NCBI RefSeq assembly: GCF_021869535.1
Contig: NW_026262626.1
Span: 36,890,001 to 36,954,000, forward strand
From: Mytilus californianus
Lineage: Eukaryota
DNA length: 64,000 bases
Reading direction: 5' to 3'
The notes beneath the pieces are model-generated. The model did not search any database. It was not told the origin of the DNA and saw nothing but the letters and a program-made list of their open reading frames with translations. Below are positions 1-64,000 of the stretch, one piece after another (positions within the stretch are counted from its first letter, which is position 1; every line of letters starts with the position of its first letter). A program made the translations under genes and the position numbers.

Positions 1-1551
1 CAGTAACAACTATTTCTGGACTAGCAAAAAAGACAAATAATAAGTAGCAATAAGGACCGTCCGGCATGAATGTCGGTGCATTTGGACCGCTGCCGGGAAA
101 TGAGGGAATATTGCATATATCGGGAACGAAGTTTAGCTCCGTAACAGATCTATACCACAAACAGACCTTTTAATAATCACACCCATCTGTTGATAATTGA
201 AGTTATTTTTTATCGGTACAATGTGCCCCAATTTAAGTTAAACAATGATTATCATAACTTTTCTTCTAATGTCATAGTATTTTTAAGACGAAAGGTTAGG
301 TTTATATTAAAAGGAATATAATGCAATTGCAAAGATCAGAAATAATCATGTCTGATGAACCATTAATACTATTTTTATCTAACTTTGCGTTACTTATTAT
401 CCGTCACCATCACTATTTAGTGATAATGTACAAGTGACATAGGAGCAGTACATTATAAAAATCTAGCTATGATGTTTAAAATTACACCGAATTAATTATT
501 TAAGATTACTACTTGTTTTAACATTCAGCATATTTATATTTGACAAAAAACACCTAATGTAATTGAGGTATTCTTTATATTCTCACATAAATGTGATTTA
601 AATCTTGAAATCAAAACAATAATATACCTTCTAAGGATCATAAATCCTTAAAACATTTTTTGGCATTGCATTTCAAATTCCATCAGGATGATGTTGATGC
701 AATCTTTTTATTGTCTGGTATTATAACCTTTTAACATTTCCACAAGGTGCAAGCTTATATGTTTGTTCACACTTTAATTTCGAATATTTAAGGGCATTGA
801 TAACCTTCCACATCTTCATTTGACATTAGACTTAAAATTATTAGCATTTAAATTACGTCTAACCTGTTGTCAGCAATCTTTATGTATTTGCAATTAGTGC
901 AAAACTGTTGGAAACGCCTCAATTAGTTGTATTATCATTCATATTTTTGATTTGGATAAATATTTTAGCTAAAATGATATTGTTTAATCTGAGTGAAATG
1001 CTTTTTTGTGATAAGAAACTGTATTATATCTATTTTGACCAGCAACTAAGTGTAAATTGCTATTGTAGTTCAAATAAATAAGAGATAATTAATAGAAAGT
1101 ACCATTTGACCAAAATGATTTAACTACTTGAATCAATGTCATGTATAAACAAAACCACGTCATGTGTGTCAATACATGCATAAATGGGCTTGACTTTTAT
1201 CGTTCAAGACTTATGCCTTATAATAAGGTGACTTGAAATAAATTCTTTTTAATTTCTTGATTAGATTTGTTTAAATTTTATATACAATTGAGATCTTTAA
1301 CGGTCATTTTTATCCGAAAATGTTAAAAAAAACTGTGCAATGATTAATTATTTAATGATTTCAATTACTTTTTAGTCTTTTTCTTTTGCGGTTAATTTAG
1401 TAATGTTCGAATTCAGACAACCAAGTTTGTCTTTTTCTATGTTAAGACTGTTTATTAGTTGTTATTGACTTGTTCGCTTGAATAACATACACAAGTGTCT
1501 GAAAAGCTATGGAACAGTTCTGTTTTGACCTCAAGGAATTTTGTTTAACAG

Positions 1552-1620
1552 TACCGAGTCTACCGGAGAGGATAAGTCTGAAAAAAGTTACAGTAATACA
1601 TATACAAGTGATATGACATC
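1552..1620 (+). CDS. RNF213: Candidate additional upstream RNF213-like exon (TESTGEDKSEKSYSNTYTSDMTS)
   Basis: Acceptor ttgtttaacag, donor gtaatt, open frame. It ends in phase 2 (TC), matching the phase-2 start of the 2754 exon (TC+G=Ser). No recognisable motif. Confidence 0.45.
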
Positions 1621-2753
1621 GTAATTCATAAACATTAATTGAATCCGAAATATTGTTCTATTAATAGCCCATCAATAGGTCAGTTTTTTTTTAAAAATAA
1701 TGTCTTATTTACATTCAAACTTCAGCCGATCGTTTAAAGACACATGCATGCTGCATTTGTTTGCACATATCCTAAGTCAGGAACCAGATTTTCAGTGGTT
1801 GTCGTTTGTTAATGTGACTCAAAAGTGTTTCTCGTTTCTCGTTTGTTATATAGATTAGACCGTTGGTGTTCATGTTTGAATGGGGTTACACTTGTCATTT
1901 TTGGGGTCTTTTATAGCTTGCTGTTCGGTGTGGGCAAAGGCTCCGTGTTGAAGGTCTTACTATTATTTAATGGTTTACTTTAACAAATTGTGTCTTTGGT
2001 GGAGAGGTATCTCATTGGCACTCATACCACATCGTCTTATATCTGTGAAGATGAATACTTTATGCCTATTGTTTCTTTACTGGCAGTTTTAAGGTTTTTC
2101 AATAGCCGTCGTATACAATACACAAAATAGAATGCGCAGTAGCATACATATTAGGTAGTGTAACTGAAGAATGAATAGATATTCATGTAGTTGGTGATAT
2201 ATATTAGTCGGATACAGGAATATTTCAGTCAGTTGGTCTCCATCTCATTATTTACAAGAAGTGAATAGTTTGATACATGTAAACCATTTAAGAGTTTAAC
2301 TTACAGACAATGTCCTCGAATAAATATACTTTTGTCTATCAAAAAAACTTCAAATCCTCATTTAATTATGGACCTTGCACACTAGATTTTTAAAACTGTG
2401 TAAACAGTATTTAAATTTTAATAATTAATGTAAAAAAATGTAAAAAAAAATAAGGTTCTTTGCGTTTTTTCTACATTTTGATAAAATAAAATGTATTTGT
2501 ATGTGGGATAATTTATAATATCTTTTTAAATTGTGCTCAGTAATTGGAAACATATGCTCCATTGAACTTTCGTTTTGTATGACAGAAAAAAAATCTGCTA
2601 AATCCAAATTAATGAATTCAATTTTCGATAAAAAAATTAAAAACATGTTTTTTTGTGTAATTTTGTACCCAAATATTTTACAGGAACATATATTAATATT
2701 TGGAATGTATATATGTTTGTCGTTGTTGTTTGTAATCTTTTATTTCATTTTAG

Positions 2754-2853
2754 GTGTGAATGGATAAGAACACTTGTTGTAAAGTTGTTTATTGAAAATG
2801 TATGTACACAGGGCATTGGAGCAGAAATTGTGCCATCTATGAAATTATGGAGT
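2754..2853 (+). CDS. RNF213: RNF213-like in-window exon 1 (CEWIRTLVVKLFIENVCTQGIGAEIVPSMKLWS)
   Basis: tttcattttag / gtaagt; phase 2 to 0. Confidence 0.88.
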
Positions 2854-5800
2854 GTAAGTAAAGAATTAAATGATGTTTGCATTCTGTCTAGGTTTAAATA
2901 CAAAAGATTTATGGCATAAAAGGCAGCCAGATGTTTTTATCAATGATACATATAGGGATAAAGATTAAAACATCAGAACCTGATTTTAGAAGCAATACTT
3001 TACGTTATAAAATTCGTCTGCTAAGATCTCCTAAGTGAAATAAAAAGGAGACTTGAAAATACAAATGGCAATTCCAGTTAGGATCATATCAAGCCCTTTT
3101 CATAGTATTTTCAATAACATATATGTACATGCATTTTTGTATACAAAAGTTTCTTGTCGTGCACTGTTTTTAAACTAAATACATTGCAATTCTCAACATA
3201 GATTGAAGAGTAAATATGGCATACCAAGTGTAAATTTATTTTTACGTTTTCATTGTTGCTACTGGCACACAAAAAAACAACAATACAATGTGAACATGCT
3301 ATCTTCACAGAAGCATTGATCAAGAACACGTCTAGAAGGTGTTTACGTTATATCATCAATTTTCATGTAATATGTAATGCCCCGAAGAAGTAATACAAAA
3401 GAAAGATTGTATTTTTAAAAGTTATCCCATTATCATTTATAGCGGGAATGTGCAGGGTCAAACTGTTCAATGACATTCAATAATTACATAGTAGTATAGC
3501 GTTAGAAAAATAAAATAAAAATTGACATATCACCATCTTTGTATCCCCTCATTATTATCATGCATTCTCAGTTGGCACTAAATTCAAAGAAAGTATACAA
3601 ACAAGGTTTGTTTTGACCCGCAAATAGAGGGCATGTTCCGCCCAAACGATTTTTTCACATTATGTTTCTTGAAACAAATAAACTAAGTGACAAGAATATT
3701 TGGTTTGTCGCACAGTTTTCTTTATTTCATAGGTAAAATTGTGTTGAAACCTAGAAATTTTCATATTTTCTTTACAAAAACCTCTTGTGTTGACATAAAC
3801 AATAAATATTAAGAAACTCTTTTATTTTGTTATAATGGACTCAATATTTGGTTTCAAAGAAGGTTTTCTTACCAAAGCTTCTTCTTCATTAAGTGTGTAT
3901 TTCATTTAAAAGCTGGCCTTATCATCCATACATCAAACAAGGCTTGAAGGAATGTACAAATTGTCTAAGACACGCTACATTTAAATCATTTTTGTAATTC
4001 ACTGTTTGCTTTTGTTCTTTATTCTAATGAAATTGATAATGGAAATGGAAAATACGTCAAAGAAACAACAACCCGACCAAATAGCAGACAACAGCCGAAG
4101 GCCACCAATGAGTCTTCAACGCAGCGATAAAAACCCGCACCCGGAGGTGGTCCTCAGCTGGCCCCTGGATACCTAACATACCATTAGCCTATGTAGAATA
4201 ACCTGTATGAGAAATGAACAAAACGAAATTCATGGAAAAAGAGTATCAATAATTGAGTCATATTAAAATAATTGCATCAGTATAAAAATAGTACTTGAAA
4301 TGTGTTTTATTGTTAACCTTATCTAAAAAATGTAGATATTCTAATATTGTTTAATTGCAAAATTAGTATCATCGAGTTGTTGAAATGTATGTAAAAGAGG
4401 GACGAAAGAATGTAATATATTTTTATGGTCAGTGTCAGATCACTGAATACTTGGAGATCCAGTGTAACTCTCAACCGACTCTATAGCTATGAAAACATAA
4501 TTAGATCAAAAGCACTAATTGTAATGTTAATAACCTATCTATCATGTCTATGGTATACTTTGAAACATAGAAATTTGATTTTTAAGAAAAGTCGCTTACC
4601 ACTGTATATTTAATATAATATCATATATAATAAAGAAATATCCTGAATATACTATTTTAAACTAATTGTTTTAATGATGATTTTAGAAACTTGGTGAAGA
4701 TGCAGACATGAAAGAACTCATCTCACTAGAAAAAGTTGAGAGTCATCTGAAAAAACAAAATGCAGAAGTTCTAAAGAAATGCTTTGGGTAAGAGGGATAA
4801 TGGATAAAGAAACTTAAAAACATCTTATTGTTCTTCCCGAACTAAATTTCATAGGATGAGTTTGTATAACGGCCCTTTTTTATCATAATAGTAAGTACAT
4901 CATTTATAAGTCTGAAAATTAAACCCAACAGTGATAGAAATTTTTTTTTATGCTGACCAATTTTTGTTCCTCAACGGGATTTGAAGTCACACCTTTGATA
5001 CACTACAGCACCAATCGCTTAGCATCATGTTCAGCGCTTTAGACCACTCGACAACATCTTCGAATTATGTAATTTCATTGATGGAAGCAAAATTGAGAAT
5101 AGAAATGGGGAATATGTCAAAGAGACAACAACCCGACCAAAGAGCAGCTGGCCCCTAAATGAAATTGTGTACTAGTTCAGTGAATATCGATGTCACACTA
5201 ACCTCCAAAACATATAAATGAACTAAAATTTAAAAAAACATACAAGACTAACAAAGCCAGAGGCCACTGACTTAGGACAGGCGCAAAAATGTGGCGGGGT
5301 TAAACATGTTTTATGAGATCTAAACGCTCTCCCTACATTTCTAGCCAATTTAGAATAAATAAACATATAGCAATACGCACAGTAAAAGTCAAAGTTTTCG
5401 ACTTTGAATGTAATACATAATGTAATGTAATATTTGCTGTACCAAACTGAGAAAATGGAAGCAAATCTTGACTCGCCGAACTGTTTTTCTGTTTCAAAGC
5501 GATACTAAAAATAATCTAATGTTTTTATATAATGGTTGCATATTGCTTATAGGTTAAATTGTAAAATTTCTTTGCAGTGTGCTGTCTAAATGTATTAACT
5601 GTGAAGCGGAAATTCAGAGTGCCCCAGTTAAACTTTCATGTAATCATGTTGTATGCAAGAAGTGCTACAAACAAATAATTGAAAAGAAAAGGCAATGTAC
5701 ACATTGTAAGGAAAAATTACCAGACAACTTTAATCAAGAAGAATTTGTTAAAAGGTATTATTGTTTTTTTTAAGGTTTTGCAGTAGTAACAGCCATAAGA

Positions 5801-8800
5801 CTCAAAATAGCTACCCGAAAAAAAGCTACCGATGTATAGTTGTCTGTACTATTAACGATTTTCATCATCTGATCAAACCAAGATGGTAATTATTTAACAT
5901 AAGCCAGACTGTTTCATTAAAAATCTTCTAATAAGCGGTCGGTTTTTAGCAAAACTGTCTTGGTTGTGTTTATTGGTTTTCATTTATCAAATGCTGGCGC
6001 AGTATGTAGAATAGCAAATAGTGAAAACATTGCCAACTGTACATGCGTGTCCAATCTATTCCCTTTGCCTCTAGTCGATAAAATTGTTAGTAAATTTCTG
6101 TATGAATTATTTCATTGAGCCAAATATTGTTGATTGCAACTTCGGCGTGTCTTTTGTGTTTAAACCGCCCTTTATTACCTAACCCGTTAAACATGGCTAT
6201 CAAGTGCAGGTGACTGAGTATTTGCCTCTCTCTTTATAACAAACACTTTTGGAACAAATCCTCTGTATGATGTTTATACCTGTATGGACGGATTACCCTT
6301 TTAAAGAGGGATATATTTGTATAGACTGGATTTAAAGTAGAACATGGCAAACGCACATTTTCTACTTATTATAGTAGTAACCTGCAACATCTGATGCATC
6401 AATTGGTGGACTTAATTTGATCTGCAGATGTCTTGTTTACTGCTTAACTGACTGTTTATACAATCTGTTGTTCATCATAATTAAAAGCTATAATGATCAG
6501 ATAAATTCTACTCAGTTATCTACTCAGTAATGCCTCAATGAAAAAAAAAATTATTGTTAGATTTTTAGTTAAGTGCACTAATTGGTACATATGCCATATA
6601 TTGTACTATAGTCATTATAGCTAGAAAATGTCATATTGCCAACTGTGCGCCTCTCCTTGTTGACCTCTTCCTATTTTCATATGAGTCGGAGTTCCTTCAA
6701 TCACTTGTCAAAAACAAGAAGATAAAAGAATCCAGATCATTTTTTATTTTGCAATTATTAGTTTAACCCATCCTCAAAAGCAATATACCAACTCATTCGG
6801 TATTCAAGAGCGTGCAGCGTCTACTCTTACTTAGAAAAACGTCACCAGCGTATGAACAGAGTTTTAATGAATCAAGGGTATATCAAAGAACGTCTTGTCC
6901 TTTCTAAATAAAGTTCATGGGAATATACAAAGACTTCGTTGACTCCTTCTCATGTATTTTATGATGGTATGAATTTTACCCTTCAGAACCAAAATCGTCA
7001 TAAAAACGTTTCCTGCATGGTTTATCTTTTATACATAAAAAAGAGGTTTATTGTTAAATCTGCAATTGGGTAGGATATTCTGTCCATTGTATTGAATTTG
7101 TTATAGTGTACAGTTGTCAACACAACTCCATCTACATATTTTATCGTATCGTCAGGAAATTTTTATATATTGTTCAATACTACATGTAATATATATTTGA
7201 TTATAGTTCCATTAAATCGACATGGTTCAGTATAAACTCAAGCAGACATAATTAGTTAACGTGCAATATTTTCTTCATTCATATATGTTGATGTTCCGGT
7301 TTGGCTGCTTAAAACTATTATGAACTGATTATCAAAGAAGGATGACTGTTGTTATATCTCCATACTTCCTTTTCTTTTCGGTATTATAGAAGGACTGCAC
7401 TGAAATTTATGTAAATGAATTTTACCTTTTACAAATCTCGTTATGTCCGAGCATTCTTAATAGAAGCACACACCTTAACATTTTGATATCCAAGTATGAA
7501 TAAATATGTAGCAACGTTATAAACTTGGTGGTATTGAGGGACATCAAAAAGATAAAATTAGTTATTTAGTGCGCTAGTAACCTAATACGATTTGTATGCG
7601 AAGCTCGAATCCCATATGGAATTTACTGACCCGATATATATATATAGTATTAGGTCACTGGCAAACAATGTAACGAATATATCAAAGTGATCAAGTCTTC
7701 AATACCGTTAGTTTTAAGAACCTACTTCCATTGGTCTATACAAAAAACAAATGCCAACAATAACAACTTGTCAGCTTTAAAGTTTTCCCCCAATACCGTA
7801 TTGTTTTATAAAGGGACGTAACACCAATACTGTATTGAAATAAGCACTGCCTTCTAACCTAATAGGGTCTCCACGCGGTAGCTTTTTACCTATCATTTTC
7901 CTAGAAGTGTATAAAAGGTAAGATAAGTAGATTTATCTCAATCTTTGATGCAATTCGATATCCTACAAAAGATTATTGCTAGCTTAAATGGTGTTAATAT
8001 CGATTACTTGATGTGAATCTCTTTATACTTTTAAGAATGCCTTTTACATAAATAATTTTGTTTAGGAGTGACGTAGAAAAGTACGAAGATTTTAGGGAAA
8101 GATGTAATGGTTTCTTCATGGAAATTGTTTCACAACTATGTTTTGCCGAGGGAACACTTCCATCTCAAGGAGTCATTGACAAGCTTCTGTCCTATATTGT
8201 TGGAAAAGACAAAAGTGACCGAGGAGAAACTATTGTTTCAAGACAACTGACAGTATTTCAAGATGCTATTGATCCAAACCCTGTGGTCAGATCCTTTTTA
8301 CTGCAGGAGATTATGCAAACAAGGTTGGCGTATAAAATGTATTGTTGTCTAGTAAATCAAACTTATATTTAATAGATATAGGAAGATGTGGTATGAGTGC
8401 CCATGAGACAACTCTCCATCCAAGTCACAATTATAAAAATAAACCATTATAGGTCAAGGTACGGTCTTCAACACCGAGCCTTGGCTCACACCGAACAGCA
8501 AGCTATAAAGGGCCCCAAAAAATTACTAGTGTAAAATACTTTATTATAATCATAATAACGTTCTACTTATTTTAAGGATATAGCCAAGGCTATTACATTA
8601 TCTATGCATACACACAATTTTCTATTTATCTTTGGATTTTTCTTGATTATGACATCCTCTTTTTTATCGAATGCTTGCAAAATACATATACAAAGACGGA
8701 GATGTTTATTTAAATTGCTAATAAAACAACTATCTACCAGACTCCCGGGGCCTCGGTGGCCGAGTGGTCTAAGTAGTTACTACTGTAATCACTAGCCAGT

Positions 8801-11800
8801 CAACACTGAGGTTGTGAGTTCGAACCCCGCTCGTGCGGGTGCACTCGACTCCAATCTTAATTGACTTGGATTGTCAGTTTTCCTATCGAAGGTCGTTGGT
8901 TTTCTCCGGGCACTCCGGCTTCCTCCACCAATCAAAAATGGCCGCCACGAAATAGCCCAAAAGCGGTGCTTAAAAGTGGCGTTAAAACACCAAAAATCAA
9001 AATCAAATACGAGACTCCCCATGACATTGATATTTTCAAATAGATGTCAAAATACGGTATAAAACAGTGATCAAAACTTATACAGTATAGCCATCTATGA
9101 AAAGCCTAGACAGGGCAAAATGTGAAAAAAACTCAAATGAAAACAGTAAACGATATAAGGATTACAGTTTTCGGACTTCTACCATGAACATATAACTTGG
9201 AATAAATGTTTTTTTCGAGCGATAATCACTATCCTAACCTGGGATAGGGTAGAGGTGTAACAGCAGAATAAAAGAACAAACACTAGAAATCAACTGAAAA
9301 GTGTTTCATTCATCAGATCGACATGATGCACATACGAAAATAACAGATCTATGTGTATCCACATTAACCGAAACGTAGTAAGTTCAAAGCAAATGGCATA
9401 TAACATGTATAAGAATAATGTAGCTCCAAGTCGAAAGAACGTACTTAAAATGTGTTTTATATACCGGAATATTGATTAATACATTACTAAATTCTATTCT
9501 ATCTTGTCTACAGATATTTCTAGCTATATATAATAAATATAATGATATGCAAAACATTTATATTTCTATATTGTAATGTTATACCATTACCTCAGGTTAG
9601 GGTGAAGGTTGGCGTCCGTTCAAACGTTTATACCCACTGTATGCGTTTGCACTTGTCCTAAATCAGGAACCTGTTGATCAGTTGTTGTCGTTTGTTGGTG
9701 TGGTTCATAAGTGTTGTTCGTTTCTTGTTTTTTGTATAGACTAGACCGTTGGTTTTCCTGATTGAATGGTTTTAAACTAGTCTTTTTAGGGGACCATTAT
9801 ATATGGCTGTTCGGTGAGAGCCAAGGAGCCGTGTTGAAGGCCGTACTTTGACCTATAATAGTTTACTTTTTACCAATTGTTACTTTGACGGAGAGTTGTC
9901 AGATTGACACTCATACCACATTTTCGTATATCATTTTCATTAAGATAATTAAGTTTTCTGAAATATGATTAGTCTGTCAAGTTGATTTTCTAAATTATAC
10001 ATTTTAAATAAAACTAAGAATAGAGACTTTTGACAATTCTTTTCTTGCAGTGGCAGCGACATTAAATCATATCTGTCAAAGTACTTTGACGACAATACCC
10101 AGCTTCTTCAAACAAGTGTTGGTAGTACGGAATCAATTGAATTATGTTTGCTGATATTGCAATGCATGGAGGTTTGTCATTCAAACATATAAGAAAATGA
10201 TTTAATCTACTTCGTTATACATGTACTTAACACTTTGCCTCATTTTGATTTTGTTATTCTAATCCTATGAAATATATTGCATATTTCGATGCGATAGTTG
10301 CATTATACCTCTGAACTATTTCAAGTTGAAAAAAATATATAATAAAATGCTAAAACTTTGCAAAAAGGAATGTAGTGCTTCGCAGTATAAGAAATAAACC
10401 TCCTTTTAAGGTTTTGTGGGGTTGTTTTTTTTAATTTTTTTTCAGGAATATTTTTTCAGACATTCTCTTATGCATTTTCTACATAAGAAAATGCCTGTAC
10501 TAAGTCAGGCATATGATAATTGTTATCAATTCGTTTGATGTGTTTGAGCTTTTGATTTTGCCATTTGATATCGGACTTTCCGTTTTAAATTTTCTGTATT
10601 TTTATTATTTTATTTTATTTTCGGCTAATTTTATATGGGTTTTAGCTTCAGTTTGGATACTGTCAGTAATATTCTCAAAAGGCAACCTCAAAAAAGAGTA
10701 TTCTACAATCTGAGGGTCATGAAAAATGGACCGTTTAAGTAATATATCACGTTAAATATTTAAACTAACTAACAATTTATTAAATAATGACTATTGCGGT
10801 TGCGTTCGGTTCTGCTTGATAGGAATGACAAGCGATATCGTTAATTCTGTGTGATTAATCTTATTTATTAAAATTGTACATCGACTTTAGATCGAGACAA
10901 ACCCATAAGTTGACAATGAGGCCTTTTCACAATACATCATTCCCCGTAAACCTGCACGACGCACCACAATTCAATTTGAATTATTTGTTTATTCGCACCA
11001 TTTTAAATTACCCACACTGTAAACTATTTCAAATTCAATATATCTTTTATAAAACAAACAAATTTAAAAAATATACAAATTCTGCTCTACCACACACTTC
11101 TTCTCTTAAGCAGACACTGTTACGTATGCACTCCGATCACCATTACACATAAAGAGCGTCACAGATATTGGAGAAACAAAATTTTATACTTCAGTATTGG
11201 AATATGTTCATGTAGTAATAGCTTTTTGTTAAACCCTCCTTAACAGCTACACAGGGACAGTAAAGGCGTTTTAATAATCTACATTTTTAATAATAAGATA
11301 AACCCTTTTATGAATTCACTAGCTGTTCTAGTTTATTTTCAGGATTCAATTCAGCAACAAAATCAAAAGTTTAACAACAGTAAACTTGAATTAGTACACA
11401 TAGAAAAGATGCTGAGTGAATCTGTAGAAGGGTTTTATAGCAACGTACATATTCTGGAAAAAATTGAGTGTATTGCGAAAGCAAAGTACAGTTTGTCAGT
11501 TACAGCAAGATACATACACGATCTATATGGCAAAACACAAGACACAGTTCAACTTGATGCTGAGTTACGTCAACTATTTGAAGCAGCTGGACATCTATGT
11601 GAAAATTCTGGATCCCAATGGCCAAGGTGACTACTTTATCTATTCAAATGCCGATTATCATTTCGAAATTTTTTGTGCAGTCATGGTGTTTTTTGTATAT
11701 TGTCGAGTTATAGTTTTCGTGTATTCCAACTTTTTGTTACTAAGAGGCAACAGAATATGCCGAATTGTAAGCCATATTATACAATGAGAAGAAACAACTC

Positions 11801-14800
11801 CAGATAAAACAATTAAGGAAATTGTGAACTCCAAAAGGTGCAAAACCGGTATGTCGACAGGATAAAAAATCATTATAGATATCATGCTTACAACTTGGTA
11901 TGCCAGACAAGCGTTAAATCTTCAAAGACTCATCGCTGGCGTTGACTCAGAACTAGTATTCAAACCAGCTATTAAAAAGAAACAGCGTAATACAGGTCAA
12001 TTATCATCGGGCATGAAAATTCATATTCAGACAAAATGTCATAAACGATACTAAAATACAATCGATTAATGTAGGGAAAAGATGTCTTTTGAAATTTGCT
12101 TCTGGATACAAAACAAAATGATATATACATGAGTGTTTGTGTGTTTGTGTTTGGGTAAGTTGGTTGCGTTTGTTTGTGTGTGAATATTGCTTCTTTTATA
12201 TTTATGTGTTTAAAAATCAACAAAAATGCGTTTTATTTATAGAAAATATTTCGTGAGAGTATTGTGTCGGAGTTATGGAACAGATGTGTATCAAGCAGTC
12301 CTAGCAAAAAGTGATAGGGAGTATTTGAGATGGGTAATATTACCAGATCTCAATGTAAGTATGAGCAAATCATGTCAAATTGTTAAACTTCAGACATGAT
12401 AACAGTAACTAGTATAGAGCTTACGTGCCGATACATATCAGTAGTCGATTAGACAAAAAGATCTATTTGGTAACACATTGTAATATTCTAATTTATATGA
12501 TTTGCCAGACAGATCCCTAACTGATTTGATAAAATCGTCTGCCTTAACACCAGACAACAGATACTTATGCAAACCGATTTCAATGAATATAATTATGATC
12601 TTTCACATCAATCCACTAGAGCCTCTATAGGATGTATGCATTTATAAAGTTGAATAACAATTCATCATACATCTATTATTAATTGACAAAGGATGGATTC
12701 CTTATAGTAACTTCTGTAAAATACAAGATTTGTTAATTTGATTTAGTTTTTTACTCCGCAAATCACAAATAAGATATACCTTCAATTGAAAAAATAAAAA
12801 TAATATTATAGTTGTACAAATAACAACTAGCTGTGATTTAATCAACAGGTTATGGAGTGTTATGACAGATATATTGTCAACGAAGATTACACGGATATTA
12901 GGCTAGCAGTAGCTGACTCAGTAATTAATCAGAAAGATACACAATTGACAGAGGTTTTTCATGTATGTTTTATTTCTTGTGGTAAAAATTAACCACATGA
13001 ACATTCTGATGGGACATTTTCTAAATCTACCAATTTTTATCATAAAAACCTGAACAAAATAATTCAGATATTAGTACTTTATTACTAGTATTCTGGTTTA
13101 TAAATAAAGGTCAGATAGTAGTATCAACATCTTCGCAACGAGCTTGTTTATGATATTCATGTCTAACGTCATTTAACATTAAATTTATAAAAACTCGGAA
13201 ACCTTTTCAAATAATTCTAAGGAAAGTATGTCAATGCTATGCATAAAGATACATGTATCAAAATAGATATATTATACCCTAACATTCTATCACAGTGGCT
13301 CTCCTAACTTGCCTTCCTTCTTCTGCTGGGAACAAGAAAGGGCATCCTTAAGCCAGGAAAATGTAATACTAAACACAGTAATGGGTCATTTTTTTGATAC
13401 TTGGCGATGGAATATGGTTTAAATTTGTTTATGCCCCTTTTTATCAGAATAAATCTTAATAAAAAGTTACTTTAAACAGCTGTTGAATCATATGTATAAA
13501 TGTTTGCGAGGTAGTCACATATTTTTCGTGTACATTTATTTGGTTACTTGTTAGTTTTTCTCTTTTCAAAGTTTTAACGTAAAAACTAAGTGAGGAATAT
13601 ATGATTTTACATAAAATTTGAACACCATCATTTCAGTCCATGTTGTGTGCATTGAAAAATGTATTTCTACGTTTTTAATACTTCCAGGTCGGTTTCGTTA
13701 CTGATTGACAACAGTCATCGCAAATATAATCTTTGTTTTTATATGTATTGGCAAGATGAAATAATACAGTACTGCAAATTTTGAGGTCCTAATGTATTTT
13801 GTACAGGCAATGTTTCCTGCAGACTTCATTCGTCAGTTTGTCTGAACAGTTATATTTGTTTTTCTTTTTTCTTTTCGTTTTATTTATTATGTTCTTTTAC
13901 AGAAAATATTACAGATTTTGTCTGATTTCAAACTAACGAAATTGCCTTGTACACTGTCCTTCATTTAGATTAGATATGACAACAGATAAACATTTTCGCA
14001 AATAGTTCAACAAAATTGCAAGCAGTTTTTCACCGAACCTATAATCAAACGAAAAATCATTTTCTTATTCCATATATTACTAAATTAACTGTTTGTTTAA
14101 TTTTTCGACCAAAATATTTGCAACACTTACAAGCTATAAGTATATTTGTTTTGACTTGCCATATATATTCACAAATTAAAACTAATAGGGAATAAGTACA
14201 ACGTCACCAAGACAGGAATGCAGTCTTTTAAAAAATAAAACAAATAAATCAACTTCTGCTCGTGATATTAAAAATAAAAGATTGAGTAGCTTAACCCAGT
14301 CGAAACTTGGGAATCAATGCTCATATACCTTTCTTTGCACAGACAAAAGTATGTATGGAATGGCAGTGTAACATTAATCTTCTACTGGCCCTTCACAGGG
14401 AAATCACAATGAACAATCTGCATGATGAGAAATGCAAAATGGAAACAGATAAAACAAATGAAGAACAGGTATTTGTATTTACAGTTGTTCTGCATTCGTT
14501 TATTTCACATAGATTTTCCAATTTCAAAATAAAACCAAACGAGGAAGAAATGTTCCTTTCAAGTAGTGGTACCTTGATCAAAGGTCCAAAACATTTAAAA
14601 GGTGTCCAGAATTTGGTCTATTAATCTATCATTTTAAGTTCTAAAATCAAAACTTGACAAAATTTAGAACTTCATGAAATTATAAATTTACCTTGAGAGA
14701 AAACAGGAAATTATGCTTTGGAAACACACAGAAGTTAATGAACACACACATGCAGAAATATTCTTTAGAGGTAACAGATGTGGTTCTCTCCTAAAAAAAA

Positions 14801-17800
14801 CATGGTTAATAAAAATTTTGTTGTAAACTTCACCTCTTTCTTAATAATGCTATAATGTTTTAATGTACAGTAAAAATTGTACTGTTAATGAAATCAAGTT
14901 TTCTTTCTGGCTTTGAATTGAAAAATAAATATTAATTAGTGAATTGGTGATGATGATACATTATTGGAGAGTTTTAAGTTCTTTATTTGCAAATGTTGAC
15001 GAGTTATATACCTAAGTCCTATGGAATGACCATTGATAAAAAACAGCATATTTCGATATATTTTATATTTCGTGTGCATTAATGCTTTAATCTTGTTGGT
15101 TGTTATCATATCGGTTTCACATTCTACTTTTTAGGAAAATGAGTTCATTACTGACTATCTGCAGACACGTTCGTTTTTACCAAGAGAGGTAATATAGAAA
15201 GAAAAAAGAATATTAAATTTAAGCTAACATTTACCATCATATTCTGAATCTATTTACTATGACTTAACATGCTTCGGCTTTAATCATAGTTAATATTTTT
15301 TTATCATTATCAATATAGAGGAAATCAGTATCATGGACAATCAAAATCATTATGCGGAGAAATAACAACATAATCAATTCATACATGACATGATGTGGCG
15401 TCCGTCCTGTTTCTCGCAAATGTTCAAATCTGATGCTAATACTCTTTCGGTAAATTCACAATAGAGTAATTAGGAAATGGTTGTGGTTATGACAAGTGGG
15501 ACAAATTCGTTGTTCTCTCTGACACAACCACAGTCATTTATGGCGGTCAAATACATCATGTTGTTGTCTTTAAATAATATCTTAAATAGCAAACCCAAAT
15601 TTAGAACCAAGAGAAAGGGAGACAATATTTTTTCAATGCAGGACGAAAATATATATTGTGATTGCAATTTAATGCGTTTTTTACATAAATAAAGATCTTT
15701 CATTTCACTTGAAATCGTATTTGCTCATTTTTTATGCTTATTTACTTACTAATCTATTTCGATTTCTTCTTTGATTCTTTTGGCAGAAAGAAGTATCATT
15801 GTCTATTTTGAAAAACGATGTTTGGCAGCCAGAAACCGCCAGAAATATTCACCTTAATATGGACATTGCACAACAAAATCTTACCTGCTTACTTACTCAT
15901 TATATGGTTATGATGACCTTTATTCCAGGAAGTACAACGTTATTGATGCCTTTAAAAAATATAGCATTAAATATCGGTTGTATGAAGGTACGCACATTGA
16001 AATATTCACATATTCGAAAAATGAACATTCACTTTGTATAATGAAAGTTTCTATTTTGTTATGCATTGTTATAAAGTAACGAGTTGGGTTCCGAGAGTTT
16101 TTTAATGTGAATACACCCACACTGGTAAAGTACGTAACTGTTAAAAAGACAAGGGTTTAAATATTTCGCAAAATATCGAAATTATATAGAAAAATGAAAA
16201 TTTTACTTCATCACAACAATATTTCACTTATAAGTGTGCAACAACATTATGAGGAATAAAAGTTATTTATATTTACTGTAACAGTCCGTTATCCAGGTAT
16301 GTTTGTTAGCAAAATGCCTTAAACTGCATTATCCTGAATTGCATCCGTCTGAAAATGTTAAAAATAATATGTTTGATAAAATTTCAATCATTTATTATTT
16401 GTACTTCATTTCTTTCAACTCATTATTCGATAAATATTAAATCTTAGTTGCTTGTATATCAATGTCTTCCACTTCCTTATTAATTTGACTTTCCAACTTA
16501 TACGTCTTGTACAGGAAGTCATAACGTCTTGTGTTTTTAGCCATTTGATCTTATGAGCCTCATCTGGTATTATGTATTCAGAGAATAATAAATACATTTG
16601 TATATCTCGATTGACTGTTTGCTCTATGATGTCGCACTAGATGTAGATATAACGTCAATGTAAGACAGAAATGATGAAAAGGGCATGATACACGCAGGTT
16701 GTTTTTATGTGGACAAAATAGGCATGACAATAATATATTTTGGATTGATATAGAATTATGATATAATACTAGTAAATCATTTTGGTTACGTGTTAGTTGT
16801 TTAAATGAAAATTACAAGTTATTATTTTCTCCATTAGGATTCCTACTACCCATCTATGCCGGATGATGTAATTGCATTCTTTACAAGAGTCATGCGAGAT
16901 CATAATAAGGAACATAGCGTGAAATCACAGTGGGGAGATGAAGACGTCCCGACAATATACAGTGAGTTTACAACTACGCTGATATTGAGTATCAGTAACA
17001 ATGCCTGTGTTTTTAATTATAAAACAAAATAATTTTTTTCTTCGATATCTTTATTCTTTGCATTTAAGTTAATACATTGCATGTAACATTTATCAACGTA
17101 GCTAATAATGCAATTTATGAATAAGTGGAAAGAATCTTTGCACAAGAAGTTGATCATAATAAAGAAATTTCACTCTGATGATTCAATGATTTTGAAGACC
17201 ATTTCTTATCTGACAATTCATTAAATATTTGATTCTTTGTTTACGATTTTTTTTATCGACACATATTTGTTTCGCTTTTTTTTTCTTTTTTTTTTTTTGA
17301 CAAACAGGCCAACTTTGTCGATTTTGACGCAAATAAACTAGACTCCAAACTAGAATCCATGATTAACTGTTGACAAATTAAATGTGTTTGTGTCTAAACT
17401 TACAATCGACATGTATTAGCTGTGTTTATATATTTATCTATCACGATAGTCTTCTGATCTGTTTATTAATCGATTACGTCTATTCATGATTGTGACTCTG
17501 TTGATGCACCGGTCTTCCCTTTTTTGAGTTCATGCAAGCCCCTCAGTTTTTTTTTTATCTTGAGCGTTATTGTCTTAATATATCAGTGTGACAACAATGG
17601 TGACCTGAAAAAGAATACAAATAAGTGTTATGTTTTCTCTTTTTTTCATTAAAACTAGTACGTGTTTGATTCCTTATTTGACTGAACCCACAAGATTCGC
17701 ATCTGTATTTTCGTTACAAACATGAAATATCGATTTGATTTTGATTTGATTTTTGGTGTTTTAACTCCACTTTTAAGCACCGCTTTTGGGCTATTTCGTG

Positions 17801-20800
17801 GCTGCCAGTTTTTATTGGTGGAGGAAGCCGGAGTGCCCGGAGAAAACCACCGACCTTCGATAGGAAAACTGACAATCCTAGTCAATTAAGATTGGAGTCG
17901 AGTGCACCCGCACGAGCGGGGATCGAACTCACAACCTCAATGTTGACTGGCTAGTATACAGTAGTAACTACTTAAATCACTCGGCCACCAAGGCCCCATA
18001 TGAAATATCGAATAATATTTTTTTTTATTATTGACATTTTATGAACAAACATTGTAAGGGAATTGTTGTGAAATAAAAAAATGTCTTCATCCACATCTCT
18101 GAGTCCTTGTTAGGGTTTTGCTTTACTTTCTGCCTTTTTTCATATCGTATTTACTTTTCTAGTATTTTATCATTTTAAAATATTAATTTACACGAGCATC
18201 ACTCACAAGACAAATTGATACTGTTCATGATATAATATTTGCTTTGGTAAAGCCTTTGAACAACATGAATATAATTTCATGAAGTGGTTAAAGTTATTAC
18301 TTAAGGTGGTACCTAACACTACAGGGAGATAACTCTGATAAATCAGCTAAACGTTTTAATCACGTTGTATTGTTAAGGAAATATTAAGCTCCTCAATGAT
18401 CAAAATGAGCATTTGTCAAACTGCTATGTATCCAATGAAATTTTTCCGAGAAAGTGATTGGTTCAAGTTTTTTGAAATTTTTATATTTTTTCAAAGGGTT
18501 AAAGTAAATATTTTCAAAATTTCAAAATTTTATGAAAATTAAACGAGCCAACTTAATTTTAGTCAAGGTGTTGGGTACTACTAGTACCTTAAATTAAAAA
18601 AAATGTAGTGGAAGTAAGATTTAAACAAAAGATTAATTAAAAGTTGTATATCACGAACAGGTTTTCACGGTTATCCAAATGTAATGAAGTTTAGGAATGG
18701 TCCTTCAAATCTATCAACCTTGGCTTATAAAACTTAAAGATTGAAGTTTTGATTATATTTAAAGCATTGTATTTTCAATTACGTTTGCAATTTCTTTTTT
18801 AACACAAGTTCTCCTGTTATAAAAGTAAATAGCAGAAATGCAATGTACAATGATTTTTGTTGATATTTCTTAAAAAAGAATAATGTAAAGTTTGGATATT
18901 TCATAATATTGCGTTGCGTTTTATATCAACTGTGCTGTTTATGACTTTGTTGTTATGCCAACAGCTTCTATTATGCAGTCCCATCGATATAAGGATTTAA
19001 GATACACAATTTCTTTCTGTTTTTTTTTATCATATCTTGTTGAGTTCTTCGGGCATTTGGGGGAGTCTGTTTTGAAAAAGGACTCTTTAAATCTCCAATT
19101 AAATTTAATAAAACGTTTTGAAGCTAAATGCGATTAAGAGCTCGACATATTGTAAAGACCATATGGTGACCATAGATGTATTTAAGTATTAATTGTATTT
19201 TCGACTCGTTGATGTTAATCCCACCCATTTTTTTAGTACTTTGTACATGATTATCAAAAGTCAACGATGTTAAGACTAGTTCATAACTAACTATGTGAAA
19301 ACGTTGCACATGATCATTTGTCGGCTTGATTTCACCTTGTGACCAGAGACAGGACTTTCAAATGTTCATTATAAAAGTTGCTTAGCTAGAAGGCTTATTT
19401 GTAACATGAAACCCTTCATTATTGTTTTCGCGTTTTGAGCTGAAAGAAAAGCAAAGTGTTGTCTATGAGTAAATTGGAGTATTTTATTAAATCGTTTATG
19501 GAACAAATGACGCAATAGATCGAGTTTTTCTTTGTCCTTATCTTACAGATTTGTTATGGATTTGTATTTCTTGACCAAAATATCTTCCTTAGATTTGACG
19601 ATTATTGAATTTATCAAATTTGCATGTATTTCCAAACAGACAAAGATAAACATGTCAGTGTTTAGTAATCAGACCTTGTTGTACCTCTTTTCCATATATA
19701 GAATATGAGAAGATTCAAATTTGCAAGCTGACGACAACACCAAACAATGTTACAAAAATCATATGAAAGGGCAATAACTTTAAACAAACCAATTCAAACC
19801 AATTTGATTTAAAACCCACTATCAAACCGCCACAAAATCTGATGAATGTAAGCAAGTTCGAAGGGAAAACTGTCTGGTTCACTGATGACAACATAAAAAT
19901 GTTCACTGATATAAACCTTATCTGGAAGCAGATATTATATTACCGACAAACATATTATGACGGTGTGTATATCTGATCAATTATTATTATGTGGTCAGAA
20001 CCGCGGATGGGTCTTCCTATCTATTCCATAAAGTCACACAGCGACGCAAAAATGTCTGAACGTTACGTTAAATCGTGCGAATCTAGTATTTCTGTCATAA
20101 TAAAGAAATTTCACTCTGATGCTACAAGGATTTTGAAGACCGTTTCTAATCTGGCAATTCATTAAATTTTGATTCTTTGTTTTTTAGATTTTTTTTATAT
20201 CATCATATATTTGTTTCGCGTTGAATCGTGCGAATCCAGTATTACTGTCACCGTACTATTCTTGTCAGTTTGTTTTCGATTTATAAGTATACATGTTCCT
20301 ACGGTATCTTTTGCCTCCATTTTTCTGTTAGACAATAATATTTTCCGGTAAATGCATCTACCTTTTGCTAAATGGCAATTAAACTTGAAACTTGAAACTT
20401 AGCCATTCTTTACAGAGAGCACTATATATTCACAAGAGCCATTTAGACGAGTAATGAGTCACTATTATTTTCTGTACCATACATTCATGATCCACTACGG
20501 TAACTTTCAAATTAACGGCTCTCGGTAGTACGTGAGAGTGCAATTAACATGTTATATACATAACGTTATATTTTGAGGGATCATGCATTAGTGTTATTTT
20601 CGTTTTTGAAGATATTTGTAAGAAACTAGGTATCACCAGAATTACCATATTTTGATGTCGATGTCACAAAATGAAAATAAGGTGCATTTCTTTGTATTAT
20701 CAAACTGTTTTGTCTGATAAAAAAAATGTCTTACCACAAAAACTTGAAATCAGTTCATGTGTATATTGGAGGGGAAATTATACGTGCACATATAAGGTAA

Positions 20801-23800
20801 TCGAAGGAATATCTACTGATATCTAGTAAAAAAAAAACATTAGAAATTCGCTCAAGACGTTTTACTTTGAACAACATTTCATGTATGTTTATATGTGCAA
20901 ATTTATTTTCTAGAATGCCCACAAGGTCACCCTTATACCATTGGGGACGTAAGTATATTATTGTATTGAAGTAGTGTATGGTACCTCTATGTGATTTAAA
21001 TTCTGGAACATATGCTTTTTGGGCAGCCAAATATAAATGTTAAATGGCTACTTTTAATATGTTTTCCGCCTGTGTACCCATAACAGCTTGCAAATGAAAA
21101 CGACTTGTACCTTTTTCCTGTGTTATCAGTCTAACGAAATGAATAATTGATTTTTCATTCTTCTGCAAAGAAGTCGGCAACTTCGACCATTGCAAGATTC
21201 CCACTTTAACATAAATAGGAAAAATGTGTATGAATTGTAGTTTTCGTTCAATATGATTAGTAATTGTCTTGATATAATTGTCATGCCATAGTCTCAACAT
21301 CACGTATATGGTATCTCATGGAACTACGTCCGTACCTGGTTTGCCTTATCTGTTTAGAATAGCTATGTTTGGTAGATATATGTTTATTGTCCCTGAGGCG
21401 CAGGAGTTGCGGCTGACATAGAAGTCTCCCGTATGTTCTTCTCGTAAGCATTCTCGCATATTTTGTCAAATATTTATGAAAAATATATCAAATAAAATTG
21501 AGAATGGAAATGTGGAATGTGTCAAAAAGACAACAACCCGACCAAAGAGCAGAAAACAACATAAAGCCACCAATGGGTCTTCAACACAGCGAGAAAATCC
21601 CGCACCCGGAGGCGTGCTTCAGCTAGCCCCTTAACAAAATGTGTACTTGTTCATTGATAATGGACGTCATGATAAACTCCGAAATGTATAAACCAACTAA
21701 AATTAAAAATCATACAGGATTAACAAAGGCCAGAGGCTCCTGACTTGTGACAAATGTATGTATCAGCAATGTCTGGACAAGTTCAAAAATCAGTTCTCAA
21801 CAACTATTAATAGGTTTTATGCCTCTTGAAAAATAAAAATCAATTTGAAAATTGCATTTAAGCGCTGTCAAGTCTACATTTCTTGTAGGATTGTAATGCA
21901 ATTTATAAAGAAGTGTTATATTAAAAATGTCTGGAACAAAATCGAAATCAGCGCTGATCATTTATTGAAACAAATGTTTTATACCTTAGAAATGTAAATT
22001 TAAAAGCTAATTACATTGTGAACGCTCTCAAGTGAACAATGCCTGTCATACATTTCGGACAAATTCGAAAAATCAGTGCCAAATAACTTTTGAGAAACGA
22101 TCTGTGACCTTGGAATACATATGTATGGGAAATAAAATTGCTAACTATCATTGCATGCCTACAATTCCTGTAAAATAACCATTGAAAATTAAAAAAACAA
22201 ACAAAAACAAAAAACAAAAAAAAATAAATTCTAGTAAATCCCCATGGTAGATAAACAATACGTAACACATTTGACATTGGAACCCTCTCATTGGTTACTT
22301 TATTTTGTATTGCTTCATTTACACGTTGAGAGTGCCATTATAAGAAAAAAAGAAACGTAGAATAACAATATGCCACCCCAACTCCGTTGAGGGTGCCATA
22401 ATAATATCTTCAAAATATTTTTATGTTTATTCATGTTAATACTGATTATATGAGAAGGAATGGGTTTTTGTCAATCTTTTATTGCTTATTATGTAAGCGT
22501 ACGAAATGCAATATTAGTTAGATTCAGCAATCTTATTTACCTTACTTTCTCTGCACTTGGAATACCATTGGCTAAAATCGTATACTTGGGAACCATTTAT
22601 ATATAAAATTCGCATTCACAAAAATTTTAATATGTACAAAGCTAACTAATAGACGATATTTGTTCTTCAACCCTAATATATATATACATTTCCAATAACT
22701 CAGTTATAACTTTTATTTTATACCAAAATCAATAAAAAGTTGCATTAAGGACTTTTTCTATTATTAGTGTGGAAAGGCTTATTTTGAATATACGTGTTTT
22801 TGTGGAGAAAAGATCGGAGGAAAAAGCCACATTTTACTGACAACAAACAAACAGGCATCAAGGTAAATTTGGCATTGTATTAAAAACAAAGAAAATGTAT
22901 CAATTCACCTTTTTTAAAAGTTAATTCAGAAAAACTTGTGAAGTTTAAGAAACTCTAACTTTAATATGATTATGTTGTCGACTGTTATTTCTTTTAATTT
23001 TATTTGTGTTTCTTATATTATTTAAATCATTGAAAAGATCATGCATATACTACGTCTTAGGAGCCAAACAGTATGTAATCTCATCCTGTATGAACTGTTT
23101 TACACTAGTCATGTTGGGGTCCTTTATAGCTTGCTGTTCGATGTGAGTCAAGGCTTTGTGTTGAAGGCCGTACTTTGAGCTATAATGACCTTTTACAAAT
23201 TGTGACTTGGATGAAGAGTTGTCTCAATGGAATTCATACCACATCTTCTCATATCTATCAACATGATTGATATGCTTTCACATTAAAGTTCTTCAAGTGA
23301 ACAATGATATGTTTAGAGTTGATTTGAATTATTGTATATCAATACAAAGGTTTAGATAAAGAATTTCATTTTGAAACCCTAAAAAGTACAGTGTGGAGCA
23401 AATCTTTGGTAGCGATCATACCGATTGACTTACACATGATGTTATAGGACATGTTTCTTAATCTTAAAAGTGTGTACTTTTTGTGAATACATGTAGTTGT
23501 TTATCTTTTCCTTATTTTTTGTTTGACTTTGGTATTGTGTTTTTTCGAGTTATATGTTAAAAATGCATATTTTGAATGTCATCTCATTTGTTTATGGCAG
23601 TTGACCAATCTTGCCTTTATTACCTTTTCATGAAAATGCGGGTTTTTTTGTCAACTCTACCCTGTTCTAGTCATTCTAATGGTTTTTTTATTACATTTGT
23701 TGTATTCTGTTGGCTGCTGGGTGCCAATTATTATTAAATAAACCTATTCTGTCTATTTGGGTTGCTTTCCAAATTTTATCAATATAACGAAACTATAAAC

Positions 23801-26800
23801 AAGTGTCATACGATTGGGTTGTTTAGATAGTTTTTCAACCCATAATGTTTTTTGGAAATGTCTGAACAAAATCGGGATTATGGCAGTTGTTTTTCACTGG
23901 TTATGTTGATTGATAGCTATTGATGTTTTCAATTTTGCTGGAATTTTCTTTTTTGAATCATACTTGGAGTCGGTATTTTTGTTAAACTTTTTTTTATATA
24001 TAAATGAAAATATCGTATCTGATTTGTTCATTGTGTTTATTACTATAGAATGGTACTTTTTTGCTACTTTTTAGTTTTTTGCTTGTTTTTTGTTGAGGGC
24101 TCTCATCTTTTAAGTTAGAATGTTAATTGATACTCCATGAAGATACAATTTAGATAACATTTTGATAAAATACTACACAATACAATTTGTTTACAAAAAC
24201 ATATATGCAAATAGATCGAAGTAACTATAGTTTATATTTTCATATATTTGTATGTCTATATAGCGAGGCTGCCGCAAAAGGACACATTCTTGGTAGAGCT
24301 AACAGTCTGAAAGCAACAGATATTGTTACACCTAGAAACAATCTGAGCAGAGGTTCATTTGCAATTATTCGACTGTTGACACACATGTCAATGTTCATTG
24401 CAGCAAACTCTAACGTCCAGGTATAAAGTAAAATCTGTATTATATTTTATTGCTATCAGCGTAGTACAATTTAGAAAGTGAGATAATACAATTATAGGTC
24501 CAATGCAAAAGTTATTAATGTTAAACGCATGCGAAATCGGAAAGAACGTTTTTATCACAATCATCCATATAAGAAGTTTGAAACGATTTAACAATTTCGC
24601 CACAAAAATTCGAATATAACTATTGTTCAAAGACTATCATCTTTTTTCCAAGATTTATATATCTTTAATATTGGCAATAATGTTTTCAAAAACAAAATAT
24701 GGTGAAATATGGAATTTTTATTATCATGATTATATTAACATGATTAAAGTGTAACTAAAATTGAAAGATAAGACGCGTAATATTCCCAAAGATAAAACCA
24801 GTGCTGTAATAAGTGAAAATTATAAGGAAATTGATTATTTACACATTTGTTAAAGTTTTCAAAAGTTTGTTGTCTTATATATTTTTATGTAGTTTATTTT
24901 TATTTTTATGGCACTTCTCAGTAAAAGTGGGTCTTTTTCATTGCCAAATGTCATTCAAAATTCTACATATGACTCTTTCGGTGATGAGTATTCCTGGTTT
25001 GACAATGTAAACTAAGAACTCAATATATTACACGAGACAATGTTAACAGCCATTTATTATCATCATCCATTGTCAAAATAATGCTTCTTTCATTTTAATA
25101 CTTGTGTATTACATATCAATATTTGGTCTACACTTCAGTTTTGAATGAATCGTTATATTTTGTTTGTATTTTGATAATATTTTCGATTTTATTTATGTGG
25201 TTGCAGTACTTATGTATATTGTTATCTTTTAATTTGACAAATATTACCACGTGCTGATCATCTTATTTGCAGGCAGTACAGCAGATTATTAAAACAGAGC
25301 CAGATATACAGGAAACGGAAGTGTTTCAGTTCTTATTGGAACATATTAATTTAGATATTGAGTCACTTCATCAAATCTTAGGAAAAGGAAAAGATGACAT
25401 TTTTCTTATGATACATTTTATACTCAACGATATTGTAATGATGCATACATCAGCTGCGATAGGTGAACATTTACAATTAAAAATTTTGTTTTTATAGTTG
25501 TTGCAACAAAACCTTCGATCTCAAACTGACTTGAAATATGTTTCCAATTTTTCTGTTACATGCTATACTTTTTAAAAATATGATAACGAAAATACCGAAT
25601 TCCATGAAAAATTCAAAACGGAAAGTCCCTTATCCAATGGCAAAATCAAATGCTTAGGCACTACAATAGAATGGAAAACAACGATCATATTCCTGAATTG
25701 GTATATGCATTTCCTTATGGGGAAAATTTTGAATTAAACCAGGTGTTATAGCTAGCTAAAGATCGCTCTATATGACAGTCGCATAAAATTCCTTTTTGAT
25801 GAAATCAATGTGGAACAAAACAAACAGAATTTAATAGGTATAAATGTAAAAAAAAATTGGATACAGCAGTCAACATTGTGCCATTTATCTTAATCAATAT
25901 TAAAACGAATAAATATGTCAACAAAGAAACAAATGGCATATAGACAAAGCACATACGCAAAAAAGAAAGACATAACATTACCACATCACAACAACACATT
26001 GGGGGGATGAATAAGTACTGGTGTCTTCACTTTACTTTACTGCCATGGTATATTGAACCTCCTACTATAGACCTCTCATTTAAACATTCTAGCTATGTTT
26101 AACTCCTGTACATAGCAATAATAGTCCAATAAGTAGTTTGTATGTATTTAACATGCTGAAAAAGATGTTTTAAAATTTTTACTTAGCCATGGTGTTTTGA
26201 CCCCCCTGCCATGGTATATTAAACCCCCTTACTATATGCCTCTAATTTTAAAAATTCTAGCTATTCTAACTCCTTTATATAGTAATAATACTCCAATTAT
26301 TAGTTTATATGTATTTAACAGGCTGGAAAAGCTGTTTTGAAATTTTTACTTATCCATGGTATTTTGAGCCCCCTGCCATAGTATATTGAACCCCCTACTA
26401 TAGGCCTCTAATTTCAAAAATTCTATCTATTCTAACTCCTATATAAAGTAGAAAATACTCTAATTAGTAATTTGTATGTACCTTGCCATGGTATATTGAA
26501 CCCCCTACTATAGACCTCTAATTAAAAAAATTCTAGCTATTCTAACTCCTTTGCATAGTAATAATACTCCTCTAGGAAGTTTATATGTATTCAGCATGCT
26601 GGAAAAGATATTTTGAAAATTTTACTTAGCAATGGTATTTTGACCCCCCTGCCATGGTATATTAAATCCCTACTATAGACATCTAATGAAAAAAATCTAG
26701 CTATTATAACTCCTCAATATAGTAATAATATTCCAATAAGTAGTTTGTTTGTATTTAACATGCTGGAAAAGATGTTTTGAAAATTTTACCTAGCTGTGGT

Positions 26801-28917
26801 ATTTAAACCCCTCCTACCATGGTATATTGAACCCCCTACTAAATACCTCTAATTTCAAAAATCTAGCTAATCTTTTTCCTAAAAATAGTAATAATACTCC
26901 AATTAGTAGTTTGTATGTATTTAACATGCTGAAAAAGATGTTTTGAAAATTTTACATAGCCATGATATTTTGACCCCCCCCCCCCCCTGCCATGATATAT
27001 TGAACCCCCCAACTATAGACCTCTAATTTCAAAAATTCTAGCTATTCTAACTCCTTTATATAGTAATAATACTCCAATTAGTAGTTTCTATGTATTTAAC
27101 AGGCTGGAAAAGCTGTTTTGAAATTTTTATTTATCCATGGTATTTTTACCCCCCTGCAATGGTATATTGAACCCCCTACTATAGACCTCTAATTTCAAAA
27201 TATTCTTGCTATTCTAACTCCTATTGAAAGTAAAAATACTCCAATTAGTAGATTGTTTGTATTTAACATGCTGGACAATATGTGTTATGAAAATTTTACT
27301 TAGCCATGGTATTTTAACCCCCCTGCCATGATATATTGAACCTCCTATTACAGACCTCTAATTTCAAAAATTCTAGCTATTCTAACTCCTTTATAAGGTA
27401 ATAATGCTCCAATTAGTAGTTTATATGTATTTAACTGGCTGGAAAAGATGTTTTGAAATTTTTACTAATCCATGGTATTTTGACCCCTGCCATGGTATAT
27501 TGAACCTCTTACTATAGACCTCCAATTTAAAATTGTACTTTAGATAATCTGCTATACTATTTATCTAAAACAGGCGGGATTCAATTTTCCATGGTGGGAT
27601 TCAAAATACTATATGGGAAAAATGACCCCGGGGTCAAAATACCATGCGGTATAATGACCCCGGGGTCAATTTTCCATACGGTATTTTGACCCCGGGTTCA
27701 CTTTTCAGGGGGTTCAAAATATCATATGACACCGGGCTACGCCAAAAGGGAATTACCACAAAATGAACTAAACAGTAAAGGTTAATAATTCACAAAAATA
27801 AGCAAAATAACACTTTTACACGTAATTTAGATGATAAACAACGTCAGTACATAGAATATATACTTCAAGATCATCATGTTTTATTTTATGAAGTTGATGC
27901 AGAATATTTATCAACAAGGTCTTGGTATCTTCCGATGAACGTTTTTAAACAATTACAAGATTTTCTATAACATAACCCTGGTTCATTGACTTTCTGTTCA
28001 GTTTAAAAAGTAAAATCACAAAAATACTGAACTCCGAGGAAAATTCAAAAAGGAAAGTCCCTAATCAAATGGCAAAACCTAAAGCTCAAACAAATCAAAC
28101 GAATGGATAACAACTATCATATTCCTGACTTGGTACAGGCATTTTCTTATGTAGAACACTTCTCTTTGCAATAACTTGCAATGAATTGATGAACACCGAT
28201 GGTTTTATTAAATAAAATATCCATGAGTTATGTAGTGAATATGTTCTATCTATATTTGTATAAAATTTCAGGAGAAAATAATCCTGACGAATTGTGCAAA
28301 TTGAGCACCGAAAAAAGCCGATGTGAATGGGAGGATTTATTTGACCAGAAATTCATTTTTCCTGTGTTGCAGGTAATGTGCATATTATTTTGCCATTTCT
28401 GTAATACATAAATTAGCATTTTTCCTATTTTTAGAAATGAGGTTTGATTGCCAATAAGACAACTATTCACTAAAGTTAAATTGACGTGGATAAAAGAAAC
28501 TAGATAACCTAGGGAAGAGCACAACTTTAAAATAAAATAAAAAAGATAAGATTTAAAAGGTTTAGATCGGTACGAAGCACAAACAAACTAAGATATAAAC
28601 AATAGACGCAAATCACTTTACAAGAGTGCTCACAGTTACTAAAAGCTACTTCAAAGCCATAAACAACAAATGAATAGATCGTGTGCACCCAGATTGACGA
28701 ATCAATCAGTGAAACGCCTAGCTGATTTAGTATAAGACGATATGAACAGTCTTAGAAAGGCATTTAAAATTGGGTTAAATTTTATTGGTTGCTAGATCTG
28801 CGAAGAGAAAACAAGATTTATTAAGATATTTTACATAACAAATATACATGATAACAATGAAATAGTTCGTTTAATTATGGATATATATATATATATTGTT
28901 GGGCTGTTATTTAGACG

Positions 28918-28975
<58 letters not shown>

Positions 28976-29987
28976 ATAAAAAGTCCTTGGTACAGAAAGT
29001 ATAGTTTAAAAATAAAAAAACACAAAAGATCTCATTATAAATCGAACATTGTTTCTGTTAGCACTTTCACCGCATCTCCTACGGTTCACCAGACAGAATT
29101 GTTATCGTTAATAGTAACGACTTGTGACGTTACCTAATAGTAACGTCTTGCACTAGTTTGTATATATTACGGAATCATATTCACGGACCGAATTTCACTT
29201 CCTATTTAAAGTCGGATTGTACAGTTCAATAAAATAGTGTTCCTTGGCTTCACGCGGAATTTTATCTTTCTATCTTAAAAAAGGAATATATTTCAAATTT
29301 TCCCTTTCCACATTTGTCAAAGAGTTCAGAACATGGAGAATTCCTAATTGACGGGTCCTTTATCTGCTGTTTGTGAACTCTAACTCTATCAATTAGTCGA
29401 TAAGGTAACGTCACAAGTCGTTACTATTAACGATAACAATTTTGTCTGACGAACCGCTAACAGAAACAATGTTCGATTTATAATGTAATTTTTTGTGTTT
29501 TTTATTTTTAAACTATATATATATTATATTTGCCTTCCGGTTTAATTGATCCGTTCATCCTATTTTGACTCTTCAAAATTCAAGAGTCTATCCTAAATTG
29601 AGGTAAATTATGTGGCCTTCCAATAACCTTTTCGATTCCTAACATCACTGAAGAAACATTAATTGTCGAAATCCGGATATGGTGTACAAAAAATCTTTGC
29701 ACCTTTGTTTGCGGTATACCATCTTTGCCGCAAGTTTATTGTTTTATGTTTGGTATTAAATTTATAGTTAAGATCCATTTATTACACCTTGTGATCCGTT
29801 TATTTGGCAATCGCCAATGGCAGTTAGCAGGGTTTTAGAACATTTGTTGTTCGACTTGTTAGTCAAATGCGTTTTGTTAAAATATACTTTTTCACTTTTT
29901 TGGAAAATGTTTGTGCTGTATTTAGATCCCTCTAACAAGAAATTTGTTTTGCATGCACACGTGTGAACGTTGTTTTCAATTGAGACT

Positions 29988-30061
<74 letters not shown>

Positions 30062-33000
30062 AATCTAGCGCTAGACCACTCTACCACCTAGGCTCTACAA
30101 TAATAAAGCTTTCGGTGGCCGGGTGTTACCTTTCCTCGTCAGTTTTAATCTAGCGTCGTAACACAGTACATGATATATGAGGCATGAAGATGGAATTGTT
30201 ACAGATCAGCTGAATTATCTATTGTAAAGGATCCTACAAATTAATGTAAGATGCATTCAAAGAAATAATGTATATTATAAGTACGTCTGAACCAGTGACG
30301 ACTCTACAACAGATTTTATCCATCGGATCACCAGGGATTGTGATACAAGGCTGAAAACACATTCTGTATATATAATTCGTCTAAATAACTATATATGAAA
30401 ACAACAGTCCGGTATTGTGCTTTGTATTATTACAATATGAATTCGCAATTGGCCAGTTAACAGTACAGGTTTAAAACAAAAGGAACAGTAACTCACACAT
30501 GCATTATATATATTATTCATGTTTATTCTCAGCTAAAATGTGTAGACAAAAATGAAACAAGTATGGGAGGAAAATTGAGTAATTCAATCTTTATTTGTAC
30601 TGCAAACGTCGAACAATGTTTTACTATTTCACTAGAGTAAATTGTATTTGCTAAGAAATACAAATTAATAAAACAAAACTGTAATTATAGAATGCATCAA
30701 ATAGGCATACCAAATGAATTTCTTGGCACTGATGTCCAAAGTAAAAAACTTAAAATTAAAATAAATCAAATGCTACTTGGTGATGTAAGGAAGAAACCGC
30801 TATATATTTATATTACTATCAATTACTTTTTTGCACAAAAGTATCCCGAGAATGTTATCAGTTTGTATAAATCTCCTATTCAAAATATTTCTAATCTTGT
30901 CTGAAAGTTAAATATCAATTAATCTCCTGTGTATTTTCATTAAAGACGCATTAAGGACAAACATTTTTGATACATTGAAAGATTGAAACCGTATTTCAGA
31001 TATTATTACGATATATTTTCGATATTCAACGTTACGGCGAAACAATTTGTTTATTTTTGTAGTTTAAAAAAACCTTTCATGTGTATTACTGCAGTATTCT
31101 AGTGATCGTTAAAGCCAGGAGTATATCGTGTAATTGTTTTTTATCATTTGTTATTGTGAATATGAACTCTGTCGTAAGTCTCTCAATCCGAGTTTTTCCA
31201 ATTTTATAAGTCGTCGTTCTTTTCTAGCATTCAGAACAAAACATGTCGATATAGTCTTTGTCAAATATCAAAGATCGTGATATACTTGACTTTCGTTTGG
31301 AATCGGTTTTGATGGATTATCTGATGCATGCTACATCATACCATTTGAACGTATATGTATTTTATTTAATTTAAGAATATTGAGAACGTCCTGCAGAAGT
31401 GCAACGATAAGATTGCTGGTGACAAGAGGATGGGTAATAATTATTGTTTTTTGTAGTATGATAGATTGAAAACCTTATATATCTTTATATAAACATGAAG
31501 TTATGAAGCGTATTTCATATAAGGAAAAAGGATAAATCTGTTTTTTTTTTTAATATTTTGCATTTTGCTCACATGTTTAATCATTATCACAAACTTATAA
31601 CTATAAATATTCTTGAAAAGATAAAACATTCGATCTCTCATTTACAATGTTTACAAATTTACCAAACATCATAGTTTAAATGTAATTGTTTAGGAGCTCT
31701 TCCATTGGTTTTGTTACTGCATGAAAAAGATGACCAAACAAACATTGATGATAACAAAAATCTCCAAGAAATCCCTGAAGTTTGGAGATTCAGATCTTGG
31801 ATATCAATTGACCATTTGACCCAGATGTTAAATACTAAAGAAAAGACGTGTCCACTACTGCATCTGTTCTTGATGGAGGTACGATAATATCCTAGTTATT
31901 AAAATGGTTGTTTTGTATTTATATTATAACTAAGACTGTTCTGTATATCAATCGTGATTTTTTTCTGAGATTACATTTCTTTCAAAAAGACCAGGACAAA
32001 TAGGTTCCAGAAATAATTGTTTCTGCTATTATTTCTTAACATTTATTTTCTTGAGAAAATAAGAGAACTAGATTATTGCTATTTCCTTAACTTCAACAGG
32101 ATAACTTATTTCAATTAGATATTTCTCTGTATATACGATAAGATAATGTGTATCAGCATATATGAAATTTCTATGGGGCTTATAATGCAAGGCATATGCA
32201 ATTACGACACTGGTTTACCTGTATTATTTTCAAATTATATGTTTGCCCAAAATGTGATCTGTTCAATAACCGTTGGTTGACAGTTATGGAATATATGTCT
32301 CACAGTTGGTGAAGGATATGTCCCAATTGTTGTAACCGCAACTCTGATCTCTATTCCTCGAATGTGACCTACCGAATTAGACCTGTCACCGGATTTAAAC
32401 TTACATGATCAACAAAACGGATGCCAAATGTGGGGCAGAATATGCGTATCCTTCCGGATCACCTAAGATAACCTCTGGTGTCCGATTAGATTCGTGTTGC
32501 TTGGTCCTTAGTTTTCTATGTTGTGTTTTGTAGACTACTGTTCGTTTTTGACTTATCAGGTTGACAATCTCTTTTGTGTCTTCAGCCTTCATTTTTTTAT
32601 GAAAATTCTCTCCAAAATTACGAAATAAGGTACACGGCCAGGTTAAAAGGAATTAATTGTTCGCTTAGGCGACAAAAGATTTTGTTTTTTGTTCTACTAT
32701 TCCATTCCCGTTGAAATAAGGTTAAATTCTGAATTTTACACCATTTGGTATGAATATATTAGCAAAACACATATGATGCCGCAGTTTGTTTTGTTTTTTT
32801 GGAGAATGACATACCTCTTTAATTCTGGACGATTGTAAATAGTATGAATGAAGAACTTCCCTTGCATTAGTTTTTGCATAGAACTATGCAAATTAAAAAG
32901 AGTTTCCTCGAATTTTTTCGCTATATTTACACCATTAACCGATTTTCATTTTCGCTATTTCAATTTGTTTTTCTAATTATCAGAGCAGCAGCAAATTTAT

Positions 33001-36000
33001 TTAATTCTACCTATTAATGTGGATGTAATAACTAGGCAACGCCTGGCATCATAGTTAACTTCTTTTTGAACACCAATTAACTTAAATTGATTGTGATTTA
33101 GAATTTACTTGACTTAAATGTGACAGACGTAGAATAGAACATTATAAAAGTAGTGTGCCCTCTTAGATAGTTTTGGTCACAGTTATGTCAAGGGGTACAT
33201 TTGTATTGAGACCTGACTGGCTTCGTTCTAATATATATATATATACTTTTGTTACAGACCATTTTCTGTATATAAATGCATATGTGATGTTGGCATATGC
33301 TTTGATTGATTTGAAGTGAACTGTAATTTAAAATGATATTCAAACAATTTTAGACAGAATTTTTGTATAATTTAAAATGATCTATTTTAACATTCCTAGT
33401 CATAAACATAAAAATTTAAGTCCGAAGGATTTGACATTAACTCAAACTTTAACCAGGTTTCATCCACCATTTCCTGCATAGGAAAATGCCTGTACCATGC
33501 CAGGAATATGACAGTTGTTATCCATTCGTTTGATGTGTTTGAGCTTTTGATTTTGCCATTTGATTACGGACTTTCCGTTTTGAATTTTCATCGGAGTTCG
33601 GTATTTTTGTTGTTTTACTTTTCACACAAATAATTTTTAAAAAATTTGTAAGTGATCAAACCAATTGCTAACTATTTTTTCTGCATTATATTGTCATACC
33701 TGCGATTATCGTTTTAACTTTTTTGTTTCACTGCTTTTAGGATCATCATCTGAGAGTTCTGCGATTTATACCAAATATTATCAGACTTCAGAAAATGTTG
33801 ATGCAAAAATACAGCCGAAAACTTGATAGAGCCGAAGGAACACTGATAACAATAGAGATTGTAGAACAACAACTGGAACAAGGTTATCTCAAATTATTTT
33901 GCTTTATATAATAATAAAACTTTGCACGCTAGATTGTGAAATCATATCATCTTACAGCTTCTATAAATTTTAGTATAATCTACAATTTGTAATATATATG
34001 AAACAATTTATATTGATCAATGAGCAAACAGGCGGTTATCTTCTGCTTTCTTTTAACTAATTAGCTCCTCTTAATATATGTAATTGTCTGAAGAATTTTG
34101 GAAATATCAATGAAACAGTTGATATGATTTAATAAAATAATCCGTGAAGGGAAGACTAGAAATTTTCAGAATTTAAGAAAACCGATAGCGACAAATAGGA
34201 TACATTTTCTTTAAACTTGTAAATGTTAAGTTTCAAATGTAATGTCTGTCGTCATGGAGTTTGGGCGAGCAATTCAAAGTGTGTCTATTTCATAGCATAT
34301 TTCCATGAGAAAATATCTTAGTATGCCTAAATTTTACCATGGTAATGTGTCAACGAAAATTAATTACACTGACGAGTATGGTATGCATTAAAGGGCAAAC
34401 GATACAGTTACAGGGAAAGGGTGTAATGACGTTACTAACTTAAATGTAATTGTTTTGCGACGTAAAACTGTGACATATCGGTAAAAAATGCATTTTTTCG
34501 ACTGATTTTATCATAAGTTTGAAAACGAGTACATTGACCCCTCTTTTTTAAATTGACATTTGGTTTGATTATGTATGAAAAATGTTTGTAACAATTTTTA
34601 TGGACCGATCATCGATGAATTTTTATTTTGAATTAGATAAATATACAGCAAAAAATGCCGTTTTTTTTCCTCAAATCACGAAGTGTTCATACAAAATGGC
34701 TGATATGCCAATTTTCGGTTTAAAATCACCGTGGGATCAAAACTGTATCGTATGCCCTAAACATTAAACAGATTAAATAGCACACAACCTTATTAATATT
34801 CAACCACACTTGGTCGGTTTTCATGCATCTTTGACAAGGGTTGCCATTTGACCCGTTTTTTTCTAAATAATATTTTCTAGCTTAAAAATACAAAAATAAT
34901 AATAAAGAATCTACAGTGGGATGGGACATCATTTGATAGGGTTTTTTAAAATGATAAATCAATGAACTCAATCCGTTAGCATGTAAAAGATGAACCCGGC
35001 TTCCTCTTCACGATAAGTTCTTGTCCATTTTTAGACTTTTTTCAAAATATTCTTGCTGGAAGTTTTCAACAGACTTCTATTTTATCCTTACGTGGAATTG
35101 GTATCTTTTGAATTAATAAATATGCAAACTTCAAGAACAAAAATGTTTTGTGCCTCAATCAAATCAAATGCTTTGTGACTATTTATCTGGAATTGAAAAG
35201 ATGCATTTAATATTTTATCTCCATACGTTAATCTTGATATACATTAGTATTTAACATACAAACAAATCATATAATTATTCAATTTGTAACATGCGTTGGG
35301 ACCAGCAAACAACTGTTAGATATTTAAAAAACCCAAGTGTAATCGTTTTAGTCCAGTCCATAATAAAGATGCATTTCTATTGTTGAACTTGATATCATTG
35401 TGCAAACGTTTATTCGTGTTATCAGTCTACCTTTCCTACAGGTGCATTGTACTTAACCAAGATTTAGAATTAATCTATACATACAATAGTTAGAAGTCAC
35501 ATTTGAGAGTAGCTTTAATCGGTCTTAAATGTGAATAAACAACGATCTTTTGTCTCTTTTCTGAAATGAGAAATTGTATACCAAATCATATGTGTACTAT
35601 AATTGACTCAATTGTGCTCTAATCAATGCCTTTGCATAAGAAATTTAAATTAAAACTATATTACTGCTATGGTTCAAGCTCTTGTTGAGGAACTGATAGC
35701 ATTGCATGGTGCAAGTGATTCAAAATAAAATATACGAACAGAATTTAAAGGGGGAAATCGACCATGTGTTGTATGAAATAATACAAAAATTAGGAGATGA
35801 GGTGTGATTGCCAATGCAACAACTATCCACCAAAGTTCAAATGCAGTGGATTTAAGCAATTATAGGCAACCGGACGGTCTTCAACAATGAGAAAAATCCA
35901 TACCGTACATTCGGCTATAAGAGTGTTTTAATTATTTTCATTATTATCATTATCACTCCTATCATAACTTTTAGAAAATGTTGTGTTAATATCAAATTTA

Positions 36001-39000
36001 CTGGTTTTTATCAGATGGTAAACTAGAGGAGTTCAAAACCCTTTTGCAAAGCTATACTGAAGCATGGGAAGCTGTCAGGCAATCACTTGAGACATACAGT
36101 ATGTATTTACATGCAATATTATTATTTATCGAAGGAAACATCTTTTTATGCCGTTTTTAGAACCCGGTTGATTCTTTTTGGCTTTGGCCTTTCATCCAAA
36201 AATCAATATGTTTATCATAGATTAAAAAGTTTTAAAACCATAATGTAGTATTTATCTTGTTTTAATTCAAGCAAAAGCGTTTTGATCAGAGTTGGAATGC
36301 TTGATATCTTTTTACAACCTGCAAGTTTCCAACAGATTATAAGCAACGAAAAGGCAATATTCTCTACTTAGATTTGCTTTACTTCTATTTATACATGTAA
36401 TTTTTGAAGAACAAAAAAAGGAGAGCGTATATAGATGATTAAATTATTTTACATTATCTTCAAATGAGACATCACTGATGTAAAATGGTATAAACACACA
36501 AATCCATCCTTTATGATGGGCTTTTGATCAAATTGACATGACAGGGAAACATAAACAAACAGCAACCTTTTTTAAATTTGTCCTGATCACATATCTAGGA
36601 TATCCATGAATGCCAACGATATGAACACATGATTTCGATTAAAAGAATAAAGACCAAAAATATACTTCATATTCGTTATAATATCTACGATTCATGTATA
36701 GGAGAGAATGTTTGTTTTTATCGTCTAAAAATTCCAAAAAAAAATTGCGTAAAAATGACACAGTATAATGTACTCATAATTTCAGCATGCCGGATTAGCA
36801 CTGGAAGAATAAGAGTCAATAAAGCCCATTGCAGAAAGAGGATAGATGGTAAAACACCTGTATCATACCTTTTACCAACCTACAGAGATTCCGGATTATG
36901 TGGTTTTATACTGCTTTGGTTCCTATTAGAAAAGCAAAATACATTCCTGGGCGATTTTTGCAGAGAAAAAGGAGTGTTGTAAGTCAAATGTACAATTAAA
37001 AATGTTTTATTTCATACCCAACATTTATTTAACACATTATTATGTTCCTGTCGGTTTAAGTCCGGTTTGTTCCAACAGTACAGCTTTATATTAATCATGT
37101 TAATGATGAACTAGTTCATACTGTGTTATGATTATTCCTTTTTCATATTTTTCTATATAGACACCACTGAGAAAATAGCTTAAGGTTGAAAATAATTCGA
37201 GCCTAAACATATGTGTGAAAACTCATAATTAACTGATGCAGTGGCCGGTTATGCCAAGAAATTAATTTGAAGACAAAATGATACATATACCTAAGAATGG
37301 ACAAGTTCGTTGTGTCGTTGACTACTTTCAAAAACTATCGAAAGGAACTAGACTTTCACAATTTAGATATTAAATCATTTAAGGACAACTATAAGAAAAC
37401 AATACACTTTATATATATATAACTGAGAGGCTTAAATATGTTCTCTGAGCATTAAAACTATATAAAAATACTTTTATTCAAGACGTTTCGTCCTCTACAT
37501 GTGATTGTGTATTTAATGGAAAAAAAATATGTAAGCAAAAACGTACACAACATTTCTGGTTTTCTAAGCAAGCAAACTATTTTATATGTGTTGTCTTTTC
37601 ACGTATACACGTTTTCGCTAAGTAAATTGGATGAAATAAGTAAGTCACACCGATTTTAAATCTAGACAGGCTTCTCCTCATGCTTTAATGTGCTACACGT
37701 TTTTTTCTCCTCATGCTTCAATGTACTTAGTGTCCTTTTTTTGTTTGGATGTATAATTACCCGATTACCTTCCACTCTGTGTTTTTGTAAGATTTATTTC
37801 TATTTGTATCCATCTGATGAGTTCAGCCTTTTTCAACTGATTTTTATAGTTTTTTCTTATGCTGTGCTGTTACACCACTGTCCCAGGTTAGGGGAGGGTT
37901 GAGAGCTCACAAACATGTTTCGTTTTACCCCGCCCCATTCTTTATGTGCCTGTCCCAAGTCAGGATTCTGTGGTTCAGTGGTTGTCGTTGGTTTATGCCT
38001 GTCATATGTGTTTTTTCGTAAATTGTTGTTAGAAATTAGGCCGTTAGTTTTCTCAATTGAATTCTTTCATATTTTCATGTCAAGGCATCGATCTCGGTAG
38101 ATTATATTTCAGAAATGATTTAATCTAGAATATCTTTAATAAGATTTAAGAGTGGACGTGAAAACTCATCAAATATACCAGACATATAATTTGGTATGCC
38201 AGATGTTTTTTCGTCAAAAGTGAAAAATGAATAAAAAAAGTAGGAAGCTTAAGGCTAAATCAAATACGATTTTTTTTCTACAGGTTAGAAACCCTTAGTG
38301 TTTCGAATAATTCAACAATTCATAAAAAGAAAATTAAAAAAAAATTAAAAAAATCAATTATTTTTATGTCAACACAAAAGGGCTGACTACCGAGCAGGCT
38401 TTATACCCGGTGGAGCATTATTCAAACATCAATCATAGAAATCATAGTTATTTGTCAAAATATAAATATATGAGCAACATCTATCCCAAAAAAAGATACT
38501 CTACACACATAAACTTATTTGTTAAATACATTTTGAAGCAAATTATCTTTTTGGATAAAGCTGTTGATCATACATAAATACTGATGACATGATCACAATG
38601 CAGCTATTTTGTAGTTGTTTCTATTATACAGTCGATTTAGTTTGAATCCCTACTGGTAGTTTATGAAACAAAATGCAAAATATGAATACTTATGTTCGAC
38701 AGACTAATGTTTAATGCATATCTGAAGGATGTCATTTGTAATATTTATACAAGTTTTTGAGTTTTGAATACAAGAGCTAAAGATAGTGGCCTTATCAAAC
38801 ATTCTCCTTTTTATTAGACTACGCATAACATTGGAAAACCCATGTGATAAACAACTGCGAAAATCCAACATCCTTCATCCCCCTCCTGTGAGAGAGTTAC
38901 GTTTATGAAGGATCACATCAATATCATATCAATTGACGAATTATTGAAAGCATTATTATACTAATTTACAATTTTTTGTACTTTTTGCAATGCGACGTGT

Positions 39001-42000
39001 GCCACTTCTTGACCTTGAACTGATCAATTCTCAGCGCACATTTATGTTTTGGGTTGAATTCAATACACAGTTTGTGTTTGTCTGTGTATTGTTTATTAAT
39101 TGTTGATTGCCTTTTGGGTATTTTTTCTATTTTGTCCGTATACGTCTTCAAAACAATGACGGTTAGATCATAGAGGTAAAACAAGTCTTATAAAAAGAAG
39201 ATGTGGTATGATTGCAAATGAGACAACTCCACTAGAGACCAAATGACAAAGGATTTAACAAATATAGGTCACCGTATGACCTTCAACAATTAGCAAAGCC
39301 GATACCGCATAGTCAACTATATGAAGCCCCAGATGGATACATATAACAAAAACACAGAGTGAACGTAGACGTGTACTTATACATCCCGGCAACAAAATGG
39401 CACTAAATACAAATCTGATTGAACTCGCAGTTACTGACAGCTAGTTCAAAGTCAATAACAACTAATAAAAATCATGCATTTAATCTAAAAATAGGGTGAT
39501 GTGATATAATTGCCAATAAGGTAACTATCCACCAAAGTTCAAATGAAGTGGATGTAAGCAATTATAGGCAACCGTACGGCCTTCAACAATGTGAAAAACT
39601 CATACCGTCTGGTCGGCTGACATGAAATGCTCTTTGACGAAAAAAACATCTGGCGTACCAAATTATATGTCTGGTATATTTGATGAGTTTTCACGTCCAC
39701 TCTTAAATCTTATTAAAGATATTCTAGATTAAATCATTTCTGAATTATAATCTGCAGAGGTCGATGCCTTGACATGAAAATATGAAAGAATTCAATTGAG
39801 AAAACAAACGGCCTAATTTATAACAACAATTTACGAAAATTTCTGAAACATAATCTGCAGAGATCGAAAACATGTACTGAATACAAATTGAGCGAAACTT
39901 TTTTTTCTTCTGTAGATACACCAGTTTACCACGGGTTAGTGTAAAAGATATATCAGCAGCGCATTTAATCAGTTATCATCCAGACAAGGACTTATTACCA
40001 ATGGTATTAGCAAACTGCAATTACTCATTTGAAGTGGGTCAGGGAACAAAAGTCGAATATAATTTTAACAACCTTGAAAGACAAGTAATGGATAGATTTT
40101 TGTTCTCCAAATCAGTAATAATCAACTTGAATGAGGTAAGAAATGAAATTCATTTAATTATATTTTGCAATGATATAAATTATGGTTAGTAATTTGTATA
40201 ATTTGCATGGAAACACGGAAAAATATAGTCTTGACGGCAATCTTTTCTTGCTTTAATGATATGTGAATAGAATAATTCAATTGTGTTGTAATACATTAAG
40301 TGATGTTTAAAACTTATTGTGTAGCTTTTACGGTATGTATCATTACAAAGCTTTATGCAATATACATGAAGTAAAATACATTAGAAAAACAAAAGTTGAA
40401 CAATTTGAACAGAACAGTTGAAATAGGACAAACCAAAACCTACCCAATTCTTCAATAAGAGTGTCTTTACAGAAAATTGACCCAGCAATTTTTTTATTGC
40501 ATTTTATTTTGAGGCCTTAACATAACTTTAACGGTACCAATTTTTCTGCACCAGATGCACAATAAATGTCTCTTCAGTGATGCTCGGGACCAAACTATTA
40601 GAAAATAAAAAGCTTATAAAAAAGATGTAAAAGTCAATTGCATGAACAACAAGCGCTTGATGTTGGATAGTGAAATAAATATGTGTTTCAACAACTTAAC
40701 ATAAATTTTGTACCACCCTCTTCACTTTATGGACAGTATGGCTTTCATGATGTACTACCACTCTGATTACAAATTTCAATAACTCCATTAAATGTTAATA
40801 TTTGTTTGTAATTTTGTAGATAGAGATGTTTACTTACAGAGCTGAATATACTAATGGTGTCGTACTGGAATCATTATCCGAACGAATAGATCAAGTATGT
40901 GCAAAAAACAAACAAAGAACTATCAATTTGATTTAACGTCGGTTGTCCTTTCATTTTGTTTTATATTCATAATTACAAAATAGAGAATGGATATGGGGAA
41001 TGTGTCAACGAGACAACAACCCGACTAAAGAGTAACAAACAGCCAAAGGCCACCAAAGGGTCATCAATACAGCCAGAATATCCCGCATCCTGCGGGCTTC
41101 AACTGGCCCCTAAAAAATAATGTATACTTGTTCAGCAAAATAGACGCCAAACTAAACTCCAAAACATACAAATTAACTATAATTTACAAAAATACATACG
41201 ACTAATAAAGGATAGAGGCTCTTGACTTGAAACAGGCGCCAAAATGCACAAAATTGTTCGATAAAAGCGATTTCTCCTTAAAAATAAACTAACTACATTG
41301 TAGTATGTTTCCTCAGTATATAATTTTCCCCTCAGCATCATTATGTTAAGCATGTTTAAATAGTATTTCAGAAAAGAAAATCTCTATGTTTAATATTTAT
41401 CAAGTTTATGTCCATATATTCCGATAAACATGGATTCTGTCTGTATTTCAGATTTTAGTGAAATAATTTAAATTTCTTTTCGATGTAAACACTTATTGCT
41501 TTCGTTCATTCATTCTTGTCTTTCAATAGTTTTAATCTACATTGCTATTCAAAGACGTTGCTCTATTTCATATGAAACTTAATACCTATTGGCATGTTTA
41601 GTAACTTATTATGTTTTATGTATTTATCCCCGCATCATTCTTATAATGCAATCTACATCTATTGGGGGGACTTGTGTATTTGGTTGGTTCTTTTTTTTTC
41701 AGCTTGTGTTTAAAATTACCTTACAATTTGTGTTCTTTTTTAACAAATGCAGAGTGTATAGTTTAATTTTAAAGTATGGAAATAGTTATTTTGTTAATTG
41801 CATTGTGTTGGTACTAGCCAAAGTTCGAGTGCTAAATAAATATGTTTCTTCATGAATGGAGACAAAGACACTTTCTAGCTAATAGTGTGCATTCATACAC
41901 TTTCTTTTTTCGGCATGTGTGCTTCAATTGTACGCAGTGTAATCGAAATCCTGTTTTTTACATTTATTTCCTTATACTAGTATGCAACAATGAAATGTGT

Positions 42001-45000
42001 GTAATACTATACTGAAATCAATGTAATTTCTATTCATTCTCGTTTTAACATGTATTTAATGAAGATAACTTGAAGTACTTTGTTTTGGTTTAAACTACTT
42101 ATCAATGGTAAGCATACTGTAGTAAGTATATTTCAGTATTGTATTTTCAGTGTATTTTTGAGCTGATACAGTATATAGTTCGGTCTGTTATTGTTATTTT
42201 ATTGTTTTTCAATACATTTTTATTTCTATTCTGAAAGACAGAATCTATTTTTCCTTCATTTTCAGATAAGAATTCCCCAAGCAACAAAAGTTCAAATATG
42301 TTCAGAACTCAGAAAAATGTCTTATCCCGATCTTTGTGAAAGCTTGGATAAGCTTGACATTGCCATCAGTTTTCTGAAATCGGTAGGACCCGAGAAACCA
42401 GACCACTTATTGAGTGATTTCATGACAAAGACTTTGAAGACAGAGAGGCCTTTTCCGAGCCAGAAGGTATGGATTCCCTCTTTAAATTAGTACTCTCGTC
42501 TCGTGTACATAACACGACAGATTTTAATATCATTTATATATTTCAACACAGGTGGATTGATTGATTGATTGCTTGTATGTGTTTAACGCCAATTCAAGCA
42601 CATTTGGCTATATAATGGTTGCCAAATTGTTGGAGGGTACCATAGTACCCAGAGAGAATCACCGACATTCTGCAAGAAAACTGGCAATACCATTCAATTA
42701 AGATCGGAATTGAACATAAAGCGGCGTTCGACCTCAGTGTGTACAGGCTAGTTAACTCTGTTGTTGAACTACTTAGACAACTCATCAACCGAGGTCCATA
42801 TTCTAGCAGCTAACGTTTCTTTAGGCTGGTCCTTTTCGTTAGGGCTTTTGGATCATTAATTTATAGCCTATTTGGGTTATTTAATCCATGGCTATGGTGT
42901 TATCTACATCTAGCTAATATTACCCCTTTAAAAAAAATGAAAACAACACGTTATAAATTTCATGCGTCCGAGGCACTTTTCTGGATTTACTTTCATCAGG
43001 AATGCTCAAAGCCGAATATTAAAAGCCCAGAATATATAATAACCTAAACAGTTGAAGAGTTATATAAATGGGGTTACCTTGCAATGATGGATTACGTTTT
43101 GTAATGTTCCAATCATGACTTTGATCTGAATAGCAGCAATACAACATTATTTTTTTGCTTTAGATTTTATCAATTATGTCAAGTATTTTGTTTCATTTAT
43201 TAATACGTCATATGTTTTGTTATTTATAATAGAACAAAGTAGGTATAGAACGTTTGGTGAATATTTATTGGTTTTGAAACCATGAGTGCAAATGTAATTT
43301 GAACATTAACCTAAAACTCTTTATACATTTAAAAAAAAACAATTCATACGGAATTGCCTGTACCAAGTCAGAAATTTAACATTTGTTTTCCATTCGTTTG
43401 ATGTGTTTTAGCTTTTGATTTTGCCATTTCTTAACGGACTTTCCGTTTTGAATTTTCCATGGAGATCGGTATTTTTGGCAATTTTACTTTTATTTTGTTG
43501 ATTCATTTATGCATATTTAAAATCTGTTGTTCGTCAATGTTGTTAATCGAAATATACGTTGTTATAATATAAAGCGAATAAACATCATTCCAGTGTCGAT
43601 AATTGGTTTTGAAGTTCAAATTAGAAAATAGTTGTTCAGATCAAATTTTGAAATTTGAAAGTGTGCATGTTTTATAAGTGTAATTGCTTATTCTTTCAGG
43701 CACAACAATCGATTACATGCAGTCAGACGATGTCTTGGTGGATGAATCTTGCATTAGAAAGAGCGAAAGCTTTACTTAGATACAAGCAGGTATAGACATT
43801 TTATCAAGTATAATTTCCGATATACATTTCACTTCATTTAAAAAAAAGCAGCACATTTTATAAATATTTGATTTGAATTTTATTGTTGTTTGTTTTATGT
43901 TTTGTTTTATTTTTTTAAAACGGTAAACTAATTTCAAAACATTGCAAATCAAAACTTTAAATAAACAAAACTCTAGTTGTTGAAAGTTGACCCCGCCATG
44001 TTGTTATTGTTAGCAGTACCATGATTTATTGATCTATTGATGTAATTGCTTTTTGGGGTGCCTTTTTGCCTGTCATGTTATTAATTTATTGATATCCTTG
44101 CGTTTTGGTTTCTGTTCTAGGTAAAACATACGTAACTGTTCGTAGCTAAATTTACATCATATACCAGATATTTATAATGTGTGTTTGTGATTGTTTGTGT
44201 GTTTGTATTCGAAAAAGTAATACATGTATATTGTTATTTCGTACAAGGAACCATTTGAAGGATTAGCTGATAAATTCAATGTACTCCTAACTGATGAACA
44301 GCAAACAATTGTAGATGAATTATTCAGTACTTTGCCAATCGAACCAACGGCAAACTTTATAGAACTGATGTTTGAGTTCATTATTTTGAGGATAGACATT
44401 CCAGAGGACCAAGAAAGTGAAGACTATATTGACATTTCCAACTCCAGGTAATTCTTTGATATTTTTGGTGCTTTAACTTATGCCACGTAATGTGCATGTA
44501 ATTCTTTAAATTTTTTACCGTTGCTGATTATTTTTTGTTAACATTGAAAACATATTTGGAATACACATCTATTCATCAGGATTTCAACTTGTTGGTATTT
44601 GATGAACCAGCAGATTGTTCATAGTACATTCCATGGACATTCCGCCTCCCTAATTAATCACATTTGAACTTGATTGGTTTTTGCCACTAAATACAAGAAA
44701 CAAGAACGATCTGCTATATGTACTTTATGCTATATATACCATCGTTAAATGAAAATATAGAAAAGGTAAGCAAATAAAACCAAGAAGGACCGTACACAGT
44801 TTTTTTTCTTACTCCTGGCTATTTACTATTAGATGAGCAATGTTATTGATACTTTTGACCTCCAGCAGGTAATTATGTCATATCGAAGTATCGACATTTG
44901 GTCTAAATGCGAACAAAAAAATTATACAGGAACAGAAAGGCTTTTTATCTGTGTTTTGTGGGATTCGTGTTGCTCCTCTTTATGTGAGGTATTTAGTGAA

Positions 45001-45779
45001 CTGTTGCTAGTCTTCTAAACGTTTTACAGCAATCTTTTTTTTTCTTTTTATCAAACAGGCTGTTCATCGCACAATTGAAACACGTTTCCTTTTAACGGGC
45101 AATAATTAAAGTTATCGTTTTGTTTTCAAAATATTTCTGTCATAAATGTTTCTTTTGTACTGTTAGCGGATTTCAACTTTAATCAGACTATGTAAACTGT
45201 TCTTCTATCGGTAAACTGTTCTTTGATAATCAATGTTTTATATTTCGGCAAAAAGTTCAAATCAATCATATAGAGTAAATCGTTTGAAAACCTGATGTCA
45301 GTACAGTAGTTGTGAGTTATAGTCCATAACATGTTCACTTGAATAGACGCATTTTTTACGAAATAGTTGATACAGCTTTTGCTTTTTGTCAGTGGTATGT
45401 TCATATGAGTAGACTGAGCTTAAGACAATTGGTGCCTACATCTTCAACGCATTGTAAAATGAATAATTGGAATACAATTTCATGTAAACATTACATCATT
45501 GTTATTTGATTAAGTTGTTTGAAACTTTCCAAGAATTTTTAAGTTCTTCTTCGTTTATGCACTGTCATATTATACTTTTAAACATCCAGCTTGCGTGACT
45601 ACTTAATGGGATTCCCTGATTCGCTACCATATCAGGACGATGTATTGGTTGACAGTAATATTGAAGCAGTCCTTGAAAGAATGCCAGCAGAGGACAACAA
45701 CATTACAGTTGGACATACAGTAGATTTCTGGAAATTTGTTAATACAATATTAGCTAACAAACAACAACAAAGAGTGTAA
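2754..45779 (+). CDS. RNF213: RNF213 (mysterin)-like E3 ubiquitin ligase, 3' part: 28 spliced exons, ~1,328 aa (RING, E3 core, RZ finger, C-terminal domain); 5' end outside window
   Basis: 28 AG/GT-bounded exons total 3,988 nt and join with matching phase at every junction to one stop (TAA 45777-45779). The translation is colinear with the human RNF213 C-terminus as recalled from memory: C3HC4 RING, FFMEIVSQLCF, DAIDPNPVVRSFLL, YYPSMPDD, CPQGH...C...CFC...IGG..H (RZ), KGHILG, IIRLLTHM, LRVLRFIPNII.LQ, LLPTYRDSGLC, DKDLLPMVLANCNY, SLRDYL. Confidence 0.95.
4687..4787 (+). CDS. RNF213: RNF213-like exon 2 (KLGEDADMKELISLEKVESHLKKQNAEVLKKCFG)
   Basis: gattttag / gtaaga; phase 0 to 2; not in the ORF track (too short). 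Confidence 0.9.
4940..5057 (-). mobile_element. Fragment of a second tRNA-derived SINE head
   Basis: Reverse complement has the A-box-like TGTCGAGTGGTCTAAAGCG and the B-box-like GACTTCAAATCCC. Confidence 0.55.
5578..5754 (+). CDS. RNF213: RNF213-like exon 3, C3HC4 RING domain
   Basis: tttgcag / gtatta; CINC-x12-CNH-x2-CKKC-x10-CTHC; phase 2 to 2. Confidence 0.95.
6641..6943 (+). mobile_element. Decayed Penelope-like element reverse-transcriptase fragment
   Basis: Translates NCAPLLVDLFLFSYESEFLQSL, then QLIRYSRACSVYSYLEKRHQRMNRVLMNQGYIKERL (PLE RT and thumb motifs). The intervening YxDD region is missing. Confidence 0.75.
8066..8323 (+). CDS. RNF213: RNF213-like exon 4 (post-RING helices)
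   Basis: tttgtttag / gttggc; FRERCNGFFMEIVSQLCF...DPNPVVRSFLLQEIMQT; phase 2 to 2. Confidence 0.95.
8375..8540 (+). repeat. Dispersed repeat family A (AGAAGATGTGGTATG...GAGACAACTCTCCA), representative copy
   Basis: Related copies at about 1752-2043(-), 9595-9932(-), 23095-23258(-), 35795-35920, 37700-38060(-), 39194-39335, 39495-39625, 47435-47590 and 60805-61140. Confidence 0.85.
8747..9011 (+). mobile_element. tRNA-derived SINE (bivalve V-domain-like core), young copy
   Basis: A box TGGCCGAGTGG, B box GAGTTCGAACC, core GGTTTTCTCCGGGCACTCCGGCTTCCTCCACCAAT, AAATC-type tail; 8-bp TSD AGACTCCC at 8739-8746 and 9012-9019. Confidence 0.9.
10051..10171 (+). CDS. RNF213: RNF213-like exon 5 (GSDIKSYLSKYFDDNTQLLQTSVGSTESIELCLLILQCME)
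   Basis: tttcttgcag / gtttgt; phase 2 to 0. Confidence 0.9.
11343..11626 (+). CDS. RNF213: RNF213-like exon 6
   Basis: ttattttcag / gtgact; DSIQQQ...LEKIECIAKAKYSL...SGSQWP; phase 0 to 2. Confidence 0.92.
12243..12354 (+). CDS. RNF213: RNF213-like exon 7 (KYFVRVLCRSYGTDVYQAVLAKSDREYLRWVILPDLN)
   Basis: ttatttatag / gtaagt; phase 2 to 0. Confidence 0.92.
12849..12962 (+). CDS. RNF213: RNF213-like exon 8 (VMECYDRYIVNEDYTDIRLAVADSVINQKDTQLTEVFH)
   Basis: atcaacag / gtatgt; DRY motif; phase 0 to 0. Confidence 0.9.
14343..14468 (+). CDS. RNF213: RNF213-like exon 9
   Basis: ctttgcacag / gtattt; NINLLLALHREIT; phase 0 to 0. Confidence 0.9.
15135..15188 (+). CDS. RNF213: RNF213-like exon 10 (ENEFITDYLQTRSFLPRE)
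   Basis: ctactttttag / gtaata; 54 nt, phase 0 to 0. Confidence 0.82.
15787..15987 (+). CDS. RNF213: RNF213-like exon 11
   Basis: ctttggcag-type acceptor / gtacgc; LLTHYMV...LLMPLKNIAL; phase 0 to 0. Confidence 0.92.
16838..16961 (+). CDS. RNF213: RNF213-like exon 12 (DSYYPSMPDD...DVPTIY), RZ-finger lead-in
   Basis: ctccattag / gtgagt; MPDD motif; phase 0 to 1. Confidence 0.93.
17734..17999 (-). mobile_element. Same SINE family, reverse orientation, young copy
   Basis: Reverse complement closely matches 8747-9011; 12-bp TSD ATGAAATATCGA at 17722-17733 and 18000-18011. Confidence 0.9.
18305..18588. mobile_element. MITE with TTAA target duplication and GG...CC termini (Kolobok-like)
   Basis: TTAA|GGTGGTACCTAACAC ... 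GTGTTGGGTACTACTAGTACC|TTAA. Confidence 0.7.
20914..20948 (+). CDS. RNF213: RNF213-like exon 13, 35-nt microexon, RZ finger first half (KCPQGHPYTIGD)
   Basis: attttctag / gtaagt; phase 1 to 0; supplies the C-x3-H Zn ligands. Confidence 0.93.
21493..21750 (+). repeat. Dispersed repeat family B (AAATTGAGAATGGAAATG...GACAACAACCCGACC), representative copy
   Basis: Related copies at about 4030-4170, 5088-5400 and 40977-41250. Confidence 0.85.
22768..22862 (+). CDS. RNF213: RNF213-like exon 14, RZ finger second half (CGKAYFEYTCFCGEKIGGKSHILLTTNKQAS)
   Basis: ctattattag / gtaaat; phase 0 to 2; CG...CxC...IGG..H. Confidence 0.93.
24264..24420 (+). CDS. RNF213: RNF213-like exon 15
   Basis: ctatatag / gtataa; KGHILG...IIRLLTHMSM; phase 2 to 0. 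Confidence 0.93.
25273..25462 (+). CDS. RNF213: RNF213-like exon 16
   Basis: cttatttgcag / gtgaac; FLLEHINLDIESLHQILGKGKDD; phase 0 to 1. Confidence 0.92.
26022..27731. mobile_element. Non-autonomous TGT...ACA DNA transposon (Ginger1-like) filled with a ~166-bp tandem array
   Basis: Left flank CTGG|TGTC, right end ...CATATGACA|CCGG. The right end (about 27570-27731) carries subrepeats that are the reverse complement of the array motif CCATGGTATTTTGACCCC. Confidence 0.65.
26041..27530 (+). repeat. Minisatellite/satellite, ~9 units of 164-173 bp (one 110-bp partial unit)
   Basis: TGCCATGGTATATTGAACC-type unit starts at 26041, 26207, 26374, 26484, 26650, 26815, 26988, 27155, 27324 and 27488. 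Confidence 0.95.
28005..28157 (+). repeat. Dispersed repeat family C (AAAATACTGAACTCCGAGGAAAATTCAAAA...CCTGACTTGGTACAGGC), representative copy
   Basis: Related copies at about 10478-10625(-), 25585-25800, 33452-33622(-) and 43350-43490(-). Confidence 0.85.
28272..28372 (+). CDS. RNF213: RNF213-like exon 17
   Basis: aatttcag / gtaatg; LSTEKSRCEWEDLF...PVLQ; phase 1 to 0. Confidence 0.92.
28922..28968. repeat. (TA)n microsatellite
   Basis: Perfect TA run of about 23 units. Confidence 0.98.
29002..29515. mobile_element. MITE with ~115-135-bp TIRs and TA target duplication (Tc1/mariner-like)
   Basis: TA|TAGTTTAAAAATAAAAAA...(29002-29135) is inverted at 29403-29515 (...TTTAAACTA|TA); the left arm has a ~19-bp extra segment. 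Confidence 0.85.
29642..29685 (+). ncRNA. Minimal type I hammerhead ribozyme motif, near-intact, sense to the RNF213-like pre-mRNA
   Basis: Stem I ACATCA/TGGTGT; core CTGAAGA; stem II (A)ACA-TTAAT-TGT(C); GAAA; stem III T-CCGG-A; cleavage triplet ATA (cut after 29679). One defect: A10.1-C11.1 mismatch. Confidence 0.7.
29990..30058. repeat. (TA)n microsatellite
   Basis: Perfect TA run of about 34 units. Confidence 0.98.
31376..31433 (+). CDS. RNF213: RNF213-like exon 18 (NIENVLQKCNDKIAGDKRMG)
   Basis: taatttaag / gtaata; phase 0 to 1; DKR motif. Confidence 0.85.
31694..31878 (+). CDS. RNF213: RNF213-like exon 19
   Basis: attgtttag / gtacga; PEVWRFRSWISIDHL...CPLLHLFLME; phase 1 to 0. Confidence 0.92.
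33741..33882 (+). CDS. RNF213: RNF213-like exon 20 (DHHLRVLRFIPNIIRLQKMLMQKYSRKLDRAEG...)
   Basis: ctgcttttag / gttatc; phase 0 to 1. Confidence 0.92.
34392..34758. mobile_element. MITE with 18-bp TIRs (Kolobok-like)
   Basis: AGGGCAAACGATACAGTT / AACTGTATCGTATGCCCT (1 mismatch); TTAA on the left only. Confidence 0.65.
36015..36098 (+). CDS. RNF213: RNF213-like exon 21 (DGKLEEFKTLLQSYTEAWEAVRQSLETY)
   Basis: tttttatcag / gtatgt; phase 1 to 1. Confidence 0.92.
36786..36978 (+). CDS. RNF213: RNF213-like exon 22
   Basis: aatttcag / gtaagt; YLLPTYRDSGLC...LLEKQN; phase 1 to 2. Confidence 0.93.
38013..39839. repeat. Intronic inverted duplication, ~205-bp arms (38013-38220 / 39632-39839)
   Basis: Arms are near-identical reverse complements (about 7-10 differences by eye). 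Confidence 0.9.
39916..40135 (+). CDS. RNF213: RNF213-like exon 23
   Basis: cttctgtag / gtaaga; HLISYHPDKDLLPMVLANCNYSFEVG...LERQVMDRFL; phase 2 to 0. Confidence 0.94.
40820..40894 (+). CDS. RNF213: RNF213-like exon 24 (IEMFTYRAEYTNGVVLESLSERIDQ)
   Basis: aattttgtag / gtatgt; phase 0 to 0. Confidence 0.9.
42266..42466 (+). CDS. RNF213: RNF213-like exon 25
   Basis: cattttcag / gtatgg; LDIAISFLKSVG; phase 0 to 0. Confidence 0.93.
42557..42798 (-). mobile_element. Diverged SINE copy
   Basis: (ATTG)n tail and decayed core/head similar to 17734-17999. Confidence 0.7.
43700..43789 (+). CDS. RNF213: RNF213-like exon 26 (AQQSITCSQTMSWWMNLALERAKALLRYKQ)
   Basis: ttctttcag / gtatag; phase 0 to 0. 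Confidence 0.9.
44248..44447 (+). CDS. RNF213: RNF213-like exon 27
   Basis: atttcgtacaag / gtaatt; EPFEGLADKF...; phase 0 to 2. Confidence 0.9.
45590..45779 (+). CDS. RNF213: RNF213-like last coding exon 28 with stop
   Basis: aacatccag acceptor; (S)LRDYL...VDFWKFVNTILANKQQQRV*. Confidence 0.92.
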
Positions 45780-45906
45780 TCTGCGATTGTTCAAATCGAG
45801 AGGAAAAACTGATTGTGAAAATTATCAATATACTTATATTTTAGTGTTAAACAAGATGTAGATATACACAATTATTTATTAAAGCAGACATTTCTTATCT
45901 GTTTAA

Positions 45907-45912
45907 AATAAA
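45907..45912 (+). terminator. Candidate polyadenylation signal (AATAAA) for the RNF213-like gene
   Basis: First AATAAA noticed, about 130 nt after the stop; the hexamer is common in this AT-rich DNA. Confidence 0.35.
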
Positions 45913-48900
45913 TATAAAAATATATGACACTTGTGATTGATTAGTAATTGTATAAGCCACATATATTGATTAGTTTTAACTTAGATATAATATTGGTTGA
46001 TTTGGTATACCAATATGTAAATTTTTGTATGTTTGCTTTTTTCAATTTATAGAGTAACAAAGATGTGTTTTTATTTATACGTTTTTCTTTTTCTTTGCAT
46101 ATATACATGTATTTTTGTTGCTGTATAATCAAATATCCGGTTACATATATTTTTTTATAGAATGATACACGAATTAAGATTTTATTTCGATATTGTGATA
46201 TTTGAATTGTCGCGAATGTTCAATAGTAATAATCTCTTATGTTGACTGACTACTAATTACGATATAACATACAATTGTTTTTAAAATTTCAATACATATG
46301 AGACAGTACAAAATTAAATTGGCTTTTCACTTACACATATAGTATTTTTTATGGCTGTCAGCAACATAACAAATGAATATGGAAATGTATAAATTAACAT
46401 TTTGTTTTCACAAAATGGATATTTTTTATCAATAAAAGATATATAAAACAGATCCAAATTATCCTAGTCCTGTTTGAAGAGGAACGGTATGCATTTCTAT
46501 TTAATAACAAGAGATGTACTGTTTGCAACCTAAAACATATGGTGTGTTCGATTATTAACTATTCTTTTTTAACAGAAATTACTAATAGGTATTTTATATC
46601 GATTTTATGCAATTTTCAAACTATTTAATTGGAGCTTGTCTGATAAGAACGATATTTTCAATATAAATGAAAAGAGTAAAATATTGCATACCAAATTTGA
46701 CTGATAAATCCTAAAACAGATACTGATGATGGTTGCCTGAAACATTGTTGTGCAATGTTGTATTTTTGTTTTAGATCATTTCATATTAATATTATTCTAT
46801 ATATAACATATTTATTCAAGAATCTAAATACTAGACAATATGAAATTATATGTATTCCACAATTAATCTATTTTGATAAGTATTCTGATATACAGTTCAC
46901 TATTCATCAATACAGGTTGGAATAGTTGTATTTTGGCTTTTGAATAGTGAAAAGATTTAATATATTATCCTTAAATTGATAACCGGAACGTATCAATATA
47001 TTGAAATAAAAATAATAAAATTATGATATTTGCTTTTATATAGTTACACATTAGATAGATTAAAAAAAAAGTATTCTTTCTTTTATATAATTAGAACTTT
47101 TTATCAATTTCCATGTGTTTTAAGTGTGTGCAGTTATGTTTGATTTTAACATTTTATCAGTAAATAAACCTATATATTGCTTTCTTTAGTGTTATCCTTA
47201 TCAAAACAAATGAAACGCACCACGTATGATTCTGTTGAAAACAATGAGTAGTAAAGACTGAGCATCATATTTTGAAAATGTATACCGACTCGCCCATTAT
47301 TAAAAAGCACACATACCATTTTAGAGCAAGTGTCAATCCGTATCATCACTTTGCGAGTATCGTTGATCAATGTCCTTCCGCTGACTTTTACCTGTCCATT
47401 TTGACCAAAGTTGTCAAGATAAAAATAAGTAGATATCGCATGATTGCCAATGAGACAACTATCCACCAACGTTCAAATGAAGTGGATGTAAGCAATTATA
47501 TGCAACGGTACGGTCTTCGACAATGAGAAAAACCCATACCGTAAAGTCGGCTATAAAAGGCCTGACATGAAAAATATGAAACAGTCGGCTTTTGCTCTAT
47601 AATGACAATTCTTTCTAATAATATTCAAAACTCTGATAAGCCAACAAGACAAAATATATTATCCAATTACGTTTGCATGTGCCTGTCAACAGTCTAAAAC
47701 CGCGTCAGTAGTTTTTGTAAGTCACATCTTTCGTTATTCGGAGAATAGGGTGTTAATGGTTAATCATTTATTGTTTCTGTCAATTTCATAATCAGCTGAC
47801 TCTTTATTACAGCTAATGCCAATAAATGACAATTTTTGGTTTGGTTTTCAAATTGTTTGTTGCGAGTGCCACTAATGAGATCTTGTGTAGGCTACACACG
47901 AGTCTGTCGTACAAAGTTATGAGTGTGTTTACTCATTTTTGTGTTTCGGCTATAACTTTGAAACCTATAAGAAATAGAAAAAACATTTTATCAGCAAAAA
48001 AGGATCAACTAGACAAAATTTTGGAATTTTAAGTCAAATCAACATAACAGAAATCATATGTCGACTAATTATACAAGTTATTTGTATGACAGGGTGATAC
48101 CTTAATTCTTGAAAACTATAAAAGATGGACGGAAACTGGTTAAAGACAAACATACTCAGCACGACAAGATCTACTATTAAGTAAATATGATTGAAATCGT
48201 CAATCGACTCCTCTTATAATCGTACAGTTCTGGCTCATATAATACAGTCGGTAACTTCTTGATTAAATAAGAAAACATATTTAACTTTTCCATAATAGAA
48301 CTTTTACAATTGTACACAATATAACACCACTAACGCTATGCTGACACCAATCTCTATATTCTTAAAGATTAGAAGTATTCTTTTTCCGAAACCGGATTTT
48401 AGATTTCTTGACTTCTTTAACCCTACAATCATGCATGTTTCTGTCAATTAGCTTCCTAATTTATTTCATGACAAAATGTAAATGAAACACATAATCTTGG
48501 TTACAATTATATAAAGAGATTTGATTATAAAAGGTATAAATTTCTTAACATTGACTATGCATTAACCATTTTGGAAAAACAATATACAATCATTTAAAGT
48601 TTCTATTCAGTTTCAACTGTCAATTAAGATGGCAACAGTGAGGCTTTTATATATTCTTGCATTAATGGTACTCGGGCGGATCTATACTTTTTTGCAGATT
48701 ATGTTGCCAACCAAAGTGAGAAATGTCCAACACTGTGGAACATAATAAAACTATTCGAAAAATACATACCTATACGGCCTCTCCGAAACTATCTCTCACA
48801 TCAAAACAGAATACTGCACTTGTTTTGATTTTTTGCTGTCTATACAAAAAAAAAAAAAGATCGTCACCACTAAGTACCTGAGATTAATCCCAGTTTATGG

Positions 48901-49572
48901 CCCATGGTAGTGTTCGTGTTTCTTAGTCGTTAGCCTTTTTATATAGTGTTTTTGTATACGGTTGATTGTCCGTTTTTTTTTGTCATGATATTGTCAGTTC
49001 GCTTTCGAGTTTGATTATTCCTTTTGGGAACATGAACTAACATAAAATCATGATGAAATCCGTACAGATTGCTTCTTTACCAACGCGGACTTGAATAACT
49101 TGACCATATATTGAAAAAATGACACTATGTTAATTTTTATTTTTTGCTACAAATCTAAAACAAAGATGGCTGTCACCATAGAATCTTTTTAGAGAGATAT
49201 AGAAAAAGCTTAGAAAACATCCATACTTTGATCAATGTTTGTGGCCATCTTAAATGAGTAGAGCCAATAATTCCAATAAATGGCCTTGTAAAGGTATATT
49301 TGAAAACTTCAAATGATTCAGTAAATCTCCTCAAGCCTTTCCAGTTTGACAGTTAGACCGTGTAAATATACAGTTATATTTGCATATTAAAAGTTATAAG
49401 GTTAATTACAATGCTGCCGGCTAATATGACGCACCTAAGACTTGGAGAATCACTAGACTCCTAATAGTTTCAGCATATTCAGGGTGGAATCAGAATAAAT
49501 ATTATATCTTATAAAAATTATATTTTGATAAAGAGAGTTGTAATGGGGTCATGAGCACGGATTACCGGGAAA

Positions 49573-50901
49573 TTAATCGCCAAGATTCTAGAAAAGTCTC
49601 AATCTTCTCTTCTTGAAAAAGGAAATACGAAAGAAAACCATTGGCGAAGTTTCTGACACGTGACAAGCGATTGAACATGTGGTAGAGTTAATCTAGTTCT
49701 TTGAAGAATCAGACCTCCCATCTTATCTCAAGTACAAAACCAACAAACAAAAAATAAGATTGTTCAGTATGTCATAATGATGCAAAAACACCAGAATAAG
49801 TATTTATTATCAATATACGTTATAGTCCCATGGGTCAAGGCTATGGAATTAATTGTTAGTCAGGAAGGTGGAATTGTTCCTTATCGTCATGTGTAAAAGA
49901 AGTAGTACCTACATTTCGGAACATACAATCTACCATTTATGTCGCGTTGACATGCATCCAAAATTTAAAGATTAACGATGAAATGTATTATAATCAACCT
50001 TGAACATAAATATTGTACTTTATTTGAACCAAACGATAATCGACAAATCCGATACGATAAAGACAAAATTGACAAGAAACAATAAAATCATGTTACGTTT
50101 ACCGTTCTAACGGTAGAGAGCGAAAAGGTCGTTTAAACCTATGACGAGAAAGACTTTCGCAACTTTATGAATATCAAAATGCGACGTGCCCTTGACCCAT
50201 TTGCAGTCGATCAGCTTAATATTCTTATTTAATGTGAGTTAGAATAGAATGCCATTAAGACTGTTAAAGATCATTTGACAGTAAAATTGCGGCAATGTAA
50301 AATATAGCAATATATACAGTTTGAAAGTATCAGAAACAAATAACAACGGCTACGGGACATACCATTTTTACTCAGCTTGCCATATGCAGTCACATTTTTC
50401 ACTTGTGCTAATTGATCATACTAGTATATTTACCTAACTGAGGATGGAATGGGTAACTTGTTATATCGGTAACAATACAAATGTGAAATGACAATAAACA
50501 TAAGATTTGTTTAATGCTAACAATAATAAAAAGGCACTCTAGGGCGTTTTACACCTGACGATAAGGAACAATACCACCCTCCTGACTATCAATTAATTCC
50601 ATGACCTCTACCCAAATGAGCTCTGTCAAATTTCTTTTGAGATAATAGCGTATATTGATAATAAATACGTTATTCTGGTGTTTTTGCATCATCATGACAT
50701 ACTGAAAAAACTTATTTTTTGTTTGTTGGTTTTGTACTTGAGATAAGATGGGGAGGGCTGATTCTTCAAAGAACTAGATTGATTAACTCTACCACATGTT
50801 CAATCGCTTGTCACGTGTCAGGAACTTCGCCAATGGTTTTCTTACGTATTTCTTTTGTCAAGAAGAGAAGATTGAGACTTTTCTACAATCTTGGCGATTA
50901 A
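49573..50901. repeat. Foldback structure: ~250-bp inverted arms (49573-49823 / 50645-50901)
   Basis: The arms are reverse complements with scattered mismatches, bounded by TTAATCGCC / GGCGATTAA. Confidence 0.85.
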
Positions 50902-51825
50902 AAACTTTCCATATTGTTTACACTTGACCATGTGTTGACATCTGGGTGTCTTTGTCTTTTTGAGTTTTGAGTTTGCTGTTTTATTAACGTATATTATACC
51001 TCACAATGGCCAACGTTTCCTTTGATTTATGTTATGGTTGACTGAATTCGCAACTATCTGGGAATTTGACAACTCCTATGGACACTGTGCAGATGTATAG
51101 GTGTATGTTCTCCAGAATCTGTTCAACCGTTCTAGCACAAGTAATGCCACTCAAAATAATCCCAGAAAGCCCCAAATGTCCCCAACATAAATCCGGATTC
51201 AAGTGTAATATTTTTTTAATGTGAAAATGCAAATTTCTGAAATTTGAATTTTCCTAAAACTGAATTTGGAGAACACACCGGTGATACTAAAAGCTTATCA
51301 CATAATGTATGGCTCTAATGCTGCCTCGTAATTGAACAGTATCAGGACGGACGTATGTCTGAAATGAAATATCAACGATAGTTGTAGAGGCATTCTATGG
51401 ATAATACAAGGTTACTGCACTGCATTACTAATATTATTCTACAACTATTTTACAAAGTGTTGTAGTTTTTGTAGTTCAAAACTTTAAGATGACAAGAACA
51501 ACGCTTTATGAGCGTTATACATAACATGCACAATAATAGTTTGGTTATACGTTCTAAATAATAGTCTTCATTTCATTAGGTTGAGGAATTTGAATTATAA
51601 AAAATCACAAAAAAAATAATAAAAATCCTAAATGAAGGCAACGTGTGCAATTTATTGGACTAATAAAATGGCAAATGGCCAATCTCACCAAGCAAATCAT
51701 TTGTCTAAATGAATGTCCAAATCAAGTGCATGAACTGTTGTTCAAGCTACCTAAACTAGGAGGGGTAAATGTTGATATTGCATAGCCATTTGCAGTAATA
51801 TGTAAGTTAAGATAAACTTCAACCA

Positions 51826-51975
51826 ATGCTAAATGTTATTCATATTTGGTGTACACGATGGAGGTTTAAATTCAGTCTAAGTCCATACATTTTCGTAAAG
51901 GACGTAAAAATCAGAGTGAGCGTGACAATCGGAAATCATGCAATAGAAATAGTGGACAGTTATAAATACGTTGGT
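51826..51975 (+). mobile_element. Decayed LINE reverse-transcriptase C-terminal fragment
   Basis: MLNVIHIWCTRWRFKF...IGNHAIEIVDSYKYVG resembles the W..KW.L...YKYLG segment of non-LTR RTs. Confidence 0.65.
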
Positions 51976-53359
51976 CGAACTTTTAAGTCGAAAATAAAAA
52001 TATATTTGTGTTTTCGGTTACCCGATCAACCCTATTTTTTGCGGCCGTTATGCCGACACTAACATTTCTTTCGAAATTTTGGAAATTATTTAACTTCCTG
52101 AAAAAAAGTCTGGTCTGTTTTACCGACGTCTGGAATTTTATATTTATTAAAACAATCAGTTCAGTTCACTGGCAAGTGGCTATGTCCAATGCCAACACAT
52201 GGATGCTAAAAATACGATTTTGTACAATGAACACAGAAGAACATTTCAGAATAATATATAGTCAGCATAGACTTAAAAGATGACCTCATTAACAATGTCA
52301 ATATATATGAATATTCCTTTGGTAGTCCTCTCATTTACCCACACTTTACACATAAAGTTATGTATAGAGATGACAGAAATTGTATTTATAGATATCTTAC
52401 GACGGAAGTGGATTGGAGAACTCAAAAACAGAATAAAAACGTTTTACCATTGTGTGAAAGATCTGCAGAAAATAAAGAAAAAAGACATTGGTATAACGCC
52501 CTTATCAAACAGAATATGATGTGCTGCCCATTTTGTGTTTTAATAAGTCCTTCTTGTTTGTCTTGCCCCAACGAGTGTCAGTTAGGGTTGAATTGTAGGT
52601 GCGCCTTCTACTTGCATTGAAAGAAGCGTAACAATTTATTAAAATGTGTAATTTAATATGTCAGTTAAAGGGAAACATGTATGCAGTGTATTATATTTAT
52701 AAGCATTGCCACATGTCTCACATTTCCGTGGAGATGATTTTGTCCTCTGCCTATGTCGTGGTATGTTGACTCCAAAAACAATCTGTGAGAAACAACACTA
52801 GTGAATTGCAAGAAGCAGGACATGCTTACCCTTCTTGAGAGCCCGAGGTAACCCAATTTTTTATGCAGTCCGTTTTTCTCATTTGTTTATGGTTTTAGAT
52901 ATTGGGTGTCTGTTGTTTGTCGATGTCTTCTGTTCTCGGCTTGGTTTGTCTTTGTCCATTGATTTCCCTTCGTCTTGACTAACGCTTCGGTTGTCTACTC
53001 GTCATTTCGTCATCTCATACACTTAGTATGATATTTGCTAATTTTGCTTCTTGTATATATGTAGGACTCTGAACCGCGATGGTACTCCGAACCGCGATGG
53101 TCACGCTGAAGTGCGATGGTTTGACGCTGAAGTACGTTTTTGATCACGCTGAAGTGCGATGGTGGCATTGTAACGCTATCTTGTTGATAGCTACGCCGAA
53201 GTGCGATGGTGGTTACGCTGAGGTGCGATGGATTACCTAACCTTTATTGTTAATGTGTCCCATGTCGACGAAAAGGTAAATTTGTTTGCTAGAAGCAGCG
53301 TTTCATGTTTATTAAGTAAATTATCGAGAACAGTAACCTGTTTAATTAAAAATAGTCAT

Positions 53360-53740
53360 AACTAGATTTGTAATTGCGAGCAATAACGGATGGCACCCTT
53401 CTCCCCATTGCCACGGTAACGGCAGCCATTTTGAAAATTCGAAAGTCAAAGAGCGCATCTACACATGCCAATTAACATTGTTGTAAAGTTTCATTAAGGA
53501 TGGAGCATTTTGAAAGTTTATACATTTTTGCTGTTTCCATGGTAACGGCAGCCATCTTGATTATGACATACCCCGATTGCAAATCTGCACATGCTGGTTA
53601 ACATTATGGTATAGTTCCATGACAATTGGTTCATACAATTCCGAGATATAAGCTGGACAAAAAAAGTGTAAGAAAAATAAGAAAAAAAGAAAAGTAGAAT
53701 AAAAATATGTCACCCCGACTCCGTTAAGGGTGCCATAATA
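53360..53740 (+). mobile_element. HINE/Helentron-type non-autonomous element nested in 53060-54760
   Basis: Subterminal inverted repeat ATGGCACCCTT (53390-53400) / AAGGGTGCCAT (53726-53736) plus a 3' hairpin; the same 3' end recurs at about 22365-22400. Confidence 0.6.
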
Positions 53741-54317
53741 AATATTTCCAGTCATAATTGTAAAGTTGTAGTTTGCATTTGGCAAAAATAAGCCAACGTT
53801 CATACAGTCATTCAAGACGCTACATACAAGATTATTTTCCATTAAAACCAGTGTTAATTTCAATGACTTATATTGTGATAGGTGTTTAAGATGTAATTTA
53901 ATAAGGGCCTTATATTAGTTTATTACCGTCGGTGTTTTTTTCTGCAACTGAAGAAAATATAAAATGTTTTTGCATATTCAACATGAATACAACTTGTATT
54001 TTTTTAATACTACCGAAAAAGGGATATAATTAGTAGACAGGGAACATGTAAATGAGATTCTTTTTCGAAATCTATAGAAGTTTTGTTTTTTTCATGTACG
54101 ATGGAGCTTGGAATTCTCCAACTACATATGGGTCCGCAGAGGCACTCCCCGTATTATGATATTACGGTTAACGTGAAAATCATGAGAGCTGAGAGTTGAT
54201 GTTACTTTCAGTAATCTCAGATGAGAGGAACAAAGTAAAGATAAGCTGTTAACGCAGAATAATGTCCTAATGCAGCAAATTTAAAGAAAACAATCTATCA
54301 TTTAGTATGGAACTATA

Positions 54318-54670
54318 AAAGAGAGGCGAAAGATACCAGAGGGACATTCAAACTCATGAGTCGAAAATAAACTGACAACGCCATGGCTAAAAAAGAAAAA
54401 TACCAACAGACAAACAATGATACACAAAACACAACCTAGAAAACTAAAGACTGAGCAACACGAACCCCACCAAAAACTGGGGGTGACCTCAGGTGTTCCA
54501 GAAGGGTAAACAGATCCTACTCCACATGTGGCACCCGTCGTGTTGTTCATGTTAGTACAAACCCGGTAATAAGTCTAATTCGGTAGGTCAAATTCGGAAA
54601 AAGGGGACAGGATTGTAGTTACGACATTAGGAACATATCCGTTATCATCTGTGAAACGGATATTCCAAGT
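54318..54670 (+). repeat. Dispersed repeat family D (GAAAGATACCAGAGGGAC...CACATGTGGCACCCGTCG), representative copy
   Basis: Reverse copy at about 32235-32590 and a fragment at about 52800-52860. Confidence 0.8.
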
Positions 54671-55457
54671 AATGGCTTATATAGACCACTCGGCGGAGAC
54701 CATCGCACTTCAGCGTGACCATCGGACTTCAGCGTCCCAAACGCACCTCCGAGTCCTACATATATACACACATATAATGAGATTTCTATATCCAAGACCA
54801 AGCCCAAGTCCAAGTATATCAACATAGATCGAAATTACCGCTAACTTAAGGGTTTCTGAAAAACAAACTTGAAGATTGTTGCAATGAATGCTTCACAATT
54901 AGGTTGTTGTCATGTATATACATATTTAATAGGAGTAACATGAAGGTCGCATATATCGAGCATGATCTGCTATTAAACCATTCCAGAGCTTACGAGATCA
55001 CACTGGTTAACTTATACGTAGATCAAATGCAAATATGAAGCAGAGATAAATAGAACCCACTCAGTGACAGCCGAATCTATCTACCCTCTCCCTCAACAAA
55101 AATAACAATTAACAAAAAAATCTGCCCTATTTTGAAAACTGATGTAATAGGAAACACACATATTTTTGTGGTGTCCTAACTATGAAAGATATCTCATAAA
55201 TTTATAATTATAAGGAATTTTGGTTTCATTTTTATTAAAAACCTTTATCCTAATCCTGGATATGCATCTGGAATATAGAGAAATATGACCTATGTATCAA
55301 ACAATCGACTATGAATAGACCAGAGCAGTTCAAGATTACCCAGGCGTACACATAATCGCCCAAATTTTAGCTATGTATGGGGAAAAGGGTTGGATATCAA
55401 GTCAGCTTTGGCATTGGGTTAACATCATTCTCTATTGGAACATGATAATAGCATTTG

Positions 55458-55718
55458 ATTGGTTGGCTGATTGATTGATTGATTGTTTGATCTTTGAAGC
55501 AACTTTTAGCACTATTGTTCTATTTCGTAGCGGTCAGTTTTTATTAATAGAGGAAGCCGGAGAGCCCGGATATAGCCACCGATATTCTGTAGGAAAAAAT
55601 AACAATCCTAGTAAATTAAGATGCAGTCGAGCGCACCTGTCAGGTGCAGGATTCAAACTCATAACCTCAGTGTTGACAGGCTAGTTCGACTACTTAGACC
55701 ACTCTGCCACCGAGAAGC
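55458..55718 (-). mobile_element. Diverged SINE copy
   Basis: (ATTG)n tail, GAGGAAGCCGGAGAGCCCGG core, reverse tRNA-like head CTTAGACCACTCTGCCACCGAG. Confidence 0.8.
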
Positions 55719-55946
55719 CTTGATAACGTTTGAAGACAATCAACTAACGAAAGGGGTGTTTAACATGAATTATGAAAAACGTTGCACAAACAATTGGTGA
55801 TATTCGCACTGCACCGAATACGTTACATTATTACGATAGACGATCAGTTATGACTTTAAATGCTTTGAAACAAATTGTGTGCAATTATCATTTTTCTAAT
55901 AGGAGAGGAGAACCTTTTGAAAATATGCCAAAGCTACTCTCCTTCA

Positions 55947-56295
55947 GGATGTTCGCTCGTCTGGTTTAAAATAACAAGGTTTTTAAAAGACTGCTATAAA
56001 TTGATAGCATATGAATAACAGAACTTAAAAAAGCAGAAAAAAGGTCCGTCCTTTTTTTTTGAGATATAAGCAGTCGAAAAGTTAAGCGGGAAATTATTCT
56101 CTCTAGATCTTTCCTTCATTTAACAATGGCACATATTTTCTTTCAAACATCAAGACAAAATGACAGTATTTTATTATATTTTCAAAAATTTCTTTTTAAA
56201 CTATAGTTTTTAAAATTTTGAATGACACTACATGGATAAAACTAGTGAATTCCGAATATCTGACAAAATGTCAAAAACAAGAGAAGCGAACATCA
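55947..56295. mobile_element. MITE with ~20-bp degenerate TIRs (Kolobok-like)
   Basis: TTCA|GGATGTTCGCTCGTCTGGTTT ... AAACAAGAGAAGCGAACATCA|TTAA. Confidence 0.5.
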
Positions 56296-56938
56296 TTAAA
56301 CTTTTCAACAGGCTGTGCTGTGAAATGGAACACTATGTCAAACTAATTCTTGCAAAAAACGAACGAAATAATGATTAAATTTGAAATATTACTGATCCGA
56401 ATCGAGACTAGTAGATATACATGGGAAAAAGAGAGGATGGACTGTCAATTTTGTTGCTCTAATTTAAATCTTTAGCTGTGTCACTTTACTATACTAGAAA
56501 ACAAACAGTTTACTGTAGTTAATATTTTTTAACATAATTATTCGATTCCCGAGGTAATTGAAATGTAATTAACTGTTTTATTATCAATATAGGCATTAAT
56601 GAATTTTGTTTTCAATTTCTCTATCTTTTATCTACCCATACGATTGTGAAAAGTGTAACTTATTCATGATTTAATTATTTTCAATCATTCTGGGAAAATG
56701 CCTTAGAAAACAGAATATTTTATCACCAGAACATGCAGAAGGTGTGACAAACATCAACATTTTGATATATTTGCAATACTACCACCTTGTTTTATTTCAA
56801 TAAAATGTGTATTTTTACAGGAAGTTGTACTTGCTGCCTAAACTGAATTAAGATTTTGCTAGATGTAATTAACCTTGATTGAACATCATAAATCGCAAAA
56901 AACATACGGAAGCTACATTGATGCGTCGTTAAGGCACG

Positions 56939-57082
56939 ATGGATGGGAAAAATGCTGTTCTTAAAATAATTATTTTTATATTATTTGGAAATATTAAAGG
57001 CATGGATATGAATGACGTATGTCAAATAAACGATGTAACGTGTAAAAGACCAAAGGCTAAGTATGGGTACAGTCATTTATAA
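56939..57082 (+). pseudogene. Truncated tandem duplicate of the PAN-sushi gene leader exon (47-aa ORF: signal peptide plus 2-Cys segment)
   Basis: MDGKNAVLKIIIFILFGNIKGMDMNDVCQINDVTCKRP aligns without gaps to MEGRNAFVTVTVFMLFGNIKGLDMNDVCSTNDDTCKTP. The upstream non-coding ~400 bp is also duplicated (56535-56938 vs 57190-57584). Confidence 0.75.
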
Positions 57083-57584
57083 ATATTAGCATCTGCTTTA
57101 GTCGCAAACATAAAGAAGAGGGATCGGTTATAGATATTTGAAAATAATTGAAACGAAATTGAACAATCATACGTTTGTATTTCACAGAAATTTAATTATT
57201 CCCGAGGCATTTAAACTGGTTTTTTTATTAGTATAAGCAATAATATTTTTTTCTCTTCCATTTTGATATCTTTTATCTACTTATACAGTTGTGAAATTTG
57301 TAACTTATTAATGATTTAATTATTTTTTAACCTTCCGGGAATCGAAACTGTTTGAAAAAAAAGAATAGTTTATCACCAGAATGCGTGACAAACGTCAACA
57401 TTTTGATGTATTTGCTTTACTTCAATACCTTTTTTCATTTCAATATAATTTGTTATCTTAAAGGAAGTTGGACTTGCTGTTTTAACCGAATTTTTATTTT
57501 GCAAGATATAATTATCCTTTATTGAATAAGCATCATAAAGCTCAAAAACATTCAACAGCTACATTGGTGCGTTGTTAAGGCACA

Positions 57585-60500
57585 ATGGAGGGGAGAAACG
57601 CTTTCGTTACAGTGACTGTTTTTATGTTATTTGGAAATATTAAAGGCTTGGATATGAATGACGTATGTTCGACGAATGATGATACGTGTAAAACGCCAAG
57701 CATTTCCGGCGTTGGAATGCAAAAGTGTGGTAAATGCTCGAAAACAGGGGTTCTTTTAAGATTCCAGGAAAAAACACTTCTTGAATGTGGACAGGAATGT
57801 CTATTGACGGCAGAATGCACATCAATTAATTACAGACCAAATAAAAATTTATGTGACATTGTAAGCTCTACTTCCGGTGGCAACGATATAGACAACGATT
57901 CAACATGTTTCAACAGCGACATATCAAATTGGCATAAGGTGAGATGACCATAGCATTATTGAATGAAACGTAAACTAATAGTAATTGCACTCTAGGGAAA
58001 GTCATTTAATAAGACGTTGCCGATTGGATTAGACATCATGTATCGGGACGCTAAGACTGTGCAATTGTAATTTACCAGGACGTTGAATGTCTGAATGATT
58101 CCATATCCACTTGTTTGCTTACAAAATCAGGCATCGCATAATCTTAATTGTTTTTTTCAAATTTGTTTTATTTGACACCATGTTTTAAATGACACTAAAC
58201 TACCTGAGAAGATCACAGTTTTGAACATTAAATTTTCAGAATTGTTACTGCTCCTTTCTTTTTGCTTCGAAATCTAATAAAACGATTATTTTTTCCTCTT
58301 ATCGATTGAAATTGATAAGTAAAAAGTGTTTAAATAGCTTACTAGTATTCAAAACCGGTAACAACATTCTACGATTTACGACAGCTTTGGTCCGTGTCTG
58401 AGAAATATGTCCAACTTCCCCTGAATGTATTGCACTCGAGTGGTATTTTCAAAAGGTCGATTCTTCAGTAAAAATTCGCACTGTAGTTACTCTGATGTTC
58501 TAACAAACGTAATCTGATATTTATAACATGTATACAAATTAAGAATGCTCATAAATGGCCATGTAATATTCTAATACATGTTTCTATTAAAAAATGCAAT
58601 CTAAAATATATCAAAAGCAAAATTCACACAGAGGTTAGAAATATACATTTCTATATACTCTTTTTCATTATTTTGGTTATGGATGCCCTTCAAATCAAAT
58701 ATTTTAAAAACAACTGAACCTGAAATATTGTATAAAAACTGTCTTCATCTTAAATGTGTAAGTGAACAGTATACTATTATTTAGGTTTTTTTGGGCTCTG
58801 TGAGTGAAACGTCAAAGGATCGAATTTGGCCATACATAGTTTCAAAATAATGGACATAAAACGTAGAGGACTTTTTTTTTTTTATAGAAATAGAATGTAG
58901 CATAAAAGATAAAAGTTACATTGATATGTTTTCCCACACTATGATATTAATATTGCCTTTTATAGTCCTTGGCAGGGGAATGCGCAGACCATACGTGTGC
59001 AGCTGGAACAAAGTGTAAATTCAATGGCGACGTTGATTGTGTCAATGCATGTGAGTTTAAAAGGTTATTTCGTATTTCGTGAATAAAACGAAATAGACTT
59101 GTTTTTTTAGGATAACTTTTACGGAAAAGCATCCAAATACTCCAAACTACCATGTACACATTGCTTGCAGTGGATTTTGAATAGTAAATATATGGTATAT
59201 ATTATCCATTGTTTAAGTTTTAATATATATATTAATATATGAATAAAAATTTCCCTGCAAATGCAGGTTACAGAAGTGGAAAGGATAATGGGTTTGAATT
59301 TTGTATCTCACAATTGTTTCCCGTTAACCTACCTTTAGTTGACTAAGTTACCTGATTCTTTTACTTTGATATAACGTATCTCACAAAATGTATGCATGGT
59401 GGATATTGTTTCCCTCATAGGAAATATGCTCTACTTAAGAAGAACAAAAACATAGAAACAATTCATCATAACATCTAAAAACGTTAGATCACTCATTTGA
59501 AGTAGTTAATAATAATTAAAGATATTGTATTTTTGAATAACAAAATTCCCATGTGTAATCCACTTATAATTAACACTGTGTTTACTTTACTTGTTTATTT
59601 CAAATGACAATATTAGCAGAAAGTGTGTAAACGCTGGTCTGTAATCTTATTGATTTACACTAACAAAAAAGGAAAACGCTACTAGCTATAATTGATTATA
59701 ATAACTATGAATAAAAAAATGCTGAGTTTACGTCAATGGAAGAGCAACCCAAAAGAACATAAAACCTATTTAGATGTCAATCTTTATGATGGAGCTAGAT
59801 TATGAAGCTTGATTGTCCCTTATACAATAATCTCACTTAAAATTACCTTAAGTTACTGAGGGGACCGACAGTATTATATACATTGTACAAATTTTGTAAT
59901 TTTCCTTAAACTAAGGTTCACACTCCTGAAGACAAAAGTAAGTTTTCCGATTCTATGTTATCAAAGTAATGTGTATATTTGACAAACATTTTTCGATACG
60001 TACTTTGCGAAGATTGAATGTTCTGAATACATAGAAAATCGGGTATCTGCAGTTTTTGCATCACGTAATGGAACACTGTGATCTCTCGTGTAGACAAGCG
60101 AATATAGTATAAGTAATAAGACATCGGTAATGCTTTAGAAAAGAAGCAATCCTATTTGAAATGGAAAAGGCATCACACATTATGTCACCGAATGGCCGTT
60201 AACATTGTAGGTGTCCACACCATATATTAAGATTTATATGGTCCTTAAAAAGTTGTATTTGTGCAAATAAATTAGTATCGTAATGACTTTAGAATTTAGA
60301 GTATTGAAAATCTATATTTTGACTCGAGAATTTTTGCACTAGTATACAATTACTTTTTTGTAAAGAAATACACATGTTTAAAGAATCGACACGAATCCTA
60401 CAAAAGCTTGCAGTAATAAGTGTATGAAGGTAAGTTATCTTTATCTCCATATGGGGCCAGTGTGAAGTCTAGGAATTGGTTTGATAAAGCAGTACGTTAT

Positions 60501-60721
60501 AAATGGATAGATTTCTGGGATAAATTCAAATTGAATTCTTATAGATTGTACAGATTTGCCATCAACACCGAAAGCTGAAATTGTGGAGTGGTTTGGGTTG
60601 TATAGAAACTTTGATATGGCAAATAAATACAAATGCCAAAATGGTCATTTGATGATTGGGAGACATTTTGCTATTTGTCGGGCGACAGGTGACTGGGATG
60701 TATTGTTTTCTTGTATTGAAG
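57585..60721 (+). CDS. Secreted signal peptide-PAN/apple-EGF-like-sushi(CCP) protein, 5' part (exons 57585-57938, 58966-59050, 60545-60721; probably continues)
   Basis: Exon A: Met plus hydrophobic leader, then ECGQECLLTAECTSINYRPNKNLCDI (PAN/apple pattern), donor gtgaga, phase 0. Exon B: SLAGECADHTCAAGTKCKFNGDVDCVNA (4-Cys EGF-like), tatag / gtgagt, phase 0 to 1. Exon C: YCTDLPSTP...YKCQNGH.MIG...AICRATGDWDVLFSC (sushi C-P...Y.C..G...G...C...G.W...C), phase 1 to 1. Confidence 0.85.
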
Positions 60722-62046
60722 GTAACTTAACTCATCATAGATAATTTATGATTTAAGATAATAAGATCAAAGAGGTACTAGTATATGAAATAATATGAAA
60801 AAAAGAAGATGTGGTATGATTGCTAATGAGACAACTCTCCACAAAAGACGAAATGACATAGAATTTAACAACTATAGTTCAACGTACGGCCTTCAACAAT
60901 AAGCAAAACTCATACCGAATAGTTAGCTAAAAAATTCCCTAAATTACTAATGTAAAGCAATTTAAGCGAAAAAACCGACGTCCTGATCTATTTTTAAACG
61001 AAAAACAAATGTGATATACAGCAACAGCAGCCAACCACTAAATTACAGACAGGCACATACAGAATGTTGCAGGGTGGAACATGTTAGCGGCCGCCCAACC
61101 CCCTTACCTTGGACAGTGGTATAACAACACAACATAAGAGAAAACTATAAAAATCAGTTGAAAAGGGCAGATTGATGCAAAGCACAAAAACATATATAAA
61201 AACGCAAAAGACACAAAGTACAAATCTAAGAGTAATATTCGCAGTGACTGAAAGCTAGTTCAGAGCCATTAACAATTTATAAATGAGTTGAAAGAACTTC
61301 TACCAAAGATTATCAATTCAACATTGTAGTATGAACTTTGAAAAGAATCTTTACCAATAAAAACATTGATTTTATTTTTATTAGTTTAATTTAGATATGG
61401 ACTAGCTTTTAGTAACTATCAGTACTCTCAGATCTATACTGTGTGCGTCTTTTTTGTGATTAGTACCGATATGACCAGTCAAGTCATTTTTTTACTGATT
61501 TGTACAGCTGACAGTTTATTCCAATGTTATCTGTTACAAAACTGTCCCAAGTTAGGTAAAGGGTTGAGCACCCAAACACATGTTTAACCCACACATTCTT
61601 TATGTGCTTATCTCAAGTCAGGAGACGGTAGTCAAAGTGGTAAGGAGACAGTAGTCAAAGTGGTTTTGATAGTTGCCATTTGTCATAATTGTTTTATATT
61701 CGTAGCTTAAGTCAGTTTATTAGTTTTCTCTTTTGCATAGCTGATTTTGAGGTATGGTTTTAGATAATTGCTGAAGGTTTACAATGTAGTTGTGTACAGA
61801 CGCGTTCTTTAGTGGATTGATGGTTGTCTCGCATGCAATTATATATACATTGTACCACACCACTTCATTTTTTATAATTATGTGATAACATCTATTAAAG
61901 AGGTAAGTCTTCCATGTCATGTCCTATGTTTATTTTAATATATATGTAAACCTTGTAATTATTAATTAATTTATCATTTATTAATGAAATGTACATTTAT
62001 ACCCCGAGGGGGTAAAGGCATATAAACAATACAATTCAAATATATA

Positions 62047-62784
62047 TGTTCCGGACCATATGAGTATTTGGACCATACGCGTATGGTCATGACCATATGC
62101 GTATACCCATATGGTCCGACCATACGCGTATGGTCGGACCATATGAGTATAATACTCGTTTTGTTATTAACGTGCCGGACCATATCAGTATTTAGACCAT
62201 ATCGGTATTTTTCAAATAAATTCTAACTTCCTTCGCAAGAGCACACAGCTCATTCTCCTATCCTCAACCGGTACGAGTAACTAACTGAATTCCTTTATCT
62301 TTACATATTGTCTGAATCTTGGTGTATCTCTTATCTTGCTTTCGCTATAATCAATTTAGAGCGTTATATCTTGTCGACTTTTTCGTCCGGAAGTGAAACC
62401 GCAGGCGTTTTGAGCATGTCCCTTTTTTTCATTTTTCTAACCGTTTAAATAATTATTTCAGAGAAGAAAAATTCTTCTGATCTCAACGTATTTTCATTTA
62501 ATTATTGTGATCTTTTTCCGATTTTTCCGATTTTTCTGTTATTGTAAGATCGTATAAATTGGAGCAAGAATAGATTAGATAACTAAAAATAATTTGAAAT
62601 ATTCAAGAAATTTTAATTTAATAAAAAACACGAAACATAAGTGTTTAACATGAAAAGAAAGAGGGTTCAATGATCAAAGTTCCTGTGAGTTAAGCAATTT
62701 ACTACTTGTTTTTAAAAACAGTTCATTTTGATATTTGGTCATGACCATACGCGTATGGTCCAAATACTCATATGGTTCGGAACA
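62047..62784. mobile_element. Non-autonomous TIR element, TGT...ACA termini, TATA target duplication
   Basis: tata|TGTTCCGGACCATATGAGTATTTGGACCATACGCGTATGGTCATGACCA ... near-exact reverse complement ending GGAACA|tata. Confidence 0.85.
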
Positions 62785-62859
62785 TATACACAATGCAAAA
62801 ATTATAAGATATTAAACATCATATATAGCGGTAGTAAAAAAGTAATTATATTTATGCAG

Positions 62860-62909
62860 GTGTTGTGTCCACTCTCCTCAGTGCAAATGACTTTTTAATG
62901 AACGGAACA
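62860..62909 (+). CDS. Candidate next exon of the PAN-sushi gene (GVVSTLLSANDFLMNGT)
   Basis: tttatgcag / gtaagc. Only the phase-1 frame, the one required by the previous exon, is open. Confidence 0.5.
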
Positions 62910-64000
62910 GTAAGCTGCATAATATCATATGAAGATAGAAGTAATTGTAATCTATCTTTTTCAGATAATTTCAAAAAATCTGGACACATATCATTTATGT
63001 CTTTTCAAGCTGTTTTCGTAAAGATTTATTAATTTTACATGTTAAGAAAAAGTGGGTTTCATCTTCAACTTCATTAATATTACAATGCTTACATATTCTA
63101 TTTTTGTTTGTTTTTTTAAGTTATTTTATATCCACCCCTCTCTATTTCTAAGAAATGGTCACTTACTAGCATTTTACATAATATTTTTCGATTTTCAAAA
63201 TTATTTTTAAGAATGTATTTGTCTAATTCATATGTTGTCTTAATTTTACTGTACACGAACATTTTAATTGTTTCATTGGTTGATTTAAATTTTTCAAAGA
63301 ATATATTTTCAAAGCTGTCTTTTAGTTCTTTTTTAATATTTTTTTAGAAGGAACTCTTCTCTTGTTTATAGTTTATTTCCTGTATTTTATTTATGTCTAT
63401 TTTACTTGTATTGACTATATTTTTCTACATATGAGAACCATGAAAATGTACCCTGTGTGCTGAGCCATTTAGATAAACAAAAAGCATCATATAATAAAGG
63501 GTTATTTTCATCACTGGATATTCTTGCTAAGTATTTCAATGATTGTATTCTAATAAAGACATCTATAGGGTAATGGGCTAGTTCTGCTGTAGAAAGCTAT
63601 ATTGACAGATTGTGTACTAAACCCCAGTATATATTTGCAAAATGTTGAATGTGTCTTCTCCACATGGCTACTATCAATCATTGCTAAAAATCAAATGTAC
63701 TCATGTCTTTATTTTGTGTTCATCTATCAGCTCTAATTGTTTTTTCATAAAAATCCATATACCAAATTTCGAGTTATATACATAGAAATGGGTTTAACTA
63801 GGGGTTCGAACAATTTTTTGTATAGTTTTATAGACACATTTTCTAATGGAGAAAGATACTTTAAAATAAAAAAACATAACTTTAGTACCTTTCTTAGCCA
63901 GTACAACTAATATACTGATACCAAAACATATTAAGCGAGGTGTACAATATTTACAAATATAAAGGCCTATTCATGTTACAATAAGCATAGAGCATAAACG

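What the first reader, a model, noticed from the sequence alone, without database searches (positions are those of the whole stretch)
16838..22862. Intact but variant RZ finger hidden in a 35-nt microexon
Seen in sequence: joining exons 12-14 gives MPDD-(31 aa)-KCPQGHPYTIGD/CGKAYFEYTCFCGEKIGGKSH, so both halves are invisible to the ORF track. Established knowledge: in human RNF213 the RZ finger (H4509 needed for ubiquitylation of bacterial LPS; C4516/H4537 proposed catalytic pair) works by a RING-independent transthiolation route. Every equivalent position is present here. Two differences from the human sequence as I recall it: the distal Zn-ligand pair is C-x-C rather than C-x2-C, and the MPDD-to-finger linker is about 14 aa longer (contains RDHNKEHSVKSQWGDED). 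Inference: a bivalve paralogue with a working non-protein-substrate E3 centre and possibly altered substrate or E2 access.
Basis: partly seen in the sequence, partly recalled or inferred. Interest (0 to 1): 0.7.

Follow-up and report, generated by a model that had tools for sequence, protein, structure and literature searches.

The report
Mussel RNF213 RZ finger, CxC variant
The three small exons do encode an intact, transcribed RZ-type zinc finger of a mussel (Mytilus) RNF213 gene, but the gene model is already in RefSeq, the 35-base microexon is an ancient feature of RNF213 genes, and its two oddities (CxC spacing, long hinge) are natural variants seen elsewhere in the family.

Summary
Exons 16838-16961, 20914-20948 (35 nt) and 22768-22862 have AG/GT borders. 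Spliced, they score 61.8 bits on Pfam ZnF_RZ-type (cutoff 27). Transcript contigs from three samples carry both junctions.

The gene is a Mytilus californianus RNF213-alpha-like gene. RefSeq protein XP_052087598.1 (P0227) maps to window 2752-45776. All five RefSeq protein sequences retrieved (isoforms X1-X6) already contain the microexon, so it is not hidden from annotation.

The same 35-nt, same-phase microexon is present in a limpet and a teleost RNF213 gene, so it is ancestral. Skipping it would frameshift to a stop.

Both differences from mammals are real:
- **CxC for CxxC:** a one-residue deletion in the distal zinc pair.
- **Longer linker:** 36 residues from the MPxD motif to the first Cys, against 22 in mouse.

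Neither difference is unique:
- Among 132 other RNF213-family fingers surveyed, 114 are CxxC, 14 CxC and 4 Cx4C. A tree forces at least 7 changes of the CxC state.
- Bivalve linkers run 26-33 residues. This one is simply the longest.

The variant is fixed in four Mytilus species with all six Cys/His kept. AlphaFold gives the same strand pattern as a CxxC paralogue. It is most likely an active finger. Altered specificity is untested.

The parts
2752..45776 (+). C-terminal part (residues 4069-5397 of the 5397-aa isoform X5) of a Mytilus californianus RNF213-alpha-like gene: RING, E3 shell, RZ finger, CTD
   Evidence: tblastn of P0227 (XP_052087598.1) to the window gives 26 collinear pieces, with exon cores 98-100% identical. 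Mouse RNF213 matches exon 8061-8342 at E 3e-12.
5576..5755 (+). RING-finger exon of the same gene
   Evidence: ORF 5579-5773 has a C-x2-C...C-x-H-x2-C-x2-C...C-x2-C pattern. P0227 residues 4136-4195 map here at 98%.
16838..16961 (+). Exon encoding the conserved P-x-M-P-D-D motif, the predicted N-terminal helix of the RZ domain, and the long hinge; it ends in phase 1
   Evidence: P0227 residues 4619-4659 are 100% identical. AlphaFold places a helix at P0227 4626-4643. Joint 16961>20914 is seen in three runs.
20914..20948 (+). 35-nt microexon (phase 1 to 0) encoding K-CPQGHPYTIGD: first Zn ligand Cys at 20916-20918 and Zn ligand His at 20928-20930
   Evidence: The same 35-nt exon is at L001:70789-70823 (Lottia) and L002:28903-28937 (Cyprinodon). 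Skipping it gives a stop after 6 codons.
22768..22862 (+). Exon encoding the proposed catalytic Cys (22768-22770), the distal Zn pair as C-F-C (22795-22797 and 22801-22803), the IGG motif and the proposed general-base His (22828-22830)
   Evidence: P0227 residues 4672-4702 are 100% identical.
24264..24420 (+). Next exon, with the near-invariant GHILG motif and the RLLTH segment that follow the finger
   Evidence: Near-invariant columns G100, H101, L103 and G104 in alignment A1.

Best explanation
These three exons encode the RZ (RNF213-ZNFX1) finger of one member of the Mytilus-specific expansion of RNF213 genes. It is a real, transcribed and already annotated domain. It most likely works like the canonical finger. 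One Zn ion, held by Cys-His and by the distal Cys pair, stabilises a small beta-sandwich. A Cys/His pair at the other end takes ubiquitin from an E2 by transthiolation and passes it on. A preceding helix holds the donor ubiquitin. Two lineage-specific changes arose after this gene split from its closest Mytilus paralogues: a one-residue deletion that turns the distal CxxC knuckle into CxC, and a lengthened hinge between helix and sandwich. Both are fixed across the four Mytilus species sampled (M. californianus, M. coruscus, M. edulis, M. trossulus). Shown here: the exon structure, transcription, domain identity, conservation, and the recurrence of CxC elsewhere. Inferred: Zn binding, E3 activity, and any substrate.
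For: - Splice structure and junction-spanning transcript contigs in three samples.
- Pfam PF20173 at 61.8 bits against a cutoff of 27.
- Alignment to mouse RNF213 across the E3 shell, finger and CTD at E 8e-15, with all six Cys/His aligned.
- Exact identity to RefSeq XP_052087598.1.
- Orthologues in M. edulis, M. trossulus and M. coruscus keep CxC, the 36-residue linker and all six Cys/His, while nearby residues vary.
- In alignment A1 of 46 family members the four Cys are invariant and the Zn-ligand His is nearly invariant.
- With the finger masked, the four Mytilus CxC genes form a 100-supported clade. It is sister (99) to the CxxC paralogues P0199, P0205 and P0207.
- CxC occurs in 14 of 132 other fingers, with at least 7 changes forced by well-supported branches. 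A single origin of the bivalve CxC genes is rejected (AU p 3e-51). The knuckle therefore tolerates this spacing repeatedly.
- AlphaFold2 gives pLDDT 81-88 over the finger, with the same four strands as the CxxC paralogue control (88-92).
- The nearest predicted shapes in the ESM Atlas are PF20173 clusters.
- Roles of the residues and of the helix come from PMC11549300 and bioRxiv 10.1101/2025.10.14.682297.
Against: - There is no biochemical evidence for Zn binding or ligase activity in any CxC finger.
- Foldseek found no significant PDB match. The human RZ domain is only partly resolved.
- The gene sits on a long stem branch (0.64 changes per column), which could mean relaxed constraint or a changed function.
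- The one raw-read RNA run (X9) showed almost no expression.
- The runs with spliced contigs are labelled RNA only by guess. A GT..AG-spliced form is, however, hard to explain otherwise.
Confidence: 0.8

Rival explanations
1. Neofunctionalised finger. The CxC knuckle, the 9-residue-longer hinge and the aromatic-rich helix give this paralogue a different E2 preference, reach or substrate from other RNF213 copies.
For: - Long stem branch after duplication (0.64).
- The longest linker of 133 fingers surveyed: 36 against at most 33.
- AlphaFold hinge of 13 residues against 4 in the sister paralogue.
- The helix is reported to bind donor ubiquitin, and E2 preference differs between the RNF213 and ZNFX1 fingers.
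- The variant is conserved in four species.
Against: - Nothing here measures specificity.
- CxC and hinge length vary continuously and repeatedly across the family, which fits neutral tolerance as well.
- The hinge is described as flexible in the human protein.
Confidence: 0.2
2. Catalytically dead or purely structural finger. The shortened knuckle weakens Zn binding and the domain persists only as a scaffold.
For: - Lower pLDDT than the control.
- Many bivalve paralogues have already lost the proposed general-base His to Tyr (17 of 68). Not every RZ finger in these expansions need therefore be canonical.
Against: - All six Cys/His are kept in four Mytilus species while neighbouring residues change.
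- This copy keeps His where others have Tyr.
- CxC copies arose independently and persist in clams, amphioxus and alligators.
Confidence: 0.1
3. Regulated microexon. Inclusion or skipping of the 35-nt exon switches between a full-length ligase and a truncated protein lacking the finger and the CTD.
For: Skipping would frameshift to a stop after 6 codons. Microexons are often regulated in animals (general knowledge).
Against: - Every junction-bearing contig includes it, and no 16961>22768 joint was reported in four runs.
- All five RefSeq protein sequences retrieved (isoforms X1-X6) include it.
- Contigs drop rare forms, so absence of a skipped form is weak evidence.
Confidence: 0.05

Closest known systems
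RZ finger of mammalian RNF213 (human C4505/H4509/C4525/C4528 Zn site, C4516/H4537 catalytic pair; mouse chains 6tax, 7oik; human 8s24)
   Same: It occupies the same position in the protein, between the E3 shell and the CTD. It has the same P-T-M-P-E/D-D motif and helix before it, and the same spacings C-x3-H-x6-C-x8-C and C-x8-H. All six Cys/His are present. It is encoded with the same 35-nt microexon as in a teleost RNF213.
   Different: The distal pair is C-x-C, not C-x2-C. The linker from MPxD to the first Cys is 36 residues against 22 in mouse. Sequence identity is only about 30-35% over the domain region. Activity is untested.
Closest Mytilus paralogues (P0199, P0205 M. californianus; P0207 M. 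edulis)
   Same: They belong to the same Mytilus-specific gene expansion and share the architecture and the YK-CP-x-GH start. They are about 41-42% identical over the 116-residue region.
   Different: They have the canonical CxxC and linkers of 27-28 residues. The AlphaFold hinge is 4 residues against 13.
Other natural CxC RZ fingers (Mercenaria mercenaria P0178/P0179/P0183/P0184/P0191/P0200/P0234, Ruditapes P0206, Branchiostoma P0066/P0071, Alligator P0130/P0223, unnamed P0127, P0213)
   Same: They carry the same one-residue-shorter distal knuckle followed by G-x-x-I/V-G-G.
   Different: They have independent origins. Their linkers are 22-33 residues. Some have also lost the final His (Tyr in Branchiostoma and Ruditapes). 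The alligator copies replace the first C-x3-H with C-x-C-G-Q.
RZ finger of ZNFX1 (C1849/H1853/C1869/C1872; C1860/H1881)
   Same: It is the same Pfam family and has the same ligand order and an N-terminal ubiquitin-binding helix. Atlas row 2 (AAA_12 + PF20173 cluster) aligns 80 residues at TM 0.50.
   Different: The host protein is a helicase rather than a dynein-like AAA E3. The reported helix residue I1835 is 14 residues before the first Cys, a much shorter hinge.

Membership tests
RZ-type zinc finger (Pfam PF20173) | Score above the family's gathering threshold | tested here: met
   61.8 bits against 27, E 4.6e-17, profile positions 10-53 of 54. PF20173 is precomputed for P0227.
RZ-type zinc finger (Pfam PF20173) | Four Zn ligands in the order Cys, His, Cys, Cys at the aligned columns | tested here: met
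   C4661, H4665, C4681 and C4683 align to the invariant or near-invariant columns. The last pair is spaced CxC instead of CxxC.
RZ-type zinc finger (Pfam PF20173) | Canonical C-x2-C spacing of the distal pair | tested here: not met
   There is a one-residue gap in the alignments to mouse RNF213 and to the profile. Spacing is not strictly defining: 14 CxC and 4 Cx4C among 132 other family fingers.
RZ-type zinc finger (Pfam PF20173) | Proposed catalytic Cys and general-base His | tested here: met
   C4672 is in an invariant column. H4692 is present, whereas 17 of 68 bivalve fingers have Tyr there.
RZ-type zinc finger (Pfam PF20173) | Beta-sandwich preceded by a hinged helix | tested here: inconclusive
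   AlphaFold gives helix 17-34 and strands 48-51, 57-60, 69-71 and 77-81, as in the CxxC control. The nearest Atlas shapes are PF20173 clusters at TM 0.42-0.52. There is no significant PDB match.
RZ-type zinc finger (Pfam PF20173) | Zn binding and RING-independent transthiolation activity | not testable with these tools
   This needs protein biochemistry.
RNF213 family | RING, E3 shell, RZ finger and CTD in this order, homologous to mammalian RNF213 | tested here: met
   Mouse RNF213 matches at E 3e-12 (E3-shell exon) and 8e-15 (finger region). The RING exon is at 5576-5755. Collinear tblastn with 4,000-5,600-residue bivalve RNF213 proteins.
RNF213 family | Dynein-like ring of six AAA+ modules | not tested
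   It lies upstream of the window. P0227 is 5397 residues long, but its N-terminal part was not analysed here.

The most novel reading that the evidence does not exclude
The Mytilus CxC/long-hinge RNF213 copy is a neofunctionalised ligase. Its shortened zinc knuckle and extended hinge change E2 choice or reach, and so the class of non-protein substrate it marks. More broadly, the repeated natural changes in the family amount to a natural mutational scan that constrains the RZ mechanism: CxC at least 7 times, Cx4C, and His-to-Tyr at the proposed general base in a quarter of bivalve copies.
Probability: 0.15. Interest if true: 0.55.

Novelty: new member of a known kind. Interest (0 to 1): 0.25.

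Why it matters
The RZ finger is the active centre that lets RNF213 ubiquitylate bacterial lipopolysaccharide, and its mechanism is still being worked out. This particular finger is an ordinary, already annotated member of the family, so the finding itself changes little.

The survey made to judge it is more useful. It shows three things about natural RNF213 genes:
- They tolerate one, two or four residues between the distal zinc ligands.
- They vary the helix-to-finger hinge from about 19 to 36 residues.
- They often replace the proposed general-base His with Tyr.

All of this occurs within large bivalve gene expansions that have been linked to immunity and symbiosis (PMC9993606, PMC7430831). 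These variants are ready-made test cases for what the RZ mechanism really requires. The conserved 35-nt microexon is also a practical warning for gene prediction in this family, because missing it truncates the protein.

Tried and rejected
- **Word-based protein search.** The 84-residue spliced peptide found nothing. This is a length-filter effect and says nothing about relatives.
- **HMMER representative search.** An E3-shell exon from the window, followed by two region searches on full-length relatives, gave the comparison set and finally the window's own RefSeq protein.
- **Foldseek against the PDB.** It gave only weak zinc-ribbon-like hits (RbpA, ribosomal S27e-type proteins). This is uninformative, because the RZ domain is a small, partly resolved piece of a 5,000-residue chain.
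- **Raw RNA run X9.** It had about 0.4x depth on exon 12 and no junction reads, so it could not be used for or against. Expression level and tissue therefore remain unknown.
- **Otten et al. 2021 (PMC7610904).** The paper is not held. Residue roles were taken from PMC11549300 and the ZNFX1 preprint instead.
- **Independent origins.** I considered that CxC might be a shared ancestral bivalve state. The tree and the AU test reject this. The group was named after the first tree was seen, but the likelihood difference is 468 units.
- **Sequencing or assembly error.** I considered that the CxC might be an error. It is rejected because three other species' gene models show it. In addition, the transcript contigs lie on exon 14 with no differing letters.
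- **Zinc-site geometry.** Ligand distances in the models could not be measured, because coordinates are not returned.
Full report
**1. What is in the sequence**

On the + strand, three segments are each flanked by AG and GT: 16838-16961, 20914-20948 and 22768-22862. Joined, they read through in one frame.
- a P-S-M-P-D-D motif;
- 31 further residues;
- K-CPQGHPYTIGD from the 35-nt exon;
- CGKAYFEYTCFCGEKIGGKSH from the third exon.

The mechanical ORF list shows only the first of these, reading on into the intron.

**2. Is it a real domain and a real transcript?**

The spliced peptide matches Pfam ZnF_RZ-type (PF20173) at 61.8 bits against a curated cutoff of 27. It also matches mouse RNF213 chains in the PDB.

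A longer query taken from the matching RefSeq protein aligns to mouse RNF213 from the E3 shell through the finger into the CTD at E 8e-15.

Reads and contigs were laid on window 16870-22865.
- Runs X1, X2 and X3 (one study, three samples) each hold a long contig: 4.5, 3.8 and 10.4 kb, at depth 16-22.
- Each contig jumps 16961>20914 and 20948>22768 with GT..AG ends and exactly 35 letters between. The microexon is therefore in the mature transcript.
- These runs are labelled RNA only by guess, but spliced contigs are themselves the sign of cDNA.
- The one raw-read RNA-seq run (X9) had almost no depth on the exons and tells nothing either way.
- No contig or read showed the skip junction. Skipping would frameshift to a stop six codons on.

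**3. Whose gene it is**

A HMMER search with the E3-shell exon 8061-8342, followed by two region searches, recovered the family.

P0227, RefSeq XP_052087598.1, is 'E3 ubiquitin-protein ligase rnf213-alpha-like isoform X5 [Mytilus californianus]'. It maps collinearly to window 2752-45776 as residues 4069-5397. Exon cores are 98-100% identical, and the finger exons are exact.

All five RefSeq protein sequences retrieved for this gene (isoforms X1-X6) contain the microexon-encoded residues. PF20173 is already recorded for the protein. The finger is therefore not hidden from current annotation.

In P0227 numbering:
- the Zn ligands are C4661, H4665, C4681 and C4683;
- the proposed nucleophile is C4672;
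- the proposed general base is H4692.

The roles come from PMC11549300 and from the ZNFX1 preprint 10.1101/2025.10.14.682297. The preprint also reports that the helix before the finger binds the donor ubiquitin.

**4. The microexon is ancestral**

I fetched the genomic loci of a limpet RNF213 (Lottia gigantea, L001) and a teleost one (Cyprinodon variegatus, L002).

Both have a 35-nt exon with AG/GT borders at the same place and phase (L001:70789-70823, L002:28903-28937). It encodes the residue before the first Cys through the G-D/E that precedes the catalytic Cys. Splicing them reproduces the annotated proteins exactly.

The exon structure therefore predates the protostome-deuterostome split. 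It is not a peculiarity of this gene.

**5. How unusual are the two differences?**

I collected 132 other RNF213-family RZ fingers from the three searches. The sample is not random and contains some near-duplicates.

Spacing of the distal pair:

| Spacing | Count | Where |
|---|---|---|
| CxxC | 114 | most of the family |
| CxC | 14 | seven Mercenaria copies, one Ruditapes, Branchiostoma, two Alligator species, two unnamed eukaryotic sequences |
| Cx4C | 4 | a Mytilus paralogue clade and one other |

Linker from the M of MPxD to the first Cys:

| Group | Residues |
|---|---|
| Vertebrates | 20-26 (mouse 22) |
| Bivalves | 26-33 |
| This gene | 36 |

However, a long linker is the bivalve norm, and this copy is merely the extreme. 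CxC is a recurrent minority state.

**6. History of the variant**

Three orthologues sit in the same 90% cluster: M. edulis P0260, M. trossulus P0265 and M. coruscus P0266. All have the same C-F-C, the same 36-residue linker and all six Cys/His. Several neighbouring residues differ.

I built a tree of 126 family members from about 740 flanking columns, with the finger itself masked.
- The four genes form a 100-supported clade on a long stem (0.64 changes per column).
- That clade is sister, at 99, to the Mytilus CxxC paralogues P0199, P0205 and P0207.
- It lies inside a Mytilus-specific expansion.
- Well-supported branches force at least 7 changes of the CxC state across the family.

An IQ-TREE analysis of 42 bivalve rows gave the same placement. 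An AU test rejected a single clade of Mytilus plus venerid CxC genes (likelihood difference 468, p 3e-51).

The deletion therefore arose once in this lineage, after the duplication and before these four Mytilus species diverged, and has been kept since. That is what a working, tolerated variant would look like. It does not look like decay.

**7. Structure prediction**

AlphaFold2 was run on P0227 4610-4725 with a 46-row alignment. As a control, the same region of the CxxC sister paralogue P0205 was run with the same rows.

| Feature | This gene (CxC) | P0205 control (CxxC) |
|---|---|---|
| pLDDT over the finger | 81-88 | 88-92 |
| Helix | 17-34 | 27-43 |
| Strands | 48-51, 57-60, 69-71, 77-81 | 48-51, 57-60, 69-71, 78-82 |
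| Hinge, helix to first strand | 13 residues | 4 residues |

The fold is predicted to be the same. The last strand shifts by the one deleted residue, and the extra residues lie in the hinge.

Foldseek found nothing significant in the PDB. A shape search of the ESM Atlas put PF20173 clusters first, at TM 0.42-0.52.

**8. Reading**

Best explanation (confidence 0.8 overall):
- It is about 0.95 likely that this is a genuine, expressed RZ finger of an RNF213 paralogue.
- It is about 0.65 likely that it is catalytically competent.
- On this view it is a canonical-type RZ finger carrying two tolerated, lineage-fixed length changes.

The other readings:
The long stem, the longest hinge and a divergent, aromatic-rich helix all fit it. 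It rests on no direct evidence (0.2).
- A dead finger (0.1) and a regulated microexon switch (0.05) are less likely.

**9. Novelty and score**

The gene, its domain and its exon are already in public annotation. The domain family and its mechanism are described.

I found no paper that discusses the spacing or hinge variation. Two full-text searches on RNF213 in bivalves and in Mytilus turned up only expression and gene-family-expansion reports.

I file it as a new member of a known kind, of low to moderate interest. The family-wide variation noted in passing is the part worth a specialist's attention.

The scan's earlier notes on this window (a hammerhead-like motif and a satellite in introns) do not bear on this finding.

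Noticed in passing
Family survey (proteins P0011-P0259), not window coordinates: At the position of the proposed general-base His (human H4537), 17 of 68 bivalve RZ fingers and several other invertebrate ones have Tyr. A few have other residues. The window's gene keeps His.
   Followed up: partly
P0180, P0181, P0186 (Mytilus edulis, galloprovincialis, coruscus) and P0220: A different Mytilus RNF213 paralogue clade has the distal zinc pair spaced Cx4C (C-K-A-Q-N-C). The knuckle therefore varies in both directions within one genus.
   Followed up: partly
L001:70789-70823 (Lottia gigantea); L002:28903-28937 (Cyprinodon variegatus): The same 35-nt, phase 1-to-0 microexon encodes the first half of the RZ finger in a gastropod and a teleost RNF213 gene.
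   Followed up: yes
window 17670-18069, 18270-18669, 21470-21669, 22270-22469: Intron segments have very high summed contig depth in the RNA-like runs (thousands) and many differing letters, loose ends and odd joints. They look like dispersed repeats transcribed from many copies elsewhere, not part of this mRNA.
   Followed up: no
window 8792-9062, 17655-17889, 55475-55684: Short ORFs share a near-identical peptide (…FPIEGRWFSPGTPASSTN…) on either strand at three places. One overlaps the high-depth intron segment. This is probably one repeat family.
   Followed up: no
window 16870-16961: The transcript contigs of X1, X2 and X3 each differ from the window by one letter within exon 12. This is presumably a polymorphism. 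The position and coding effect are not given by the tool (table 8).
   Followed up: no
window 57585-57947 (+): A 120-residue ORF downstream of the RNF213 gene has a Cys pattern reminiscent of a PAN/Apple-type module (…CGQECLLTAECTSINY…NLCD…). It is possibly an exon of a neighbouring gene.
   Followed up: no
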